Shown: positions 1 to 64,000 of the stretch, in pieces
How the letters are laid out: every line of letters begins with the position of its first letter
Position numbering within the stretch: the stretch's first letter is position 1
Notes under the pieces: generated by a model
The model's database searches: none
What the model was told of the DNA's origin: nothing
What the model saw: the letters and a program-made list of their open reading frames with translations, nothing else
Assembly: GCF_013315695.1 (NCBI RefSeq)
Contig: NZ_CP054353.1
Reading direction: 5' to 3' (one strand)
DNA: 64,000 bases
Source of the DNA: Escherichia coli
GTDB lineage: Bacteria; Pseudomonadota; Gammaproteobacteria; Enterobacterales; Enterobacteriaceae
Program-made: the position numbers and the translations under genes

Positions 1-518
1 CGCATTATGTTACTCAGGTGCTGCCGTGTGCGGGACGCAACCTCCAGCAGATCTTTTTCCTCGATCCCTTTCAGCAGGTCAATGAAATGACGGGGTTTAA
101 GTTCTGATACAGGTAGGTTCCCGATGACCGGAAAGATGTGATTGTTCAGGCTGGCAAGCAGACGGTCGGCGGTGTTCTGCGACCATTTCCTGTTACTTTT
201 ATGCCACGCCAGCGCCACGTTTTTAAAAACTTTCTCCGGTGTTCGTGAGCCACGTTCAGCAGCCCGCTGCTGTACCGGGTTGATATTCAGCGCCAGTATT
301 TTACGGATACCTTCACGTTGCTGTCGCGCATCAGACAGGGAGATGGCTGGATAGGCACCCAGCGCAATGCGGGATTCTTTACCGCTAATACGGTATTTGA
401 GATACCAGTGGCGGGAGCCACCCGGCTTGACCCGCAGATACAGACCGTGAGAATCGGAGACTTTAAAGGGTTTATCAGAAGGCTTGAGGGTGCGGATTTT
501 TGCGTCGGTAAGGGATAT
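1..518 (-). CDS. P4-type tyrosine integrase, N-terminal about 172 codons (3' part runs off the window); canonical start position reads ATA
   Basis: The reverse frame reads ISLTDAKIRTLKPSDKPFKVSDSHGLYLRVKPGGSRHWYLKYRISGKESRIALGAYPAISLSDARQQREG..., the conserved N-terminus of P4/CP4-type integrases that flank tRNA genes. It is absent from the ORF track (edge-truncated, and no ATG/GTG/TTG between the upstream TAA at 534-536 and codon 516-518). Confidence 0.75.
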   Translation of the reverse strand, partial: MSLTDAKIRTLKPSDKPFKVSDSHGLYLRVKPGGSRHWYLKYRISGKESRIALGAYPAISLSDARQQREGIRKILALNINPVQQRAAERGSRTPEKVFKNVALAWHKSNRKWSQNTADRLLASLNNHIFPVIGNLPVSELKPRHFIDLLKGIEEKDLLEVASRTRQHLSNIM

Positions 519-679
519 ATGGGGGTCACTCCATTATCGAACTAACCTGACCCCAGATTTGACCACCAATTTTTCCCGATGCGTAGGGTAAAATCAAAAT
601 GCACCGAGAAGAGTTTTCACACTAACCTGTTGAATCAACATCAGATAAAGATTCGCAAGGATGCATGAAAACAGAAAAT

Positions 680-755
680 TGGCTCCTCTGACTGGACTCG
701 AACCAGTGACATACGGATTAACAGTCCGCCGTTCTACCGACTGAACTACAGAGGA
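680..755 (-). tRNA. asnT: tRNA-Asn (GUU)
   Basis: The reverse complement is TCCTCTGTAGTTCAGTCGGTAGAACGGCGGACTGTTAATCCGTATGTCACTGGTTCGAGTCCAGTCAGAGGAGCCA. This gives a cloverleaf with anticodon GTT and an encoded CCA. Confidence 0.95.
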
Positions 756-855
756 ATCGTGTGAACGGGGCGAATATTACTTAGCGGTACCTTGTCTGTC
801 AACACTAAATTTCATAAGCCATTTCAATTGGTTAATTAACCTTCAAACTTGTTAA

Positions 856-1653
856 TTAATGAACATTCGTCGCCGAAAACGAGTCTGTATCATTAGCGTG
901 ATGCAGTCTCTGCAAAGGATCTTGTTGATAAAATTGACAGAAACGTTGCCACAATGAAGGGAAACGAGGAGCAAAAAGTTCTGGGGCGCTAAAGAAATAT
1001 TCAGAAAGTACGGCAAAACATTCAGCAGGATCACTGGCAGCATAAGCATCAATGCTCGCCGCATTCTCACCAACTAATTCGATTTCTTCCTGAATGTTGT
1101 TCATTGCAGCATGAAGATCGTGTTCCCAGCCAGCAACCTCACGCAACGAAATAAAGGGAACTCCGCTGGCGCGATCGCCGTTACGGGTGTCCAGCTTATG
1201 AGCGACTTCATGAATAATCAGGTTAAAACCAGAAGCATCAAAAGAATCTTGTATATCCAACCAGTTCAAAACGATAGGCCCTTGCTGCCAGCTCTGACCT
1301 GACTGAACAATACGTTGGTTATGCACCAGACCGATATCGTCTTCCCATTCATCATCGACCACAAATGGCGCAGGATAAATTAAGATTTCATGAAAACCAT
1401 CCAGCCATTCCAGTCCTAACTCCAGAACGGGCAGGCAAAATAGAAGTGCTATCCGGCAGCTTCTTAATGAATTCAGCTCAAAGCCCTGTAAAGGAACAAG
1501 CCGTTTTTGCTGTAAAAAACGTTCGGCAAGAGCGACCAATTTGCTTTGTTCCTGTTCTGTCAGACACGTTAAAAGGGGGATCGATAGTGCTTCCTGCCAG
1601 GGAAGGGCAGTTTGATGTGCTGATTCTTGTACTTTCCAGGGCCACTTAATCAT
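856..1653 (-). CDS. mtfA: Mlc titration factor A (MtfA/YeeI), 265 aa
   Basis: The translation from [14 protein letters not shown]... contains the HEVAHKLD zinc-peptidase motif. It matches the remembered MtfA sequence and the K-12 neighbourhood (asnT, serU). Confidence 0.93.
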
Positions 1654-1746
1654 CGTTTTGCTCGCAAACTCGTCACTTGAACAAAATTGCACGGACAGGG
1701 ACTGTTAAAATGCCAAATTTCCTGGCATCATGGCAACCATCTGAAC

Positions 1747-1836
1747 GGAGAGATGCCGGAGCGGCTGAACGGACCGGTCTCGAAAACCGGAGTGGGGGCA
1801 ACTCCACCGGGGGTTCAAATCCCCCTCTCTCCGCCA
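1747..1836 (+). tRNA. serU: tRNA-Ser (CGA), long variable arm, encoded CCA; integration target of the prophage
   Basis: The sequence is GGAGAGATGCCGGAGCGGCTGAACGGACCGGTCTCGAAAACCGGAGTGGGGGCAACTCCACCGGGGGTTCAAATCCCCCTCTCTCCGCCA, with anticodon loop CTCGAAA. Confidence 0.95.
1775..1836 (+). repeat. attL core (62 nt, the 3' part of serU), repeated at 49225-49286
   Basis: Direct repeat CGGTCTCGAAAACCGGAGT[G/A]GGGGCAACTC[C/T]ACCGGGGGTTCAAATCCCCCTCTCTCCGCCA. The two copies differ at 2 positions only. Confidence 0.9.
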
Positions 1837-1881
1837 AAATTCAATCACTTACACATCATTAAGTCAGTGACAAAAATCACA

Positions 1882-1912
1882 CTTGGAATTACTTGGAATA
1901 TTTTCTTGGAAT
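1882..1912 (+). promoter_or_regulatory. Three direct CTTGGAAT repeats, likely Int arm-type binding sites (P' arm)
   Basis: CTTGGAAT occurs at 1882-1889, 1892-1899 and 1905-1912, overlapping the int stop codon. The same octamer recurs near attR (49113-49120, and inverted at 49178-49185). Confidence 0.55.
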
Positions 1913-2914
1913 ATTTTCAGGTAACGGGACATCAAGTGTTGGTGAAACTTTAACCTTCCTGTCATAGATTAGCACTTGCCCTTCGGTTTTGTGACCAGAG
2001 AAAAGTTGCTTATCCCGGCTGCTTCCTTCATAGTCTGAAATTCCTTTCGCCTTCAGATCATGAAAGGTGAAGTCGGTTAAAATACCTGAAATTTTTCCAG
2101 CACGATTTCTTGCTTCTACCCACATTTCGTTAAAGCCTTTGTACATATATCGGTTGCCGTATTGATTGCTGATCACATAGGCAGATTTTGGTAACTGTTT
2201 TGCTTTTTCGATCGCTGCCTGTAATCGTGGACTCCATGCTTTTATCTGTTTTTTTCCGGTTTTCCCTTGCTGGATGAATATCCCGTCGTTTCCAATCTGT
2301 TCCCATTTCAGCGATAACACATCGGAAACCCTCGCTGCACACAGATAGGCAATTTCCATTGCGATAAAAACAGGAAGAGGTGCAACGCTTAATACTGCCT
2401 GGTATTCTTTGTCGGTTACATATCGTTCGCGGTTTTTGGCCTTGAATTTACTTACACCTGCACATGGGTTAGCCTTGACGTACCCTCGCTCATACCCCCA
2501 ACTGTAAACACGGGACATACTGCTTTTTTCATGGTTGGCTTGCGTTTTACTCTGCTCCCCTCTTTTGTCCATGTATCGACGGATGTGTTCTGGTTTTATG
2601 GAATCCGCTGGTACCTTACCGAATACGGCAAGCAACTTTTTTTGATGTTGCAGATAATCTTTTTGTGTTCTTGGACTAAGGTCACTGTAATAGGCGCTGG
2701 CGAGGAATTTTTCCCACAAGCGACCGAATGTCATTGCACGATCGCGATTATTTACAGTTTCCTCATACTTTTTCCATAAAGCAGCTAAACCATCCTTGAT
2801 GGCGGTTAGTGTGACAGATTCTCTGGATGTTGGTTTCCATACATAACTATATTTATTTGGGTATACATTTGGAGGTAATTTTTCGTGTTCAGGATTTTTC
2901 CTTCGTCTTCCCAT
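1889..2914 (-). CDS. int: Phage tyrosine integrase (lambda Int family), 341 aa
   Basis: The gene is adjacent to attL. The C-terminal catalytic region has FHDLKAKG ... GHKTEGQVLIYDR (His/Arg/Tyr motif context). It overlaps the xis-like gene by 1 nt. Confidence 0.9.
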   Translation of the reverse strand: MGRRRKNPEHEKLPPNVYPNKYSYVWKPTSRESVTLTAIKDGLAALWKKYEETVNNRDRAMTFGRLWEKFLASAYYSDLSPRTQKDYLQHQKKLLAVFGKVPADSIKPEHIRRYMDKRGEQSKTQANHEKSSMSRVYSWGYERGYVKANPCAGVSKFKAKNRERYVTDKEYQAVLSVAPLPVFIAMEIAYLCAARVSDVLSLKWEQIGNDGIFIQQGKTGKKQIKAWSPRLQAAIEKAKQLPKSAYVISNQYGNRYMYKGFNEMWVEARNRAGKISGILTDFTFHDLKAKGISDYEGSSRDKQLFSGHKTEGQVLIYDRKVKVSPTLDVPLPENIPRKYSK

Positions 2915-3117
2915 CAGATCGCACCAAAATTCGGCTCTACCTCGCGTGGTGGTAAAGTTTTATTGCAGGTAAATAGATCCCGGCTGACAATCGGTTTGCC
3001 ACTACGATTGGTATAGAACGGAAGCCCGTTTTCCATTAACCATTTTCGCTGGTGGCTTGCATATTTGCAGCCCGTTAATATTAGCAATTCATCTTCGGTT
3101 AAAAATAAGCTGCTCAT
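2914..3117 (-). CDS. xis: Excisionase-like small DNA-binding protein (DUF4224-like), 67 aa
   Basis: The position immediately upstream of int and the sequence MSSLFLTEDELLILTGCKYASHQRKWLMENGLPFY... resemble small HTH proteins paired with integrases. Confidence 0.7.
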   Translation of the reverse strand: MSSLFLTEDELLILTGCKYASHQRKWLMENGLPFYTNRSGKPIVSRDLFTCNKTLPPREVEPNFGAI

Positions 3118-3175
3118 AGCTATATCTCATAACCGCCGCTAACTATATACGGTTAGCGGCAATTAGGGTTGAACA

Positions 3176-5617
3176 TTAAAAATCAGCCTGACTCGGGATC
3201 AGTTTTTGCCAGATAGCTGAAACGTATTTTGCCTGGTAACGAGCGTCATCAAGTGCATTATGTCGCTCACCTTCGAATGGAATAGCCGTTCTGGCATCGA
3301 AGTCTATGGCTTTCCCCAGCTCAACGATTGTGCGTACATCGCGATCGTTGTAGTAACGCCACGGGCAGGGGATCCCCTGCCGTTCGTATGAACGGCGCAA
3401 AATCGTGTTGTCGAAGTTGGCTCCATTTCCCCAAACCTGAACAAAAAATTCACCGGAGTTTTCGTCGATAAATTCCCGCAATTGTAACAGTGCATCATCT
3501 AACGGGATTTCATCGGTCATAATGGCAGATTGCGCTTCGCGTGATTGCTTAAGCCACCATTTAATGGTGTCCCGATCAATGACTCCGCCAGCAGTTTCCA
3601 GATCGATAGTCTTACTAAATTCCGGTCCCATATCTCCGGTTTGCGGATCGAAAAATATTGCACCTATTGAGATGATCGGGGCATCAGGATTTTTTCCCAT
3701 GGTTTCAAGGTCGATCATTAGATGGTCACACGTCCTGCTGGTGGATGTGATTTCGTGATGACCGTTCACCTTAATTGAGTGATCTGCCGTCTCGCCAGTT
3801 TTATTATCGCTGGCGTGATGCTGATTGCCGCCAGGGTTCTCCTTGTGTGGATGTTCAGCGCCTTCCATTTCCTCCGGATCATTTTCCTGAACTTCAACCT
3901 GATTCTCTTCATCGAATGTTTCCTGGTATGTTGCGTCGCCCATCACCGCGCCACAATCAGGGCAGTTGCCGCCACCGCTCTGACCGCAGGCGGTGCAGAC
4001 TTTTTCCGGTTCCTGTTGCGCTACTGGTTCGGATTGTTTCGTTTCTGGCTCGTTTTGTAACGCATTTGGGCTGTTTTGTTCCGCTTTTTGGTCGTTCCGT
4101 TCCGATTCATGCTGGTTCTGGTTCACAGAATCGCGAGTCTGGATCCCCTTGACCCATTTCGGATCATTAGGGTCGCTAATCCCCTCAACAAATTCACCAC
4201 GCGATACAGCAAGTAACTTATCGGCGTCAGGCTGGCTGATATTGGCTGCCTGCATAATTTTGTTTGCTTCGTCAGCGGTGACTTTTACTTGGTTAGCGGA
4301 ACTCACCTGCGACTGAGCATCCAGCGACTGCGCGTTCTGGCCATGTTCAGTTGTATCCGGTTCCATTGTTTCAGTTGTTGCCTGTTCACCTGCCATTGCG
4401 TCAGATGGTTGTGGTTTTTCTTCTTCTGTTTCACGCTCAGTAACCACCTCGCGGTTAATTTCTTCCAGGATATCTTTTTCCGGCGTATGCCGGGCAGCTG
4501 TGAGAGTTTCCTTGCTGGGGTTCTCGTGATCAGTTTCCGTCAAATAGGCGTTGATATACCCCTGAAGGCGTCCCGGGTAGTGATAAAATTCAGGGTGTGC
4601 GCTTCGGATAAGTGCAAAAATAGCGGCGCGGGAATAGTCCAGAATACCCGGGGTTGCACGAAGTGCTGCGGACCATTCTTTGAACGGACTTTCTTTGTTC
4701 AGGACTACTTCTTTTGCGCGACGATAAACGCTGCCCGGAATTTCATAAATATTAAAATCCATCGGAAGTGTGGCTGCTGCAATCTCCACATCCAGTGTGT
4801 CGAGGGTGTGTACTAAATTCGGATTGCGATCGGTTTTGTTCCCACCGCCAGCATTAGCACCGGAAGCCGTGCGGGTGATGCGTGAAACACGATTTCCTTT
4901 CATCCACTCTTTTGTCAGCAGACCCCGATCAGTGTAGTCAGCGTCCAGGTATGCTTCGAAAAAAGCAGTTATTAGTCCCAGGTCTGAATTACCAGGATTA
5001 GGGAAAACTTTGTCAGTGTCACGAACCAGTTTGTGGAGGTCGCGAATCTCCAGCGAGTCGAGCAGACTGGTTTTATGCGAAATAGCCAGGGCAGTAACAG
5101 CCGGTAGTTCTTCAGCCCGTGCAATGTGTAATGCCTGGAGTTCGTCGCGTGAAACGTGCGTTACTGGTTTTTCGCTGCCGTGTTGAGCAAGCCAACGAAT
5201 GGGCAGTTCCTGACCGGAGACAGGCAGAAGCATGCTCTCCTCAATCTCAGTCATGTCTTCGCCGTTGATGTTGGTATTGTCAGTGCTGGCTGGTTTGTCC
5301 TGAACAGAGGGGGAAGGGCCGATAAATGTCATTGTGATGCCATCTTTCCCGCCTTTTTCATAGCGGTTGCAGAATTCAGTATCAAACACGCCTTCTGGCG
5401 GAAGGTCGTCAACAACGGGCAAATTGACGCGGACGGGTTTTTTAAAGTCGTCTTCATCATAATCGTTGTCATCCATTGCGGTAATGCAGCGGGAGATTGC
5501 AACAGATAATTTTTTTGCTGTAGCCCAGTAAAAACCACCTTTAATTCCCAGGCGTTTTCTTACTTTGTCATTTTTTGCTTCGCAATATAGTGCAAATTCT
5601 TCTTTATCAGTGCTCAT
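3176..5617 (-). CDS. Large early protein, 813 aa: RecE-like N-terminal region, acidic low-complexity linker with a CxxC..CxxC zinc ribbon, and a C-terminal DEDDh (DnaQ-like) 3'-5' exonuclease domain
   Basis: The N-terminal segment [60 protein letters not shown]... is near-identical to remembered Rac RecE. The C-terminus (MIDLETMG ... [12 protein letters not shown] ... [11 protein letters not shown]) carries the Exo I, II and III DEDDh motifs. Confidence 0.85.
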
Positions 5618-5710
5618 TATTGGTAAACCTCATCACAGATTTAAGGGTGAACAAATCTCTGCCATTGCTGACATATAAGAATGAAACTGGATATTTATTA
5701 CGGTGCTGTT

Positions 5711-5902
5711 TTAAAATCCTGCCGGGATTTCGTTATTATCCTGGTGAATAACTTTATCGACCGGATAACAGTTGCCTGGAATTTTCTGTTCGGTTGCTGC
5801 TGCCATACATTCCTGCATTGTTCTGTGAACACTGACTGCAATATCAACTGGCTCTCCGGAAACAAGAAAAACTGTCAGAACAAGCACAAATGCTGAATTC
5901 AT
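5711..5902 (-). CDS. ydfD: YdfD-like small membrane/lysis protein (DUF1482), 63 aa
   Basis: MNSAFVLVLTVFLVSGEPVDIAVSVHRTMQECMAAATEQKIPGNCYPVDKVIHQDNNEIPAGF matches remembered Qin YdfD. Its start overlaps the dicB stop (ATGA). Confidence 0.85.
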   Translation of the reverse strand: MNSAFVLVLTVFLVSGEPVDIAVSVHRTMQECMAAATEQKIPGNCYPVDKVIHQDNNEIPAGF

Positions 5903-6087
5903 TGTGCACATCCTTTTGGCATCAGACGTAAACGAGCCAGCATTGAAACAATGCATATTTTATTTAATAGCTCCCGTTCTTGTTTTCTCTTGTTAATGGC
6001 ATCTTCAGTAAATACTGGGTTACTGATAGTGACACCAATTTCAAAACAACCTTCAGACGTATTAACGTTTGGTAATAACGTTTTCAT
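5899..6087 (-). CDS. dicB: Cell-division inhibitor DicB, 62 aa
   Basis: MKTLLPNVNTSEGCFEIGVTISNPVFTEDAINKRKQERELLNKICIVSMLARLRLMPKGCAQ appears identical to K-12 DicB as I remember it. The start is the internal ATG of ORF 5899..6192. Confidence 0.92.
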   Translation of the reverse strand: MKTLLPNVNTSEGCFEIGVTISNPVFTEDAINKRKQERELLNKICIVSMLARLRLMPKGCAQ

Positions 6088-6256
6088 TATCGCGTCCTCA
6101 ACAATGAATTTTGTGATGCAGTGCCTGGTGCCTCCAGGTGACGTTAACCAGTTAACAATTAACGCCGGATACAGAGAATCCACCCATAACACTGTTTTTG
6201 GTTTTAACTGTTCCGCGTGCGCTCAGCCGCATTCACCACATCACAAAATTCACTTT

Positions 6257-6314
6257 AAAAAGGGCGGCAGAGCAGTCACGGAGTAAAACTGATACCGCCA
6301 AACGTCACCAGAAA
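6257..6314 (-). ncRNA. dicF: DicF small regulatory RNA (ftsZ-targeting antisense sRNA)
   Basis: The reverse complement reads TTTCTGGTGACGTTTGGCGGTATCAGTTTTACTCCGTGACTGCTCTGCCGCCCTTTTT, which is the DicF sequence including its terminator hairpin and U tract. It lies upstream of dicB, as in Qin. Confidence 0.92.
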
Positions 6315-6654
6315 ATTGATAACAGAGGGCGTTGCAGCGGGGTTGTCACTTAAGCGTATGGTCAACCTGACAACCCGGTGTCCTCAACGGGGAAGGAATA
6401 ACCCCGCCATACTTACCGCCGCGCCATTTCGCGGGTTGCCACAACCGGAAGCGCACGGTCGACGAAAATTTAACGACAGGCTATCTATGAACCAGCTACC
6501 TCGCCGTGCGCTTTCGCGTTATGGTCTGACTTTTCATGGAAATATCCTTTCAGTAAACTGTCAGTGCCGGATGCTCACCCGTGTCCGGCGCACGCACTCC
6601 ACCTCACCCGTGGAGAACTCCTTAATTACCAACCTTAGCTTCGTTGGTTAGCTA

Positions 6655-6873
6655 TTAACGCGGGTATGTAATCATTCTGGCAATGCTTAATGCCGCTGCT
6701 TTTTCCAGCCTGGTGATATCCTGCTCCAGAGAGAACAGATTTTCAGCCTGCTTAGCCCTGGCTTCATTAGCCCATTTCAGATCCTGCGCTGCATTAATTT
6801 TCTGGCGCATCCACTCATAAAGTTCATCATCGGTATAGTCTGGCGCGATGATGACAGGTTCTCGTTTCTGCAT
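6655..6873 (-). CDS. ydfC: YdfC-like protein, 72 aa
   Basis: MQKREPVIIAPDYTDDELYEWMRQKINAAQDLKWANEARAKQAENL... matches remembered Qin YdfC. An AAGGAG RBS lies upstream of the ATG at 6873. Confidence 0.85.
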   Translation of the reverse strand: MQKREPVIIAPDYTDDELYEWMRQKINAAQDLKWANEARAKQAENLFSLEQDITRLEKAAALSIARMITYPR

Positions 6874-6944
6874 GTCAGCTCCTTGTGGTTCGCATTGCCT
6901 GCTTTTAACCACGTCAGGCGAGGTGGTATCCTCTGAGGGGTCTG

Positions 6945-7301
6945 TTACTCGAGAGGAAATTGGTTATGAATACAATCAAGTTTTCTTGCCCAGAATGTGG
7001 TGGCGAAGTCTTTGACACATCCTTTAAGCCGCAGGGCTCTGACAGTTTCGCGGGAGCCATCTGCAAAAATTGTGGTCACCTTGTAACTGAAGATGAGTCC
7101 TCGCAGTTCGATGACGAAATCGTTGACAATATCTTCGGTGCACTCACCAGAGACTTTCTGAAATAAAGACGCATACCGCTTAGTTACCGCTCTGATAATT
7201 CTTACCTGTCCGGCAATGGCGCTGATATCAATATAAAGCGCCATCGCTGTTTCTTTGCTGATCCCTGGACGCCTTCCATTCTGATGTTTGACTTCGCCCA
7301 C
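6945..7301 (-). CDS. Alternative call: first ORF of the dicB-type operon (118 aa, GTG start), function unknown
   Basis: It is correctly placed downstream of the DicA-operator-controlled promoter, with an AGAGGA RBS. However, it is rich in rare AGA/AGG/GGA codons and fully contains the antisense zinc-ribbon ORF. Confidence 0.4.
   Translation of the reverse strand: MGEVKHQNGRRPGISKETAMALYIDISAIAGQVRIIRAVTKRYASLFQKVSGECTEDIVNDFVIELRGLIFSYKVTTIFADGSRETVRALRLKGCVKDFATTFWARKLDCIHNQFPLE
6966..7166 (+). CDS. Candidate 66-aa zinc-ribbon protein (CPECGG..24 aa..CKNCGH), antisense to the dicB operon
   Basis: A GAGGAA RBS lies 7 nt upstream of the ATG. The ORF has two CxxCG knuckles and mostly common E. 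coli codons. It is codon-for-codon antisense to ORF 6945..7301, so only one of the two is likely real. Confidence 0.5.
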   Translation: MNTIKFSCPECGGEVFDTSFKPQGSDSFAGAICKNCGHLVTEDESSQFDDEIVDNIFGALTRDFLK

Positions 7302-7382
7302 TGAGAAATCCTCTGTTTCCCCTTAACGCCGGGGTAGCGGAACTGTTTGCTGAGAACACCGTGCGGTGTCTTGATGGAGATT

Positions 7383-7438
7383 AATTTAGAATAACCTAAC
7401 AGATGTGGCAAGTGTTTTTTGTTAGATTGATCTAACAA
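7383..7438 (-). promoter_or_regulatory. dicB-operon promoter (TTGCCA-N17-TAAATT) with two DicA-type operators (TTAG-N6-CTAA)
   Basis: On the reverse strand the -35 lies at 7406-7411 and the -10 at 7383-7388. The palindromes are TTGTTAGATCAATCTAACAA (7419-7438) and TTAGGTTATTCTAA (7386-7399). Confidence 0.65.
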
Positions 7439-7473
7439 GAAGAGTGAGGGAATCTAAGTGTCTGAAAGGAGTG

Positions 7474-7881
7474 TTATTTTATTGATTTGTTTTTACGTGC
7501 TTTAAGCATTTCTTCGAAGAGTTTATTGAAATTCTCTACTCTTGCGCGCATTTCAGACAGCAAGGCTTCCTGCTCGGAGGATGGAAGAGCATCGAATAAT
7601 TCGATCAATTCTTTGTGGCTGGGAGTTAACTCGGTTTCCACATGAAGTTCTTGTGCTGGCACTGGTGCCTTGTCTTCGTCACCAAACATTAGCCATGTAG
7701 GCGAGCACTTCAGCGCATCAGCTAAAGCAAACAACCGCTTCCCGACTGGTTGGGTTTCGTCTCTTTCCCATTGTGAAATTGTGACGTGAGCTACCCCAGC
7801 GAGGCGAGCGGCTTCTCGTTGTGTTAGGCGTAATTCTTTTCGTCGTGCCAGAACTCGCTGGCCTAGGGTTCTTGTATCCAT
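7474..7881 (-). CDS. dicA: HTH repressor DicA (P22 C2-like immunity repressor), 135 aa
   Basis: The Xre-type HTH (LTQREAARLAGVAHVTISQWERDET) and the C-terminus (...MRARVENFNKLFEEMLKARK) align with remembered K-12 DicA along its whole length. Confidence 0.9.
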   Translation of the reverse strand: MDTRTLGQRVLARRKELRLTQREAARLAGVAHVTISQWERDETQPVGKRLFALADALKCSPTWLMFGDEDKAPVPAQELHVETELTPSHKELIELFDALPSSEQEALLSEMRARVENFNKLFEEMLKARKNKSIK

Positions 7882-7883
7882 AG

Positions 7884-7948
7884 TTAGGTAATTCTAATTT
7901 TTCTTGACTTAGGTATCCCGCGCACATTACTGTTAGAAATATCTAACA
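7884..7948. promoter_or_regulatory. dicA/dicC divergent control region: two more TTAG-N6-CTAA operators and a TTGACT -35 element
   Basis: Operators are TTAGGTAATTCTAA (7884-7897) and TGTTAGAAATATCTAACA (7931-7948). TTGACT lies at 7904-7909, upstream of dicC. Confidence 0.6.
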
Positions 7949-7961
7949 AGAGGGGGCTTTG

Positions 7962-8189
7962 ATGCTTAAAGTTGACGCAATTACTTTTTTTGGCAGCAAA
8001 ACAAAGCTTGCCAATGCCGCAGGAGTGAAACTGGCAAGTGTTGCTGCATGGGGTGAACTGGTTCCTGAAGGTCGCGCGATGCGCCTGCAAGAGGCATCCG
8101 GCGGGGAACTTCAGTACGACCCCAAAGTTTATGACGAATATCGTAAGGCAAAGCGGGCGGGGCGGTTGAACAATGAAAATCACCCCTGA
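7962..8189 (+). CDS. dicC: Cro-like regulator DicC, 75 aa
   Basis: MLKVDAITFFGSKTKLANAAGVKLASVAAWGELVPEGRAMRLQEASGGELQYDPKVYDEYRKAKRAGRLNNENHP closely matches remembered DicC. Confidence 0.9.
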   Translation: MLKVDAITFFGSKTKLANAAGVKLASVAAWGELVPEGRAMRLQEASGGELQYDPKVYDEYRKAKRAGRLNNENHP

Positions 8190-8724
8190 ACAGGTTTGTG
8201 AGGCTCTGGATGCCTGGGTATGTCGACCAGGAATGACACAGGAGCAAGCGACGATATTAATCACGGAAGCATTCTGGGCTCTGAAAGAACGCCCGAACAT
8301 CGATGTTCAACGCGTCACGTTTAATGATGGCGAGGTTGATCAACGGGCGCTGGGCGTTAACCGAGTGAAGATATTCGAACGCTGGAAAGCTATCGACACC
8401 AGGGATAAGCGGAAAAAATTCACGGCGCTGATTCCGGCAATTATGGAGGCTATCCGAATTAGTGATTTCAGGTTGTATCGTGAGATCAGTGATGGAAAAA
8501 GCATTACGTACATGATCGCCGGATTAAACAAAGAATATGGCGATGTGGTGGAGTCCGGGCTGCTTTTTGCGGATCCAGCTGTTGTGGAACGTGAGACTGA
8601 CGAGCTTATAGAAAAAGCTATTGCTTTCAAGCATGCGTATCGTCAGCAATATCAATATTACTTTGCAGATAAACAAATGTCTGCCAGGGGTTTGTATGAG
8701 TATCGATGCACTACGATGGGCTAA
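8173..8724 (+). CDS. YdaT-domain protein (CII-position regulator), 183 aa
   Basis: It sits right after the cro-like gene. The segment IFERWKAIDTRDKRKKFTALIPAIMEAI parallels Rac YdaT (IYHRWLKGETKTQREKIQKLIPAILAIL). Confidence 0.65.
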   Translation: MKITPEQVCEALDAWVCRPGMTQEQATILITEAFWALKERPNIDVQRVTFNDGEVDQRALGVNRVKIFERWKAIDTRDKRKKFTALIPAIMEAIRISDFRLYREISDGKSITYMIAGLNKEYGDVVESGLLFADPAVVERETDELIEKAIAFKHAYRQQYQYYFADKQMSARGLYEYRCTTMG

Positions 8725-9736
8725 AAAGGTGAAAACCGGCAGTTCATCCAGTAAGTCTGTATTGACCTGGCTTGCTGATATGTGCGGTGCCGATTTGTGT
8801 GCATACCCGTCTGTATCTGCACTGGCAGAAGTAACGGAACTAAACAAAAAGACTGTGCAGGACAGCTTACGACACCTGATGGAGATTGGGTTAATTGTTG
8901 ATACCGGTGAGAGAAAAGGCAGAACAAAGCAAATTGTGGTGTACCGACTTATCGGTGTAGAAGAAAGTGTTGCCGAGCCTGAATACACCCAAAAACGGGA
9001 GTCTTTAAAGGTGGGTAAAATTGGTGCTGTTAATAAAAACAGTACCGAAAATGGTTATGTTTCAGCACAAAACAGACCCAAAAACGGAACTCTTAGCTGC
9101 ATGGAAAATAACCAAAGACACCCAAATTTTCCATCAAAGACACCCAAAAACGGATCACGGAACCCAAAGGAACCCAAAGATCTAAACCCCACACATAACG
9201 CACGCGAGAGTGCTCCGACCAGTGAGCAGGAAGTTTTGTCGTTACAGGCAGCACCCCTTGTATTCCTGGATGGCCTGAGCGAACCCATCGGAAAATTTCC
9301 GATGACCGATAGCTGGTATCCGTCACGGGATTTTCGACGACGGGCTGCGTTGTGGGGGATGGCTTTGCCGGAGACAGAATTTACACCTGCTGAACTTGCC
9401 GCCTTCCGGGACTACTGGGCAGCGGAGGGGAAAGTGTTTACGCAGATTCAGTGGGAGCAGAAATTCGCCCGTCACGTAAATCACGTCAGGGCGCAGGTTA
9501 AACCAGTCAGCAAGGGGGTAAACCATGCAGCAGCACCAGGTGGCACCGCATCACGGGCAGTTCAGGAAATTCGGGCAGCACGTGAGCAGTGGGAACGTGA
9601 AAACGGATTTATCAGCGACGGAAACGGTCTGGAAGCTGTGGGAACTCATGGGGGAGGTTTATTCGAACCGCTGGACCCAGAAGAACGGGGCCGCACCTTC
9701 GAAGCTCTGGATTGCACAGATTGGCGCGATGACTGA
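8696..9736 (+). CDS. Replication initiator (O-like): N-terminal winged HTH, C-terminal DnaT-like domain
   Basis: MSIDALRWAKKVKTGSSSSKSVLTWLADMCG... is typical of phage replication-protein N-termini. The position upstream of the P-like gene fits. The start was chosen at the internal ATG 8696. Confidence 0.7.
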   Translation: MSIDALRWAKKVKTGSSSSKSVLTWLADMCGADLCAYPSVSALAEVTELNKKTVQDSLRHLMEIGLIVDTGERKGRTKQIVVYRLIGVEESVAEPEYTQKRESLKVGKIGAVNKNSTENGYVSAQNRPKNGTLSCMENNQRHPNFPSKTPKNGSRNPKEPKDLNPTHNARESAPTSEQEVLSLQAAPLVFLDGLSEPIGKFPMTDSWYPSRDFRRRAALWGMALPETEFTPAELAAFRDYWAAEGKVFTQIQWEQKFARHVNHVRAQVKPVSKGVNHAAAPGGTASRAVQEIRAAREQWERENGFISDGNGLEAVGTHGGGLFEPLDPEERGRTFEALDCTDWRDD

Positions 9737-10190
9737 GCAGCAAATCCGACAGGTCTGCCGCCAGTGCATGGACCGCTGCCGGGCGGGTGAAACATGGCCT
9801 CCGGACCTGGCTGAGTTTGTGGCGCTGATTTCAGAAAGCGGGGCCAATCCATTTGGCCTGACGGTGGATGCTGTGATGGAGGAGTACCGCCGCTGGCGTG
9901 ATGAGTCCTGGCGATATGACGGAAGCGACAAATATCCGTGGCCTCAGCCTGTGCTGTACCACATCTGCCTCGAAATGCGTACCAGAGGGATTGAGCGCCA
10001 GATGACGCAGGGTGAGTTAAAACGACTTGCGGAACGGCAACTGACGAAATGGGCAAAGCATGTTGGTAACGGGATGAGTGTTCCGCCAGTGCGACGACAA
10101 CTGGAAGGGGCGAAACACCCGCAAGGGCCAACGCCAATTGAACGGCTGAAACAGGAATACGAACGCCGGAAGGCAGCTGGTTTTATTTGA
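9525..10190 (+). CDS. Replication protein P-like (DnaB helicase loader); start uncertain (GTG 9597 or ATG 9648 are also possible)
   Basis: It aligns with lambda P (..WPPDLAEFVALI.., ..YPWPQPVLYHICLEMR..). The N-terminus overlaps the 3' end of the O-like gene in another frame. Confidence 0.75.
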   Translation: MQQHQVAPHHGQFRKFGQHVSSGNVKTDLSATETVWKLWELMGEVYSNRWTQKNGAAPSKLWIAQIGAMTEQQIRQVCRQCMDRCRAGETWPPDLAEFVALISESGANPFGLTVDAVMEEYRRWRDESWRYDGSDKYPWPQPVLYHICLEMRTRGIERQMTQGELKRLAERQLTKWAKHVGNGMSVPPVRRQLEGAKHPQGPTPIERLKQEYERRKAAGFI

Positions 10191-10223
10191 ATCTGAGAAA
10201 CGATTTTGTCGGAGGAAATTTTA

Positions 10224-10994
10224 ATGGAAACCGTATTTGACGCACTGAAAGCAATGGGAAAAGCCACATCGGTAGAACTGGCCGCGCGACTTGATATCAG
10301 TCGTGAAGAGGTTCTCAACGAGCTGTGGGAACTCAAAAGAAAAGGCGTCGTTGATAAAACTGGTCACACCTGGTTTCTGGCTGGCGAAGGTGAATCCCGG
10401 GTAACCGAAGAGCGGCCAGTAAAATCTGAAGCACAGGATATGCTGACCGGGGAGGTCGAACAAAAAGTTACCGCAGACATGATGATTGAGTTTATCGGTC
10501 AGGATGGGGCTAAAACGTGTGAGGAACTGGCGGGTAAGTTCGGTGTCAGTACTCGCAAGGTTGCTTCCACGCTGGCGGTGGTAACCGCAACGGGGCGGCT
10601 GGCACGCGTTAATCAGAACGGTAAATTTCGTTACTGCATGCCGGGCGATAATTTACCAGCAGAGCCGAAAGCCGCGCTGGTAACGGAAAGTGATGGTAAG
10701 GCCTTTCCTCAGCCAGCAGGTGCTGCGTTACCAGTCCGGGAAGCCGCAACACAGGAAGAAATTAAAACAGAAACTGTGGCGGACATTGTGCAGCCGTTGC
10801 CATCGTTTACCGAAACGCAAGCAGATGAGCTGATTTTTCCGTCCCTTCGCAGGGCAAACCTGGCGCTGCGCAGGGCGAAAAGTGATGTTCAGAAGTGGGA
10901 GCGAGTCTGCGCCGCGCTGCGGGAGCTGAACAAGCACCGGGATATTGTTCGACAGATTACTGATTCTTCCCGCCGTGTTGTATCGGAAAAGTGA
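10224..10994 (+). CDS. Hypothetical protein with two winged-helix-like segments (DUF1627-like), 256 aa
   Basis: A GGAGGAA RBS precedes ATG 10224. The motif pairs [29 protein letters not shown] and [28 protein letters not shown] suggest winged-helix domains. The family name is recalled, not verified. Confidence 0.5.
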
Positions 10995-11009
10995 TTGCCG
11001 GAGGCGCTT

Positions 11010-11402
11010 ATGGCAAAAGTATTTACACCAGAAGAGCGGGAAGAAGTGAAGGCGCGCATTGTGGAATTCGTGCGCCTGAGCGGACGAGAAACTTTTCGAC
11101 AACTGGCAGATAAAACGGGTGTCAGTAAGACCGCTATTCGTCGTTTATCTGGTGCGCTTGCGGCCAGTGGTGATGTCTGGCTCTCTGGTTGCGGGGTATT
11201 TCCATCAGAGCAGGCGTATCGCGTATGGCGTAAGACACCGGAGAAGGCTGCTGACCCGACACTGATTCGAAAGTTACCTGACGGAGAAATACGTCGTTAC
11301 AACAGACGGCAGAACATAATTTGTCGTGAGTGCCGCCAGAGCGAAGTTATGCAGCGTGTGCTGGCGTTCTATCGGGGAAACTTTCAGGAGGTGATGGAGT
11401 GA
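11010..11402 (+). CDS. Hypothetical HTH protein, 130 aa
   Basis: A GGAGG RBS precedes ATG 11010. The segment FRQLADKTGVSKTAIRRLSGAL looks like an HTH. Confidence 0.5.
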   Translation: MAKVFTPEEREEVKARIVEFVRLSGRETFRQLADKTGVSKTAIRRLSGALAASGDVWLSGCGVFPSEQAYRVWRKTPEKAADPTLIRKLPDGEIRRYNRRQNIICRECRQSEVMQRVLAFYRGNFQEVME

Positions 11403-11695
11403 GGGTCAGAGTTTATATTGCCGGTCCAATGACGGGATATGAAAATTTCAACCGTGAGGCGTTTCACAAGGCGGAAGAGGAACTGAAACGGGAAGGGCAT
11501 ACCGTCTTAAACCCGGCAGTACTTCCGGACGGGCTGACACAGCCGCACTACATGGATATTTGCATGGCAATGATTCGTTGTGTGGATGCGATTTACATGC
11601 TGAATGGCTGGCAGCGGTCAGCGGGCGCTAAGGCAGAGCTGGCACTGGCGGAGAAACTGGGGCATGCAGTGATTTATCAGGAGGTGGCTCAATGA
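11399..11695 (+). CDS. DUF4406-like protein (nucleoside 2-deoxyribosyltransferase-like fold), 98 aa
   Basis: The GTG start overlaps the previous stop. VYIAGPMTGYENFNREAFHKAEEELKREGHTVLNP is the characteristic N-terminal motif of this family (from memory). Confidence 0.6.
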   Translation: MRVRVYIAGPMTGYENFNREAFHKAEEELKREGHTVLNPAVLPDGLTQPHYMDICMAMIRCVDAIYMLNGWQRSAGAKAELALAEKLGHAVIYQEVAQ

Positions 11696-12153
11696 GAGAG
11701 GTTAACTATGAGGCGCTTCGTGAGGCAGCACAAAACTATCAGTCGACGCTGGCGTGGTATCAGGCTATTCCGGACAGCCCAAATGCTGAACGGGATTGTG
11801 ATGCGGCTCTTGCTGCGTTTAAGCGTCACATCCGTCATCGGGAAGCGGATATTATCGCTGATTTGCTGGATGGACTGGAAGAAGCAAAATCACAACTCAA
11901 CGAGCAGCGTGAGTATTACGAAGGCGTTATCTCTGATGGGAGCAAGCGTATTGCTGAACTGGAAGCGCGGGAAGTTCAATTACCGACTCGCTACGACCTT
12001 CGATATGGACACCCGATAAATGCAGATGAGCGACATGTCATGATACCTAAAGAAAATGGCAGTTGGCTTTACCTGATTGACTTAGAACACGCATTACGCG
12101 TCGCTGGCATTCGCATCAAAGGAGAGGAGCATGGAAATAAAACCAGAGGATGA
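11692..12153 (+). CDS. Ead/Ea22-like early protein, 153 aa
   Basis: It has a coiled-coil central region and a C-terminus typical of lambdoid Ea22-like proteins. The start is coupled to the previous gene (ATGA overlap). Confidence 0.5.
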   Translation: MREVNYEALREAAQNYQSTLAWYQAIPDSPNAERDCDAALAAFKRHIRHREADIIADLLDGLEEAKSQLNEQREYYEGVISDGSKRIAELEAREVQLPTRYDLRYGHPINADERHVMIPKENGSWLYLIDLEHALRVAGIRIKGEEHGNKTRG

Positions 12154-12487
12154 GTTAAGCAATATCGTTTTATTTCCGGTAAAAGAGGATGACCCTCGTA
12201 ATCAGGTTAATTTTCTTTATGAGCCATCGGAAAGACCATATTGTCATCACGCCTCTGTTCGGGTTGACGAAAAAGAGCGTCAGGTCCGCTGTAAAATCTG
12301 CGGTGCAGTTGTGGAGCCATTTGACTGGATGCTCTCTGTGGCGAAAAGAGAAACCAGACTGGCAGATGATGTAAGGCTCTTGCGTCAGGAGGAGCGGGAA
12401 AGGCGAAAAAATATAGAAAAGCTAATTCAGATTGAGCGTAACGCGAAAGCGCGGATACGCAGGGCGACAAAATCCAGAACTGAATAA
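12131..12487 (+). CDS. Hypothetical protein with CHH..CKIC zinc-ribbon-like motif and a basic C-terminal helix, 118 aa
   Basis: ORF track entry with a GGAGAGGAG RBS upstream. Confidence 0.5.
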   Translation: MEIKPEDELSNIVLFPVKEDDPRNQVNFLYEPSERPYCHHASVRVDEKERQVRCKICGAVVEPFDWMLSVAKRETRLADDVRLLRQEERERRKNIEKLIQIERNAKARIRRATKSRTE

Positions 12488-12580
12488 TTAAATTTAGCTC
12501 TGTTAAAAATTTAATCCTTAACCGGAGGGATTTCTGCACCCTCAGAACATCAGGAGGCCGCCCGAAAGGGCGGTAGTTAA

Positions 12581-12763
12581 ATGCGAAAGTTTAAAATAAT
12601 TATTGAAACGGGAATAGCCGGTGGAGATTTCGAGGATGAATTCGAAGTGGATGATGATGCGACGCCTGATGAAATACATGACGAAGCAAAAGATATTTTC
12701 TTTAACTACTGCAATTACTCATATCACGAAATAAAAGACGAAGAGGAAGAGCAAAATGGCTGA
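12581..12763 (+). CDS. Hypothetical acidic protein, 60 aa
   Basis: ORF track entry, preceded by the hairpin GCCGCCCGAAAGGGCGG. Confidence 0.45.
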   Translation: MRKFKIIIETGIAGGDFEDEFEVDDDATPDEIHDEAKDIFFNYCNYSYHEIKDEEEEQNG

Positions 12764-12932
12764 TTTTGGTTCAACTAAATACAACGTCAGTTTTGAAGCA
12801 TGGCATGAACTGTTAATGGACTATGCAGAGTTACGTGGTGGCAGTGCTGCTGATGCTGAAGCATGGCGTGATGATTATGAAGCAGGAAAAACTCCGGTCG
12901 AAGCATATTGTGATGAGTGGGGCGATGAATGA
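12756..12932 (+). CDS. Hypothetical protein, 58 aa (below the ORF-track length cutoff)
   Basis: Hand translation gives MADFGSTKYNVSFEAWHELLMDYAELRGGSAADAEAWRDDYEAGKTPVEAYCDEWGDE. The ORF overlaps both neighbours by a few nt (translational coupling). Confidence 0.5.
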   Translation: MADFGSTKYNVSFEAWHELLMDYAELRGGSAADAEAWRDDYEAGKTPVEAYCDEWGDE

Positions 12933-13444
12933 GCGAGATTAATTATCAGGAAGGGCATGAAACGGCAGGGCAGGCAAAACCAGTTGCATGGCGATATCGC
13001 TACGTGAAAAAAGACGTTACAGACTTTCAGGGGAAGCCGTGGGCTGGTGACTGGAAATATGTACCGACAAAAGAGGATTGTAACGACAGGCCGAACTATG
13101 AAATTCAGGCCTTATTCATCGGCCCGCCAGTCCCGGTGACATCAGAAGGACTGGTTAAAGCCGTGCGCTTTTATGAACAGGTAAAGCGTGAGAATCCGCC
13201 AGTCGAAACAGGAGCATGGAAGGATGCTGTTGACTGGGTGCTCAGAGAGGCCTGCTGCGCTGCCATTCTGGGTAAAGCCGACAATCCACCAGCATCCGGC
13301 AATCAGGTTAGCGAATTAACAATGTGGGTTAAACGACTGGTCAGTCAACTGAAAAAAGCTCAGCCGGACTGCAAATTACCGGAGAAGGCGATGGATTACC
13401 TGAAACGAAATGGACTGATAAGCGTGGAGGATGTTTTACGATGA
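12929..13444 (+). CDS. Hypothetical protein, 171 aa
   Basis: ORF track entry, coupled to the upstream ORF (ATGA). Confidence 0.5.
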   Translation: MSEINYQEGHETAGQAKPVAWRYRYVKKDVTDFQGKPWAGDWKYVPTKEDCNDRPNYEIQALFIGPPVPVTSEGLVKAVRFYEQVKRENPPVETGAWKDAVDWVLREACCAAILGKADNPPASGNQVSELTMWVKRLVSQLKKAQPDCKLPEKAMDYLKRNGLISVEDVLR

Positions 13445-13564
13445 ATATTTAGACTAAAGAGTTTGTAACGCTATGTAAGTGATTTTTTCTGGTTTAGATA
13501 TTTATATGTCCGGCCAAATTGAGGTGTGTTTAAATGTTATTGCACATTGATTGTAGGGGGAATA

Positions 13565-13744
13565 ATGAAAAACGCATTGCAGTTTTTGTTTGTTGCGTTC
13601 TGGTTGTTCGCATCATGTATGCCCATCATCTTCACAGCAAGGTATATGGAAAAAATTGATGTTTTGATATTAATGTTTGGACATATAAATGCCCTTTTTT
13701 TAGGGGTGTTCATGGCGGTCATGTGCATTGAATACTGGCGGTAA
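13565..13744 (+). CDS. Small two-helix membrane protein, 59 aa, in a low-GC patch
   Basis: MKNALQFLFVAFWLFASCMPIIFTARYMEKIDVLILMFGHINALFLGVFMAVMCIEYWR contains two hydrophobic spans. Confidence 0.45.
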   Translation: MKNALQFLFVAFWLFASCMPIIFTARYMEKIDVLILMFGHINALFLGVFMAVMCIEYWR

Positions 13745-13946
13745 ATACAGCGAACGCCATTGGTTTAGTTGGATATTTACTGTGCCGGACAAAAACGGTT
13801 TGCGGGGAAATCTTAGTTAAGTAGAATAACTGCGGGTGCTTGAGGCTATCTGTCTCAGGCATGAACACCAAAAGGCAGATAGAGAAAAGCCCCAGTTAAC
13901 ATTACGCGTCCTGCAAGACGCTTAACATTAATCTGAGGCCATATCT

Positions 13947-14006
13947 ATGCGACACATAGAGATTAGCCTCTTACGGACCGAAAGGTCAAGGAGAAGCAGG
14001 CTATGA
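13947..14006 (+). CDS. mok: mok-like leader ORF (19 codons) translationally coupled to hok
   Basis: ATG at 13947; its TGA (14004-14006) overlaps the hok ATG (14003-14005). Confidence 0.5.
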   Translation: MRHIEISLLRTERSRRSRL

Positions 14007-14158
14007 AGCAGCAAAAGGCGATGTTAATCGCCCTGATCGTCATCTGTTTAACCGTCATAGTGACGGCACTGGTAACGAGGAAAGACCTCTGCGAGGTACG
14101 AATCCGAACCGGCCAGACGGAGGTCGCTGTCTTCACAGCTTACGAACCTGAGGAGTAA
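14003..14158 (+). CDS. hokD: Hok-family type I toxin (HokD/RelF), 51 aa
   Basis: Hand translation gives MKQQKAMLIALIVICLTVIVTALVTRKDLCEVRIRTGQTEVAVFTAYEPEE, matching remembered Qin HokD. It is below the ORF-track cutoff. Confidence 0.9.
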   Translation: MKQQKAMLIALIVICLTVIVTALVTRKDLCEVRIRTGQTEVAVFTAYEPEE

Positions 14159-14227
14159 GAGACCCGGCGAGGGAGAAATCCCTCGCCACCTCTGATGTGG
14201 CAGGCATTCTCAACGCACCCGCACTTA

Positions 14228-14255
14228 ACCCGCTTCGGCGGGTTTTTGTTTTTAT
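14228..14255 (+). terminator. Rho-independent terminator of the hok mRNA
   Basis: ACCCGC-TTCG-GCGGGT followed by TTTTTGTTTTT. Confidence 0.8.
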
Positions 14256-14374
14256 TTTCAACGCATTTGAAGTTCTGGACGGTGCCGGAATAGAATCAAA
14301 AATACTTAAGTAGCGCGCAGGGATAAGAGGGATGGTCCCTTAAAGGGGAGAGCTAATTATCCGGAAGGATTCTG

Positions 14375-14626
14375 ATGATGAACATCGAAGAACTGCGTAA
14401 AATTTTTTGTGAAGATGGCCTCTATGCTGTGTGCGTTGAAAATGGAAATATTGTTAGTCATTACCGCATTGTGTGTTTGCAAAAAAATGGGGCTGCGTTA
14501 ATTAATTTTGTGGATGCCCGAGTGACGGACGGATTTATCTTGCGCGACGGTGAGTTTGTCACTTCATTACAGGTATTGAAAGAGATCGGAATAAAAGCTG
14601 GCTTTTCTGCTTTTTCAGAAGAATAA
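14375..14626 (+). CDS. Hypothetical protein, 83 aa
   Basis: ORF track entry with a GGAAGGA RBS upstream. Confidence 0.45.
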   Translation: MMNIEELRKIFCEDGLYAVCVENGNIVSHYRIVCLQKNGAALINFVDARVTDGFILRDGEFVTSLQVLKEIGIKAGFSAFSEE

Positions 14627-14692
14627 ACTCATCTACAATCTTGCGCGGGGCTGAACTCCCGCTGAGTAACACCGTGCCACCGGAGAAAACCG

Positions 14693-14971
14693 ATGGCACG
14701 CAACGCAAAATATTACAAACATGATAATTCGACCGTTCTTGCCCACACGCACGAGCGGTATTCTCACGCATTTAAGTCAGACTGGTACCAGCATCCCCCA
14801 TGCACTGAAGAACAGGCCGAATGGCTCATTCAGTGTTACCGCAGGCGCGGATGCGAGGTTAAAAAAGCCCTTAGCCTCGACTACCGTCACTGGATAATCT
14901 CCGTCAGGCTTCCTTACTCCGAACGCCCACCGCGTCTGTCCCGCACATTCCAGCAACGCATCTGGAGGTAA
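14693..14971 (+). CDS. Hypothetical protein, 92 aa
   Basis: ORF track entry, closely followed by the DUF968 gene. Confidence 0.4.
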   Translation: MARNAKYYKHDNSTVLAHTHERYSHAFKSDWYQHPPCTEEQAEWLIQCYRRRGCEVKKALSLDYRHWIISVRLPYSERPPRLSRTFQQRIWR

Positions 14972-14972
14972 C

Positions 14973-16019
14973 GTGCGGGTATTACTTCGACCTGTTCTGG
15001 TACCGGAACTCGGGCTGGTGATCGTTAAGCCGGGCAGTGAATCCATGCCGGTATTCCACAATACCCGGGTACTGGTGGAGCCGGAACCGAAAAGCATGCG
15101 TAATCTGCCGTCCGGGGTCGTTCCTGCCGTTCGCCAGCCGCTGGCGGAGGATAAATCATTACTGCCATTTTTCAGCGACGAACGAGTGATTCGTGCTGCT
15201 GGTGGCGCTGGCGCATTGTCTGACTGGTTACTGCGCCATGTTAAATCCTGCCAGTGGCCACACGGCGATTATCACCACAGTGAAACCGTCATTCACCGTT
15301 ATGGTACCGGCGCAATGGTGTTGTGCTGGCACTGCGACAACCAGCTGCGCGACCAGACCTCCGAATCACTCGGGCAACTTGCTCACCAAAACCTGTCTGC
15401 ATGGATGATTGACGTCATACGCCATGCAATGAATGGCTCGCAGGAACGGGAATTATCGCTGGCTGAATTATCCTGGTGGGCGGTCCGCAATCAGGTGGCG
15501 GACGCGCTACCGGAAGCGGTATTACGTCGTTCGCTGGGGTTGCGTGCGGAAAAAATCCGCTCAATGTACCGTGAAAGCGACATCGTACCGGGAGAGCAGA
15601 CCGCCACCAGCATACTGAAGCAGCGCACAAAAAATCTTGCGCCGCTGCCTCACGCCCACCAGCAAAACCCGCCACAGGAAGAGACGGTGGTCAGCATTGC
15701 CGTTGATCCTGAGTCTCCGGAATCTTTCATGAAACGACCTAAACGTCGCCGCTGGGTTAACGAGAAATACACACGCTGGGTGAAGACACAGCCGTGTGCG
15801 TGTTGTGGTAAGCCAGCCGACGATCCCCATCACCTGATTGGTCATGGTCAGGGCGGAATGGGGACAAAATCTCACGATATTTTCACGCTACCGCTGTGTC
15901 GGGAGCATCACAACGAGCTTCATGCGGATCCTCTGGCGTTCGAAGAAAAGCATGGTTCTCAGGTTGATTTAATTTTTCGTTTTCTTGATCACGCCTTTGC
16001 AACTGGCGTGCTTGGGTAA
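14973..16019 (+). CDS. DUF968 protein (YdfU-like, HNH-like C-terminal Cys/His cluster), 348 aa
   Basis: The C-terminus (CACCGKPADDPHHLIGHGQGGMGTKSHDIFTLPLCREHHNELH) and the position upstream of rusA match Qin ydfU. Confidence 0.8.
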   Translation: MRVLLRPVLVPELGLVIVKPGSESMPVFHNTRVLVEPEPKSMRNLPSGVVPAVRQPLAEDKSLLPFFSDERVIRAAGGAGALSDWLLRHVKSCQWPHGDYHHSETVIHRYGTGAMVLCWHCDNQLRDQTSESLGQLAHQNLSAWMIDVIRHAMNGSQERELSLAELSWWAVRNQVADALPEAVLRRSLGLRAEKIRSMYRESDIVPGEQTATSILKQRTKNLAPLPHAHQQNPPQEETVVSIAVDPESPESFMKRPKRRRWVNEKYTRWVKTQPCACCGKPADDPHHLIGHGQGGMGTKSHDIFTLPLCREHHNELHADPLAFEEKHGSQVDLIFRFLDHAFATGVLG

Positions 16020-16031
16020 AAGAGGTGACTG

Positions 16032-16406
16032 ATGCTCATAGATTTGGTTTTACCTTACCCGCCGACGGTGAACACTTACTGGCGACGCCGTGGCAGCACA
16101 TATTTTATCTCGGAGGAGGGAAAGCGTTATCGCCGGGCTGTGGCGCTTATTGTTCGCCAGCAGCGGCTGAAATTAAGCCTGTCCGGAAGGCTGGCGATAA
16201 AGGTGATTGCAGAGCCACCGGATAAGCGTCGTCGCGACCTGGACAATATCCTGAAAGCACCGCTGGATGCGCTGACGCATGCGGGAGTGTTAATGGACGA
16301 TGAGCAGTTTGATGAAATCAATATCGTTCGTGGTCAGCCAGTATCTGGTGGACGTCTGGGGGTGAAGATTTACCCCATAATGCATGAAGAGCAGGTCAAA
16401 AAATGA
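16032..16406 (+). CDS. rusA: Holliday-junction resolvase RusA, 124 aa
   Basis: The RRRDLDNILKAPLDALTHAGVLMDDEQ motif aligns with K-12 RusA ([27 protein letters not shown]). Confidence 0.9.
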   Translation: MLIDLVLPYPPTVNTYWRRRGSTYFISEEGKRYRRAVALIVRQQRLKLSLSGRLAIKVIAEPPDKRRRDLDNILKAPLDALTHAGVLMDDEQFDEINIVRGQPVSGGRLGVKIYPIMHEEQVKK

Positions 16407-17224
16407 AACTGGAAGATTTACCGAAATACTACTCCCCAAAATCCCCTGGCCTGACCGATGCATCGGCCTCAACGTCAAAAGATGCGCTGAGTATCACTGA
16501 TGTGATGGCCGCGCAGGGCATGACACAGAATCGGGCTGAGATGGGTTTTTCTGCGTTCCTGGGGAAAATGGGCATCAGTATGAATGACAGGGTGCGGGCA
16601 ACAGAATTACTGGCAGATTATGCACTCAGTCGGTGCGATCGTGTGGCGGCGTTGAGAAAACTTCCGGCAGAAATAAAACCGGTAGTGATGCGCATTATGG
16701 CTTCGTACGCTTTTGAGGATTATGCCCGCAGCGCAGCGAGTAAAAAGCAGTGCCCTTGTTGCTATGGGGAAAAATTTATTGAAAGCATAGTTTTTACAAA
16801 CAAGGTCCAGTATCCGGATGGTAAGCCGCCGGTATGGGCAAAGTGTACGAAAGGTGTGTATCCGTCTTACTGGGAAGAATGGAAAAAAGTCAGGGAGGTG
16901 GTAAAAGTTGCCTGTCCGGAGTGTGGCGGAAAGGGTGAGGTTTCCACCGCCTGTAAGGATTGCCGTGGGCGTGGTGTCGCCATTCACCGTGAAGAGTCGG
17001 TAAAACGTGGTATGCCTGTTATCAGAGACTGCCAGCGTTGTGGTGGTCGTGGCTATGAAAGACTACCATCAACGGAGGCATTTAATGCTATATGCGAGGT
17101 GACAAACCAGATAACACGCGCGTCATGGGAAAAAACAGTTAAGAAATTCTATGATGCGCTGGTGACCCGGTTTGATATTGAAGAAGCATGGGCTGAGCGG
17201 CAGTTAAAAAAGGTAACTAGGTAA
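16403..17224 (+). CDS. Late-gene antiterminator Q (QuuQ/YdfT family with DnaJ-type CxxCxGxG zinc fingers), 273 aa
   Basis: It contains CPECGGKGEV..CKDCRGRG..CQRCGGRG. The position is immediately upstream of a promoter-terminator pair and the lysis genes. Confidence 0.8.
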   Translation: MKLEDLPKYYSPKSPGLTDASASTSKDALSITDVMAAQGMTQNRAEMGFSAFLGKMGISMNDRVRATELLADYALSRCDRVAALRKLPAEIKPVVMRIMASYAFEDYARSAASKKQCPCCYGEKFIESIVFTNKVQYPDGKPPVWAKCTKGVYPSYWEEWKKVREVVKVACPECGGKGEVSTACKDCRGRGVAIHREESVKRGMPVIRDCQRCGGRGYERLPSTEAFNAICEVTNQITRASWEKTVKKFYDALVTRFDIEEAWAERQLKKVTR

Positions 17225-17229
17225 CAAGG

Positions 17230-17257
17230 TTGATTTTTCCGGAATCTGTGGTAAATT
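17230..17257 (+). promoter_or_regulatory. Late promoter PR' candidate (TTGATT-N16-TGgTAAATT, extended -10)
   Basis: Read directly from the sequence; it lies 5 nt after the Q stop. Confidence 0.6.
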
Positions 17258-24728: not shown

Positions 24729-25055
24729 ATGAAAAGACGCCTTTTACTACTTTTTCTGTTATCTGTCCTGGCAGTGGGATGCTCGCAGCAAAAAGCTGAT
24801 GAGCCCCGGCAATTAGTGACGGTGTATCCACGATATCCGGAATATGCTGCAGCAAATTATATCAAGGGGCTGGTTGAGGTTAAGTTCGATATTGGTGCTG
24901 ATGGGACTGTGACACGGATCGTTTTTCTCCGCTCAGAGCCTCATAATTTGTTTCGTGATGAAGTGGTGAAGGCCATGGCGAAATGGCGATTTGAAAAGAA
25001 TCGCCCCTGTCAGGGAGTGAAGAGACAATTTATCTTTACGCCGTCACGTCCCTGA
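24729..25055 (+). CDS. Lipoprotein with a TonB C-terminal-like domain, 108 aa
   Basis: It has a signal peptide plus lipobox (MKRRLLLLFLLSVLAVGC). The TonB_C signature is YPRYPEYAAANYIKGLVEVKFDIGADGTVTRIVFLRSEP..FRDEVVKAMAKWRFE. An AGGA RBS is present. Confidence 0.7.
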   Translation: MKRRLLLLFLLSVLAVGCSQQKADEPRQLVTVYPRYPEYAAANYIKGLVEVKFDIGADGTVTRIVFLRSEPHNLFRDEVVKAMAKWRFEKNRPCQGVKRQFIFTPSRP

Positions 25056-25147
25056 TGCTTCCAGGTAGAGAGGGGCTGGACGCAGGAGAAAAATGAAAGA
25101 GCCAGCGGTTATATTTTTGTCATGGCTGACGAGGAATGATGGAAGAA

Positions 25148-25170
25148 GGCGTTGTATGCCACACAACGCC
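25148..25170. terminator. Hairpin between convergent genes (GGCGTTGT-7 nt-ACAACGCC)
   Basis: Read directly from the sequence; it sits between the stop at 25055 (+) and the stop at 25178 (-). Confidence 0.55.
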
Positions 25171-25177
25171 TCACTGT

Positions 25178-25531
25178 TCATTTCTTCTTTTTCTCTGGTG
25201 GAACCCGATGAATAAGAGTTGCACTGGTTTCCGATGAGATGGCGATATACTCGGGCAAAGTATGCTGGCAGTTTTCCAACTGGTCAAAAATACCTGCTCT
25301 CGTCTGTTGCAATGCCTGCAGCATGCGGCGGCAATGCGCCTTGCTTTTACTAACCATCTTTCCTTCCTCTATCAGTCGCTGCGTGAACTCATCATGTAAT
25401 ACCAGGTAAATGCGGATGTTATCGGTTTTGGCTACGCAGCATAGTACAAAACGGACAGGTGCATCCCGGGACGGGGGAGGCGTCACATGTCCCTGTGATG
25501 GTTGTTCCGGGTAATGCACTGTGTGGGGCAT
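25178..25531 (-). CDS. Hypothetical ORF (117 aa; an internal start at 25357 with a strong GAGGAAGGA RBS would give 59 aa)
   Basis: ORF track entry. It overlaps ORF 25419..25670 in another frame and may be the 3' part of a frameshifted gene. Confidence 0.4.
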   Translation of the reverse strand: MPHTVHYPEQPSQGHVTPPPSRDAPVRFVLCCVAKTDNIRIYLVLHDEFTQRLIEEGKMVSKSKAHCRRMLQALQQTRAGIFDQLENCQHTLPEYIAISSETSATLIHRVPPEKKKK

Positions 25532-25670
25532 AAAAATGTCCGATAATTTTACTTTCTACCGCAGTTAGTTGATTCGTTGGTCCTGGTAGCACATTGGGCG
25601 AGGATTTAAATGCCAGGCAACTGAAGGATGATGTTGCAAGGGAGATAGCGAGAATATTTCTGATTTTCAT
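25419..25670 (-). CDS. Hypothetical secreted peptide ORF (83 aa) with an N-terminal signal sequence; possibly the 5' part of a frameshifted gene
   Basis: The signal peptide is MKIRNILAISLATSSFSCLA, and an AGAGG RBS lies upstream. The ORF ends within the overlap with 25178..25531. Confidence 0.4.
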   Translation of the reverse strand: MKIRNILAISLATSSFSCLAFKSSPNVLPGPTNQLTAVESKIIGHFYAPHSALPGTTITGTCDASPVPGCTCPFCTMLRSQNR

Positions 25671-25818
25671 TTGATGATGCCTCTGTGTGAAATGACGGTA
25701 AACGACGCACTTGTGCCGGCACATAATAGCAAGCACCATAATAGATCAGATTCGATTCTTGCTGTAAGTGATAATCATTCTCGTTTTCGGGTCCTTTCCG
25801 TCGATCCAACAGGTTACG

Positions 25819-25830
25819 GGGCGGCGACCT
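25819..25830 (+). other. cos: cosN cohesive-end sequence GGGCGGCGACCT (identical to lambda)
   Basis: The context ACGGGGCGGCGACCTCGCGGGTTTTCGCTATTTATGAAAATTTTCCGG matches the lambda genome left end as remembered. Confidence 0.9.
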
Positions 25831-25865
25831 CGCGGGTTTTCGCTATTTATGAAAATTTTCCGGGA

Positions 25866-25966
25866 ACCATGTCCGGTTTCTCTTCAAGTTAACTATATGA
25901 AAAATAAAAAAAGAGGTCTTCTGTGAACCGGACATGCACAAAAAATAGACATGTAAGCCGGACATG
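25866..25966 (+). promoter_or_regulatory. cosB-like terminase-binding region: three A(A/G)CCGGACATG repeats around an A-rich bend
   Basis: The repeats lie at 25866-25876 (inverted), 25926-25936 and 25956-25966. The A-tract ATATGAAAAATAAAAAAAGAGG lies between the first and second. Confidence 0.6.
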
Positions 25967-26013
25967 ACCGGTTTTGTTGTGATTGTGAAGTGAGAGTTTT
26001 TGCGAGGTGAGGA

Positions 26014-26523
26014 GTGGCTACGCAGACTGAAGTTGCCAGGCATTTAAGTCTGACCGATCGCCAGCTTCGCAGATTGCAGAAATTGCCGGGTGCCCCGATA
26101 TCGAATAAGCGAGGGCAACTGGATCTGGATGCCTGGCGCGATTTTTACATATCGTATCTGAGAAGAAGTAAAAACGATGTGCCTGATGGCGATAGCGAAG
26201 ACGACTATGAGGAGAAATTGCTTATTGCCAGATGGGAACTGACAGCAGAACAGGCTGTTACACAGCAGTTAAAAAATGAGGTGTCAAAAGGAAAACTTAT
26301 TGACACCGGGTTCTGTATTTTTGCCCTCAGCAAGCTGGCAATGGCGTTATCCAGTACGCTTGATTCCATCCCTTTATCCATGCAGCGACAGTTTCCTGAT
26401 TTAACACCGCGCCATCTTGACCATCTGAAAACCCTTATTGCGAAGGGGGCAAATCAGTGTGCGCGGGCGGGGGATAAATTACCGGATTTACTCGATGAAT
26501 ATATCAGAGCAACAACTGAATAA
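26014..26523 (+). CDS. nu1: Terminase small subunit (Nu1-like), 169 aa
   Basis: It has an N-terminal HTH (TEVARHLSLTDRQLRRLQK) and C-terminal similarity to lambda Nu1 (..SIPLSMQRQFPDLTPRHLDHLKTLIAKG..). The position is right after cos. Confidence 0.85.
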   Translation: MATQTEVARHLSLTDRQLRRLQKLPGAPISNKRGQLDLDAWRDFYISYLRRSKNDVPDGDSEDDYEEKLLIARWELTAEQAVTQQLKNEVSKGKLIDTGFCIFALSKLAMALSSTLDSIPLSMQRQFPDLTPRHLDHLKTLIAKGANQCARAGDKLPDLLDEYIRATTE

Positions 26524-28412
26524 TATGATGAGTGCTGTCACAACAGCATTACAGCCCCTGATAAGGGCATTGCCGGTGACGCCAGTTGAATGGGCTGATC
26601 AAAATTATTATCTGCCTAAAGAATCTTCATATGGTGAGGGAGAATGGAAAACGCTGCCGTTCCAGATCGCCATCATGAACAGCATGGGGAATGATCAGAT
26701 CCGGACTGTTAATCTGATTAAATCTGCCCGTGTTGGCTATACAAAGATGTTGCTGGGGGTGGTCGGGTATTTTATTGAGCATAAATCCCGAAACAGTCTG
26801 CTTTTTCAGCCCACGGATTCTGCCGCTGAAGATTTTATGAAGTCTCACGTGGAGGCGACGATTCGGGATGTGCCATGTCTGAAAGACCTTTCTCCATGGC
26901 TGGGGCGTAAACATCGTGACAATACTCTCACGCTGAAACGCTTTTCATCGGGTGTGGGCTTCTGGTGCCTGGGCGGCGCTGCCGCCAAAAACTACCGTGA
27001 AAAATCCGTGGACGTGGTCTGCTATGACGAACTTTCCTCGTTCGAACCGGATGTCGAAAAAGAGGGTTCGCCAACCCTGCTTGGGGATAAACGTATTGAG
27101 GGCTCTGTATGGCCCAAATCCATTCGCGGCTCGACGCCTAAAATCAAAGGCACCTGCCAGATCGAAAAAGCGGCCAACGAGTCGGCGCATTTCATGCGTT
27201 TTTATGTGCCCTGCCCGCACTGTGGGGAGGCGCAGTATCTGAAATTTGGCGATGAGTCCACGCCTTTTGGCCTTAAATGGGAGAAGGACAGCCCCGAAAG
27301 CGTTTTCTACCTCTGTGAACATCATGGCTGCGTGATCCATCAGTCTGAGCTTGACCAGAGCAACGGGCGGTGGATCTGTGAAAACACGGGGATGTGGACC
27401 CGCGACGGTCTGACGTTTTTCAGCGCTGCGGATAATGAAATTCCGCCGCCGCGCTCCATCACATTCCATATCTGGACGGCGTACAGTCCGTTCACCACCT
27501 GGGTACAGATTGTCTATGACTGGCTGGATGCACTGAAAGATCCCAACGGCCTGAAAACCTTTGTGAACACCACGCTGGGCGAGACCTGGGAAGAGGCCGT
27601 GGGCGAAAAACTCGATCACCAGGTGCTGATGGATAAGGTTGTGCGTTACACGGCTGCGGTGCCTTCCCGGGTGGTTTATCTGACGGCGGGCATTGACTCG
27701 CAGCGAAACCGTTTTGAGATGTATGTCTGGGGATGGGCTCCGGGAGAGGAAGCCTTTCTGGTGGATAAAATCATCATTATGGGGCGTCCCGATGAGGAAG
27801 AGACGCTGTTACGTGTGGATGTGGCGATCAACAAAAAATACCGCCATGCAGACGGAACCGAAATGACCATTTCCCGTGTCTGCTGGGACACCGGGGGGAA
27901 TTGTCTATCAGAGGTCAAAAAAACACGGTGTTTTCCGGGTGCTGCCGGTAAAAGGTGCATCTGTTTATGGCAAGCCGGTGATCACCATGCCAAAAACCCG
28001 CAATCAGCGGGGCGTGTATCTGTGCGAAGTGGGGACGGACACCGCAAAAGAAATTCTCTATGCCCGTATGAAAGCCGATCCCACGCCTGCGGATGAAGCC
28101 ACGTCGTATGCCATCCGTTTTCCTGATGATCCGGAGATTTTTTCGCAGACAGAGGCGCAGCAACTGGTGGCGGAAGAGCTTGTGGAGAAGTGGGAAAAAG
28201 GAAAGATGCGTCTGCTGTGGGATAACAAAAAGCGGCGTAACGAAGCGCTGGACTGCCTGGTGTATGCCTACGCGGCATTACGTGTGTCCGTGCAACGCTG
28301 GCAGCTTGATCTGGCTGTACTGGCAAAATCCCGGGAAGAAGAGACGACCCGGCCAACCCTTAAAGAACTGGCAGCGAAGCTGTCCGGAGGAGTGAATGGT
28401 TACAGTCGCTGA
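26495..28412 (+). pseudogene. A: Terminase large subunit (gpA-like), reading frame broken near 27899
   Basis: Frame 1 (MNISEQQLNN...CWDTGG) and frame 2 (IVYQRSKKHGVFRVLPVKGASVYGKPV...) together align with lambda gpA end to end. At the junction the lambda residues IDPT are missing and one extra nt remains (GGGGGGAATTGTC). Confidence 0.85.
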
Positions 28413-28602
28413 ACTGCAGGCGCTGCGTCAGGCGCGCCTTGATTTATTAACCGGTAAACGGGTGGTGTCTGTCCAGAAAGATGGTCGCAGAATTGAATAT
28501 ACGGCAGCTTCTCTGGATGAGCTTAACCGGGCGATCAATGATGCGGAGTCGGTACTGGGGACAACCCGCCGTCGCCGTCGTCCGCTGGGAGTGAGGTTAT
28601 GA
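28396..28602 (+). CDS. W: Head-tail joining protein W, 68 aa
   Basis: LLTGKRVVSVQKDGRRIEYTAASLDEL aligns with lambda gpW. Confidence 0.9.
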   Translation: MVTVAELQALRQARLDLLTGKRVVSVQKDGRRIEYTAASLDELNRAINDAESVLGTTRRRRRPLGVRL

Positions 28603-30191
28603 AACGAACGCCTGTCCTGATTGATGTGAACGGCGTTCCGCTTCGGGAGAGCCTCAGCTACAACGGTGGCGGTGCAGGATTTGGCGGGCAAATGGCAGAG
28701 TGGTTGCCACCCTCGCAGAGTGCCGATGCGGCCCTGCTGCCCGCGTTGCGTCTGGGGAATGCCCGTGCAGATGATCTGGTGCGCAATAACGGAATAGCGG
28801 CCAATGCGGTGGCCCTGCATAAGGATCACATTGTCGGGCATATGTTTCTGATCAGTTACCGTCCGAACTGGCGCTGGCTGGGGATGCGGGAGACCGCGGC
28901 AAAAAGTTTTGTCGATGAGGTGGAGGCGGCCTGGTCAGAATACGCAGAAGGGATGTTTGGTGAGATCGACATGGAAGGGAAACGCACGTTCACGGAATTT
29001 ATCCGTGAAGGTGTGGGCGTTCATGCGTTTAACGGCGAAATCTTTGTGCAGCCGGTCTGGGATACGGAGAGCACGCAACTGTTTCGTACGCGTTTTAAAG
29101 CCGTGAGTCCGAAACGGGTGGACACGCCAGGACACGGTATGGGGAACCGTTTTCTGCGGGCCGGTGTGGAGGTCGATCGATATGGTCGTGCCGTTGCGTA
29201 CCATATCTGTGAGGATGATTTTCCTCGCTCCGGGAGTGGACGATGGGAACGGATCCCGCGTGAACTTCCCACCGGGCGTCCGGCCATGCTGCATATTTTC
29301 GAGCCGGTGGAGGACGGGCAGACCCGTGGGGCCAATCAGTTTTACAGCGTAATGGAACGGCTGAAGATGCTCGATTCCCTGCAGGCAACACAGCTTCAGT
29401 CGGCCATAGTGAAGGCGATGTATGCAGCGACGATTGAAAGTGAACTTGATACCGAAAAGGCCTTTGAATATATCGCCGGTGCGCCGCAGGGGCAGAAGGA
29501 TAATCCGCTTATTAATATTCTGGAGAAGTTCTCCACCTGGTATGACACGAATAGCGTGACGCTGGGCGGTGTCAAAATTCCGCACCTTTTCCCCGGTGAT
29601 GATCTGAAACTTCAGACCGCGCAGGATTCAGACAATGGATTTTCGGCGCTTGAACAGGCGCTGCTGCGGTATATCGCCGCCGGTCTTGGCGTTTCCTACG
29701 AACAGTTGTCCCGTGATTACTCGAAGGTCAGTTATTCAAGTGCCCGCGCATCCGCCAATGAGTCGTGGCGCTATTTTATGGGGCGGCGAAAATTTATTGC
29801 GTCCCGGCTGGCCACGCAGATGTTTTCCTGCTGGCTGGAAGAGGCACTTCTTCGGGGGATTATTCGTCCGCCACGGGCGCGTTTTGATTTTTATCAGGCG
29901 CGATCAGCCTGGTCACGGGCTGAGTGGATTGGAGCCGGAAGAATGGCCATTGACGGGCTCAAGGAGGTTCAGGAATCAGTGATGCGCATTGAGGCCGGAC
30001 TGAGCACGTATGAGAAAGAGCTGGCGCTGATGGGCGAGGATTATCAGGACATTTTCCGCCAGCAGGTCAGGGAATCTGCAGAGCGGGAAAAAGCCGGACT
30101 CTCACGTCCGGTGTGGATAGCGCAGGCGTATCAGCAGCAGATAGCGGAGAGTCGCAGGCCGGAAGAGGAGACAACACCACGTGAGACGTAA
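28599..30191 (+). CDS. B: Portal protein B, 530 aa
   Basis: The size, position and similarity match the lambda gpB family. Confidence 0.9.
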   Translation: MKRTPVLIDVNGVPLRESLSYNGGGAGFGGQMAEWLPPSQSADAALLPALRLGNARADDLVRNNGIAANAVALHKDHIVGHMFLISYRPNWRWLGMRETAAKSFVDEVEAAWSEYAEGMFGEIDMEGKRTFTEFIREGVGVHAFNGEIFVQPVWDTESTQLFRTRFKAVSPKRVDTPGHGMGNRFLRAGVEVDRYGRAVAYHICEDDFPRSGSGRWERIPRELPTGRPAMLHIFEPVEDGQTRGANQFYSVMERLKMLDSLQATQLQSAIVKAMYAATIESELDTEKAFEYIAGAPQGQKDNPLINILEKFSTWYDTNSVTLGGVKIPHLFPGDDLKLQTAQDSDNGFSALEQALLRYIAAGLGVSYEQLSRDYSKVSYSSARASANESWRYFMGRRKFIASRLATQMFSCWLEEALLRGIIRPPRARFDFYQARSAWSRAEWIGAGRMAIDGLKEVQESVMRIEAGLSTYEKELALMGEDYQDIFRQQVRESAEREKAGLSRPVWIAQAYQQQIAESRRPEEETTPRET

Positions 30192-31686
30192 TCTTTCACA
30201 CATTATTGCCGCAGCATTCAATGAACCGCTGCTTCTGGAGCCCGCCTATGCGCGGGTTTTCTTTTGCGCGCTCGGGCGCGAGATGGGGGCAGCAAGTCTT
30301 TCGGTACCGCAACAGCAGGTACAGCTTGATGCTCCCGGGATGCTGGCTGAAACGGACGAGTACATGGCCGGAGGTAAACGACCGGCCCGTGTTTACCGGG
30401 TGGTGAACGGTATTGCGGTACTGCCGGTGACCGGCACGCTGGTGCACCGGCTGGGGGGGATGCGGCCATTTTCCGGAATGACTGGCTATGACGGCATTGT
30501 CGCCTGTCTTCAGCAGGCAATGGCAGATAGCCAGGTGCGGGGCATACTGCTGGACATTGACAGTCCGGGCGGGCAGGCCGCCGGCGCGTTTGACTGCGCT
30601 GACATGATTTACCGCCTCCGGCAGCAGAAGCCGGTCTGGGCACTGTGTAATGACACGGCCTGTTCTGCAGCCATGCTGCTGGCGTCGGCCTGCTCCCGAC
30701 GGCTGGTTACCCAGACATCCCGTATCGGCTCCATTGGCGTGATGATGAGCCATGTCAGCTATGCCGGTCATCTGGCGCAGGCCGGTGTGGATATCACGCT
30801 GATTTACTCAGGAGCGCACAAGGTGGATGGCAATCAGTTTGAAGCGTTGCCGGCAGAGGTTCGCCAGGACATGCAGCAGCGGATTGATGCGGCGCGCCGG
30901 ATGTTTGCCGAAAAAGTGGCGATGTATACCGGTCTGTCTGTTGATGCGGTCACGGGAACAGAGGCTGCCGTTTTTGAAGGTCAGTCCGGCATTGAGGCCG
31001 GGCTGGCGGATGAATTAATCAATGCGTCGGATGCCATCAGTGTGATGGCCACGGCGCTGAACAGTAATGTCAGAGGAGGCACTATGCCGCAATTAACTGC
31101 AACGGAAGCCGCCGTGCAGGAGAACCAGCGAGTGATGGGGATCCTGACATGCCAGGAAGCGAAAGGACGTGAACAGCTTGCCACGATGCTGGCAGGGCAA
31201 CAGGGCATGAGCGTTGAACAGGCCCGGGCGATTCTGGCCGCGGCGGCACCGCAGCAGCCGGTGGCATCCGCACAGAGTGAAGCCGATCGCATTATGGCGT
31301 GTGAAGAAGCGAACGGTCGTGAACAACTGGCGGCAACGCTGGCGGCGATGCCGGAGATGACGGTGGAAAAAGCCCGCCCGATCCTGGCTGCTTCACCGCA
31401 GGCGAATGCCGGACCATCACTCCGTGATCAGATCATGGCACTGGATGAGGCAAAAGGGGCTGAGGCGCAGGCTGAACAGCTGGCTGCCTGCCCGGGAATG
31501 ACTGTGGAGAGCGCCCGGGCTGTGCTGGCTGCGGGATCAGGTAAGGCAGAACCGGTCTCTGCATCCACAACCGCCCTGTTTGAACATTTCATGGCGAACC
31601 ATTCACCGGCTGCGGTCCAGGGGGGCGTGTCACAGGCGTCAGAAGACGGTGATGCGGACGTGAAAATGCTCATGGCCATGCCATGA
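30181..31686 (+). CDS. C: Prohead protease/scaffold C (S49 ClpP-like), with nested Nu3-type scaffold region, 501 aa
   Basis: NLSHIIAAAFNEPLLLEPAYARVFFCAL and ..GSIGVMMSH..ITLIYSGAHKVDGN.. align with lambda gpC. The C-terminal part contains three tandem repeats of about 40 aa. Confidence 0.9.
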   Translation: MRRNLSHIIAAAFNEPLLLEPAYARVFFCALGREMGAASLSVPQQQVQLDAPGMLAETDEYMAGGKRPARVYRVVNGIAVLPVTGTLVHRLGGMRPFSGMTGYDGIVACLQQAMADSQVRGILLDIDSPGGQAAGAFDCADMIYRLRQQKPVWALCNDTACSAAMLLASACSRRLVTQTSRIGSIGVMMSHVSYAGHLAQAGVDITLIYSGAHKVDGNQFEALPAEVRQDMQQRIDAARRMFAEKVAMYTGLSVDAVTGTEAAVFEGQSGIEAGLADELINASDAISVMATALNSNVRGGTMPQLTATEAAVQENQRVMGILTCQEAKGREQLATMLAGQQGMSVEQARAILAAAAPQQPVASAQSEADRIMACEEANGREQLAATLAAMPEMTVEKARPILAASPQANAGPSLRDQIMALDEAKGAEAQAEQLAACPGMTVESARAVLAAGSGKAEPVSASTTALFEHFMANHSPAAVQGGVSQASEDGDADVKMLMAMP

Positions 31687-31722
31687 AGTCAGTGCTGAAC
31701 ATCAATACGAGGTTTTTACAAT

Positions 31723-32070
31723 ATGGTGACGAAAACCATCACTGAACAGCGTGCGGAAGTACGTATTTTTGCCGGTAATGATCCGGCTCACACCGCCACA
31801 GGCAGCAGCGGGATTTCCTCGGCAACACCGGCACTGACACCCCTGATGCTGGATGGGGCCACCGGGAAACTGGTGGTCTGGGACGGACAGAAAGCCGGTA
31901 GTGCGGTTGGCATACTGGTACTGCCGCTTGAAGGCACAGAGGAGGTGCTGACCTATTACAAGTCGGGGACCTTTGCGACGGAGGCAATCCGCTGGCCTGA
32001 AAGTGTGGATGAACACAAAAAGGCCAACGCCTTTACCGGCAGTGCCCTGAGTCACGCGGCGCTGCCGTAA
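31723..32070 (+). CDS. D: Head decoration protein D, 115 aa
   Basis: DPAHTATG...TPLMLD...LVVWDG...YKSGTF aligns with lambda gpD. Confidence 0.9.
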   Translation: MVTKTITEQRAEVRIFAGNDPAHTATGSSGISSATPALTPLMLDGATGKLVVWDGQKAGSAVGILVLPLEGTEEVLTYYKSGTFATEAIRWPESVDEHKKANAFTGSALSHAALP

Positions 32071-32127
32071 CACGTTATCAGGCCACCGCGTTGGCCTGAC
32101 TGATTTCTTAATGAAAGGAACTGATTT

Positions 32128-33156
32128 ATGGGATTGTTTACGACCCGCCAGTTACTCGGTTATACCGAACAAAAAGTTAAATTCCGTGCGCTGTTTCTGG
32201 AGCTGTTTTTCCGCCGTACGGTGAATTTCCACACCGAAGAGGTGATGCTGGACAAAATTACCGGAAAAACGCCGGTGGCGGCCTATGTCTCCCCGATCGT
32301 TGAAGGAAAAGTGCTTCGCCATCGCGGTGGTGAAACCCGCGTGTTACGTCCGGGCTACGTCAAGCCCAAACACGAATTTAATTACCAGCAGGCGGTTGAG
32401 CGCCTTCCTGGTGAAGATCCGGCTCAGCTGAACGACCCGGCCTACCGTCGTCTGCGTATCATTACCGATAACCTCAAACAGGAAGAGCACGCCATTGTCC
32501 AGGTGGAAGAAATGCAGGCGGTGAATGCCGTGCTGTATGGCAAATACACCATGGAAGGGGATCAGTTTGATACTGTCGAGGTGGATTTCGGGCGCTCTGA
32601 AGGAAATAACATTGAGCAGGCTGACGGTAAAAAATGGTCTGAGCAGGACCGTGATACGTTTGATCCGACGCATGATATTGACCTCTACTGCGATCAGGCC
32701 AGCGGCCTTGTGAATATCGCCATTATGGACGGTACGGTCTGGCGTCTGCTGAATGGCTTTAAGCTGTTCCGCGAAAAACTGGATACCCGTCGCGGCTCAA
32801 ATTCACAACTCGAAACGGCAGTGAAAGACCTGGGGGCGGTGGTGTCCTTCAAGGGGTATTACGGCGATCTGGCCATTGTGGTGGCGAAAACGTCTTATGT
32901 GGCAGAAGACGGTACCGAAAAACGTTATCTGCCGGAGGGCACACTGGTCCTGGGGAATACGGCAGCAGAGGGCATTCGTTGCTATGGTGCCATTCAGGAT
33001 GCGCAGGCGTTGTCCGAAGGTGTGGTGGCCTCTTCCCGTTATCCGAAACACTGGCTGACTGTGGGCGATCCGGCCCGTGAATTCACCATGACGCAGTCCG
33101 CACCGCTGATGGTGCTGCCGGATCCGGATGAGTTTGTGGTGGTACAGGTGAAATAA
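32128..33156 (+). CDS. E: Major capsid protein E, 342 aa
   Basis: It aligns with lambda gpE along the full length (..YVSPIVEGKV..GYVKPKHE..VQVEEMQAVNAVLYGKYTM..TRRGSNS.LETAVKDLG..). Confidence 0.95.
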   Translation: MGLFTTRQLLGYTEQKVKFRALFLELFFRRTVNFHTEEVMLDKITGKTPVAAYVSPIVEGKVLRHRGGETRVLRPGYVKPKHEFNYQQAVERLPGEDPAQLNDPAYRRLRIITDNLKQEEHAIVQVEEMQAVNAVLYGKYTMEGDQFDTVEVDFGRSEGNNIEQADGKKWSEQDRDTFDPTHDIDLYCDQASGLVNIAIMDGTVWRLLNGFKLFREKLDTRRGSNSQLETAVKDLGAVVSFKGYYGDLAIVVAKTSYVAEDGTEKRYLPEGTLVLGNTAAEGIRCYGAIQDAQALSEGVVASSRYPKHWLTVGDPAREFTMTQSAPLMVLPDPDEFVVVQVK

Positions 33157-33207
33157 TCCGTGAGCGGGGGCGAAATGCCCCCGTGTCTTTTTTCACAGGA
33201 GGCTGAG

Positions 33208-33591
33208 ATGGCAACAAAAGAAGAAAATCTGAATCGTCTTCGTCAACTGGCTGGCCTGCTGGGGCGCGAGGCGGATATGTCGGGGAGTGCTGCGGATATT
33301 GCTCAACGTGTGTCTGAGTGGGAAGAGGAGCTTGCTGTTTCCCCGGAGGGCATTATGCACTCTGATGAGAGCGGGGCTGATCAAAATCACACAGACGATG
33401 GTGAGCAGTTGCACAACACTGATGCTCCGGATGATGTTAAAGCGGTCCGTGTGCGGAAATGCCTGCATGTGATGGGGTATTGCCCGGAGACAGGCCGTCC
33501 CGTTGAACTGACGTACCGGGGCATGCGTGTTATGGTGCCATCACCACTGGCGACAGCCATGATACAGCACGGAACGGCTGAGCATGCGTGA
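33208..33591 (+). CDS. FI: DNA-packaging protein FI-like, 127 aa
   Basis: The position between E and FII fits, and the N-terminal helix (NRLRQLAGLLGREADMSGSAADIAQRVSEWEEEL) resembles lambda FI. Confidence 0.7.
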   Translation: MATKEENLNRLRQLAGLLGREADMSGSAADIAQRVSEWEEELAVSPEGIMHSDESGADQNHTDDGEQLHNTDAPDDVKAVRVRKCLHVMGYCPETGRPVELTYRGMRVMVPSPLATAMIQHGTAEHA

Positions 33592-33937
33592 TTTTCAGAA
33601 TGCCTTTGATGCTGCCCTCGCCGGGGTGGACAGTACGATCGTTGAAGTGATGGGGATCCGTGCGCAGTTCACCTCCGGAGCACAACGTGGCGGCGAAGTT
33701 CAGGGGGTTTTTGACGATCCGGAGTCGCTGGGTTTTGCCGGTGGCGGGGTCCGTATTGAAGGAAGCAGCCCGTCATTATTTGTGCGGACGGATACGGTGC
33801 GTGCCGTGCGGCGTGGTGACACGCTGACCATTAACGGCGAGATGTTCTGGGTGGATCGTGTTTCTCCGGATGACGGGGGAAGCTGTTATCTCTGGCTCAA
33901 CCGTGGGCAACCACCCGCTGTTAACCGGCGACGATAA
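33584..33937 (+). CDS. FII: Head-tail joining protein FII, 117 aa
   Basis: ..GVFDDPESLGFAGGGVRIEGSSPSLFVRTD..RRGDTLTI..FWVDRVSPDDGGSCYLWL..PPAVNRRR aligns with lambda FII. Confidence 0.93.
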   Translation: MRDFQNAFDAALAGVDSTIVEVMGIRAQFTSGAQRGGEVQGVFDDPESLGFAGGGVRIEGSSPSLFVRTDTVRAVRRGDTLTINGEMFWVDRVSPDDGGSCYLWLNRGQPPAVNRRR

Positions 33938-33952
33938 ACGCAGGGTGAAATT

Positions 33953-34528
33953 ATGGCGATAAAAGGGCTTGATCAGGCGATTGATAATCTGAGCCGGGTT
34001 CGTAAAAACGCCATTCCGGCGGCTTCAGCAATGACGATTAACCGCGTGGCCACAACGGCGATTAATCAGTCTTCATCACAGGTTGCCCGGGAGACAAAGG
34101 TACGCCGGAAACTGGTTAAGGAACGGTCCAGACTGAAACGGGCCACGGTCAGAAATCCGAATGCAAAAATTATCGTTAACCGCGGTGATCTCCCTGTGAT
34201 TAAGCTGGGGATCAGAATGCTGGGGCGTCGTCCGGACAGCATACTCAAAGCCGGTCAGCATCGTTATCAGCGGGCATTTATCCAGCGATTAAATAATGGG
34301 CGCTGGCATGTTATGCAACGTCTTCCCCAGGCCAGATATGAGGAGGGCAATGACGACAAGGGAAGGAAAAAGCGTAATCGCCTTCCCATTCAGGTGGTGA
34401 AAATCCCGATGGCGGCCCCACTGAAACAGGCATTTGATGAGAATGTTGACCGTATCCGGCGTGAACGCCTGCCTAAAGAACTGGCATACGCGCTGAAACA
34501 ACAACTGAGGATTGCGATAAAACGATGA
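33953..34528 (+). CDS. Z: Tail completion protein Z, 191 aa
   Basis: The position and size match lambda gpZ. Confidence 0.8.
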   Translation: MAIKGLDQAIDNLSRVRKNAIPAASAMTINRVATTAINQSSSQVARETKVRRKLVKERSRLKRATVRNPNAKIIVNRGDLPVIKLGIRMLGRRPDSILKAGQHRYQRAFIQRLNNGRWHVMQRLPQARYEEGNDDKGRKKRNRLPIQVVKIPMAAPLKQAFDENVDRIRRERLPKELAYALKQQLRIAIKR

Positions 34529-34920
34529 AACACACTGACATTCGTGCCGCAGTGCTGGATGCACTCGAGCAGCATGAACACGGGGCGACGCTGTTTGATG
34601 GTCGCCCCGTTGTTTTTGACGAAGAGGATTTTCCTGCGATCGCGGTTTATCTGACGGATGCAGAGTATACCGGTGAAGAGCTGGATGCAGATACCTGGCG
34701 GGCCACGCTGCATATTGAGGTGTTTTTACCGGCACAGGTACCGGATTCAGAGCTTGATCAGTGGATGGAAAGCCGGATTTACCCGGCGATGACCGCGATC
34801 CCGGCACTGGCAGGACTGATTACCACGATGGTTACGCAGGGCTATGAGTATCGTCGTGATGACGATATGGCGTTATGGAGTTCTGCAGATCTGACTTATT
34901 CCATTACATACGAGATGTGA
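34525..34920 (+). CDS. U: Tail terminator protein U, 131 aa
   Basis: The position and size match lambda gpU (131 aa). Confidence 0.85.
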
Positions 34921-34927
34921 GGACGAT

Positions 34928-35674
34928 ATGGCAACACCAAATCCCCTTGAGCCGGTAAAAGGTGCCGGTACCACTCTGTGGGTTTACAACGGCAAGGCTG
35001 ATGCTTACGCAAACCCGTTGTCAGACGATGGCTGGCAGCGACTGGCTAAGGTGAAGGATCTGACGCCGGGCGAGATGACGGCTGAACCCTACGATGATAA
35101 CTACCTGGATGATGAAGACGCGGACTGGACCGCGACCGGGCAGGGACAGAAATCTGCAGGTGATACCAGTTTTACGCTGGCCTGGAAACCGGGAGAGGAA
35201 GGCCAGAAAGGGCTTATAGGCTGGTTTGAAAGCGGCGATGTCCGGGCCTATAAAATCCGTTTTCCGAATGGCACGGTGGATGTGTTTCGTGGCTGGGTCA
35301 GCAGTATCGGTAAGGCCGTGACGGCGAAAGAAGTGATCACCCGCACGGTGAAAGTCACTAACGTGGGTAAACCTTCTGTAGCGGAAGAACGCAGCAAAAT
35401 TACGCCGGTCACTGCGATTAAGGTAACGCCGACAGGTACGGTTGAAAAAGGGAAAACAACCACCCTGACCGTTACTGTGGAACCGGAAAATGCAACGGAT
35501 AAGACATTCAGGGCGATTTCCGCCGATCCATCAAAAGCCACCATTAGCGTGAAAGATATGACGATTACTGTGACGGGGGTTAAGGATGGAAAAGTCAGCA
35601 TCCCTGTGATTTCCGGTAATGGTCAGTTTGCTGCGGTGGCTGAAATTACCGTTAATAATGTGCCGGGTGGCTAA
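34928..35674 (+). CDS. V: Major tail tube protein V with a C-terminal Ig-like (Big_2) domain, 248 aa
   Basis: The position, size and Ig-like C-terminus ([35 protein letters not shown]) match lambda gpV. Confidence 0.9.
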
Positions 35675-35692
35675 AGAGCTGAGAGATAAGCG

Positions 35693-36124
35693 ATGTTCCT
35701 GAAAACAGAACAATTTGAATATAACGGTGTATCCGTCACGCTTTCTGAGCTGTCTGCGCTGCAGCGTATTGAGCATCTTGCCCTCCTGAAACGGCGGGCA
35801 GAAGAGGCTGAAGCCAGCGGCAACCTGCAGGTGAGTGTGGAAGATCTTGTCAGAACCGGCGCGTTTCTGGTGGCGATGTCCCTGTGGCATAACCATCCAC
35901 AGAAAACGCAGTCACCGTCAATGAATGAGGCCGTGATGAAGATAGAGCAGGAAGTGCTCACCACCTGGCCTGCCGATGCCATTGCCCGGGCGGAAGACGT
36001 GGTGTTGTGCCTGTCCGGGATGATCGAAGCTGTTCGTCCGGATACTGATATTACTGAAGTGGCGAAAAATAACACGCTGACTGATGATGATTTTTCTGCG
36101 GGAAAGTCTTCGACGGCGAGCTGA
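35693..36124 (+). CDS. G: Tail assembly chaperone G, 143 aa
   Basis: The position after V fits, and the ORF ends shortly after the GGGAAAG slippery site. Confidence 0.85.
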   Translation: MFLKTEQFEYNGVSVTLSELSALQRIEHLALLKRRAEEAEASGNLQVSVEDLVRTGAFLVAMSLWHNHPQKTQSPSMNEAVMKIEQEVLTTWPADAIARAEDVVLCLSGMIEAVRPDTDITEVAKNNTLTDDDFSAGKSSTAS

Positions 36125-36564
36125 ACTTTGCCCTCAGACTGGCGCGTGAGATGGGGAGACCCGACTGGCGCGCCATGCTTGCCGGGATGACATCCACCGA
36201 ATATGCCGACTGGCACCGTTTTTACCGCACGCATTATTTTCAGGATACCCAGCTGGATATGCATTTTTCCGGGCTGACGTACGCTGTACTCAGCCTGTTT
36301 TTTTGCGATCCGGATATGCATCCCTCTGATTTCAGTCTGCTTGTCCCCCGGCATGAGGAAGAGCAGGTGGAGAGGCCGGATGAGGACAAAATGCTGATGC
36401 AGAAAGCGGCAGGACTTGCCGGAGGCGTCCGGTTCGGTGGGGACGGAGGGCGCGATATTTTATCGTCTGCGGATGTGGCGGATGTCATGGTGGATGATGC
36501 CGCATTAATGATGGCTTCAGCGGGGATTCCGGGAGGTGTGAGATATGTCCCAGCCGGTTGGTGA
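35693..36564 (+). CDS. T: Tail assembly chaperone G-T, produced by a programmed -1 frameshift at 36100-36106
   Basis: The T frame (ORF 36151..36564 and its upstream extension) is open from the slip site. This architecture is conserved in lambda-like tails. Confidence 0.8.
36100..36106 (+). promoter_or_regulatory. Slippery heptamer G GGA AAG for the G/GT -1 frameshift
   Basis: CTGCGGGAAAGTCT is the same heptamer as in lambda G-T. Confidence 0.8.
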
Positions 36565-39118
36565 TCTTGTTATTGACCTTAGTCTGGATGCTGTCCGTTT
36601 CGATGAGCAGATGAGCCGGGTAAGGCGTCATTTTTCAGGTCTGGATACCGACGCCAGAAAAACCGCCAGTGCTGTTGAACAGGGCCTGAGCCGCCAGGCG
36701 CTGGCTGCACAAAAAGCAGGGATTTCCGTCGGGCAGTATAAAGCGGCCATGCGAACCCTGCCCGCACAGTTTACGGATATCGCCACGCAGCTTGCCGGTG
36801 GTCAGAATCCCTGGCTGATCCTGCTGCAACAGGGCGGTCAGGTGAAGGACTCCTTCGGCGGGATGATCCCCATGTTCAGGGGGCTTGCCGGTGCGATCAC
36901 CCTGCCGATGGTCGGGGTCACCTCGCTGGCGGTGGCGACAGGTGCGCTGGTGTACGCCTGGTACCAGGGAGATTCCACGCTTTCAGCGTTTAATAAAACT
37001 CTGGTTCTTTCCGGTAATCAGTCCGGACTGACTGCCGATCGTATGCTGACTCTCTCAAGAGCCGGGCAGGCAGCAGGGCTGACGTTTAACCAGGCGAGAG
37101 AGTCACTGGCAGCCCTGGTGAATGCCGGTGTGCGTGGTGGTGAACAGTTTGATGCCATCAACCAGAGTGTCGCGCGTTTTGCGTCTGCATCCGGTGTGGA
37201 GGTGGATAAAGTCGCTGAAGCCTTCGGGAAGCTGACCACTGACCCGACGTCGGGACTGATGGCGATGGCGCGCCAGTTCCGTAACGTGACGGCAGAGCAG
37301 ATTGCGTATGTTGCACAGCTGCAGCGTTCCGGAGACGAGGCCGGGGCATTGCAGGCGGCGAACGATATCGCCACGAAAGGCTTTGATGAGCAGACCCGTC
37401 GCCTGAAAGAAAACATGGGAACACTGGAGACCTGGGCGGATAAAACAGGGAAGGCATTCAAATCGATGTGGGATGCCATTCTGGATATCGGTCGTCCGGA
37501 ATCCTCAGCGGATATGCTCGCCAGTGCGCAGAAGGCATTTGATGAGGCGGATAAAAAATGGCAGTGGTACCAGAGCCGGAGCCAGCGCCGGGGAAAGACC
37601 TCCTCTTTTCGTGCGAACCTTCAGGGGGCATGGGATGACCGGGAAAATGCCCGTCTGGGTCTGGCAGCGGCCACGCTGCAGTCGGATATGGAAAAAGCCG
37701 GTGAACTGGCGGCAAGGGACCGGGCTGAGCGTGAGGCGTCACAGCTGAAGTATACCGGAGAGGCGCAGAAGGCGTATGAGCGCCTGCAGACGCCGCTGGA
37801 TAAATATACCGCCCGTCAGAAAGAGCTGAATAAGGCCCTGAAAGACGGAAAAATCCTGCAGGCGGATTACAACACGCTGATGGCGTCGGCAAAAAAGGAT
37901 TATGAATCGACGCTGAAAAAGCCGTCAGGTGTGAAGGTGTCTGCCGGTGAGCGCCAGGAAGACCGGGCGCATGCAGCCATGCTGGCGCTTGAAACCGAGC
38001 TCAGGACGCTGGAAAAACACAGCGGTGTGAATGAGAAAATCAGCCAGCAGCGCCGGGATTTATGGGAAGCGGAAAATCAGTATGTGGTCCTGAAAGAGGC
38101 CGCCACGAAACGGCAGTTATCTGAGCAGGAAAAATCCCTGCTGGCCCATGAGAAAGAAACGCTGGAGTACAAACGCCAGCTGGCTGAGCTGGGCGACAAG
38201 ATAGAACACCAGAAGCGGCTGAATGAGCTGGCACAGCAGGCGGCGCGGTTTGAACAGCAGCAGAGCGCGAAGCAGGCGGCAATCAGCGCAAAAGCCCGCG
38301 GCCTCACTGACCGTCAGGCGCAGCGGGAGTCGGAAGAGCAGCGCCTTCGTGAGGTGTACGGTGATAATCCGGCTGCGCTGGCGAAGGCCACATCGGCACT
38401 GAAGAACACCTGGTCTGCGGAGGAGCAGCTTCGTGGAAGCTGGATGGCCGGGATGAAGTCCGGCTGGGGCGAGTGGGCGGAAAGTGCGACGGACAGTTTT
38501 TCGCAGGTTAAAAACGCGGCCACGCAGACCTTTGACGGTATTGCACAGAATATGGCGGCGATGCTGACCGGCAGTGAGCAGAACTGGCGTGGTTTCACCC
38601 GTTCCGTGCTCTCCATGCTGACAGAGATTTTTCTGAAGCAGGCAATGGTGGGGATTGTCGGAAGTATCGGCAGCGCCATTGGCGGGGCTGTTGGTGGTGG
38701 CGCATCCGCGTCAGGCGGTACAGCCATTCAGGCTGCGGCGGCGAACTTCCATTTTGCGACCGGAGGATTTACGGGAACCGGCGGCAAATATGAGCCAGCG
38801 GGGATTGTTCACCGTGGTGAATTTGTCTTCACGAAGGAGGCAACCAGCCGGATTGGTGTCGGCAACCTGTATCGTCTGATGCGCGGGTATGCGGAAGGTG
38901 GTTATGTCGGCGGTGCCGGAAGTCCGGCGCAGATGCGGCGGGCGGAAGGTATCCGGTTTGAGCAGAACAACAGCGTGGTGATTCAGAACGACGGTATCAA
39001 CGGACAGGCCGGGCCGCAGCTGATGAAAGCGGTGTATGAGATGGCCCGTAAAGGTGCGCAGGATGAGATTCAGGCGCAGATGCGTGATGGCGGCGTATTT
39101 TCCGGAGGCAGGCGATGA
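36545..39118 (+). CDS. H: Tape measure protein H, 857 aa
   Basis: The size, position and coiled-coil-rich sequence match lambda gpH (853 aa). Confidence 0.92.
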   Translation: MSQPVGDLVIDLSLDAVRFDEQMSRVRRHFSGLDTDARKTASAVEQGLSRQALAAQKAGISVGQYKAAMRTLPAQFTDIATQLAGGQNPWLILLQQGGQVKDSFGGMIPMFRGLAGAITLPMVGVTSLAVATGALVYAWYQGDSTLSAFNKTLVLSGNQSGLTADRMLTLSRAGQAAGLTFNQARESLAALVNAGVRGGEQFDAINQSVARFASASGVEVDKVAEAFGKLTTDPTSGLMAMARQFRNVTAEQIAYVAQLQRSGDEAGALQAANDIATKGFDEQTRRLKENMGTLETWADKTGKAFKSMWDAILDIGRPESSADMLASAQKAFDEADKKWQWYQSRSQRRGKTSSFRANLQGAWDDRENARLGLAAATLQSDMEKAGELAARDRAEREASQLKYTGEAQKAYERLQTPLDKYTARQKELNKALKDGKILQADYNTLMASAKKDYESTLKKPSGVKVSAGERQEDRAHAAMLALETELRTLEKHSGVNEKISQQRRDLWEAENQYVVLKEAATKRQLSEQEKSLLAHEKETLEYKRQLAELGDKIEHQKRLNELAQQAARFEQQQSAKQAAISAKARGLTDRQAQRESEEQRLREVYGDNPAALAKATSALKNTWSAEEQLRGSWMAGMKSGWGEWAESATDSFSQVKNAATQTFDGIAQNMAAMLTGSEQNWRGFTRSVLSMLTEIFLKQAMVGIVGSIGSAIGGAVGGGASASGGTAIQAAAANFHFATGGFTGTGGKYEPAGIVHRGEFVFTKEATSRIGVGNLYRLMRGYAEGGYVGGAGSPAQMRRAEGIRFEQNNSVVIQNDGINGQAGPQLMKAVYEMARKGAQDEIQAQMRDGGVFSGGRR

Positions 39119-39444
39119 AAACCTTTCGCTGGAAAGTGAAACCGGATATGGAGGTGAACTCGCAGCCATCGGTGCGTGAAGTGCGTTTTGGTGACGGGTA
39201 CTCACAGCGTATGGCGGCAGGGCTGAATGCTGACCTGAAAACATACAGGGTGACGCTTTCCGTGACCCGGGAGGAGGCCCGGCATCTGGAAGCGTTCCTG
39301 GCAGAGCACGGTGGCTGGAAGGCATTTTTGTGGAAGCCACCCTATGCATACCGGCAGATAAAGGTGACCTGTGCCGGGTGGTCTGCGCGGGTCGGGATGT
39401 TGCGCGTTGAGTTCAGCGCGGAGTTTAAGCAGGTGGTGAACTGA
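39115..39444 (+). CDS. M: Minor tail protein M, 109 aa
   Basis: Same length and position as lambda gpM. Confidence 0.88.
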   Translation: MKTFRWKVKPDMEVNSQPSVREVRFGDGYSQRMAAGLNADLKTYRVTLSVTREEARHLEAFLAEHGGWKAFLWKPPYAYRQIKVTCAGWSARVGMLRVEFSAEFKQVVN

Positions 39445-40142
39445 TGCAGGATATTCGCGAAGAAAGTCTGAACGAGTCGGTTAAGTCAGAGCAGTCACCG
39501 CGGGTGGTACTCTGGGAAATCGACCTGACGGTACAGGGTGGTGAGCGGTATTTTTTCTGTAATGAGCTGAATGAAAAAGGGGAGCCGGTCACCTGGCAGG
39601 GGCGTAAGTATGAGGCATACCCGATTGACGGCAGCGGCTTTGAGATGAACGGCCGGGGCAGCAGTGCCAGACCGTCGCTGACGGTGTCCAATCTGTTCGG
39701 TCTGGTCACCGGGATGGCGGAAGACCTGCAGAGTCTGGTGGGGGCCACGGTGGTCCGCCGCCGGGTGTATGCCCGTTTTCTGGATGCGGTGAATTTCGTT
39801 GCGGGCAATCCGGAGGCGGACCCGGAGCAGGAGCTGAGTGACCGCTGGGTGGTGGAGCAGATGTCGCAGCTGACAGCCATGACGGCCTCGTTTGTGCTGG
39901 CCACACCGACCGAGACGGACGGGGCGCTGTTTCCCGGTCGCATCATGCTGGCGAACACCTGTATGTGGGATTACCGGGGAGATGAATGCGGGTATAACGG
40001 TCCTGCGGTGGCGGATGAGTTCGACAACCCCACCACGGATATCCGTAAGGACAGATGCAGCAAGTGCATGCGCGGGTGTGAGATGCGCGGCATGGTGGCT
40101 AATTTTGGCGGTTTCCTTTCCATTAACAAACTTTCGCAGTAA
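39444..40142 (+). CDS. L: Minor tail protein L, 232 aa
   Basis: Same length and position as lambda gpL, with the C-terminal Cys cluster (CGY..CSKCMRGCEMRG). Confidence 0.9.
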   Translation: MQDIREESLNESVKSEQSPRVVLWEIDLTVQGGERYFFCNELNEKGEPVTWQGRKYEAYPIDGSGFEMNGRGSSARPSLTVSNLFGLVTGMAEDLQSLVGATVVRRRVYARFLDAVNFVAGNPEADPEQELSDRWVVEQMSQLTAMTASFVLATPTETDGALFPGRIMLANTCMWDYRGDECGYNGPAVADEFDNPTTDIRKDRCSKCMRGCEMRGMVANFGGFLSINKLSQ

Positions 40143-40147
40143 ATCCA

Positions 40148-40891
40148 ATGACACAGACAGAATCAGCGATTCTGGCGCATGCCCGGCGGTGTGTGCCTGC
40201 GGAGTCGTGCGGCTTAGTGGTGAGAACGCCGGAGGGGGAGCGGTATATCCCTTGTGTGAATATCTCTGCAGAGCCGGAGGCGTATTTTCGTATTGCACCG
40301 GAAGACTGGCTGCGGGCAGAGATGCAGGGGGAGATTGTGGCACTGGTCCACAGTCATCCCGGTGGGCTGCCCTGGCTGAGCGAGGCTGACCGGCGGCTGC
40401 AGATAAAAAGCGCACTGCCCTGGTGGCTGGTCTGCCGGGGTGACATTCACAAATTCCGCTGCGTGCCGCACCTGACGGGACGGCGCTTTGAGCACGGGGT
40501 GACGGACTGTTACACCCTGTTCCGGGATGCATACCATCTGGCGGGGACTGAAATGCCGGATTTTCATCGCGAGGATGACTGGTGGCGCAACGGTCAGAAC
40601 CTTTACCTGGACAATATGGCGGTCACCGGCTTTTACCGGGTGCCCCTGTCCTCTGCACAGGCGGGCGATATTCTGCTGTGCTGCTTTGGTGCTTCGGTAC
40701 CGAACCATGCCGCCATTTACTGCGGCAACGGTGAGCTGCTTCACCATCTGCCTGAACAACTGAGTAAACGGGAGAGGTATTCCGAAAAATGGCAACGACG
40801 AACGCATTCTGTCTGGCGTCACCGCCACTGGCACGCATCTGCCTTCACGGGGATTTGCAACGATTTGGCCGCCGCCTCAGCCTGTATGTGA
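40148..40891 (+). CDS. K: Tail tip assembly protein K (MPN/JAB plus NlpC/P60 domains), 247 aa
   Basis: HSHPGG is a JAMM-like motif, and ..DCYTLFRDAY.. is an NlpC/P60 Cys motif. The gene overlaps I by about 100 nt, as in lambda. Confidence 0.88.
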   Translation: MTQTESAILAHARRCVPAESCGLVVRTPEGERYIPCVNISAEPEAYFRIAPEDWLRAEMQGEIVALVHSHPGGLPWLSEADRRLQIKSALPWWLVCRGDIHKFRCVPHLTGRRFEHGVTDCYTLFRDAYHLAGTEMPDFHREDDWWRNGQNLYLDNMAVTGFYRVPLSSAQAGDILLCCFGASVPNHAAIYCGNGELLHHLPEQLSKRERYSEKWQRRTHSVWRHRHWHASAFTGICNDLAAASACM

Positions 40892-41469
40892 ACACGGCAG
40901 CGGAAGCCATTCGCGCCCTGTCGATGCAGATGCCGGGCTTTCGCCGTCAGATGAACGAAGGCTGGTACCAGATACGTATTGCCGGTGATGACACGGCACC
41001 GGAGGCGGTGTATGCCCGTCTTCACGAACAGCTGGGTGAGGGAACGGTCATCCACATTGTGCCGCGACTGGCCGGGGCCGGAAAGGGTGGACTGCAGATT
41101 GTGCTGGGGGCGGCAGCCATCGTGGGCTCTTTCTTCACGGCCGGAGGCTCGATGGCGTTATGGGGTACAGCCCTGAGTGCCGGTGGTTTTTCTGCCACCA
41201 CGATGCTGTTTTCACTGGGTGCCAGCATGATACTGGGCGGAGTGGCCCAGATGCTGGCCCCGAAGGCAAAAACACCGGATTACCGCGCAACGGATAACGG
41301 CAGACAGAACACGTACTTTTCCTCGCTGGATAACATGATTGCCCAGGGGAACCCGATGCCGGTGCCTTACGGGGAAATGCTGGTTGGCTCCCGCCGTATA
41401 TCCCAGGACATCAGCACCCGTGATGAAGGCGGGGGCGGAAAGGTCGTGGTTATCGGGCGGCAGGGGTAA
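40789..41469 (+). CDS. I: Tail tip assembly protein I, 226 aa
   Basis: MATTNAFCLASPPLARICLHGDLQRFGRR... aligns with the lambda gpI N-terminus and with ..NTYFSSLDNM.AQGN..PV.YGEM.VGSR. Confidence 0.9.
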   Translation: MATTNAFCLASPPLARICLHGDLQRFGRRLSLYVNTAAEAIRALSMQMPGFRRQMNEGWYQIRIAGDDTAPEAVYARLHEQLGEGTVIHIVPRLAGAGKGGLQIVLGAAAIVGSFFTAGGSMALWGTALSAGGFSATTMLFSLGASMILGGVAQMLAPKAKTPDYRATDNGRQNTYFSSLDNMIAQGNPMPVPYGEMLVGSRRISQDISTRDEGGGGKVVVIGRQG

Positions 41470-41476
41470 AAAGAAT

Positions 41477-41573
41477 AAAAAAATCCCGCAGTGATCGCGG
41501 ACAGGAACTGCGGGAGAGTTACGAAGATTAAGTGTAAGGAATTATTCTTATATCACGACAAAAAAATTAACGC
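41477..41573 (-). ncRNA. Candidate sRNA of about 97 nt, antisense-oriented in the I-J gap (consensus-like promoter to strong intrinsic terminator)
   Basis: The reverse-strand promoter is TTCACA-N16-TATAAT (41580-41607). An AU-rich body without an ORF follows. The terminator is TCCCGCAG-16 nt-CTGCGGGA (41484-41515) followed by TTTTTTTATT. Confidence 0.45.
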
Positions 41574-41579
41574 AGAGAA

Positions 41580-41607
41580 ATTATACGCGCCACAGTCAGT
41601 TTGTGAA
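41580..41607 (-). promoter_or_regulatory. Near-consensus sigma70 promoter (TTCACA-N16-TATAAT) on the reverse strand
   Basis: The plus-strand ATTATA at 41580-41585 and TGTGAA at 41602-41607 are the reverse complements of the -10 and -35 elements. Confidence 0.5.
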
Positions 41608-41679
41608 AATGTGAAGATATTCAGAATTTTTATGCCATTACCGGTTTTAACCAACAGGATTATCGGTGGGCATGAAAGA

Positions 41680-41709
41680 AAACCCCGGTATCTGCTGATA
41701 CCGGGGTTT
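41680..41709. terminator. Perfect 13-bp hairpin with flanking A/T runs (bidirectional terminator-like)
   Basis: AAACCCCGGTATC-TGCT-GATACCGGGGTTT. On the reverse strand it is followed by TCTTTC. Confidence 0.6.
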
Positions 41710-41812
41710 CTCTTTAGCATGGCAGAAATGTGTTTCATGCTTTTCGGGCGAAGGATATCCGACTTCTGTACGGAATGGCAAGTGGCGGTTAATTTATTCA
41801 GGGGAAGGCTGT

Positions 41813-44800
41813 ATGGGAAAAGGTGGCGGTAAGGCACACACGCCTCGTGAGGCGAAGGATAATCTCAAATCCACGCAGATGATGAGTGTGATTGATGCGA
41901 TTGGTGAGGGACCGATAGAAGGTCCGGTGAAGGGACTGCAGAGTATTCTGGTGAACAAAACCCCGCTGACGGACACGGACGGTAATCCCGTGATACACGG
42001 TGTGACTGCGGTCTGGCGTGCCGGGGAGCAGGAGCAGACACCACCGGAAGGCTTTGAGTCCTCCGGAGCTGAAACCGGACTGGGCGTGGAAGTGACGAAG
42101 GCAAAACCGGTGACGCGCACCATTACGTCCGCGAACATTGACCGCCTGCGGGTTACCTTCGGGGTGCAGTCACTGGTGCAGACCACGTCAAAGGGCGACC
42201 GTAATCCTTCCTCTGTCCGGATTCTGATTCAGTTACAGCGTAATGGCCGCTGGGTGACGGAAAAGGATGTCACCATTAACGGCAAGACCACCTCGCAGTT
42301 CCTGGCCTCGGTGATTCTGGATAATCTGCCTCCCCGGCCCTTTAACATCCGGATGGTCAGGGAGACGGCGGACAGCACCACGGACCAGCTGCAGAATAAG
42401 ACGCTGTGGTCGTCATACACCGAAATCATCGATGTGAAACAGTGCTACCCGAACACGGCCATTGTGGGGCTGCAGGTGGATGCGGAGCAGTTCGGCGGCC
42501 AGCAGATGACGGTGAACTACCATATCCGCGGTCGCATCATCCAGGTGCCGTCAAACTATGACCCGGAAAAACGCACGTACAGTGGTATCTGGGACGGCAG
42601 CCTGAAACCGGCATACAGCAACAACCCGGCCTGGTGTCTGTGGGACATGCTGACTCACCCGCGCTACGGCATGGGAAAACGTCTGGGGGCGGCGGATGTG
42701 GACAAGTGGGCGCTGTATGCCATCGGGCAGTACTGCGACCAGACGGTCCCGGATGGTTTCGGGGGGACCGAGCCGCGGATGACCTTTAATGCGTACCTGG
42801 CACAACAGCGTAAGGCGTGGGACGTTCTCAGTGATTTCTGCTCTGCGATGCGCTGTATGCCGGTATGGAACGGCCAGACGCTGACGTTCGTTCAGGACCG
42901 TCCGTCGGATGTGGTGTGGCCGTACACCAACAGCGATGTGGTGGTGGATGATAACGGCGTGGGTTTCCGCTACAGCTCCAGTGCCCTGAAGGACCGGCAC
43001 ACGGCAGTGGAGGTGAATTACACCGACCCGCAGAACGGCTGGCAGACCTCCACGGAACTGGTGGAAGACCCGGAAGCCATACTGCGCTACGGACGCAACC
43101 TGCTGAAGATGGACGCGTTCGGCTGTACCAGCCGCGGTCAGGCCCACCGTGCCGGGCTGTGGGTGATAAAGACCGAACTGCTGGAAACGCAGACGGTGGA
43201 TTTCACGCTTGGGTCACAGGGGCTGCGTCACACACCCGGTGACATCATTGAAATCTGTGATAACGACTATGCCGGGACCATGACCGGCGGACGTGTCCTG
43301 TCCATCGATGCCGCCAGCCGTACCCTGACGCTGGACCGGGAGGTGACACTGCCGGAGACCGGCACGGCCACTGTTAATCTGATTAACGGCAGCGGTAAGC
43401 CGGCGAGCGTGGCCATCACCGCACACCCCGCGCCTGACCGGATACAGGTCAGCACCCTGCCGGATGGTGTGGAGACATACGGTGTGTGGGGACTCTCCCT
43501 GCCGTCACTGCGTCGTCGCCTGTTCCGCTGTGTCTCCATCCGGGAAAACACGGACGGCACCTTTGCCATCACGGCGGTGCAGCACGTACCTGAAAAAGAA
43601 GCCATCGTGGATAACGGGGCCCGCTTTGAGCCGCAGTCAGGCACCCTGAACAGCGTTATCCCACCGGCAGTGCAGCACCTGACGGTGGAGGTGAGCGCAG
43701 CTGACGGCCAGTATCTGGCGCAGGCTAAATGGGACACGCCGCGGGTGGTGAAGGGCGTGCGCTTCAGTCTGCGCCTGACCAGTGGTAAGGGAACGGATGC
43801 CAGACTGGTGACCACCGCCATCACCGCAGACACGGAGCACCGTTTCAGCGGCCTGCCACTGGGGGAATACACCCTGACGGTGCGGGCCATTAACAGCTAC
43901 GGCCAGCAGGGCGAACCTGCGACCACCACCTTCCGGATTAACGCGCCTGCAAAACCCGCCACCATTGAGCTGACGCCGGGGTATTTTCAGATAACGGCGG
44001 TACCGGTGCTGGCGGTGTATGACCCGACGGTGCAGTTTGAATTCTGGTTCTCAGAAAAACGCATCACGAACACGGCACAGGTGGAAAAATCTGCCCGTTA
44101 TCTGGGGACCGGCAGTCAGTGGACTGTCCAGGGGAGCCGGATTAAGCCGGGGACGGATTTCTGGTTTTACGTGCGAAGCGTCAACCTGGTGGGAAAATCT
44201 GCTTTTGTGGAAGCCAGCGGGCAGCCCAGCAATGATGGTGAAGGGTATCTGGAAATTTTCCGGGGGCTGATAGATGAGACGCTTCTGGGGCAGGCACTGA
44301 AAGAGCGCATTGATGCTTCAGCGCTGCGTACGGAGGTCACGCAACTGGAAGAAGATATCCGTCAGCGGATGGACACGGATATCGCAGAAGTGACCCGGAA
44401 AATCGGGAAGGCGGAAAACAGCCTCACGCAGCTGGTTGCGAAAAAGAATGAGGACCAGACACTGGCCATCGCGCAGGTGAGCCAGAAAGTGGACCGGGTG
44501 AGCAGTGAAATCTCACAGACTGTCAGCCAGGGGCAGTCAGAAAACGCCCGACAGATAGCACAGGTCCGCCAGTACGTGGATAAAAAAGGGAGTGAAATTA
44601 CCTCGACCACGGATAAAAAGCTGGGTGACCAGGCCGTGACCATACAGCAAATCCAGCGGGTTCAGTCAGACACGCGCAATGAGCTGAATGCCATGTATAT
44701 GCTGAAGGTGCAGAAAACAAAAAACGGTATTCCCTATGTGGCCGGGATTGGCGCGGGGATTGAGGATGTTGATGGTCAGACCCTGAGTAACATTCTGCTG

Positions 44801-45505
44801 CAGGCCGATCGCATTGCGATGATTACCCCGGAGAACGGCAACACCACGCCGCTGTTTGTGGCGCAGGGGAATCAGCTGTTCATGAACGACGTGTTCCTGA
44901 AGCGACTGTTTGCGGTGAGCATCACGTCATCCGGCAATCCTCCGACGTTTTCCCTGACGCCGGATGGCAGGCTGACAGCCCGCAATGCGGATATCAGTGG
45001 AGCCATCACGGCGAATACCGGCACGCTCAATAATGTCACCATTAACGAGAACTGTGTCATCAGAGGGAAACTGTCTGCAAACCAGATTGAAGGCGATCTC
45101 GTTAAAACAGTGGGTAAGGCTTTCCCCCGTGACTCCCGTGCACCGAAGCGTTGGCCATCAGGAACCATTACCGTCAGGGTTTATGACGATCAGCCGTTTA
45201 ACCGGCAGATTGTTATTCCGGCGGTGGCTTTCAGCGGTGCCAGACATGAGCGGGAGAACAGCGATACTTATTCGTCATGCCGCCTGATAGTGAAGAAAAA
45301 CGGTGCTGAAATTTATAACCGTACCGCGATGGATAATACGCTGGTTTACAGTGGTGTTATTGATATGCCTGCTGGTCGCGGCCACATGACGCTGGAGTTT
45401 TCTGTATCAGCATGGTGGGTAAATGGCTGGTATCCCACAGCAAGTATCAGCGATTTGCTGGTTGTTGTGATGAAGAAAGCCACTGCAGGCATCACGATTA
45501 GCTGA
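41813..45505 (+). CDS. J: Central tail fibre / host-specificity protein J, 1230 aa
   Basis: The N-terminus ([37 protein letters not shown]) and the overall layout match lambda gpJ. It is longer than lambda J by about 100 aa. Confidence 0.93.
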
Positions 45506-45572
45506 ATTTTATAACCCCAATACGGGCGCCAGAAATGGCGCCTTTTTTATTGCAGAAAAGCGAGAGGTAATT

Positions 45573-46172
45573 ATGCGTAAATTATGTGCAGCCATTTTGT
45601 CCGCAGCCATCTGTCTGTCCGTATCCGGTGCGCCTGCATGGGCGTCTGAACATCAGTCCACACTGAGCGCGGGGTATCTTCATGCCCGTACGAACGCTCC
45701 CGGCAGCGATAATCTGAACGGGATTAACGTGAAATACCGTTATGAGTTTACGGACACGCTGGGGCTGATTACGTCCTTCAGTTATGCCAATGCTGAGGAT
45801 GAGCAAAAAACGCACTACAACGATACCCGCTGGCATGAAGATTCCGTGCGTAACCGCTGGTTCAGCGTGATGGCGGGGCCGTCTGTACGCGTGAATGAAT
45901 GGTTCAGCGCGTATGCGATGGTGGGTGTGGCTTACAGCCGTGTGTCGACTTTCTCCGGGGATTATCTCCGCGTAACTGACAACAAGGGGAAAACGCACGA
46001 TGTGCTGACCGGAAGTGATGACGGTCGCCACAGCAACACGTCTCTGGCGTGGGGGGCTGGCGTGCAGTTTAACCCGACCGAATCCGTGGCCATTGATATT
46101 GCTTATGAAGGCTCCGGTAGTGGTGACTGGCGCACTGACGGTTTCATCGTGGGTGTCGGTTATAAGTTCTGA
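45573..46172 (+). CDS. lom: Lom/Ail-family outer-membrane beta-barrel protein, 199 aa
   Basis: It has a signal peptide, a C-terminal ..GVGYKF, and the position after J, as in lambda lom. Confidence 0.88.
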   Translation: MRKLCAAILSAAICLSVSGAPAWASEHQSTLSAGYLHARTNAPGSDNLNGINVKYRYEFTDTLGLITSFSYANAEDEQKTHYNDTRWHEDSVRNRWFSVMAGPSVRVNEWFSAYAMVGVAYSRVSTFSGDYLRVTDNKGKTHDVLTGSDDGRHSNTSLAWGAGVQFNPTESVAIDIAYEGSGSGDWRTDGFIVGVGYKF

Positions 46173-46236
46173 TTAGCCAGGTAACACAGTGTTATGACAG
46201 CCCGCCGGTTCAGGCGGGCTTTTTTGTGGAGTGGAT

Positions 46237-48303
46237 ATGGCAGCAGTAAAAATCTCAGGTGTGCTGAAAGATGGTGCGGGAAAACCAATACAGAACTGCA
46301 CTATTCAACTGAAGGCAAAGCGTAACAGCACCACGGTACTGGTGAACACGGTGGCCTCTGAAAATCCGGATGAAGCCGGGCGTTACAGCATGGATGTTGA
46401 GTATGGCCAGTACAGCGTCACCCTGCTGGTTGAAGGTTTTCCACCTTCACATGCCGGGACCATTACCGTCTATGAAGGTTCCAGACCAGGTACGCTGAAT
46501 GATTTTCTCGGTGCCATGACGGAGGATGATGTTCGTCCGGAGGCACTGCGCCGTTTTGAGCTGATGGTGAATGAAGTGGCACGTCATGCCGGAGCGTCAT
46601 CACAGAGTGCAGCGGCGGCAAAGAAATCCGAAACGGCAGCAGCCTCATCGAAGAATGCGGCGAAAACCTCAGAAACGAATGCAGCTAACAGCGCACAGGC
46701 GGCAGCGGCCTCGCAGACTGCATCGGCAAACTCCGCGACAGCAGCCAAAAAATCAGAAACCAGCGCGAAAAATAGCGAGACAGCCACAAAGGCCAGCGAA
46801 AAAAACGCAAAATCCAGCCAGACGGCAGCGAAAACCAGTGAGACGAATGCCAAAGACAGTGAAGCCAACGCAAAGGTGAGCGAAACAGCGGCGGCGAACT
46901 CGGCGAAAGCATCGGCAGCAAGCCAGACGGCAGCAAAAGCAAGTGAAGATGCTGCCAGAGAATACGCAAACCAGACAGCAGAGCCGTACAGATATGTTTT
47001 ACAGCCGCTGCCGGATGTGTGGATACCCTTTAATGATTCGCTGGATATGATTACGGGCTATTCTCCGGGTTATAAAAAAGTGAAGATTGGTGATAATGTG
47101 GTTCAGGTTGCCAGTGATAAACAGGTTAATTTCAGTCGCGCATCAACGGCAACATATATCAACAAATCTGGCGAACTGAAAACGGCGGAAATTAATGAGC
47201 CACGATTTGAGTGTGATGGCCTGCTTATTGAGGGGCAAAGAACGAACTTCTTCCCGAACAGTACAGACCCTTCGAAGTGGAATAAGTCAACTTCACTGGA
47301 CGTTACAGAAACAGGCACAGATAGTTTCGGGTTTAATTATGGCCGGTTTGTCGTACAGGATTCGATTGTTGGTACAAGTAAAGCGCATACCATTATCGGA
47401 CTGTATTCGAGTACCGGAGGGGTTGATACTTCAGGGGACGAAAAGCATGTAACTATATCCTGTCGGGTAAAAAGTGAAGTTGATAATATCGCCGTTCGTA
47501 TTTTATTTGAACATTATGATGGGGAGGTAAGGACATCAATAGGAGCAGCAAACCTGAACCTTACCACCCGCATAATTAGCAAGACAGGTCAGACAAGCCG
47601 TGTTACAGCAAGGTCTGTTAAGGATGATGCAACTGGCTGGATATTTTTTGAGGCTACATTAAAAGCAGATACAACAGAAAATACGGTTGGTGGTTTTGTC
47701 CAGTATTCTCCGGATACAGGGCAGATGGTTGCATCAGGGGATTATCTCGATGTAACCACTCCACAGATTGAGGCTGGTACAGGCGCATCATCTTTTATTG
47801 TTACGGGGACGGCACCGGTAACGCGGGCAAGCGATATGGTTACAGTTCCGATTAAGAATAATCTTTATAATCTTCCTTTTACGGTTCTTTGTGAGGTACA
47901 TAAGAACTGGTATAAAACGCCAAATGCAGCACCGCGTGTTTTTGACACATACCGGCATCAGGCAGATGCGGGGATCGTAATGGGGTTTGGTTCATCAGGT
48001 GGGTACGACGGTTTTCCGTATTGCGATATAGGTGGTTCAGACCGACGAATAAATGAAAATGCCGGGCTGGAAAAAATGCTTATTGGTATGCGGGTAAAGT
48101 CCGAACGGTCCACATGTGTAGTCAGTAACGGTAAGTTAAGCAGCGAAACTAAAACCAAATGGGAATATATCCGGAGTACAGCAACCATTCGCATTGGTGG
48201 ACAAACTACAGCAGGATTACGCCATTTATTTGGGCATGTGAGGAATTTTCGTCTCTGGCATAAAGAGCTAACAGATGCGCAGCTTGGGGAGGTTGTGGAG
48301 TGA
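46237..48303 (+). CDS. stf: Side tail fibre (Stf-like N-terminus and Ala/Ser-rich repeat shaft; divergent C-terminal receptor-binding half), 688 aa
   Basis: MAAVKISGVLKDGAGKPIQNCTIQLKAKRNSTTVLVNTVASENPDEAGRYSMDVEYGQYSV aligns with lambda Stf/orf-401. The KxSET(N/A)A repeats span about 46600-46960. Confidence 0.85.
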   Translation: MAAVKISGVLKDGAGKPIQNCTIQLKAKRNSTTVLVNTVASENPDEAGRYSMDVEYGQYSVTLLVEGFPPSHAGTITVYEGSRPGTLNDFLGAMTEDDVRPEALRRFELMVNEVARHAGASSQSAAAAKKSETAAASSKNAAKTSETNAANSAQAAAASQTASANSATAAKKSETSAKNSETATKASEKNAKSSQTAAKTSETNAKDSEANAKVSETAAANSAKASAASQTAAKASEDAAREYANQTAEPYRYVLQPLPDVWIPFNDSLDMITGYSPGYKKVKIGDNVVQVASDKQVNFSRASTATYINKSGELKTAEINEPRFECDGLLIEGQRTNFFPNSTDPSKWNKSTSLDVTETGTDSFGFNYGRFVVQDSIVGTSKAHTIIGLYSSTGGVDTSGDEKHVTISCRVKSEVDNIAVRILFEHYDGEVRTSIGAANLNLTTRIISKTGQTSRVTARSVKDDATGWIFFEATLKADTTENTVGGFVQYSPDTGQMVASGDYLDVTTPQIEAGTGASSFIVTGTAPVTRASDMVTVPIKNNLYNLPFTVLCEVHKNWYKTPNAAPRVFDTYRHQADAGIVMGFGSSGGYDGFPYCDIGGSDRRINENAGLEKMLIGMRVKSERSTCVVSNGKLSSETKTKWEYIRSTATIRIGGQTTAGLRHLFGHVRNFRLWHKELTDAQLGEVVE

Positions 48304-48578
48304 GAGATTTCACGTTGCGTTTCAGTGATAAAGCAGATTTCAGGGCATTTCTCAGGAAACTTAACTGGGAAGAGGACGAAGAGCTGCAGAATGCCGTTCT
48401 GGTTGATGAGATTGGTTTTACGTTCAGGGAGACAGATGTTTCTGATGACGGAGAACCAGAATACACGCGAAACGAAGGGTACTTTGTTAATATCCGTCTT
48501 CTTGACGATGGATTTGATGATTCCGTGTTCCGTGAGTGGGTGGTTACACCAGAGCGCCCGCTCAGGGAGTGGTTTTAA
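48300..48578 (+). CDS. Hypothetical acidic protein, 92 aa, in the tail-fibre-assembly (tfa) position but not Tfa-like
   Basis: ORF track entry. The start overlaps the stf stop (GTGA). Confidence 0.5.
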   Translation: MRDFTLRFSDKADFRAFLRKLNWEEDEELQNAVLVDEIGFTFRETDVSDDGEPEYTRNEGYFVNIRLLDDGFDDSVFREWVVTPERPLREWF

Positions 48579-48587
48579 GGATAGCAG

Positions 48588-48875
48588 ATGGATATCACGT
48601 CGATACTTCATGCGCTTTGTGCCGTAGCGGTGCAGGTACTGGCTGGTCTTTTTACCGGAAACTGGGCTTACGGTGCGATAGCCGGTTGTACGTTCTTCAT
48701 TGCGCGTGAACACACCCAGGCAGAATATCGCTGGATTGAAATGTTTGGGCATGGCAAGAGGATTAACATGCCGTGGTGGGGCGGTTTTGATCCGCGCGTG
48801 TGGGATGTGGCAAGCCTGATGGATTTTGCTGTGCCGGTGGTGGCGTGTCTGCTGATCTGGATGTTGATCCGTTAA
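48588..48875 (+). CDS. Hypothetical membrane protein (about 3 hydrophobic spans), 95 aa
   Basis: ORF track entry. It is the last gene before attR. Confidence 0.5.
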   Translation: MDITSILHALCAVAVQVLAGLFTGNWAYGAIAGCTFFIAREHTQAEYRWIEMFGHGKRINMPWWGGFDPRVWDVASLMDFAVPVVACLLIWMLIR

Positions 48876-48890
48876 ATATAAAAAGTAAAA

Positions 48891-48926
48891 AGCCGCAGTA
48901 ACTTGTCATGACAGGATACTGCGGCT
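48891..48926. terminator. 10-bp hairpin after the last late gene; the U tract is better on the reverse strand
   Basis: AGCCGCAGTA-16 nt-TACTGCGGCT. The plus strand continues GGCTGG, while the reverse strand continues TTTTACTTTT. Confidence 0.55.
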
Positions 48927-49112
48927 GGCTGGTTAACTTTCGATAGTGCGAGTATTGAATGATTTCCAGCTGTTACTGATTTTATATAACTGCAGTGGAA
49001 TTATTCAACACACAGGCAAAACGGAATAAGCTGAGAAAAAAAGCGTGCTTTCCCAATCTGGGGTAAATCACATCTGAATGACACCTGAAAACAGGTGGTG
49101 GCCTCAAGAAGG

Positions 49113-49185
49113 CTTGGAATATTCTTCTTTAATGTTATGTAATTTATTGATTTTTCGTGTACGATTTTAAGACATTTATTCCAAG
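49113..49185. promoter_or_regulatory. Right-arm copies of the CTTGGAAT Int arm-type motif
   Basis: CTTGGAAT occurs at 49113-49120 and inverted (ATTCCAAG) at 49178-49185. TTGATTTTTCG direct repeats lie at 49147-49157 and 49201-49211. Confidence 0.45.
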
Positions 49186-49224
49186 AAAAATTTTTAACTC
49201 TTTGATTTTTCGACTCTGTATCAT

Positions 49225-49286
49225 CGGTCTCGAAAACCGGAGTAGGGGCAACTCTACCGGGGGTTCAAATCCCCCTCTCTCCGCCA
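49225..49286 (+). repeat. attR core: displaced 3' fragment of serU (62 nt)
   Basis: It matches 1775-1836 except for G>A and C>T in the variable-arm stem. Confidence 0.9.
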
Positions 49287-49830
49287 CTTTATCAATGACT
49301 TATCTCCCGACTTCCCGCCTTGCTTTTCCTAAACAGAACAATCGTAGAATATTCTTGAAGGGTTAGATCGTCACTGTTTTCTGTTCGATACTGTGACATT
49401 CAGCACTTGATTCGCTATGGAGCTGACAGGAAGGTTTCGAGCGAAAATCTACAGTTATTCAGTCGTTTTCTTATCGATCACCATTATTCTTTTAGACATT
49501 GATCCTATGAAACTGCCGCAAAGTTGCTGGCGGGAACTGAAGTTGCGTAGAGAAGGGGTCAATAATTGAGCCAAAAAAGGAACGCGGCCGTCAGATTAAA
49601 GCCGCGGGACAAAGTCCATAATTTCCAAGAGTTGTTGAATTTCCCAGCTTTTTTGAAAGCCTTTGTATTATACTAACAAGTAAAAAAGGTTTAAACACCA
49701 AAATTAACCTATATTTCTGGTTAGCTTTACCATGACAGATGACTTGCTCCTGGAAACATTTGCGCTGCCAGTCTGTATGGCTGAGTTGTGTATTTATTGT
49801 TCGCCTTTTTCGCAGTTTTTTTCTACAGAC

Positions 49831-49867
49831 ATAATAAAAAAGACACGACTCAAGTATGAGCGTGTCT
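49831..49867 (-). terminator. Rho-independent terminator downstream of zinT
   Basis: The reverse strand reads AGACACG-13 nt-CGTGTCT followed by TTTTTTATTAT. Confidence 0.75.
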
Positions 49868-49955
49868 GAGTTTGTCTTACTTATTTGTCTTGGTAAATTA
49901 TTGTTGTTACTACCAGGCACTGTTCTGTTAAATAACTGAAGTCAGCGCAAAAAAA

Positions 49956-50606
49956 TCAATGAGACATCATCTCCTCGACCACTTCTTCGCTACTCAACTG
50001 ATAGGGATAATACGTTGGCCAGTTTTCCATTTCATTCAATAAAGATTGCTGGGAATCATTACCCATAAAAATGTGAAAATGAGATGATTTTCGTGGTGCA
50101 ATTATATGATCGCTAAATTGTATATATTTAGGGGCTTTGCTTTCAGGATCTTTACATTCGAATAAGTAACGAACGCCTTTCTTGCCTGATTTATAGGTGA
50201 GTATTTTGTATCCATCGTAATCATATTTACAGGATGTTGTTTCATTATTTCTATGGAATTCGACAATGCCGTCCTCAATGCCAATCATTTCGATATCTGT
50301 CGCATAACCTTTGCGATAATAATCTTTAATTTCAGCAAATGGTTTGGTTTTATCTGCATCCGCTTTCTTCTGAAAGACGGGATCAAGTTTGCCACTTTGC
50401 AGTAAAGGGTAAACGGATTGCCAGACTCCATCCCAGTCACTGAGCGTTCGGTTTTGTACATTGGTATCATCAAAAACACCATTAGCAGCTTTTTGTTCGA
50501 CCTCTGTTAAGGGTTTGCCGTGTGAGTGATGACCATGCGAAAAGGCAGGAGCGCTAACAATAAAGACACCTAAAGCAACAGCCAGTTTATGAAGACGAAT
50601 CGCCAA
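49956..50606 (-). CDS. zinT: Periplasmic zinc/cadmium-binding protein ZinT (YodA), 216 aa
   Basis: The signal peptide is followed by HGHHSHG; the full-length match is to remembered ZinT. Confidence 0.95.
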
Positions 50607-50642
50607 AACAATTTCCTCCAGAGTTAATGTACATGATGTGTA

Positions 50643-50659
50643 ATGTTATATTGTAACAT
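50643..50659. promoter_or_regulatory. Zur box in the zinT promoter
   Basis: The palindrome ATGTTATATTGTAACAT fits the Zur consensus core (TGTTATA.TATAACA). Confidence 0.7.
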
Positions 50660-50800
50660 ATGAAAAAATGCAACAACTCATTAGGAAATGAGAGCATGGT
50701 ATTCTCAGGTGTATTTAACTATCTTATTGAAATAAAATAAATTATTCTGGTGATGAAAGGTTGATGACAAACGAAACATAACTTGATGCGATCTGTGTGG

Positions 50801-50830
50801 GCCGGATAGGGCGCTCGCGCCGCATCCGGC
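50801..50830. repeat. REP (repetitive extragenic palindromic) element
   Basis: GCCGGATAGGGCGCTCGCGCCGCATCCGGC is a typical E. coli REP sequence. Confidence 0.85.
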
Positions 50831-50863
50831 CGGGATAACGCGAAGTTTGTCGGCAATATGAAG

Positions 50864-51499
50864 TTATAGAGATAATTTGTTGTGGGCCTGCTTGCGTAAC
50901 CGGTTGAAAAGGGAAAGCAACTTCTTATACCGTAAGGCTAAAAGCAGTACAGCCAGCCCAGCGTAGATGAGTGGCTGCGGTGAAATAATCTTCACTGACC
51001 ACAGATAATGTATTGGGGCCAGGATCGCGACAAGATAGACGAAGTTATGCAACTGTTGCCAGTGTTTGCCGAGTTTTCGCTGCATCGACTGGGTTGAAGT
51101 GAACGCTAAAGCAAGCAAAATAACCCAGCTGATAATTCCTAACGTTAAATAAGGCCGGGTAATTAACTCCTTACCTAATAACGCCAGATTATTCACGCCC
51201 AACTCCAGCAATGCGTAACTGGTTAAATGCAGTGTCGCCCAGGCAAAGCACCATAAGCCTAACAGGCGGCGAGTGCGTATCAATAACGGCTGTTTTGCGT
51301 AGCGTGCCAGAGGTGTGATTAACAAGGCCGCAAGCAAAAATTTCAGTGCAGTGCGACCGGTAAAATGCTGAATATCTTTCACCGGATCGGCACCTAGTCC
51401 ACCGTGATTGATCGCCCAGACCAGCCAGAGAAACGGCAACAATCCGGCAAGATGCAGGCAAACTTTCAGCCATATCACCTGCTTTGCTGTCAGACGCAT
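50864..51499 (-). CDS. msrQ: Methionine sulfoxide reductase heme-binding subunit MsrQ (YedZ), 211 aa
   Basis: A polytopic membrane protein adjacent to msrP, matching the remembered sequence and synteny. Confidence 0.93.
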
Positions 51500-52510
<1,011 letters not shown>

Positions 52511-52612
52511 TCACACTTTTTTGTCGTTAGCCAACAAGAGCCGTTTACTGTTAATCTGTCAGGGAGTCACCTCCCTAACAGTAGCAGAGATCAGCTTTTA
52601 CATATTTACGCA

Positions 52613-53026
52613 TTAACTGCCACGATAGGTTGAATACCCATATTGGCTGAGTAATAAAGGCACATGATAATGCTCGTTCACTTTATTAATATGAAATTCA
52701 ACGGGGATCTCAGGGAAGAAACTTTCAAGATTTTGTTTCTTGAAATAGTCTCCGGTTTTAAATACGACACGGTAATCGCCAGTAGTCGCAGTTTGCTCGG
52801 GCCACAGTGCCTTAATTCGTCCATCCTTATCTGTTTTGGCGGTATTAAGTTGTAACCAGCCGTTATCCGCTTTCTTTTCAAGAGTGACTGTCACGTCGGC
52901 AGCGGGTTTTCCTGTTTGCTGGTTCAAAATGTGCACGCTAAGAATGTTTTGTTGTGCGGCATAAACCAAAGAAGGTAATGAAAATGCTGCCGTTGCTACC
53001 GAGAGTACTAAATAACGCTTTAACAT
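52613..53026 (-). CDS. hiuH: 5-hydroxyisourate hydrolase (transthyretin-like) HiuH (YedX), 137 aa
   Basis: It has a signal peptide, the C-terminal YSTYRGS motif and conserved synteny. Confidence 0.93.
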
Positions 53027-53158
53027 GTTTATATCCTTGTCATGTGAATGAGTTTTGAGGATAGCGAAAAAACGTCCAGGGTAACCTTACAGCAGCATTA
53101 CAATTTTGTAATGAACCAGGTTGTTTCTATAACATATGATTTATGGCATATTATTTTC

Positions 53159-53830
53159 ATGAAGATTCTACTTATTGAAGATAATCAAAGGACCCAGGAA
53201 TGGGTAACGCAGGGGCTTTCCGAAGCGGGTTATGTCATTGATGCCGTTTCTGATGGCAGAGATGGGCTTTATCTTGCGCTGAAGGATGATTATGCATTGA
53301 TCATTCTGGATATTATGCTTCCGGGTATGGATGGCTGGCAGATCTTACAAACGTTAAGAACGGCAAAGCAAACTCCTGTTATTTGCCTTACAGCAAGGGA
53401 TTCTGTCGATGACAGAGTCAGAGGGCTGGACAGTGGAGCAAATGATTATCTGGTAAAACCTTTTTCATTTTCTGAGTTGCTGGCAAGGGTTCGGGCACAA
53501 TTAAGGCAACATCACGCTTTGAATTCAACATTAGAAATCAGTGGCTTAAAAATGGACTCTGTCAGTCAAAGTGTGAGCAGGGACAATATCAGTATTACAC
53601 TGACGCGCAAGGAGTTTCAGTTACTTTGGCTACTGGCCTCCAGAGCTGGCGAGATTATACCCAGAACGGTTATTGCGAGTGAAATTTGGGGAATCAACTT
53701 TGATAGTGAGACCAATACGGTGGATGTCGCCATTCGCAGGCTCCGCGCAAAAGTTGATGATCCTTTTCCTGAAAAGCTAATCGCCACAATCCGGGGGATG
53801 GGCTATTCATTCGTAGCGGTAAAAAAATAA
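53159..53830 (+). CDS. hprR: Two-component response regulator HprR (YedW), OmpR family, 223 aa
   Basis: MKILLIEDNQRT...DIMLPGMDGW... is the receiver domain, followed by a winged-helix output domain. The start is taken at the internal ATG of ORF 53048..53830. Confidence 0.93.
   Translation: MKILLIEDNQRTQEWVTQGLSEAGYVIDAVSDGRDGLYLALKDDYALIILDIMLPGMDGWQILQTLRTAKQTPVICLTARDSVDDRVRGLDSGANDYLVKPFSFSELLARVRAQLRQHHALNSTLEISGLKMDSVSQSVSRDNISITLTRKEFQLLWLLASRAGEIIPRTVIASEIWGINFDSETNTVDVAIRRLRAKVDDPFPEKLIATIRGMGYSFVAVKK

Positions 53831-64000: not shown

What the first reader, a model, noticed from the sequence alone, without database searches (positions are those of the whole stretch)
6945..7301. Two mutually antisense, codon-aligned ORFs at the head of the dicB-type operon, one of them a zinc-ribbon protein
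A DicA-operator-controlled promoter lies at 7383-7411. Downstream of it, the reverse strand carries a 118-codon ORF (GTG 7301, AGAGGA RBS). The forward strand, in exact codon register, carries a 66-aa ORF (6966-7166, GAGGAA RBS) with two CxxCG knuckles: SCPECGGEV...ICKNCGHLV. That motif is very unlikely to arise by chance in a shadow frame. The forward ORF uses common codons, while the reverse ORF is rich in AGA/AGG/GGA. If the zinc-ribbon gene is real, it is transcribed head-on into the dicF-dicB operon and could modulate it by transcriptional interference. If the reverse ORF is real, it replaces ydfA/ydfB of Qin with an unrelated protein.
Basis: seen in the sequence. Interest (0 to 1): 0.5.

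Follow-up and report, generated by a model that had tools for sequence, protein, structure and literature searches.

The report
Two real genes on opposite strands
The same 200 bases of a prophage control region appear to encode two different conserved proteins, one on each DNA strand; this is one of the better-supported bacterial cases of a debated kind of gene overlap, though neither protein's function is known.

Summary
The forward ORF 6966-7166 ("Z", 66 aa, CPEC…CKNCG) and the reverse ORF ending at 6945 ("A") are antisense in exact codon register. Z lies wholly inside A.

Both appear to be real genes. Z matches NCBIfam NF047912. A matches phrog_21318. The two catalogued families are reverse complements of one locus. 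All ~130 related loci keep the arrangement, from E. coli, Citrobacter, Klebsiella, Enterobacter, Serratia and metagenomes, including a 37%-GC relative.

- **Evidence for A:** its 26 non-overlapping N-terminal codons show coding selection only in the A frame (dN/dS 0.30). It keeps a ribosome-binding site and ATG in non-E. coli lineages. It is intact in every fetched locus. Its predicted fold has pLDDT 75.
- **Weaker point:** Z's own fourfold sites (62%) are less clearly constrained.

A most likely starts at ATG 7244 (99 aa), not GTG 7301. The cassette replaces ydfA-ydfB of Qin, downstream of a promoter with a published transcription start. Mutually exclusive expression through convergent transcription is inferred, not shown. 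Neither protein's function is known.

The parts
6966..7166 (+). [not shown]
   Evidence: NCBIfam NF047912 at 57.3 bits against a cut-off of 37. PGAP annotates it as WP_001092153.1 in identical genomes. Homologues down to 32% identity keep all four Cys. The A codons opposite the Cys are always ACA or GCA.
6945..7244 (-). Gene A: a 99-aa basic protein (pI 8.9). It is the first gene of the dicB-type early operon, and codons 28-93 are antisense to Z in exact register.
   Evidence: phrog_21318, E 9e-66. PGAP annotates it as a hypothetical protein in EDL933, RS09595. The family has 39 hits down to 35% identity. The ORF is intact in every fetched locus. AlphaFold2 pLDDT is 75.
7167..7244 (-). The A-only part: the 26 N-terminal codons of A that lie outside Z. 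Leu27 (TTA, 7164-7166) is the complement of Z's stop codon.
   Evidence: NG86 dN/dS is 0.30 in the A frame (dS 1.49), against 0.45-1.0 in the other five frames. Fitch changes at codon positions 1/2/3 are 66/52/111.
7245..7301 (-). Optional in-frame extension of A from GTG 7301 (AGAGGA ribosome-binding site). It is probably not part of the conserved protein.
   Evidence: A 1-nt deletion in EDL933-type copies puts it out of frame. Other genera start within a few codons of the position aligned to 7244, with their own ribosome-binding sites.
6952..6957 (+). Ribosome-binding site of Z (AGAGGA, 8 nt before the ATG). It is also the 3' arm of a conserved hairpin.
   Evidence: Read from the sequence. 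AAGGA/GGAGG sits at the same place in all lineages.
6897..6957 (.). Conserved ~60-nt element between the edge of the cassette and Z's start. It contains GCCTG/CAGGC, ACCAC/GTGGT, an extended -10-like TGGTATCCT (6924-6932), and the hairpin TCCTCT (6929-6934)/AGAGGA (6952-6957). A's stop codon lies in the hairpin loop.
   Evidence: It is more conserved than the coding DNA across clades. The hairpin stem occurs in four compensated versions. 37 nt are 100% identical in two phages that lack A/Z and 97% in a third. It is absent from K-12 Qin. Its function is unresolved.
7383..7411 (-). dicB-type (pL-like) promoter TTGCCA-17-TAAATT. The inferred transcription start is near 7376.
   Evidence: Promoter scan. 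The Cappable-seq start 1848930(-) in EDL933, seen in all 9 conditions, maps 7 nt after the -10 hexamer (PMC10469882).
7386..7441 (.). Palindromes of the DicA-operator type (TGTTAGAT..ATCTAACA) that flank and overlap the promoter.
   Evidence: Inverted repeats I1 and I2. Binding was not tested.
7474..7881 (-). DicA-type repressor gene, immediately upstream and on the same strand as A.
   Evidence: NF007257 at 224 bits against a cut-off of 101.
6655..6873 (-). ydfC, the next gene of the operon after the cassette.
   Evidence: PGAP annotation. phrog_1744.
6262..6313 (-). DicF sRNA further down the operon.
   Evidence: Rfam RF00039 at 76.7 bits against a gathering score of 48.

Best explanation
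A ~420-bp cassette (about 6890-7308) encodes two proteins from the same DNA, one on each strand.

**Gene A** (minus strand, ATG 7244 to stop 6945, 99 aa, basic) is predicted to fold as three helices, a beta-hairpin and a helix. It is the first gene transcribed from the repressor-controlled early promoter.

**Gene Z** (plus strand, 6966-7166, 66 aa, acidic, four-Cys zinc ribbon) lies wholly inside A, antisense and in exact codon register. It has its own ribosome-binding site and a conserved upstream element.

**Shown here.**
- Both reading frames are maintained by selection across the whole known family.
- The cassette moves as a unit. In every locus where neighbouring genes were read, A points the same way as the phage early operon. 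It follows the repressor gene in most loci and follows cro in two.

**Inferred.**
- The two transcription units converge and their mRNAs are fully complementary. Their expression is therefore likely to be mutually antagonistic, through polymerase collision and degradation of the RNA duplex.
- Z's head-on transcription would also damp read-through into ydfC-dicF-dicB.

**Unknown.** The biochemical roles of A and Z. A small acidic zinc ribbon suggests a protein- or nucleic-acid-binding modulator.

For: **Co-occurrence.** Every locus fetched with an A or Z query carries both as antisense ORFs in register. These come from E. coli, Citrobacter, Klebsiella, Enterobacter, Serratia and metagenomes. 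The most distant A relative, P0060 from a 37%-GC contig, also has an embedded CPQC…CSNCG ORF. Its stop codon is again opposite a Leu codon of A at the corresponding place.

**A is coding.**
- In the 26 codons outside the overlap, dN/dS is 0.30 in the A frame only. Third-position changes are in excess: 66/52/111.
- A ribosome-binding site plus ATG is conserved in all non-E. coli lineages examined.
- Z's fourfold sites are 62% identical, against 42% for the neutral proxy.
- A's Arg72 is invariant through CGG, CGA, CGT, AGA and AGG, while the opposite Z residue toggles between P, S and T.
- The AlphaFold2 model has pLDDT 75 and includes the overlap-encoded part.
- A transcription start for A's promoter is published for EDL933.

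- All four Cys are invariant. The opposite A codons are always ACA or GCA, and they change only at A's first position, never at its third.
- A's fourfold sites are 81% identical in the overlap.
- Z-frame identity is 0.58, against a null of 0.27.
- In L131, A uses TTA for 3 of 5 Leu outside the overlap and for 0 of 10 inside it.
- Z stays intact in L127 and L128, where A's N-terminus is lost or degraded.

**Cassette and orientation.** The alignment with K-12 Qin gives the junctions. Searches show A co-directional with the early operon in both early-left and early-right contexts.
Against: - There is no direct evidence here that either protein is made. No ribosome-profiling or proteomic data for either ORF turned up in the two papers' supplements that I searched.
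- Constraint on A inside the overlap is weaker than on Z. The confidence intervals for fourfold-site identity only just separate: 0.52-0.71 against 0.30-0.54.
- My OLGenie-style ratios were omega_A 0.45 and omega_Z 0.25. Each is only modestly below its own null: 0.52 ± 0.02 and 0.32 ± 0.01. That test is therefore weak in this register.
- The register frame is the one most tolerant of shadow ORFs.
- A uses rare codons such as AGA and GGA.
- The neutral proxy is only 26 codons long.
- Z's model has low confidence (pLDDT 55).
- No start site for Z's strand was found in the truncated EDL933 supplement.
- The mutual-exclusion mechanism rests on geometry alone.
Confidence: 0.65

Rival explanations
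1. [not shown]
For: - Z-frame constraint is the stronger of the two.
- The register frame is the most permissive for shadow ORFs. The chance per lineage that A stays open is 0.04-0.31, which is not negligible.
- A is rich in rare codons.
- omega_A is barely below its null.
Against: - The 26 codons of A that lie outside Z show coding selection only in A's frame.
- Those codons are preceded by a conserved ribosome-binding site and ATG in the non-E. coli lineages.
- A is open in every fetched locus, including the AT-rich L131. P = 3.6e-5 on a conservative count.
- Z's synonymous sites are partly frozen.
- A's Arg, Phe and Asp residues are invariant while the opposite Z residue varies.
- The predicted fold is reasonably confident.
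Confidence: 0.15
2. A is translated, but only the act of translation or its N-terminal part matters, for example to shield the early transcript from Rho or to couple to ydfC. Selection keeps the frame open without caring about the C-terminal sequence.
For: - Constraint on A is weaker in the overlap than constraint on Z.
- The K-12 counterpart of this leader carries small ORFs (ydfA, ydfB) at the same place.
- In my recollection, not re-read here, Rho-dependent polarity has been described for that operon's leader.
Against: - A-frame identity in the overlap (0.50) exceeds that of A's own N-terminus (0.41).
- Invariant A residues are maintained through synonymous codon switches.
- The beta-hairpin and C-terminal helix of the model are encoded in the overlap, with pLDDT 74-86 across the blocks covering residues 51-90.
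Confidence: 0.12
3. Only A is a functional gene. The zinc-ribbon ORF is a by-product of A's sequence.
For: - Phage GenBank records and PHROGs annotate only A.
Against: - The four Cys codons require A's third positions to be A, and they never vary.
- A's fourfold sites are 81% identical in the overlap, against 42% outside it.
- TTA is avoided specifically inside the overlap in L131.
- Z has a conserved ribosome-binding site and upstream element.
- Z survives in L127 and L128 where A is damaged.
Confidence: 0.03

Closest known systems
Antisense overlapping genes reported in E. coli O157:H7 and Pseudomonas (nog1, laoB, ano, pop, and the long P. aeruginosa pairs; e.g. PMC5960689, PMC9927249, PMC8850804; review PMC7457138)
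   Same: A protein-coding ORF lies embedded antisense in another protein-coding gene. The case for it rests on conservation and expression signals.
   Different: - As I recall them, those cases are mostly young, lineage-restricted ORFs inside old, well-known 'mother' genes, supported mainly by expression data.
- Here both partners are of unknown function, and no family member was found without the other.
- The overlap covers 100% of the shorter gene in exact codon register.
- The support is comparative: several genera and a 37%-GC relative.
- The pair appears in the literature only as a line in a bulk BLAST table (Table S12 of 10.1101/2020.11.18.388249).
ydfA-ydfB at the head of the dicBF operon of the Qin prophage, E. 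coli K-12
   Same: Same position: between the DicA-controlled promoter and leader and ydfC-dicF-dicB. The leader is nearly identical up to about window 7310.
   Different: - The sequences are unrelated. A has no DUF1391 or other Pfam match.
- Qin has two small same-strand ORFs and no antisense gene.
- Qin also lacks the conserved 60-nt element.
Face-to-face promoter switches and antisense control in temperate phages (coliphage 186 pR/pL, P22 sar-ant, lambda oop-cII); from general knowledge
   Same: Convergent transcription units sit at the immunity region. Activity of one strand can then suppress the other by polymerase collision or RNA pairing.
   Different: - In those systems the overlapped segment is short or the antisense partner is non-coding.
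- Here the whole overlap is coding on both strands.
- Interference has not been measured here.
Small phage zinc-ribbon proteins such as the Lar restriction-alleviation family (TIGR03655, phrog_6422)
   Same: A prophage early-region protein of about 60 aa with two CxxC knuckles.

Membership tests
NCBIfam NF047912, ECs_2282 family putative zinc-binding protein (gene Z) | HMM score above the curated cut-off of 37 bits | tested here: met
   57.3 bits, E 1e-15, covering profile positions 1-56 of 60. Identical genomes carry this PGAP name.
NCBIfam NF047912 (gene Z) | Two CxxC pairs able to bind zinc | tested here: inconclusive
   All four Cys are invariant in every relative. Metal binding cannot be tested here, and the model is poor (pLDDT 55).
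PHROG phrog_21318 (gene A) | Full-length profile match | tested here: met
   E 9.1e-66 over positions 1-99 of 99. Distant members P0042 and P0050 also match. The family has no assigned function.
Antisense overlapping protein-coding gene pair | Both ORFs intact and co-conserved across divergent relatives | tested here: met
   All loci, all clades. There are two Z knock-out lineages, and a few degraded copies among the protein hits and in L127/L128.
Antisense overlapping protein-coding gene pair | Purifying selection attributable to each frame separately | tested here: met
   - Z frame: strong (A fourfold sites 81% identical; Cys codons fixed).
- A frame: clear outside the overlap (dN/dS 0.30).
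- A frame inside the overlap: moderate (Z fourfold sites 62% against 42%; frame stays open, P = 3.6e-5).
-.
- The ratio test alone is weak.
Antisense overlapping protein-coding gene pair | Transcription of both strands | tested here: inconclusive
   [not shown]
Antisense overlapping protein-coding gene pair | Translation of both products | not testable with these tools
   No ribosome-profiling or proteomic record for either ORF was found. The Sakai data filed under 'ECs2282' refer to a different ORF of the old annotation.
Qin-type dicB operon (DicA/DicC immunity, ydfC, DicF, DicB) | DicA and DicC regulators, DicF RNA and dicB in the canonical order | tested here: met
   NF007257 at 224 bits. 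NF007282 at 166.7 bits. RF00039 at 76.7 bits. dicB and ydfC annotated in the identical genome.
Lar restriction-alleviation family (TIGR03655) | HMM score above the cut-off of 39.6 bits | tested here: not met
   15.7 bits.

The most novel reading that the evidence does not exclude
A and Z are an obligate pair, made from complementary strands and partly shaped by the genetic code. The acidic zinc ribbon Z and the basic protein A would act on each other or on the same target, as a lysogeny-versus-lytic toggle at the head of the early operon. Convergent transcription would make the two states mutually exclusive. On this reading the pair is an ancient, co-evolved dual-coding switch rather than two genes that merely share DNA. 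The adjacent conserved element would be its control site.
Probability: 0.2. Interest if true: 0.85.

Novelty: new variant of a known kind. Interest (0 to 1): 0.68.

Why it matters
**For the debate on antisense genes.** Whether bacteria and phages really encode functional proteins on both strands of the same DNA is disputed. Most proposed cases rest on expression data for young ORFs. Here both frames are preserved in every known family member, across genera and base compositions, which gives a clean comparative test case.

**For experiments.**
- A's start codon lies outside Z, so A can be knocked out without touching Z.
- Natural Z knock-outs already exist.
- In some lineages Z's start codon lies beyond A's stop codon.

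**For annotation.** Two curated families, NF047912 and phrog_21318, are reverse complements of one locus. Pipelines report one or the other but never both.

**For phage biology.** The pair sits at the first position of the repressor-controlled early operon, upstream of dicF and dicB. It is therefore a candidate regulator of prophage induction or of the toxic division inhibitors.

Tried and rejected
- **OLGenie-style ratios.** dNN/dSN and dNN/dNS looked significant. A null built by randomising synonymous codons of the other frame gave ratios almost as low. I therefore treat this test as weak and rely on fourfold sites, frame openness and the non-overlapping part of A.
- **PDB sequence searches.** Nothing for either protein.
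- **PADLOC.** Nothing for A, and only a 16.5-bit hit to candidate PDC-M14A for Z.
- **Pfam.** Only sub-threshold zinc-ribbon families for Z and nothing for A.
- **A as an N-type antiterminator.** I considered this because of its position. It lacks an arginine-rich motif and is predicted to be folded, so I rejected it as unsupported.
- **Conserved upstream element.** RNAalifold on a MAFFT alignment gave no usable consensus. The hairpins were checked sequence by sequence instead. Rfam has no match in 4500-9000 other than DicF and a sub-threshold STnc100 hit.
- **Literature.** A search for ECs2282 or ECs_2282 in main texts gave nothing. Supplements gave only a bulk BLAST line, plus data for a different ORF that once carried the same locus tag.

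Full report
**What is there**

The window carries a Qin-like prophage control region. On the minus strand, in order:
- a DicA-type repressor gene (7881-7474);
- a sigma-70-type promoter, TTGCCA-17-TAAATT (7411-7383), flanked by TGTTAGAT/ATCTAACA palindromes;
- about 500 bases further on, ydfC (6873-6655), DicF (6313-6262), dicB, a DUF1482 gene and a large exonuclease gene.

DicC lies on the plus strand at 7959-8189. The finding concerns the stretch between the promoter and ydfC.

- The plus-strand ORF 6966-7166 (here "Z") encodes a 66-aa acidic protein with CPEC and CKNCG knuckles. AGAGGA lies 8 nt before the ATG.
- The minus-strand ORF runs from GTG 7301 to a stop at 6945-6947 (here "A").
- The two are antisense codon for codon, and Z lies entirely inside A.

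**Each ORF is already a catalogued family**

- A matches phrog_21318 over its full length (E 9e-66).
- These two families are therefore reverse complements of one locus. I found no statement of that in the literature I could search.
- The only trace is a line in a bulk BLAST table, where an embedded antisense ORF of EDL933 hits ECs_2282.
- 'ECs2282' in older Sakai data sets is a different ORF in the leader. The tag was reused on re-annotation.

**The pair is conserved as a pair**

- Protein searches found Z homologues at 45-70% identity and A homologues down to 35%.
- I fetched about 130 loci from genomes, viral contigs and metagenomes.
- Every locus with an A-type ORF has a Z-type ORF on the opposite strand in the same register. 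Z's stop codon is always opposite a Leu codon of A (Leu27 in the window numbering), and all four Cys are present.
- This includes Serratia and the deepest metagenomic branches.
- It also holds for the most distant relative found by an exhaustive profile search (P0060, E 4.5e-5), on a 37%-GC contig.
- In that contig A uses TTA for 3 of 5 Leu codons outside the overlap and for 0 of 10 inside it. TTA inside the overlap would put a stop codon in Z.
- The A family is small: 8 representatives at 50% identity among 1.84 billion proteins.

**Is A a gene?**

- The first 26 codons of the 99-aa form lie outside Z. There, dN/dS is 0.30 in the A frame (dS 1.49), against 0.45-1.0 in the other five frames.
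- Parsimony changes at codon positions 1/2/3 in that stretch are 66/52/111.
- Every non-E. coli lineage has a good ribosome-binding site and an ATG a few codons upstream of the conserved TL.VD.SA motif.
- In E. coli the homologous start is ATG 7244, preceded by only a weak ribosome-binding site.
- The GTG at 7301 has a better ribosome-binding site. However, a 1-nt deletion throws it out of frame in EDL933-type copies, so it is not the conserved start.
- A's frame is open in all fetched loci. A few frameshifted or truncated A copies do occur among the protein hits (for example P0059).
- Z's fourfold sites are 62% identical (CI 0.52-0.71). The fourfold sites of A's non-overlapping part, used as a neutral proxy, are 42% identical (CI 0.30-0.54).
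- A's Arg72 is invariant while its codon moves through CGG, CGA, CGT, AGA and AGG. The opposite Z residue toggles between Pro, Ser and Thr.
- Phe80, Phe84, Asp62 and Arg69 behave in a similar way.
- AlphaFold2 with only 19 sequences gives pLDDT 75 for a helix-helix-helix-hairpin-helix fold. Its hairpin and last helix are encoded in the overlap.

**Is Z a gene?**

- The four Cys codons require the opposite A codons to be ACA or GCA. They always are.
- Those A codons change nine times at A's first position (Ala/Thr, silent in Z) and never at A's third position.
- A's fourfold sites in the overlap are 81% identical, against 42% outside it.
- Z-frame identity is 0.58, against 0.27 expected if only A were selected.
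- Z keeps a ribosome-binding site at a fixed distance, preceded by a strongly conserved element.
- In two remnant loci A's N-terminus is lost or degraded while Z stays intact.
- The reverse also occurs. Z carries E14->stop in 18 of the 80 E. coli-type viral-collection loci, and E44->stop in one. The E14 change also turns A's otherwise invariant Phe80 into Leu.

**Caveats**

- My OLGenie-style ratios (omega_A 0.45, omega_Z 0.25) are not strong evidence in this register. A null that randomises the other frame's synonymous codons already gives 0.52 ± 0.02 and 0.32 ± 0.01.
- Constraint on A inside the overlap is real but weaker than constraint on Z.
- The neutral proxy is short.
- Nothing here shows that either protein is made.
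- Z's structural model is poor (pLDDT 55).

**Context and likely mode of action**

- The alignment with K-12 Qin shows an almost identical promoter and leader down to about window 7310. After that, ydfA-ydfB in K-12 are replaced here by the A/Z cassette and a 60-nt element, until ydfC resumes.
- Published Cappable-seq data place a start site for the A gene of EDL933 at 1848930(-) in all nine conditions. After allowing for three 1-nt indels, that is 7 nt downstream of the TAAATT hexamer, or about window 7376.
- In other genera A is the first gene after an S24-type cI repressor on the same strand. In two loci it follows cro in the early-right operon.
- A therefore always runs with the early operon, and Z always runs against it.
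- From this geometry I infer that the two units interfere with each other and that Z's transcription opposes read-through into ydfC-dicF-dicB. This inference is untested.
- No function can be assigned. PDB, BFVD, Pfam and PADLOC gave nothing usable.

**The adjacent element**

- Window 6897-6957 is more conserved across clades than the coding DNA itself.
- It holds GCCTG/CAGGC and ACCAC/GTGGT repeats, which could form a pseudoknot, and an extended -10-like TGGTATCCT.
- It also holds a hairpin whose 3' arm overlaps Z's ribosome-binding site. The stem of that hairpin exists in four mutually compensated versions.
- Thirty-seven bases of the element are 100% identical in two phages that lack A/Z and 97% identical in a third. 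It is absent from K-12 Qin.
- It could be Z's promoter or operator. It could instead be an RNA element of the early-left transcript. I could not decide between these.

**Verdict**

This is a deeply conserved, fully embedded antisense gene pair in codon register at the head of a prophage early operon. The two halves are catalogued separately and have not, as far as I could find, been recognised as one locus. I put confidence at about 0.65 that both strands encode functional proteins, and about 0.35 for the interference mechanism.

Noticed in passing
window 6897-6957; also L129 (phage HannyBb) 2501-2537: A ~60-nt element is conserved more strongly than the genes around it. It has two overlapping inverted repeats, an extended -10-like TGGTATCCT, and a hairpin whose stem occurs in four compensated versions. 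37 nt are 100% identical in phages HannyBb and mEp460_ev081 and 97% identical in Salmonella phage MS2 LVA, none of which carries A/Z. It is absent from K-12 Qin. It is either a promoter/operator or an RNA element of early-left transcripts.
   Followed up: partly
L031-L053 subset (18 of the 80 E. coli-type viral-collection loci) and L014; EDL933 locus L126: One E. coli (EHEC-type) lineage carries GAA->TAA at Z codon 14, which also changes A's otherwise invariant Phe80 to Leu. L014 carries E44->stop. In these genomes PGAP annotates A instead of Z.
   Followed up: partly
L089-L107, and proteins P0033 and P0036: Enterobacter-type A proteins have a ~35-aa N-terminal extension with a CxxC of their own (…NKCKSCGYVE… / …ECPHCGFIE…). 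Citrobacter-type A (L004-L006) is fused in frame to a 78-aa upstream segment, giving 174 aa.
   Followed up: no
L125 (Sakai NC_002695.2) 9954-10154, compared with the old annotation: The locus tag ECs2282 originally named a different 54-aa ORF in the operon leader (equivalent to window ~7392-7228). It was reused for the zinc-ribbon gene on re-annotation. Published RNA-seq and Ribo-seq values listed under 'ECs2282' (PMC5597208 supplement) therefore do not refer to Z.
   Followed up: yes
window 6055-6264 (-): A sub-threshold Rfam match to STnc100 (34.4 bits against a gathering score of 47) lies directly downstream of DicF, between dicF and dicB.
   Followed up: no
window 7218-7242 (+): The hairpin GGCGCT…AGCGCC is followed by a T-rich tail about 50 nt after Z's stop codon, inside A's first codons. 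It may be a weak terminator for Z. The terminator scan did not flag it, and I did not check it in other lineages.
   Followed up: no
L001 (strain 1436, identical to the window) 1226-2275 and 10371-10793: The integrase is frameshifted and a DUF977 gene has an internal stop. The prophage carrying this window is therefore probably defective. It lies next to tRNA-Ser and mtfA.
   Followed up: no
[not shown]
   Followed up: partly

What the first reader, a model, noticed from the sequence alone, without database searches (positions are those of the whole stretch)
24729..25055. Prophage lipoprotein carrying a TonB C-terminal domain at the bor position
The 108-aa product has a classic lipoprotein signal (LLSVLAVGC). 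It then has a compact domain with the TonB_C signature: YP.YP...A....G.V.V.F.I...G.V..V.......P..LF..EV..A...W.F. It lacks the TonB N-terminal anchor and the proline-rich spacer. A periplasm-facing, membrane-tethered TonB C-domain could bind the TonB boxes of outer-membrane transporters (FhuA, BtuB, FepA and others). In doing so it could compete with host TonB. By analogy with the known FhuA-blocking phage lipoproteins Llp (T5) and Cor (phi80/HK022/N15), it might exclude TonB-dependent phages and colicins. That function is my inference, not established. The gene has its own RBS and sits in a classic moron location: after Rz/Rz1, convergent with a reverse-strand gene, with a hairpin terminator between them.
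Basis: partly seen in the sequence, partly recalled or inferred. Interest (0 to 1): 0.66.

Follow-up and report, generated by a model that had tools for sequence, protein, structure and literature searches.

The report
Phage lipoprotein made of TonB's tip
A small, well-conserved gene of lambda-like phages, identical in classic phage 21 and present in about 30% of complete E. coli genomes, encodes an outer-membrane lipoprotein that is little more than the receptor-docking tip of the host protein TonB; databases already annotate it but nobody has tested its function, and it most plausibly jams TonB-dependent import.

Summary
Window 24729..25055(+) is a real 108-aa gene. It has an N-terminal lipoprotein signal (MKRRLLLLFLLSVLAVG|C) followed directly by a complete TonB C-terminal domain. 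Pfam TonB_C scores E=7e-13. The alignment to E. coli TonB 150-230 has no gaps. A high-confidence AlphaFold model superposes on TonB from the BtuB:TonB complex at 1.0 Å.

The protein is 100% identical to phage 21 gene CPT_21_73 and occurs in 1616 of 5426 complete E. coli genomes. It is under purifying selection (dN/dS 0.13). It belongs to a distinct family of small TonB_C lipoproteins, some of which sit in ordinary chromosomal contexts in Raoultella, Klebsiella, Serratia and Pantoea.

Some peripheral claims are weaker. Bor often lies alongside the gene rather than being replaced by it. The "convergent reverse gene" is doubtful. The hairpin is not a canonical terminator. No promoter of its own was found, and the gene is always co-oriented with the late operon.

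The proposed function, an uncoupled TonB decoy blocking TonB boxes, is plausible and has experimental precedent. It remains untested, and I found no paper on it. The gene is already catalogued; the possible mechanism would be new. Interest is moderate.

The parts
24729..25055 (+). CDS of the 108-aa TonB_C lipoprotein. It is identical to phage 21 CPT_21_73 (UMO75484.1) and to RefSeq WP_000830178.1, 'TonB family protein'.
   Evidence: dN/dS 0.13 against the 72% allele
24719..24722 (+). Shine-Dalgarno AGGA, 6 nt upstream of the ATG
   Evidence: the RBS annotated in phage 21 is at the equivalent place
24729..24782 (+). Lipoprotein signal peptide (MKRR / LLLLFLLSVLAVG) and the lipidated Cys18. The +2 residue is Ser, which predicts Lol sorting to the outer membrane.
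   Evidence: pattern match; Cys invariant and +2 never Asp in 29 homologs
24804..25040 (+). TonB C-terminal domain, residues 26-104, equivalent to E. coli TonB 153-231. It includes the PRxL segment, the YP motif, the aromatic core (F53, F75, W86, F88, F103), G59 and the beta3 strand (residues 94-103).
24425..24612 (+). Conserved lambdoid boundary block between the lysis cassette and the gene. It is present in 402 phage records, most of which lack the TonB_C gene. It is not specific to this gene.
24613..24728 (+). Gene-specific 5' leader that travels with the CDS (about 65-70% identical in the JLK-2012 allele). It contains a conserved GATAAT at 24651-24656 but no recognisable -35 element. The 45-codon ORF 24574..24711 is not conserved as a protein.
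25147..25171 (+). 9-bp hairpin (AGGCGTTGT-ATGCCAC-ACAACGCCT) 92 nt after the stop codon. It is not a canonical intrinsic terminator and lies outside the conserved module.
23945..24418 (+). Context: Rz i-spanin, with Rz1 o-spanin embedded at 24171..24356. The phage therefore already has a complete spanin pair.
25819..25830 (+). Context: cosN cohesive-end sequence GGGCGGCGACCT. The gene lies 763 bp from the right end of the mature phage genome, upstream of terS (26014..26523).

Best explanation
This is a genuine accessory gene of lambdoid phages. It encodes a mature lipoprotein of about 90 residues, predicted to be anchored in the inner leaflet of the outer membrane. The protein consists essentially of a TonB C-terminal domain with no membrane anchor, no proline-rich rod and no link to ExbB/ExbD.

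The most likely mechanism is an uncoupled TonB decoy. The exposed beta3 edge strand pairs with the TonB boxes of outer-membrane TonB-dependent transporters such as FhuA, FepA, CirA and BtuB, and possibly with the TonB boxes of incoming group B colicins. That occupies the site the energised host TonB must grasp. The expected result is reduced TonB-dependent uptake of siderophores, colicins, microcins and TonB-dependent phages of the T1/phi80 type.

Shown here: the gene is real; it is under purifying selection; the lipobox is invariant; the TonB C-terminal fold includes beta3; and its position between the lysis and packaging genes is conserved.

Inferred: outer-membrane localisation, TonB-box binding, competition with TonB, the resulting phenotype, and the timing of expression. 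Timing is probably late, through read-through from pR'.
For: - Domain identity: TonB_C hits lie above the curated cutoffs. The alignment to E. coli TonB 150-230 is ungapped at about 41% identity and conserves PRxL, the YP motif, F180, G186, F202, W213, Y215 and F230 equivalents.
- Fold: the AlphaFold model has mean pLDDT 87 and at least 96 across the domain. It superposes on TonB from the BtuB:TonB complex (2gsk_B: rmsd 1.0 Å, TM 0.92) and from the FhuA:TonB complex (2grx_C: 0.9 Å, TM 0.92).
- Binding site: in those complexes the TonB box pairs with beta3 (PMC11658791). Beta3 is present here (residues 94-103), and the protein ends 5 residues later.
- Localisation: Cys18 is invariant and the +2 residue is never Asp in 29 homologs. 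This places the protein where Llp acts on FhuA (bioRxiv 10.64898/2026.03.26.714494).
- Precedent: overexpressed periplasmic TonB domain inhibits transporter-mediated iron import. A TonB-box pentapeptide inhibits colicin killing and phi80 infection. Transporters compete for limiting TonB (all in PMC9841981).
- Selection and spread: dN/dS is 0.13. The gene is in 1616 of 5426 complete E. coli genomes. It keeps a fixed position across different lysis and packaging modules. It is intact in this prophage although terL carries an 11-bp frameshifting deletion.
Against: - No experiment or paper addresses this gene.
- No promoter of its own and no Fur box were found, and the gene is always co-oriented with the late operon. 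It may therefore be made only late in lytic growth, when protecting a lysogen from colicins or phages makes little sense.
- The protein clusters with a separate family of small lipoproteins rather than with true TonBs. Members of that family sit alone in ordinary chromosomal contexts with no transporter or ExbBD genes nearby, so the family's native partner may not be a TonB box.
- TonB positions implicated in TonB-box and FhuA contacts differ here: Q160 becomes Y or L, and R166 becomes Y.
- A stoichiometric decoy must out-number abundant transporters.
- The 7-residue tether to the membrane may constrain docking geometry. This was not modelled.
- The protein has no match in PADLOC.
Confidence: 0.4

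Rival explanations
1. The protein is an envelope lipoprotein whose partner is not a TonB box. The small TonB_C lipoprotein family would use the fold to bind something else, such as peptidoglycan or another periplasmic or outer-membrane protein strand. The phage copy would then modulate envelope properties, for example outer-membrane stability or a serum/stress phenotype like other right-end morons such as Bor.
For: The family forms a clade distinct from true TonB C-terminal domains, with its own motifs (YPxYA, SEPxHLFD). Chromosomal members occur in Raoultella and Klebsiella next to a glycine-zipper lipoprotein and a DUF1440/YagU-like gene. In Serratia grimesii the gene lies between mltB-like and nhaB. 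In Pantoea it lies among metabolic genes. None has transporter or ExbBD neighbours. The gene sits in the same region as bor.
Against: The segments that contact the TonB box in TonB (the PRxL...YP N-terminal segment and beta3) are among the best conserved between this family and TonB. No alternative ligand is indicated by any result.
Confidence: 0.25
2. The protein poisons TonB rather than blocking the receptor. The outer-membrane-tethered domain would form a heterodimer with the C-terminal domain of host TonB, which is scarce, and trap it at the outer membrane. This would shut down all TonB-dependent transport at low stoichiometry.
For: TonB C-terminal fragments crystallise as dimers, and the model's best Foldseek match is the 1u07 structure. 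TonB periplasmic domains cycle through homodimeric states in vivo (bioRxiv 10.1101/2022.09.26.509584). TonB is limiting relative to transporters (PMC9841981).
Against: Identity to TonB is only about 41%. The title of PMC3005593 states that the dimeric crystal forms do not exist in vivo. No heterodimer modelling or interaction data are available.
Confidence: 0.12
3. The protein is a lysis accessory or spanin-like protein, as the PHROG label 'Rz-like spanin' for phrog_1267 suggests. It would act late, with Rz/Rz1, in outer-membrane disruption or in lysis timing.
For: The best PHROG hit is phrog_1267 at E=5e-43, annotated as lysis / Rz-like spanin. It is an outer-membrane lipoprotein encoded immediately downstream of the spanins. 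It is co-oriented with the late operon and no promoter of its own was found.
Against: A complete Rz/Rz1 pair is already present. The protein is a folded TonB_C domain, not a short proline-rich o-spanin, and it lacks the C-terminal TMD of unimolecular spanins. bor or KilA-N genes can intervene between Rz and this gene. Homologs exist in non-phage chromosomal contexts. The PHROG label most likely derives from position-based annotation.
Confidence: 0.07
4. The ORF is a non-functional relic: a fragment of a captured tonB gene that merely hitchhikes in the phage right arm.
For: Older annotations call it 'partial tonB-like membrane protein' or 'TonB fragment'.
Against: dN/dS is 0.13 with dS about 1.4. 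The 108-aa length, the lipobox and the stop position are conserved in a 70% allele, and the lipoprotein architecture is kept at 41% identity in a Klebsiella phage. The domain is complete. It is not derived from E. coli tonB (41% identity, separate clade).
Confidence: 0.02

Closest known systems
C-terminal domain of E. coli TonB (residues ~150-239; PDB 2GSK, 2GRX, 1U07, 1XX3)
   Same: Same fold: rmsd about 1 Å and TM 0.92. The alignment is ungapped at about 41% identity. The PRxL segment, YP motif, aromatic core, G186 equivalent and the beta3 strand that pairs with TonB boxes are all present. The net charge is similarly basic (+6).
   Different: There is no N-terminal TM helix and no Pro-rich rod, so no connection to ExbB/ExbD or the proton-motive force is possible. 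The protein is lipid-anchored, and predicted to sit in the outer rather than the inner membrane. It ends 5 residues after beta3. Q160 and R166 equivalents are Tyr. It falls far below the NCBIfam TonB equivalog cutoffs (69 bits against 315).
Engineered periplasmic TonB fragments (Howard, Herrmann, Stratilo & Braun 2001, J Bacteriol 183:5885)
   Same: Both are a TonB periplasmic or C-terminal domain exported without its membrane anchor. Those fragments inhibit TonB-dependent iron import when overproduced (as summarised in PMC9841981). From my own recollection, not read here, they also inhibit phi80 infection and colicin M killing. This is the direct functional precedent for a decoy.
   Different: Those fragments are laboratory constructs of TonB itself, soluble in the periplasm and strongly overexpressed. 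This is a natural, diverged, lipid-anchored protein of unknown expression level. The original paper could not be read.
Phage superinfection-exclusion lipoproteins Llp (T5) and Cor (phi80, HK022, N15, T1)
   Same: All are small phage-encoded lipoproteins of the inner leaflet of the outer membrane that act, or would act, on the periplasmic face of a TonB-dependent transporter. Acylation confines them to the membrane plane. TonB and Llp compete for the FhuA periplasmic surface.
   Different: There is no sequence or fold relationship. Llp and Cor share their own fold, while this protein is a TonB_C domain. Llp is FhuA-specific and works allosterically on the extracellular loops. A TonB-box binder would be generic for all TonB-dependent transporters and would not block TonB-independent phages such as T5.
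Small chromosomal TonB_C lipoproteins of Enterobacterales ('TonB family protein', ~103-135 aa; Raoultella, Klebsiella, Serratia, Erwinia, Pantoea, Rahnella)
   Same: Same architecture (lipobox plus a single TonB_C domain), same family motifs and same clade in the tree, at 35-49% identity.
   Different: Those members are stand-alone chromosomal genes in non-phage contexts. Their function is also unknown, so membership gives no mechanism.
Lambda Bor / lambdoid right-end morons
   Same: Both are lipoprotein genes in the accessory region between Rz and cos. This gene is variably present among related phages and has lower GC than its flanks (45.8% against 50-54%).
   Different: Bor is on the opposite strand and is unrelated in sequence. 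It often co-occurs with this gene. This gene is co-oriented with the late operon and no promoter was detected.

Membership tests
TonB_C domain (Pfam PF03544 / TIGR01352) | HMM score above the curated gathering threshold | tested here: met
   PF03544 scores 49.2 bits against a cutoff of 24.6, E=7.3e-13. TIGR01352 scores 47.4 bits against 27.1.
TonB_C domain (Pfam PF03544 / TIGR01352) | [quoted passage not shown] | tested here: met
   The AlphaFold model has pLDDT 87. Foldseek gives 2gsk_B at rmsd 1.0 Å and TM 0.92, and 2grx_C at 0.9 Å and TM 0.92.
TonB_C domain (Pfam PF03544 / TIGR01352) | Conserved YP motif and aromatic/glycine core (TonB Y163, P164, F180, G186, F202, W213, Y215, F230) | tested here: met
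   The equivalents Y36, P37, F53, G59, F75, W86, F88 and F103 are all present in the ungapped alignment.
TonB energy transducer (NCBIfam PRK10819 equivalogs) | N-terminal transmembrane anchor that couples to ExbB/ExbD | tested here: not met
   Homology covers only TonB 150-230. The N-terminus is a cleavable lipoprotein signal.
TonB energy transducer (NCBIfam PRK10819 equivalogs) | Proline-rich periplasm-spanning spacer | tested here: not met
   Seven residues (SQQKADE) lie between Cys18 and the domain.
TonB energy transducer (NCBIfam PRK10819 equivalogs) | Score above the equivalog cutoff | tested here: not met
   The best score is 69.2 bits against a cutoff of 315.
Bacterial lipoprotein (signal peptidase II substrate) | Positively charged n-region, hydrophobic h-region and a lipobox ending in Cys | tested here: met
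   MKRR / LLLLFLLSVLAVG / C18 matches a PS51257-type pattern. The Cys is invariant in 29 homologs. LipoP and SignalP were not available.
Bacterial lipoprotein (signal peptidase II substrate) | Actual lipidation and outer-membrane sorting | not testable with these tools
   The +2 residue is Ser, and is S, T, A or V, never Asp, across the family. By the +2 rule (own knowledge) this predicts Lol-dependent outer-membrane sorting. Fractionation or palmitate labelling is needed.
Llp/Cor superinfection-exclusion lipoproteins | Shared Llp/Cor fold or sequence family | tested here: not met
   The significant PHROG hits (E <= 0.001) are phrog_1267 and a TonB-like family, phrog_34172. Weaker hits are two spanin-labelled and two unannotated families, none labelled Cor or Llp. 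All significant PDB fold matches are TonB C-terminal domains.
Llp/Cor superinfection-exclusion lipoproteins | Inactivation of FhuA and exclusion of FhuA-dependent phages | not testable with these tools
   This requires phage plating and transport assays.
Spanins (o-spanin / u-spanin; PHROG label 'Rz-like spanin') | An o-spanin is a short proline-rich outer-membrane lipoprotein paired with an i-spanin. A u-spanin is a lipoprotein with a C-terminal TMD. | tested here: not met
   A separate Rz/Rz1 pair lies at 23945..24418 and 24171..24356. The protein is a folded TonB_C domain with no C-terminal hydrophobic segment.
Moron (autonomous accessory gene unit of lambdoid phages) | Variable presence between otherwise related phages, with discrete insertion boundaries | tested here: met
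   The adjacent boundary block occurs in 402 phage records, but the gene occurs in only 15. Homology with the JLK-2012 allele ends exactly at the stop codon. GC is 45.8% against 50-54% in the flanks.
Moron (autonomous accessory gene unit of lambdoid phages) | Own promoter and terminator, allowing expression from the repressed prophage | tested here: inconclusive
   The scan found no + strand sigma-70 promoter, and my reading of the alignment found no promoter element conserved between alleles. The downstream hairpin is non-canonical and not conserved. Activator-dependent promoters cannot be excluded, so transcript mapping is needed.

The most novel reading that the evidence does not exclude
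About 30% of sequenced E. coli would carry a phage-borne, outer-membrane-anchored 'anti-TonB'. This natural decoy would grasp the TonB boxes of all TonB-dependent transporters, or would trap TonB itself. It would lower entry of group B colicins, microcins, T1/phi80-type phages and siderophore-drug conjugates such as albomycin and cefiderocol. That would be a new class of exclusion and immunity mechanism, aimed at the energy-coupling step rather than at one receptor. The chromosomal homologs would be endogenous regulators of TonB-dependent transport.
Probability: 0.3. Interest if true: 0.75.

Novelty: new variant of a known kind. Interest (0 to 1): 0.5.

Why it matters
TonB-dependent transporters are the entry route for iron-siderophores, vitamin B12, group B colicins and microcins. 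They also admit several phages and the siderophore-antibiotic conjugates now in clinical use.

A generic blocker of TonB coupling, encoded by a prophage in roughly a third of E. coli genomes, could have several effects. It could shift competition between gut strains and change susceptibility to phages and bacteriocins. It could also modulate iron uptake or the MIC of siderophore drugs.

It would provide a natural protein template for TonB inhibition. It would also give a first functional handle on an uncharacterised family of small TonB_C lipoproteins in Enterobacterales.

If the gene is made only late in infection, its purpose there would be a new question in phage lysis and exit biology. The gene is in phage 21, a classic genetic system, so all of this is directly testable.

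Tried and rejected
- Own promoter: the sigma-70 scan found nothing on the + strand in 24300-26100. Manual inspection of the three-allele alignment found only a conserved GATAAT with no -35 element.
- Iron regulation: the best Fur-box match is 11 of 19 positions, no better than shuffled sequence.
- Upstream conserved block as an RNA element or partner gene: there is no Rfam hit and the fold z-score is -0.9. The 45-codon ORF is truncated in the JLK-2012 allele. The block proved to be a common lambdoid boundary sequence present in 402 phage records.
- Defence-system membership: no PADLOC match.
- Cor in this prophage: none of the seven ORFs I scanned after J (45573..50606) matched a family labelled Cor; smaller ORFs in that stretch were not scanned. 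The receptor type of J was not pursued, because the gene is found with several different tail and head modules.
- Operon clues from chromosomal homologs: there are no transporter, ExbBD or colicin genes nearby.
- Literature: nine full-text searches found no study of this gene or of any phage-encoded TonB-like decoy. Howard et al. 2001 (PMC99666) is not held.
- First AlphaFold run, with a 6-sequence alignment: low confidence, pLDDT 61. It was superseded by the 29-sequence run.
- Alignment-based scans of genome contigs failed twice for lack of a conserved stretch before a narrower alignment worked.
Full report

Yes. The + strand ORF runs from the ATG at 24729 to the TGA at 25053-25055 and encodes 108 aa. 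An AGGA Shine-Dalgarno lies 6 nt upstream.

The N-terminus has a charged n-region (MKRR), a hydrophobic core (LLLLFLLSVLAVG) and Cys18. It matches a PROSITE-type lipobox pattern.

The rest of the protein is a TonB C-terminal domain:
- Pfam PF03544 scores 49.2 bits against a cutoff of 24.6, E=7.3e-13.
- TIGR01352 scores 47.4 bits against a cutoff of 27.1.
- phmmer against PDB sequences gives E=1.4e-14 to E. coli TonB. The alignment of residues 23-103 to TonB 150-230 has no gaps, so phage residue n corresponds to TonB residue n+127.

Seven residues separate the lipidated Cys from the start of TonB homology. There is no TM anchor and no Pro-rich rod. Scores against the full-length TonB equivalog models are far below cutoff (69 bits against 315).

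A first AlphaFold model from six close homologs was poor, with pLDDT 61. A 29-sequence family alignment gave mean pLDDT 87, and at least 96 across the domain. That model superposes on TonB from the BtuB:TonB complex (2gsk_B: rmsd 1.0 Å, TM 0.92) and from the FhuA:TonB complex (2grx_C: 0.9 Å, TM 0.92).

**2. Is it a real gene or a fragment?**

It is a real gene.
- An allele with about 70% protein identity, found in Stx1a phages and in JLK-2012, has the same 108-aa length, the same lipobox and the same C-terminal ...F-I-F-x-P-S-x-P ending.
- Between the two alleles dN/dS is 0.13, with dS 1.41 and dN 0.18.
- A 41%-identical homolog in Klebsiella phage ST13-OXA48phi12.4 is again a lipoprotein (LLGC|SS) with one TonB_C domain.
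- Across 29 family members down to about 31% identity, Cys18 is invariant. The +2 residue is S, T, A or V and never Asp. [quoted passage not shown]

**3. How common and how well known is it?**

- The protein is 100% identical to gene CPT_21_73 of classic lambdoid phage 21, annotated 'TonB C-terminal domain protein'. It is also identical to genes of phages ev017, Perceval and several ECOR-derived phages.
- RefSeq names it 'TonB family protein', WP_000830178.1.
- The gene is found in 1616 of 5426 complete E. coli genomes, and 1201 of those copies are at least 99% identical.
- Older records call it 'partial tonB-like membrane protein encoded within prophage CP-933N' or 'TonB fragment'. PHROGs files it in phrog_1267, labelled 'Rz-like spanin'.
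- The phage 21 genome announcement does not discuss it.
- Nine full-text literature searches found no functional study of it, nor of any phage-encoded TonB-like decoy.

The ORF and its domain are therefore already catalogued. Its function is not.

**4. Anatomy of the locus**

The window carries a lambda-like prophage. The gene order is holin (21729..), a DUF1327 ORF, endolysin (22930..23463), Rz (23945..24418) with embedded Rz1 (24171..24356), the TonB_C gene, cosN (GGGCGGCGACCT at 25819-25830), and then terS (26014..), terL and portal. The gene thus lies 763 bp from the right end of the mature genome.

In 80 IMG/VR contigs the gene is always co-oriented with the lysis and packaging genes. It always lies between Rz and the terminase genes. 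This holds with at least three endolysin/holin combinations and two unrelated packaging modules: the lambda Nu1/A type, and HNH plus terS/terL.

In about 35 of the 80 contigs, and in phage 21 itself, bor(-) lies between Rz and this gene. The gene is therefore next to the bor slot, not in place of bor.

Homology with the JLK-2012 allele begins right after the Rz stop (24428) and ends exactly at the stop codon. The first ~185 nt (24425-24612) are a common lambdoid boundary block. It occurs in 402 phage records, most of which lack the gene. The gene-specific unit is therefore about 24613-25055, and its GC content is 45.8% against 50-54% in the flanks.

**5. Expression signals**

- The scan found no + strand sigma-70 promoter between 24300 and 26100, and no + strand terminator between Rz and the gene.
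- Only a conserved GATAAT without a -35 element is visible in the allele alignment.
- There is no Fur box, no Rfam match and no unusual RNA fold.
- The upstream 45-codon ORF is not conserved as a protein.
- The downstream hairpin at 25147-25171 is real. Its T-run is displaced, the scan did not call it, and it lies outside the conserved module.
- The 'convergent reverse gene' is an ORF (phrog_4843) that overlaps an opposite-strand ORF (phrog_3744). Neither has Pfam support, and curated annotations call only + strand ORFs there.

The simplest reading is that the gene is transcribed as part of the Q-dependent late transcript. A weak or activator-dependent promoter cannot be excluded.

**6. Family relationships**

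An exhaustive HMMER search and a scan of species-representative genomes found many proteins of 103-135 aa with the same architecture. They occur in Raoultella, Klebsiella, Serratia, Erwinia, Pantoea, Rahnella and Pseudescherichia, and in an Alteromonadales genome.

In a neighbour-joining tree of the domain, these lipoproteins form a clade separate from genuine enterobacterial TonB C-terminal domains. The E. coli phage alleles are sister to the group containing the Klebsiella/Raoultella chromosomal members and the Klebsiella phage member.

Several members are clearly not in prophages:
- In Raoultella and Klebsiella the gene sits in a conserved locus: lacZ, lacI, a glycine-zipper lipoprotein, the TonB_C lipoprotein, then DUF1440.
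- In Serratia grimesii it lies between an mltB-like gene, an FAA-hydrolase gene and nhaB.
- In Pantoea agglomerans it lies among metabolic genes.

None has transporter or ExbBD neighbours. One Serratia member lies just downstream of a phage endolysin. The phage gene therefore belongs to an uncharacterised family of small outer-membrane TonB_C lipoproteins that moves between chromosomes and phages.

**7. Most likely mechanism**

[quoted passage not shown] The phage protein keeps the following features:
- beta3 (residues 94-103);
- the PRxL...YP segment preceding the domain;
- all core aromatic residues and the conserved glycine;
- a similar basic net charge.

It ends five residues after beta3 with two prolines, so nothing can cover that edge.

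It cannot transduce energy, because it lacks the anchor and the rod. [quoted passage not shown] There, acylation confines the partners to two dimensions, and TonB and Llp compete for the periplasmic face of the receptor.

Precedent exists in both directions. Overproduced periplasmic TonB domain inhibits transporter-mediated iron import. A TonB-box pentapeptide inhibits colicin killing and phi80 infection. TonB is limiting relative to transporters (PMC9841981).

I therefore favour an uncoupled TonB decoy that occupies TonB boxes (confidence 0.4). A variant in which it traps the scarce host TonB by heterodimerisation gets 0.12.

**8. Arguments against the decoy mechanism**

- Nothing here tests binding or phenotype.
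- Apparent late-operon expression fits poorly with protection of lysogens.
- The family's chromosomal members have no link to TonB systems, so the native partner may differ (envelope-protein rival, 0.25).
- TonB Q160 and R166 equivalents are Tyr. The JLK-2012 allele has Leu at the Q160 position, and Q160L is the classic TonB-box suppressor, so this is not necessarily adverse.
- A stoichiometric blocker must match abundant transporters.
- The short tether may constrain docking geometry.

The spanin reading (0.07) rests on a PHROG label and on position only. It is contradicted by the fold and by the presence of a complete Rz/Rz1 pair. The 'dead fragment' reading (0.02) is contradicted by the selection and conservation data.

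**9. Verdict**

The structural interpretation is correct. The locus description is partly inaccurate. The functional hypothesis is reasonable but unproven.

The gene itself is already in the databases and belongs to a known domain family. The stand-alone, outer-membrane-lipoprotein format, and the possible anti-TonB role in a very widespread prophage gene, are uncharacterised. I class it as a new variant of a known kind, with moderate interest (0.5). It is directly testable in phage 21.

Noticed in passing
window ~27898 (terL ORFs 26438..28096 and 27876..28412): The large terminase gene carries an 11-bp deletion (ATCGATGGCGA) relative to an otherwise 98.6%-identical intact prophage in NZ_CP024886. 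The deletion splits terL into two frames, so this prophage is probably packaging-defective while the TonB_C gene remains intact.
   Followed up: partly
window 24425-24612: A 188-nt non-coding block just downstream of the lysis cassette is more conserved between phages than the neighbouring genes. It is over 90% identical in its first ~170 nt and occurs in 402 phage records, including lambda and many Stx phages. It has no Rfam hit, no unusual fold and no conserved ORF. It may be a recombination boundary or linker sequence.
   Followed up: partly
window 25670..25419 (- strand): A reverse-strand ORF begins with a signal-peptide-like N-terminus (MKIRNILAISLATSSFSCLA...) between the TonB_C gene and cos. 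It has no PHROG or Pfam hit, and the phage 21 and RefSeq records checked do not annotate it.
   Followed up: partly
window 25181..25357 (-) and 25262..25399 (+): Two overlapping opposite-strand small ORFs each match a PHROG family of unknown function (phrog_4843 and phrog_3744). At least one of these families is probably built from spurious ORF calls.
   Followed up: no
window 22000..22893 (+): A 297-aa DUF1327 / phrog_1085 ORF of unknown function is inserted between the holin and the endolysin. The near-identical prophage in NZ_CP024886 has a YdfR-family gene at that place instead.
   Followed up: no
L085 5422-7298 (Raoultella ornithinolytica) and L004 1232-1858 (Klebsiella phage ST13-OXA48phi12.4): The chromosomal TonB_C lipoprotein of Raoultella and Klebsiella is flanked by a glycine-zipper lipoprotein and a DUF1440 (YagU-like) membrane protein. 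The Klebsiella phage that carries a TonB_C lipoprotein also carries a DUF1440 gene about 3 kb upstream. This could be a functional link or a trace of co-capture.
   Followed up: no
PHROGs phrog_1267: This PHROG family, labelled 'Rz-like spanin' in the lysis category, is in fact the TonB_C lipoprotein family. The window protein matches it at E=5e-43 over its full length. The label looks like a position-based mis-annotation that will propagate to phage genome annotations.
   Followed up: yes
window 19113..21089 (+): A 658-aa late-region ORF carries DUF1737, a SASA (sialate O-acetylesterase-like) domain and DUF6645. It lies upstream of the lysis cassette and is a typical accessory gene of Stx/lambdoid prophages.
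   Followed up: no

What the first reader, a model, noticed from the sequence alone, without database searches (positions are those of the whole stretch)
27876..27910. Large terminase gene is frame-broken at the WDTGG junction: prophage probably cannot package
gpA-like sequence reads through ...ISRVCWDTGG in one frame. It continues as IVYQRSKKHGVFRVLPVKGASVYGKPV... in the -1-shifted frame. Relative to lambda gpA (CWDTGGIDPTIVYERSKKHG), the four residues IDPT are missing and a single extra base remains (GGGGGGAATTGTC). This is consistent with an 11-bp deletion, or with a 12-bp deletion plus a 1-nt insertion next to a G6 run. All other head, tail, lysis, replication and immunity genes look intact. 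So this may be a very recent inactivation, a domestication step, or an assembly error.
Basis: seen in the sequence. Interest (0 to 1): 0.5.

Follow-up and report, generated by a model that had tools for sequence, protein, structure and literature searches.

The report
Prophage terminase gene broken by 11-bp deletion
A lambda-like virus resting in an E. coli chromosome has lost 11 bases from the gene for its DNA-packaging enzyme, so on its own it probably cannot make infectious particles; this is an ordinary, apparently very recent step of prophage decay, or possibly a sequence error.

Summary
The gpA-type large terminase gene (terL) of a ~47.5-kb lambdoid prophage, integrated at tRNA-Ser next to mtfA in E. 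coli, reads in one frame up to ...CWDTGG (codon 468). It continues in the +1 frame as IVYQRSKKHG....

Alignment with near-identical relatives shows a clean 11-bp deletion (ATCGATGGCGA, residues IDGE 469-472) directly after a G6 run, at 27898|27899. It splits the nuclease domain in half. About a third of it and the prohead-binding C-terminus (residues 469-642) fall out of frame.

The lesion is private. It is absent from about 1,860 E. coli complete-genome records carrying this gene, from 18 public contigs with an identical portal or capsid protein, and from three large contig collections. The closest relative differs by 6 SNPs in 9.6 kb, with none downstream of the break.

All other named prophage genes, cos, terS and both att sites are intact. 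No other frame-breaking indel was found, so this is not a generally error-ridden assembly.

Even an in-frame 12-bp version would remove 4 residues from a segment whose length is constant in 51 of 51 diverse homologues.

Verdict: an ordinary, recent terL pseudogene causing a packaging defect in cis. A co-resident lambdoid prophage might rescue it in trans. Only raw reads can exclude an artefact.

The parts
1747..1836 (+). tRNA-Ser(cga), the integration site; attL core lies within about 1775-1851
   Evidence: ARAGORN. The 78-bp repeat of 1775-1851 recurs at 49225-49302.
1889..2914 (-). Prophage tyrosine integrase (341-aa ORF). Its extreme C-terminal tail carries a 13-bp tandem duplication. The orthologue is flagged 'frameshifted' in relatives.
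   Evidence: Pfam Phage_integrase, profile positions 25-165 of 172. Relatives' annotation. Sequence read.
25819..25830 (+). cosN, the 12-nt cohesive-end sequence GGGCGGCGACCT with a lambda-type flank; the substrate of terminase
   Evidence: Exact match, the only one in the window.
26014..26523 (+). terS (Nu1-type small terminase), intact
   Evidence: 169 aa, 100% identical to the AVS0790 orthologue. PF07471 Phage_Nu1 on the orthologues.
26495..27898 (+). terL codons 1-468 in native frame: complete GpA_ATPase domain plus the first half of the GpA_nuclease domain, including invariant D401 and D465
   Evidence: Pfam, tblastn q1-468, invariant columns.
27893..27898 (+). G6 run immediately 5' of the deletion junction
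   Evidence: Sequence. Relatives also have G6. Only 1 of 1707 records has G5.
27898..27899 (+). Deletion junction. The 11 bp ATCGATGGCGA (codons 469-472, IDGE, minus one base) present in all relatives are missing here.
   Evidence: Alignments.
27899..28096 (+). Out-of-frame tail of the truncated product: 65 aberrant codons plus a TGA stop
   Evidence: ORF list and translation.
27900..28412 (+). terL codons 473-642 plus stop, now in the +1 frame: second half of the nuclease domain (G491, G517, K522, H545, E587, D590) and the prohead-binding C-terminus. No convincing own start or ribosome-binding site.
   Evidence: Pfam GpA_nuclease profile positions 158-287. tblastn q466-642. 100% DNA identity to L008. 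Candidate start contexts.
28396..28602 (+). gpW head-tail joining protein, intact; overlaps the terL 3' end
   Evidence: 100% identity, 68 aa.
28599..30191 (+). Portal protein (gpB type), intact; the docking partner of the lost TerL C-terminus
   Evidence: 530 aa. The exact product is found on 9 public contigs.
49225..49302 (+). attR: partial duplicate of the tRNA-Ser 3' part, the right end of the prophage
   Evidence: 91% identity over 78 bp to 1775-1851.

Best explanation
In the sequence as recorded, the large terminase gene of an otherwise complete lambdoid prophage (phage-21/lambda head type, at tRNA-Ser) carries a private 11-bp deletion at codons 469-472.

Translation from the normal start yields a 533-residue product of 468 native residues plus 65 nonsense residues. 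It keeps the TerS-binding and ATPase part and the first half of the nuclease domain, including Asp401 and Asp465. It lacks the second half of that domain (conserved G491, G517, K522, H545, E587, D590) and the C-terminal tail that docks on the portal.

Such a protein should neither nick cosN properly nor bind proheads. After induction the prophage could therefore excise, replicate, build heads and tails and lyse the cell, but not mature and package its own DNA. It is a cis packaging-defective (newly cryptic) prophage.

The event is very recent: the nearest intact relative differs by 6 SNPs in 9.6 kb, with none after the break.

Shown: the deletion, its uniqueness, the domain split and the integrity of everything else. 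Inferred: loss of activity, the phenotype after induction, and that the lesion exists in the cells rather than only in the record.
For: - Exact 11-bp gap against 12 relatives with identical flanks.
- The Pfam GpA_nuclease profile is split at 159/294 between two frames. The intact orthologue matches positions 3-286 in one piece.
- Invariant D401, D465 and G468 lie upstream. Invariant G491 and the at least 90% conserved G517, K522, H545, E587 and D590 lie downstream.
- Loss of only the last 5 residues of lambda gpA (Aam42) already abolishes prohead binding (PMC4856287). The nuclease resides in the C-terminal domain of TerL (PMC7229814).
- The lesion is private. None of about 1,860 E. coli records covering the region has it. 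The junction 39-mer is absent from genome, viral and metagenome contig collections. The truncated product is not on record. All 18 contigs with an identical portal or capsid protein have a 642-aa terL.
- Against a generally bad assembly: it is the only frame-breaking indel in 37 kb aligned at 99.4%, and all other named genes are full length. Contrast L023, where many genes are split.
- An 11-bp loss is not a homopolymer-type error.
- cosN, terS and both att sites are intact.
Against: - No read data are available, so an assembly, consensus or editing artefact cannot be excluded. A lesion seen in one record only is what either a very recent mutation or an artefact would look like.
- No mutational signature supports a natural origin. 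There is only 1 bp of microhomology.
- Loss of function is inferred from domain architecture, conservation and lambda genetics. It was not measured, and no gpA structure exists to map the break (PMC9410871).
- A helper prophage elsewhere in the genome could mask the phenotype.
Confidence: 0.72

Rival explanations
1. This is a sequence artefact. The 11 bases are present in the real genome and were lost during assembly, polishing or later handling of the record, so the prophage has a normal 642-aa terL.
For: - The lesion is unique among thousands of near-identical copies.
- There is zero divergence downstream of the break.
- It lies next to a G6 homopolymer and spans a Dam GATC site. By general knowledge, both contexts are error-prone for some long-read platforms.
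- ExPEC XM shows a 1-base frameshift in the same G-run, which may itself be an error.
Against: - Platform errors at homopolymers are usually 1-2 bases, not 11.
- The G-run itself is still G6, as in relatives.
- The window shows no other frame-breaking indel across about 47 kb of aligned sequence and no other split gene. This is unlike a truly error-ridden assembly such as L023.
Confidence: 0.22
2. The break is bypassed by recoding. A +1 ribosomal slip (or transcriptional slippage) on the G6 run, ACC GGG G|GG AAT to GGA ATT, yields a full-length TerL lacking IDGE at a low level, enough for some packaging.
For: A +1 shift within the G-run would join the two frames exactly, giving WDTGG-IVYQ. G-runs allow tRNA-Gly re-pairing (general knowledge).
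Against: - No relative has this arrangement. All have a continuous ORF, so nothing is conserved or programmed.
- The 0-frame A-site codon is AAT, not a stop or a rare codon.
- There is no stimulatory downstream RNA structure: z = -0.38.
- The product would still lack 4 residues in a segment of constant length in 51 of 51 homologues, 3 residues after the invariant D465.
Confidence: 0.02
3. The truncation is selected (domestication). The 533-aa ATPase-only TerL fragment, or the packaging-dead prophage as a whole, benefits the host. It might act as a dominant-negative subunit that poisons the terminase of related superinfecting or co-resident phages, or it might keep lysogenic-conversion genes while removing the risk of virion production.
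For: The fragment keeps the whole GpA_ATPase domain and N-terminus. Cargo genes (Lom, IraM, hokD, SASA esterase, TonB-like) remain intact. Terminase works as an oligomer (PMC7229814).
Against: - The lesion is in a single sequence, with no lineage carrying it and no time for selection to be visible.
- Lambda Aam42, a gpA truncation, was expected to be recessive and was used as the control for a trans-complementable defect, not a dominant-negative one (PMC4856287).
- Lysis genes remain intact, so induction would still kill the cell.
Confidence: 0.03

Closest known systems
Lambda/phage 21 large terminase gpA/gp2 (Pfam GpA_ATPase PF05876 + GpA_nuclease PF20454)
   Same: Same gene family and same context: cosN, terS (Nu1), terL, gpW, portal, S49 protease, decoration protein, major capsid protein. 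92% DNA identity to phage 21 gene 2 and 97.9% to the PhiR12 phages. The ATPase domain and invariant residues Q57, K76, E179, D401 and D465 are present.
   Different: The window's copy is interrupted at codon 468 by an 11-bp deletion, so residues 469-642 are not made in frame. Every relative examined has a continuous 642-aa ORF, except ExPEC XM, which has a different 1-base frameshift.
Lambda Aam42 and other gene A chain-termination mutants
   Same: C-terminally truncated gpA. Terminase cannot dock on the prohead and no packaging occurs. The defect is recessive and can be complemented in trans (PMC4856287).
   Different: Aam42 loses 5 residues and still nicks cos. Here 174 residues are lost, including half of the nuclease domain, so cos cleavage should fail as well (inference).
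Defective lambdoid prophages of E. coli O157 Sakai (for example Sp4, with nu1 disrupted by an IS)
   Same: Lambdoid prophage with a single lesion in a terminase gene and otherwise usable functions. Such prophages are common, and their DNA can still be packaged by the terminase of a co-resident prophage with a matching cos (PMC2669165).
   Different: The lesion here is a small deletion in terL, not an IS in terS. Whether a helper prophage exists in this genome cannot be seen from the 64-kb window.
Frameshifted terL pseudogene of E. coli ExPEC XM (CXG97_RS07840)
   Same: Same gene and the same G-run. PGAP annotates it as a 'frameshifted' pseudogene.
   Different: ExPEC XM has G5 instead of G6, a 1-base loss, and keeps the 11 bases. 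It is the only one of 1707 records with that variant.

Membership tests
gpA-type large terminase (functional member) | Complete N-terminal GpA_ATPase domain with Walker A Lys and Walker B acidic residues | tested here: met
   PF05876 profile positions 4-247 of 247, E = 1.2e-55. K76 (KSARVGYTK) and D178/E179 (CYDELS) are present in the window ORF and are invariant or nearly invariant in the family.
gpA-type large terminase (functional member) | Contiguous GpA_nuclease domain in one reading frame | tested here: not met
   The profile is split: positions 3-159 in frame 0 and 158-287 in frame +1. The intact orthologue matches 3-286 in one stretch.
gpA-type large terminase (functional member) | All conserved nuclease-domain residues encoded in frame (D401, D465, G491, H545, E587, D590) | tested here: not met
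   D401 and D465 are in frame. G491, G517, K522, H545, E587 and D590 lie after the break.
gpA-type large terminase (functional member) | C-terminal prohead (portal)-binding tail | tested here: not met
   Residues 469-642 are out of frame. The requirement is known from lambda Aam42 (PMC4856287).
gpA-type large terminase (functional member) | Gene context: cos and terS upstream, gpW and portal downstream | tested here: met
   cosN 25819-25830, terS 26014-26523, gpW 28396-28602, portal 28599-30191.
gpA-type large terminase (functional member) | cos-cleavage and packaging activity | not testable with these tools
   Needs induction or in vitro assays.
Programmed ribosomal frameshift site | Two-frame arrangement conserved in relatives | tested here: not met
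   All relatives have a single 642-aa ORF.
Programmed ribosomal frameshift site | Stimulatory element: slow A-site codon or stop, or a stable downstream structure | tested here: not met
   The A-site codon is AAT. Downstream 101 nt fold at -27.5 kcal/mol, z = -0.38.
Complete lambdoid prophage | Both att sites, integrase, immunity and replication, Q, lysis, head and tail genes full length | tested here: met
   attL and attR. More than 50 genes are full length without stops. Caveat: the integrase tail is flagged by PGAP in relatives.

The most novel reading that the evidence does not exclude
The truncated TerL (ATPase and TerS-binding part, without a working nuclease or portal-docking tail) is expressed on induction and acts as a dominant-negative subunit. 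It would interfere with packaging by related lambdoid phages in the same cell, making this a one-step conversion of a packaging gene into an anti-phage or inter-prophage competition factor.
Probability: 0.03. Interest if true: 0.5.

Novelty: already known. Interest (0 to 1): 0.1.

Why it matters
It matters only locally. For annotation, the two ORFs 26495..28096 and 27876..28412 should be merged into one terL pseudogene. The prophage should be scored as 'intact-looking but packaging-defective in cis', a case that prophage-completeness predictors tend to miss.

For the biology of the strain, it predicts lysis without self-packaged virions after induction unless a helper prophage with a matching cos is present. 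It is also a clean example of the first step of prophage decay, caught before any secondary decay.

It opens no new question and is no surprise to a specialist.

Tried and rejected
1. Looked for the same allele elsewhere and found nothing. The searches were megablast against 5,426 complete E. coli genomes, exact junction 39-mer scans of genome contigs, viral contigs and metagenome contigs, and an exact look-up of the truncated product. So I could not show inheritance, which would have proved the lesion real.

2. Tried to find the source genome through exact portal and capsid proteins. I found only very close relatives, all with intact terL.

3. Tested the G-run as a hotspot or phase-variable tract. 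Only 1 of 1707 records has G5, so I rejected this.

4. Tested programmed recoding. It is not conserved and has no stimulatory structure, so I rejected it.

5. Tried to anchor the catalytic residues on a solved structure. Neither phmmer nor a 51-sequence profile finds any terminase in the PDB; the only hits are to the zinc-ribbon insert. The literature confirms that the gpA structure is unsolved (PMC9410871). I used family conservation instead.

6. Did not run structure prediction.

7. Considered a restriction-site-based laboratory origin, because the deleted segment starts with the ClaI site ATCGAT. Nothing supports it.

8. Searched for a paper on the PhiR12 phages and found none. That those relatives are functional rests only on the host field of their records.

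Full report
**1. What is in the sequence**

Frame 0 carries a gpA-like ORF (26438..28096; biological ATG at 26495). It reads ...YRHADGTEMTISRVCWDTGG and then 65 unrelated codons up to a TGA at 28094-28096. The +1 frame (ORF 27876..28412) reads ...GGIVYQRSKKHGVFRVLPVKGASVYGKPV... up to the stop that overlaps gpW. The G6 run is at 27893-27898. The only slips are the direction of the shift (+1, not -1) and the identity of the missing residues.

**2. What the lesion is**

A 601-bp query around the site matches 1,887 records of complete E. coli genomes. The best are 611-612 bp long at 98.2-98.4% identity, so the whole difference is a gap. Alignment with E. coli DA33133, phage PhiR12_1 and ExPEC XM shows that the window lacks exactly ATCGATGGCGA between GGGGGG and AATTGTC, with identical flanks. 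In the relatives this codes G-G-I-D-G-E-I-V-Y, so residues IDGE (469-472) minus one base are gone. There is only 1 bp (A) of junctional microhomology. The deleted piece begins with a ClaI site and overlaps a Dam site, which I note without reading anything into it.

**3. Context**

The window is E. coli chromosome. From left to right it holds:
- the integrase of the yersiniabactin island, asnT and mtfA;
- tRNA-Ser(cga);
- a ~47.5-kb lambdoid prophage from attL (within 1775-1851) to attR (49225-49302);
- zinT, msrQP, hprRS and hchA.

The prophage is colinear at 99.4% over 37 kb with one in strain AVS0790. In that alignment the terL gap is the only indel that breaks a reading frame. The others are intergenic, or are compensated pairs in a mosaic patch of genes L and K.

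I ran tblastn with the annotated proteins of AVS0790 and AF3. Matches were full-length, gapless and stop-free for integrase-adjacent, recombination, immunity (HTH repressor, DicC-like), replication, Q, holin, lysozyme, Rz, terS, W, portal, protease, decoration, capsid, FI, FII, Z, U, V, G, T, tape measure, M, L, K, I, J, Lom and tail-fibre genes. Only terL splits, into q1-468 and q466-642.

cosN (GGGCGGCGACCT) with the lambda-type flank sits at 25819-25830, 184 bp before terS.

The integrase orthologue is flagged 'frameshifted' by PGAP in both relatives, and the window shares that state. The anomaly is a 13-bp tandem duplication in the last few codons, about 20 residues after the GH...Y motif. 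The Pfam integrase match covers profile positions 25-165 of 172, so it is probably harmless.

**4. How private and how recent**

- The junction 39-mer is absent from one-genome-per-species contigs, IMG/VR viral contigs and JGI metagenome contigs.
- The exact truncated product is not on record among 153 billion gene positions.
- Eight contigs encoding the identical portal and ten encoding the identical capsid protein all have a 642-aa terL.
- All 12 relatives that cover the site carry the 11 bases.
- The nearest relatives (GCA_012670865.1 and a Logan assembly of ERR9629489) differ from the window by 4 SNPs in the 4.2 kb from terS to portal. GCA_012670865.1 differs by 6 SNPs in 9.6 kb, none of them in terL downstream of the break.

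So there has been no decay since the event. It is either very recent or not real.

**5. Consequence for the protein**

Pfam places the complete GpA_ATPase domain and GpA_nuclease profile positions 3-159 in the N-fragment, and positions 158-287 in the +1 frame. The intact orthologue matches 3-286 in one piece.

An exhaustive search of 1.84 billion representatives finds 7,376 family members. In an alignment of 51 full-length members at 30-61% identity:
- the invariant residues are Q57, K76, E179, the four zinc-ribbon positions (C240, C243 and C274 invariant; C277 at least 90% conserved), W336, D401, Q403, G454, D465, G468 and G491;
- G517, K522, H545, E587 and D590 are at least 90% conserved.

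The break falls 3 residues after the invariant Asp465 of the D-[ST]-G-G motif. Everything from G491 on is out of frame. The spacing between G468 and the conserved V474-Y475 is identical in all 51 sequences. A 4-residue loss here therefore has no natural precedent, and restoring the frame would not restore a normal protein.

From the literature:
- the endonuclease that nicks cosN lies in the C-terminal domain of TerL (PMC7229814);
- removal of only the last 5 residues of lambda gpA (Aam42) abolishes prohead binding, while remaining complementable in trans (PMC4856287).

No gpA structure is available for mapping the break (PMC9410871). That D401, D465 and D590 form an RNase H-like metal-binding triad is my inference from conservation and from general knowledge of terminase nucleases. 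I did not test it.

The C-fragment has no convincing start or ribosome-binding site of its own.

**6. Mechanism proposed**

On induction the prophage should excise, replicate, assemble proheads and tails, and lyse the cell. Its own terminase would be dead for cos cleavage and for docking, so no self-packaged virions would form.

This is a cis defect. In O157 Sakai the terminase-defective Sp4 is still packaged, most likely by the terminase of Sp14, which has a near-identical cos (PMC2669165). Genomes carrying this terL type hold a median of 2 copies, and one genome (GCA_949768655.1) has two such prophages. Whether this strain has a helper prophage cannot be seen from the window.

**7. Rivals**

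- *Artefact.* I cannot exclude this without reads. Uniqueness and the lack of downstream divergence fit it equally well. Against it, 11 bp is not a homopolymer-type error, the G-run is unchanged, and the window has no other broken gene. L023 shows what an error-ridden assembly of the same prophage type looks like. I put it at about 0.2.
- *G-run hotspot or phase variation.* Rejected: only 1 of 1707 records has G5.
- *Programmed recoding.* Rejected: it is not conserved, the A-site codon AAT is ordinary, and the downstream fold has z = -0.38.
- *Selected truncation (domestication or dominant negative).* There is no evidence for it. It is a single occurrence, and the Aam42 precedent is recessive.

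**8. Verdict**

This is an ordinary, well-understood kind of event: a small frameshifting deletion that turns the large terminase gene of an otherwise intact lambdoid prophage into a pseudogene. The specific allele is not in any public collection searched. Interest is low. The useful outputs are the corrected annotation, the caveat about trans rescue, and the point that 'one base fewer' would not make the gene normal.

Noticed in passing
window 1865-1925 (- strand), 3' end of the integrase gene next to tRNA-Ser: A 13-bp tandem duplication (AAAATATTCCAAG x2) lies in the last codons of the prophage integrase. PGAP flags the orthologue as a 'frameshifted' pseudogene in strains AF3 and AVS0790, and the window shares that state. 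It lies after the GH...Y catalytic-Tyr motif, so it is probably harmless.
   Followed up: partly
L001 (E. coli ExPEC XM, NZ_CP025328.1) locus 1896-3823: A different frameshift in the same terL, in the same G-run (G5 instead of G6), annotated as a pseudogene. It is the only one of 1707 records with that variant, so it may be a sequencing error or an independent lesion.
   Followed up: yes
terL residues 240-277 (window about 27212-27325): [quoted passage not shown] The family profile's only PDB hits are zinc ribbons of ribosomal protein L44e/eL42 and TFIIS-type domains.
   Followed up: partly
window 17368-17618: Two phage-borne tRNA genes lie downstream of the Q antiterminator. One is tRNA with anticodon CAT, called Met by ARAGORN but annotated tRNA-Ile in AVS0790, so it is likely a lysidine-modified Ile2. 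The other is tRNA-Arg(tct).
   Followed up: no
window 39997-40148 (genes L/K boundary): A mosaic patch. Genes L and K are only 94-95% identical in protein to AVS0790, whereas their neighbours are about 100% identical. There are compensated 1-bp indels and a 5-bp intergenic difference, which suggests a recombination tract from another lambdoid phage.
   Followed up: no
window 1-1700: The left edge holds the 3' part of the integrase of the yersiniabactin high-pathogenicity island at tRNA-Asn (680-755), followed by mtfA. The prophage therefore sits one gene away from the HPI.
   Followed up: no
L023 (GCA_045583445.1) whole locus: An assembly of the same prophage type in which the protease, Z, G and tape-measure genes are each split into several ORFs. 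This looks like uncorrected long-read indel errors and is a useful contrast to the window.
   Followed up: no
window 5700-8800: The early region is Qin/Rac-like: dicB, ydfC, an HTH repressor, a DicC-like cro and a YdaT-family protein. hokD, rem and iraM lie further right. All are intact, several being known host-affecting cargo genes.
   Followed up: no
L004 41868-43216 versus window about 50815: AVS0790 carries an IS1397 insertion between zinT and msrQ that the window lacks.
   Followed up: no

Follow-up and report, generated by a model that had tools for sequence, protein, structure and literature searches.

A probable PasB-family small RNA gene in the gap between tail genes I and J of a lambdoid Escherichia coli prophage

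The gap between tail genes I and J

The window, by which we mean the whole 64,000-nucleotide stretch of Escherichia coli DNA that was analysed (NCBI RefSeq assembly GCF_013315695.1, contig NZ_CP054353.1), carries a gap of 343 bp (41470-41812) between the end of an I-like ORF at 41469 and the start of gene J at 41813 (Table 1). The left-hand gene contains a Lambda_tail_I domain (Pfam, E = 1.8e-16) and its PHROG is a tail assembly protein; at an identical locus in RefSeq it is given as a 582-bp ORF, shorter than the call used here. The right-hand gene has GpJ domains (Pfam) and is named gpJ in RefSeq. The GC content is 0.33-0.44 inside the gap as against 0.55-0.66 in the flanking genes. The original prediction, which was made from the letters of the DNA, had described a 343-nt AT-rich gap at this place, and the ORF coordinates, the Pfam borders and the low GC content all agree with it. 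The I-J distance in lambda, given there as about 60 nt, is indeed 60 bp (15445-15504).

The gap sequence is no chance oddity, because it is present in 1668 of 5426 complete E. coli genomes (~31%), 1444 of which have full-length matches. The allele of the window itself is found, at an identity of at least 99%, in 633 complete E. coli records (~12%), and its carriers include many human clinical isolates, several well-known extraintestinal strains among them; ATCC 25922 has a gap 100% identical to that of the window. No feature is annotated by RefSeq in the I-J gap of the records with this allele.

Table 1. Positions of the genes and sequence features at the I-J junction of the window
Feature	Coordinates	Strand	Basis
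Tail assembly gene I	40789..41469	+	ORF list; left border of the gap
Putative PasB-family sRNA gene, window allele	41477..41573	-	PasB alignment, probe match, HMM, fold
Intrinsic terminator, stem UCCCGCAG/CUGCGGGA, 16-nt loop	41484..41515	-	Sequence, scan, fold
Conserved block UUAAUCUUCGU, putative seed	41521..41531	-	Alleles, fold, RIL-seq of homologue
Predicted sigma-70 promoter TTCACA-N16-TATAAT	41580..41607	-	Promoter scan, 11/12 matches
AT-rich conserved block GCATAAAAATTCTGAATATCTTCACATTT upstream of -35	41608..41636	-	In nearly every cassette
Second module, from sRNA promoter block to J start	41637..41812		BLAST, genome counts, variant list
Perfect 13-bp hairpin AAACCCCGGTATC-TGCT-GATACCGGGGTTT, 4-nt loop	41680..41709		Sequence, fold
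Promoter-like TTGCCA-N18-TATCCT, 9/12	41752..41781	-	Promoter scan
Tail tip / host specificity gene J	41813..45505	+	ORF list; right border of the gap

A predicted reverse-strand RNA related to PasB

The near-consensus reverse promoter of the original prediction is recovered by the promoter scan, and it stands at the same place in enteropathogenic E. coli (EPEC) E2348/69 and in many other alleles. Read from this promoter, the predicted primary transcript has ~94-97 nt, with a 5' end (GCGUUA...) placed by its distance from the -10 box and a 3' end in a run of seven U. The 5' end, set near 41573 from the promoter, is uncertain: the promoter predicts ~96 nt, the RNA would have ~82 nt if its 5' end were the one annotated in EPEC, and of the related RNAs described below, PasB is annotated with 83 nt and EcOnc22 runs at about 85 nt. 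The AT-rich block upstream of the promoter overlaps the -35 hexamer with its 3' end and is kept even in tandem copies whose -35 and -10 boxes differ; it is possibly an UP element or the site of a regulator.

The terminator also stands as it had been described, with a GC stem of 8 bp and a U7AUU tail (41483-41474); the scan lists an inner version of six pairs and the fold gives the long stem. Directly upstream of the stem lies UUAAUCUUCGUAACUCU, so that the sequence offers what an Hfq-binding module would comprise, namely a terminator hairpin, a U-tail of at least six (here U7) and a U/A-rich stretch. The body of the RNA is AU-rich and for the most part unstructured. Its putative seed, UUAAUCUUCGU, is unpaired in the consensus fold and partly paired in a weak single-sequence minimum-energy fold. 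A search of the window for complements of the seed gave 6 matches where 2.15 are expected, none of them above chance except its own complement at 41521.

This arrangement is that of PasB (pathogenicity-associated sRNA B), which was described from prophage PP6 of EPEC E2348/69 (Pearl Mizrahi et al. 2021, Sci Adv, PMC8550237) and has also been treated by Zhu, Shabalina and Storz (2026, bioRxiv 10.64898/2026.05.13.724894). PasB is an 83-nt RNA found by RIL-seq and by a northern blot with a band of the predicted size; in the RNA-seq comparison with an hfq mutant its log2 change is -6.8 under activating and -2.4 under non-activating conditions, and its stability on northern blots is Hfq-dependent according to the authors (PMC8550237). 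In RIL-seq it takes part in 37 interactions, being second in nearly all of its chimeras, and its partners on Hfq include yhhX, ler, bfpB, bfpI, perB, ftsZ and galE (PMC8550237). The PasB halves of these chimeras fall in the 3' 58 nt, which contain the seed block, and the seed has been proposed to lie just upstream of the terminator (Zhu et al. 2026, bioRxiv 10.64898/2026.05.13.724894).

The PasB locus (NC_011601.1, 1466343..1466261, minus strand) lies between the I and J homologues of PP6, and the window resembles it in site, in orientation antisense to the late operon, in the TTCACA-N16-TATAAT promoter with the AT-rich block upstream, in the 5' GCGUUA, in the conserved block upstream of the terminator (UUAAUCUUCGU in the window, UUGAUCUUCAU in type PasB) and in the terminator stem with its U7 tail, whose end lies within a few bases of the I stop codon. 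The two align over their full length, from the promoter through the conserved blocks to the terminator, with an identity of 63.5% for the whole RNA and 57% for its body, and the northern probe for PasB, AATCCCGCAGTGATCGCGGAGCT, matches 20 of its 23 bases at 41481-41500 of the window. They differ in the terminator loop (16 nt in the window and 11 nt in PasB), in the sequence between the U-run and the seed, and in the module upstream of the promoter, which is unlike that of PasB and ~100 bp longer. The longest exact match of the window to the 83-nt PasB is 26 nt, and the main search of Zhu et al. (2026), a BLAST with word size 28, would therefore probably miss the window allele. In the literature we found no description of this RNA from ExPEC or UPEC.

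A terminator-pattern search of viral contigs retrieved at least 120 contigs, and a seed-motif filter applied to these and to the earlier loci left at least 56 distinct family sequences with ~49 distinct sRNA bodies. Another pattern, TCTTCACATTT-N28-38-GCGTTA, proved unspecific in 596 Gb of genome contigs, where it gave at least 120 matches in unrelated phyla, evidently by chance. The 38 aligned alleles have in common the GCGUUA 5' end, the U-run, AAyUCC, UUAAUCUUC and the terminator, and the window allele retains the promoter, the GCGUUA, the UUAAUCUUC(G/A)U block and the terminator. The UUAAUCUUCGU block is the best conserved part of the body among the 38, its motif being one that the family filter also required, and the terminator stem, which the search pattern had prescribed, does not vary among the collected alleles; the invariance of both is thus partly a matter of ascertainment. 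A family HMM, whose model alignment included the window allele, has a single strong match in the whole window (41641-41476, E = 3.8e-45). Taken together, the site and strand, the homology and the presence of an own putative sigma-70 promoter and Rho-independent terminator identify the unit, as judged by sequence, as a divergent allele of the known PasB sRNA family. The experimental support comes from alleles that are 59-64% identical to the window RNA.

The original prediction had proposed comparing I-J junctions among related prophages and running an Rfam scan. The cassette proved widespread in related phages. RNAalifold found no covariation for any structure in the 38 alleles. In this model the terminator is the only structured part, which is what one would expect of an Hfq sRNA whose seed is free; the terminator was fixed by the search pattern, and the consensus is therefore no independent structural evidence. 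With Rfam 15 the gap gave no match at gathering thresholds and only sub-threshold, chance-level ones in a permissive E-value search, and hence no credible family; no PasB model matched, although the AgvB, AsxR and STnc100 models do match their own loci.

The conserved blocks could also be read on the plus strand, as a small ORF of the late operon (MKINxxEL..., starting at ATGAAGATTAA) that has decayed in the window, with ACG in place of ATG. The alleles that have ATG read M-K-I-N-x-(K/M/R)-E-(L/F)-(F/L) behind a Shine-Dalgarno-like GGGAGAG run 4-8 nt upstream, several of the variable positions are third codon positions, and in one phage record this part of the gap carries the annotation of a hypothetical protein of 33 aa. 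However, about half of the alleles, the window included, have ACG at the start, the length of the ORF varies from 11 to 44 aa because the length of an A-run shifts the frame, and direct observations of the minus-strand RNA exist for two pathotypes. We regard this reading as highly improbable. Nor do the ORFs of the gap have a Pfam or PHROG match. The 113-aa plus-strand ORF of the window is cut in other alleles by a TAA inside the complement of the -10 box, and 3 of 6 rarer alleles of the second module have frame-breaking indels; a protein-coding gap was ruled out on the absent family match, the truncation and these indels.

The module upstream of J and its hairpin

The right-hand part of the gap is nearly invariant and is confined to the I-J junction. 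BLAST coverage breaks at query position 194-197, the boundary of the module, and in E2348/69 and most Stx phages an unrelated module of ~85 bp takes its place. An 81-nt piece of it is found in 1444 genomes, a number equal to that of the full-length gap matches. A dispersed repeat or mobile element was ruled out for the hairpin inside it, since it occurs only at I-J junctions and in as many genomes as the whole gap. The module was also considered as a decayed cassette; the cassette-promoter HMM is blank there and BLAST gives two short matches only, with E-values of 0.2-0.9.

The perfect 13-bp hairpin that had been noted here is confirmed by the sequence, and the fold of 81 nt around it (41665-41745, minus strand) has z = -6.85 against shuffles. 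It is flanked by a run rich in A and G and, on the opposite side, by one rich in T and C, giving UUUCUCUUU on the plus strand and UUUUCUUUC on the minus strand. Our terminator scan requires a GC-rich stem-loop followed by at least 5 T within 8 nt, and it does not list the hairpin because the maximal stem leaves 4 T on either strand; read as a 10-bp stem, the hairpin has the tails UUUCUCUU (plus strand) and UUUUCUUU (minus strand). It looks like a bidirectional terminator, although neither strand satisfies the T-run rule.

A second minus-strand RNA of ~75 nt, running from ~41745 downstream of TATCCT to the hairpin and UUUUCUUUC at ~41672, would make the gap a tandem of two sRNA genes, and we consider this quite unlikely. 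On the minus strand the hairpin is followed by a U-rich run and its fold is very stable; some related phages (contigs L077, L067 and L072) have 3-4 sRNA cassettes in tandem between I and J, and fragments of the cassette promoter, GCAGAAATGTG and TTTATTCAGGGGAAGG, match beside part of the second module, which at the E-values given above is no more than a hint. The TTGCCA-N18-TATCCT on which the second RNA (~70 nt in the original prediction) was to depend is present, but at a threshold of 9/12 three sites were found in a 2.5-kb stretch where 1.4 are expected by chance, and it is probably a chance match. No match of the cassette-promoter HMM or of Rfam at threshold falls in the second module, and the hairpin itself is lost through a 47-bp deletion in one phage contig (L132). 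No EcOnc or Pas RNA has been reported at this spot; E2348/69 does not have the module, and the EcOnc and Pas data are therefore silent on a second RNA. Nor does conservation offer a test of it, as the module is almost invariant.

Other I-J gaps offer a different reading. The alternative module of E2348/69 contains an unrelated plus-strand hairpin and T-run upstream of J that the scan flags as a terminator and in which the alleles show a single compensatory change, C-G to U-A, and the 60-bp gap of lambda has a plus-strand hairpin and T-run upstream of J as well, again unrelated in sequence; in both, the T-run is on the plus strand only. The occurrence of unrelated plus-strand hairpins at the same place suggests, from position, a feature of the late operon and not the end of an sRNA, and together with the chance-level promoter and the deletion it leaves the second RNA unsupported.

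Proposed role, antisense alternatives and relation to other prophage RNAs

We therefore consider it very probable that the left ~170 bp of the gap (41470-41636) are a PasB-family, moron-like sRNA gene and that the right module is a late-operon hairpin with no second sRNA. The sRNA gene would be an autonomous unit inserted between I and J of the lambdoid prophage and pointing against the late operon. Transcription would start near 41573, pass through the AU-rich body and end at the CCCGCAG...CUGCGGG hairpin and U7 (41515-41477), a few bases before the I stop codon. To judge from the homologues, the RNA would be made from the resident prophage, as the late operon is silent in the lysogen; its abundance would depend on Hfq, presumably through the U-tail and terminator, and it would pair in trans with mRNAs of the host and the accessory genome through the single-stranded UUAAUCUUC(G/A)U block, possibly assisted by the neighbouring AAUUCCUU block. 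The target set may differ in part from that of type PasB, since the window allele is unlike it in most of the 5' two-thirds. The right module would be this lineage's form of the hairpin and T-run upstream of J in lambdoid late operons, and it may also shield the sRNA promoter from minus-strand transcription arriving there.

Predicted duplexes of PasB and of the window allele with yhhX and ler are long and loose and do not single out the seed. Compared with shuffles, only the pair of E2348 PasB and yhhX beat most of them (fraction 0.017).

Alternatively, the RNA could act mainly in cis: after induction it would pair with the late mRNA at the I-J spacer, any trans targets being secondary, and cleavage by RNase III or RNase E or a ribosome block would then tune the expression of J or uncouple I from J. 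In every phage examined the sRNA gene lies wholly within the late transcription unit on the opposite strand, the RNA is perfectly complementary to the I-J spacer, and the position at the junction is strictly conserved while the body of the sRNA varies. The layout also resembles that of other phage antisense RNAs. Antisense action on tail-gene mRNA, which had been put forward in the original prediction, is possible. However, the RIL-seq partners of PasB are many unlinked mRNAs with neither I nor J among the matches listed, neither a coding sequence nor a ribosome-binding site is overlapped by the RNA (in the window its end is 8 nt away from the stop codon of I, and the start of J is >200 nt away), and conserved blocks in an otherwise variable sequence are better explained by an RNA that acts in trans through a seed, whereas a cis role would call for no sequence conservation, complementarity being automatic. 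A mainly cis-acting RNA seems unlikely to us.

Three Hfq-associated RNAs of EHEC O157:H7 Sakai, EcOnc22, EcOnc23 and EcOnc24 from prophages Sp15 (Stx1), Sp14 and Sp11, respectively, were described with a ~85-nt northern band, destabilisation without Hfq and Hfq-CRAC peaks (Tree et al. 2014, Mol Cell, PMC4104026, Table S2). Each of the three sits in an I-J gap and runs antisense to the late operon. The published EcOnc coordinates are shifted with respect to NC_002695.2, by +137 to +146 at AgvB1 and, in a looser check, by +99 to +227 at Sp17, provided that EcOnc06 is the copy of STnc100 in this prophage; at EcOnc51/PasA, shifts of 0 and +140 both land on a terminator. After this shift the EcOnc22-24 peaks fall inside a PasB-like RNA, which is expected at about 2902835-2902926 of NC_002695.2 and at the equivalent positions in Sp14 and Sp11, in a cassette that has the same promoter block, seed and terminator as the window but a third variant of the body (59% identical to the window allele), a -10 box of AATAAT and a poor -35. 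On the strength of the shifted coordinates we infer that EcOnc22-24 are members of the PasB family. EcOnc10, from Sakai prophage Sp12, was considered as an RNA of the long module and ruled out by its position near the lysis genes. The main text of the Zhu et al. (2026) preprint does not mention 'EcOnc', neither of the two Pas papers draws the link, and no EHEC homologue is given for PasB in its row of Table S6. The reverse-strand, Hfq-type sRNA of ~97 nt expressed from the prophage, as originally predicted, thus corresponds to the validated PasB and probably to EcOnc22-24; having experimentally validated relatives, it is not a new candidate.

Morons are additional transcription units that have been inserted between two conserved genes of a phage and bring their own promoter and terminator. 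The window unit resembles one, in the sense of Juhala and Hendrix, in being extra DNA with respect to lambda (343 as against 60 bp) with its own predicted promoter and terminator, in a GC content below that of its neighbours and in being transcribable while the surrounding operon is silent. It differs in encoding an RNA and in pointing in the opposite direction, whereas classic morons are protein-coding and usually have the direction of their neighbours.

Tentatively, and with rather less confidence than for the sRNA gene itself, we suggest that the I-J junction may be a site dedicated to the cassettes of one hypervariable Hfq sRNA family, of which PasB, EcOnc22-24 and the window allele, itself distinct, would be members. 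If so, three separate observations, the window allele, PasB of EPEC and EcOnc22-24 of EHEC, are united in one family. Its cassettes would have one promoter block, perhaps regulated, and one terminator in common, their bodies would be shuffled by recombination, with 3-4 tandem copies in some phages, and the ExPEC-associated window allele would be functionally distinct, with targets unlike those of EPEC PasB. The family would also be far more diverse than the picture of the 'least variable Pas sRNA' in the literature. Its comparison separates constrained parts (the 5' GCGUUA, the seed block and the terminator) from freely varying ones, which makes target prediction and mutational tests straightforward. 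The finding adds an allele to a known sRNA family and opens no new kind of biology; its practical value is one of annotation, for a widespread cassette that has neither a RefSeq feature nor an Rfam model.

That prophages encode Hfq sRNAs at fixed moron sites is well established. AgvB and AsxR (Rfam RF02702 and RF02703) were ruled out as the identity of the window RNA, as they belong to the PR' moron site, carry CACAACA and have Rfam models without a match in the gap. They lie downstream of PR'/Q, have 51-60 nt and show no sequence similarity to the window RNA; they also act as sponges of core sRNAs, which PasB-family RNAs are not known to do. In both cases, short Hfq-binding sRNAs occupy a fixed moron site of lambdoid prophages, with a conserved 3' part and terminator and a specificity-setting 5' part that varies within the family.

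The probable sRNA unit between tail genes I and J

The window contains a plus-strand block of lambda-type tail genes, in which I and J are separated by an unusually composed gap, with a GC content of 0.33-0.44 versus 0.55-0.66 in the adjoining genes. The original prediction put the lambda spacing at about 60 nt, and this is right: between the end of lambda I (15444) and the start of J (15505) lie 60 bp. The gap length, promoter, terminator, 13-bp hairpin and weaker promoter match that it described were also confirmed in every detail (see the table). No Rfam match was found in the I-J gap. As read from its sequence, the left-hand unit (sRNA gene and promoter block) is autonomous, its AU-rich body having a promoter and terminator of its own; it is opposed to the late operon and ends 8 nt from the I stop codon.

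Features of the I-J gap, the Sakai cassette and other RNA genes (window coordinates unless an accession is given)
Feature	Position	Strand	Evidence or remark
Tail assembly protein I ORF	40789-41469	+	Pfam Lambda_tail_I, E = 1.8e-16
I-J gap	41470-41812		343 bp, bounded by I and J ORFs
Tail tip protein J ORF	41813-45505	+	Pfam, six GpJ-type domains
sRNA promoter TTCACA-N16-TATAAT	41607..41580	-	Promoter scan, 11/12 matches
sRNA terminator UCCCGCAG-16 nt-CUGCGGGA, then U7AUU	41515..41484 (stem-loop)	-	Read in sequence; scan finds terminator at left edge of gap
Perfect 13-bp hairpin	41680-41709		Sequence
Second promoter-like match TTGCCA-N18-TATCCT		-	Scan, 9/12; 1.4 matches expected by chance in scanned stretch
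Sakai Sp15 cassette (same promoter block, seed, terminator)	~2902835 to 2902926 (NC_002695.2)
DicF	6262-6313	-	Rfam, 77 bits
sok antitoxin	13834-14005	+	Rfam, 107 bits
STnc100	18317-18506	+	Rfam, 132 bits
rseX (host sRNA)	58113-58203	-	Rfam, 91 bits
Four tRNA genes	683-755, 1747-1833, 17368-17440, 17544-17617		Rfam

The unit corresponds to PasB, one of five prophage sRNAs of EPEC E2348/69 found by Hfq RIL-seq and confirmed by northern blots (Pearl Mizrahi et al. 2021, PMC8550237). PasB is an 83-nt minus-strand RNA of prophage PP6 (NC_011601.1 1466343..1466261), located between E2348C_1436 and E2348C_1437 (PMC8550237). These loci are homologous to I and J in RefSeq, with a plus-strand late operon. 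The published northern probe, AATCCCGCAGTGATCGCGGAGCT (PMC8550237), matches the window plus strand in 20 of 23 bases at 41481-41500, and the two I-J gaps align through the I end, terminator, RNA body, promoter and ~30 bp past the promoter, the TTCACA-N16-TATAAT promoter being identical. The proposal of a reverse-strand Hfq-type sRNA was thus correct, since it matches an RNA with northern and RIL-seq support in EPEC; the left-hand unit is a rediscovered published sRNA family, represented by a new allele and not by a new kind of element.

For PasB, RNA-seq gave log2 changes of -6.8 (activating conditions) and -2.4 (non-activating conditions) in the hfq mutant comparison, and northern blots indicated Hfq-dependent stability (PMC8550237). 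It took part in 37 RIL-seq interactions, nearly always as the second RNA in chimeras, like bona fide sRNAs, with partners including yhhX (57 chimeras, odds ratio 80), ler, bfpB, bfpI, perB, ftsZ and galE (PMC8550237). The PasB half of these chimeras maps to the 3' 58 nt. According to a recent preprint (Zhu, Shabalina, Storz 2026, bioRxiv 10.64898/2026.05.13.724894), PasB lies within a phage structural-gene operon, is often the sole Pas sRNA of non-EPEC/EHEC strains, is frequent in extraintestinal isolates, and has a proposed seed directly upstream of the terminator. Like AgvB/AsxR, this is a fixed-site family of Hfq-binding prophage sRNAs whose 3' part is conserved while the rest varies, but the two are unrelated in sequence and site. 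The window unit also fits the moron concept, except that it encodes an RNA and points backwards.

Probable relatives in EHEC Sakai and allelic diversity

EcOnc22, EcOnc23 and EcOnc24 are homologous Hfq-CRAC peaks in Sakai Sp15 (Stx1), Sp14 and Sp11 (Tree et al. 2014, PMC4104026, Table S2); EcOnc22 is ~85 nt by northern blot and is destabilised without Hfq (PMC4104026). All three published positions fall within I-J gaps of NC_002695.2, opposite the late-operon strand and at an equal relative offset. The coordinates of that table refer to an older sequence version than NC_002695.2: AgvB1 is listed at 1941783-1941835 versus an Rfam AgvB match at 1941920-1941981, which makes the shift +137 to +146. 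EcOnc06, judged by its strand and similar size, seems to be the Sp17 copy of STnc100 and would if so require +99 to +227 at 3.49 Mb. At EcOnc51/PasA, the third locus compared, the outcome was ambiguous. Shifting EcOnc22 by ~ +128 to +146 places it at ~2902842-2902920, inside the PasB-like Sp15 cassette. We therefore infer that EcOnc22-24 belong to the PasB family; with PasB they are the closest relatives of the window unit, being the same in site, orientation, promoter, seed block and terminator and differing in the body. This appears to be a possibly new point: the link is absent from both Pas papers, with no 'EcOnc' in the main text of the preprint and no EHEC homologue given in the PasB row of Table S6 (PMC8550237). 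A 2021 review gives the EcOnc22 targets as unknown. The EcOnc table as such is offset by ~ +130 to +146 nt from the current RefSeq sequence, at least from 1.94 Mb onward, and mapping it uncorrected onto NC_002695.2 leads to the wrong feature.

A search of IMG/VR with the terminator pattern CCCGCAG-N6-24-CTGCGGGATTTTTT retrieved at least 120 contigs, which, with 17 loci from GenBank phages and RefSeq genomes, were filtered for the seed motif, the conserved single-stranded block before the terminator. This left at least 56 distinct promoter-to-terminator sequences with at least about 49 distinct RNA bodies, of which 38 alleles were aligned. The family is mosaic, with promoter, body and terminator-loop variants combined differently among the collected alleles. 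Constant among them are an AT-rich block upstream of -35, AAAAWTTCTGAAnnTCTTCACATTT, and, in the RNA, a 5' GCGUUA with a U-run, AAyUCC, UUAAUCUUC(A/G)U and the terminator, although the search pattern fixed the terminator and the filter required the seed motif, so that the invariance of both is partly ascertainment. The window allele has 63.5% identity with the type PasB of E2348/69 (57% when only the body is compared) and 59% identity with the Sakai Sp15 RNA. It is the commonest allele among the IMG/VR matches listed, and at ≥99% identity it occurs in 633 complete E. coli records, unannotated in all; the whole gap is present in 1668 of 5426 E. coli genomes. The diversity and mosaicism of the family go far beyond the published picture, in which PasB varies least among the Pas sRNAs (Zhu, Shabalina, Storz 2026), and this may be a new point.

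I-J gaps of ~900 bp in three phage loci (L077 323-1230, UViG_2728369607_000007; L067; L072) hold three to four PasB-like cassettes in tandem, all of them with the conserved promoter block. This points to an array of cassettes and not to one gene, and may also be a new point. In one such cassette the terminator (CTCCCGT...ACGGGAG) and the seed region are both different. Promoter-less copies of body and terminator occur in six further loci (L015, L083, L024, L104, L079, L125). That of L015 (E. coli SMN197SH3) lies ~80 nt downstream of the prophage sodC, co-directional with it and after a GTAAGGGGC-GGG-CCCCTTAC hairpin, and could be a sodC 3' UTR-derived RNA or a dead copy.

The right-hand module and the hairpin before J

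BLAST coverage divides the gap into two modules: 41440-41636, with the sRNA cassette, is common to 148 phage records, mostly Stx phages, and 41637-41812 is present in only a subset of the records matching the cassette. The second module is nearly invariant (one allele makes up 35 of 41 collected copies; two 1-nt indels and one 47-bp deletion are seen among the six rarer alleles), so conservation gives no test of it. The deletion, in an IMG/VR contig (L132), removes exactly window 41680-41726, the 13-bp hairpin and the next 17 nt, and the hairpin can therefore be lost. It lies between imperfect direct repeats, GCATGAAAGAAA and GCATGGCAGAAA, and is consistent with a slipped deletion or with arrival of the hairpin as a small insertion. 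A dispersed repeat is ruled out, as the 81-nt hairpin piece is present in 1444 genomes, a count identical to that of genomes with full-length gap matches.

The original prediction also placed a second minus-strand RNA of ~70 nt in this module. Such an RNA is possible, given the tandem cassettes of some phages and two short matches in the module (E = 0.2-0.9) that hint at a decayed cassette, but the cassette-promoter HMM has no match there and the 9/12 promoter is of a quality expected by chance, leaving the proposal unsupported. Neither Pfam nor PHROG matches the gap-crossing ORFs (113 aa, plus strand; 94 aa, minus strand), and in other alleles a TAA within the complement of the -10 box interrupts the former.

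Folding of the 81 nt around the 13-bp hairpin (41665-41745, minus strand) gives z = -6.85. An alternative module, present in E2348/69 and most Stx phages, carries the hairpin CAGGCA(C/U)CC...GG(G/A)UGCCUG followed by UUGUUUUUG, with one compensatory change among alleles and a T-run on the plus strand only, where the scan calls a terminator. The lambda spacer reads, as plus-strand RNA, AAACCGCC-UGCG-GGCGGUUU then UGUCAUUU, seen by eye and not flagged by the scan; as DNA, this is an 8-bp hairpin at 15463-15490 (L267 164-191), AAACCGCC-TGCG-GGCGGTTT then TGTCATTT, on the late strand ~15 nt before J. Since three unrelated sequences thus place a hairpin and T-run on the late-operon strand directly upstream of J, we read the window hairpin, from position only, as the local version of this late-operon feature. 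It may block polymerase unmodified by the Q antiterminator, or stabilise an mRNA end; a further possible role is to shield the sRNA promoter, because the minus strand has a U-rich run too. An unrelated equivalent was seen in every lambdoid I-J gap examined.

RNA structure, action and promoter region

An unpaired body followed by a terminator is the usual anatomy of Hfq-dependent sRNAs. The RNAalifold consensus of the 38 alleles pairs only the terminator and leaves the whole body unpaired, with no covariation in this alignment, and the body folds weakly in single sequence (z = -2.1). The -10 box predicts a 5' end at ~41573 (~96 nt RNA), and the equivalent of the EPEC annotation is ~41559 (~82 nt). 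The homologous RNAs are made in lysogens, depend on Hfq for their abundance and are ligated on Hfq to many unlinked mRNAs. By homology, the window RNA would behave likewise and would pair via UUAAUCUUCGU (41531..41521), and its divergent 5' two-thirds may alter part of its target set. A cis-antisense role on the late mRNA is possible, the RNA being fully complementary to the I-J spacer, but it overlaps no start site, and such automatic complementarity would not account for the conserved blocks.

On the late-operon strand, at the equivalents of 41521-41590 (+), those alleles whose seed complement contains ATG encode MKINxxEL(F/L)... over 11-44 aa, with GGGAGAG upstream. In the window ACG replaces this ATG, and frameshifts in the A-run make the ORF length vary among alleles. 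The ORF is unlikely to be a gene, though its third-position pattern is curious.

The block upstream of -35 (window 41608-41636, minus strand), found in nearly all cassettes, exceeds the -35 and -10 hexamers in conservation. It includes a TGAA-N4-TTCA inverted repeat and may be a regulator site or an UP element; PasB has been reported as higher in 'non-activating' conditions. Weak similarity to it (nhmmer E = 0.089) at 18270-18312 (+), directly before STnc100 and containing ACTTCACA, may be meaningless or may hint at a promoter type common to prophage sRNAs. The prophage region of the window is dense in regulatory RNAs.
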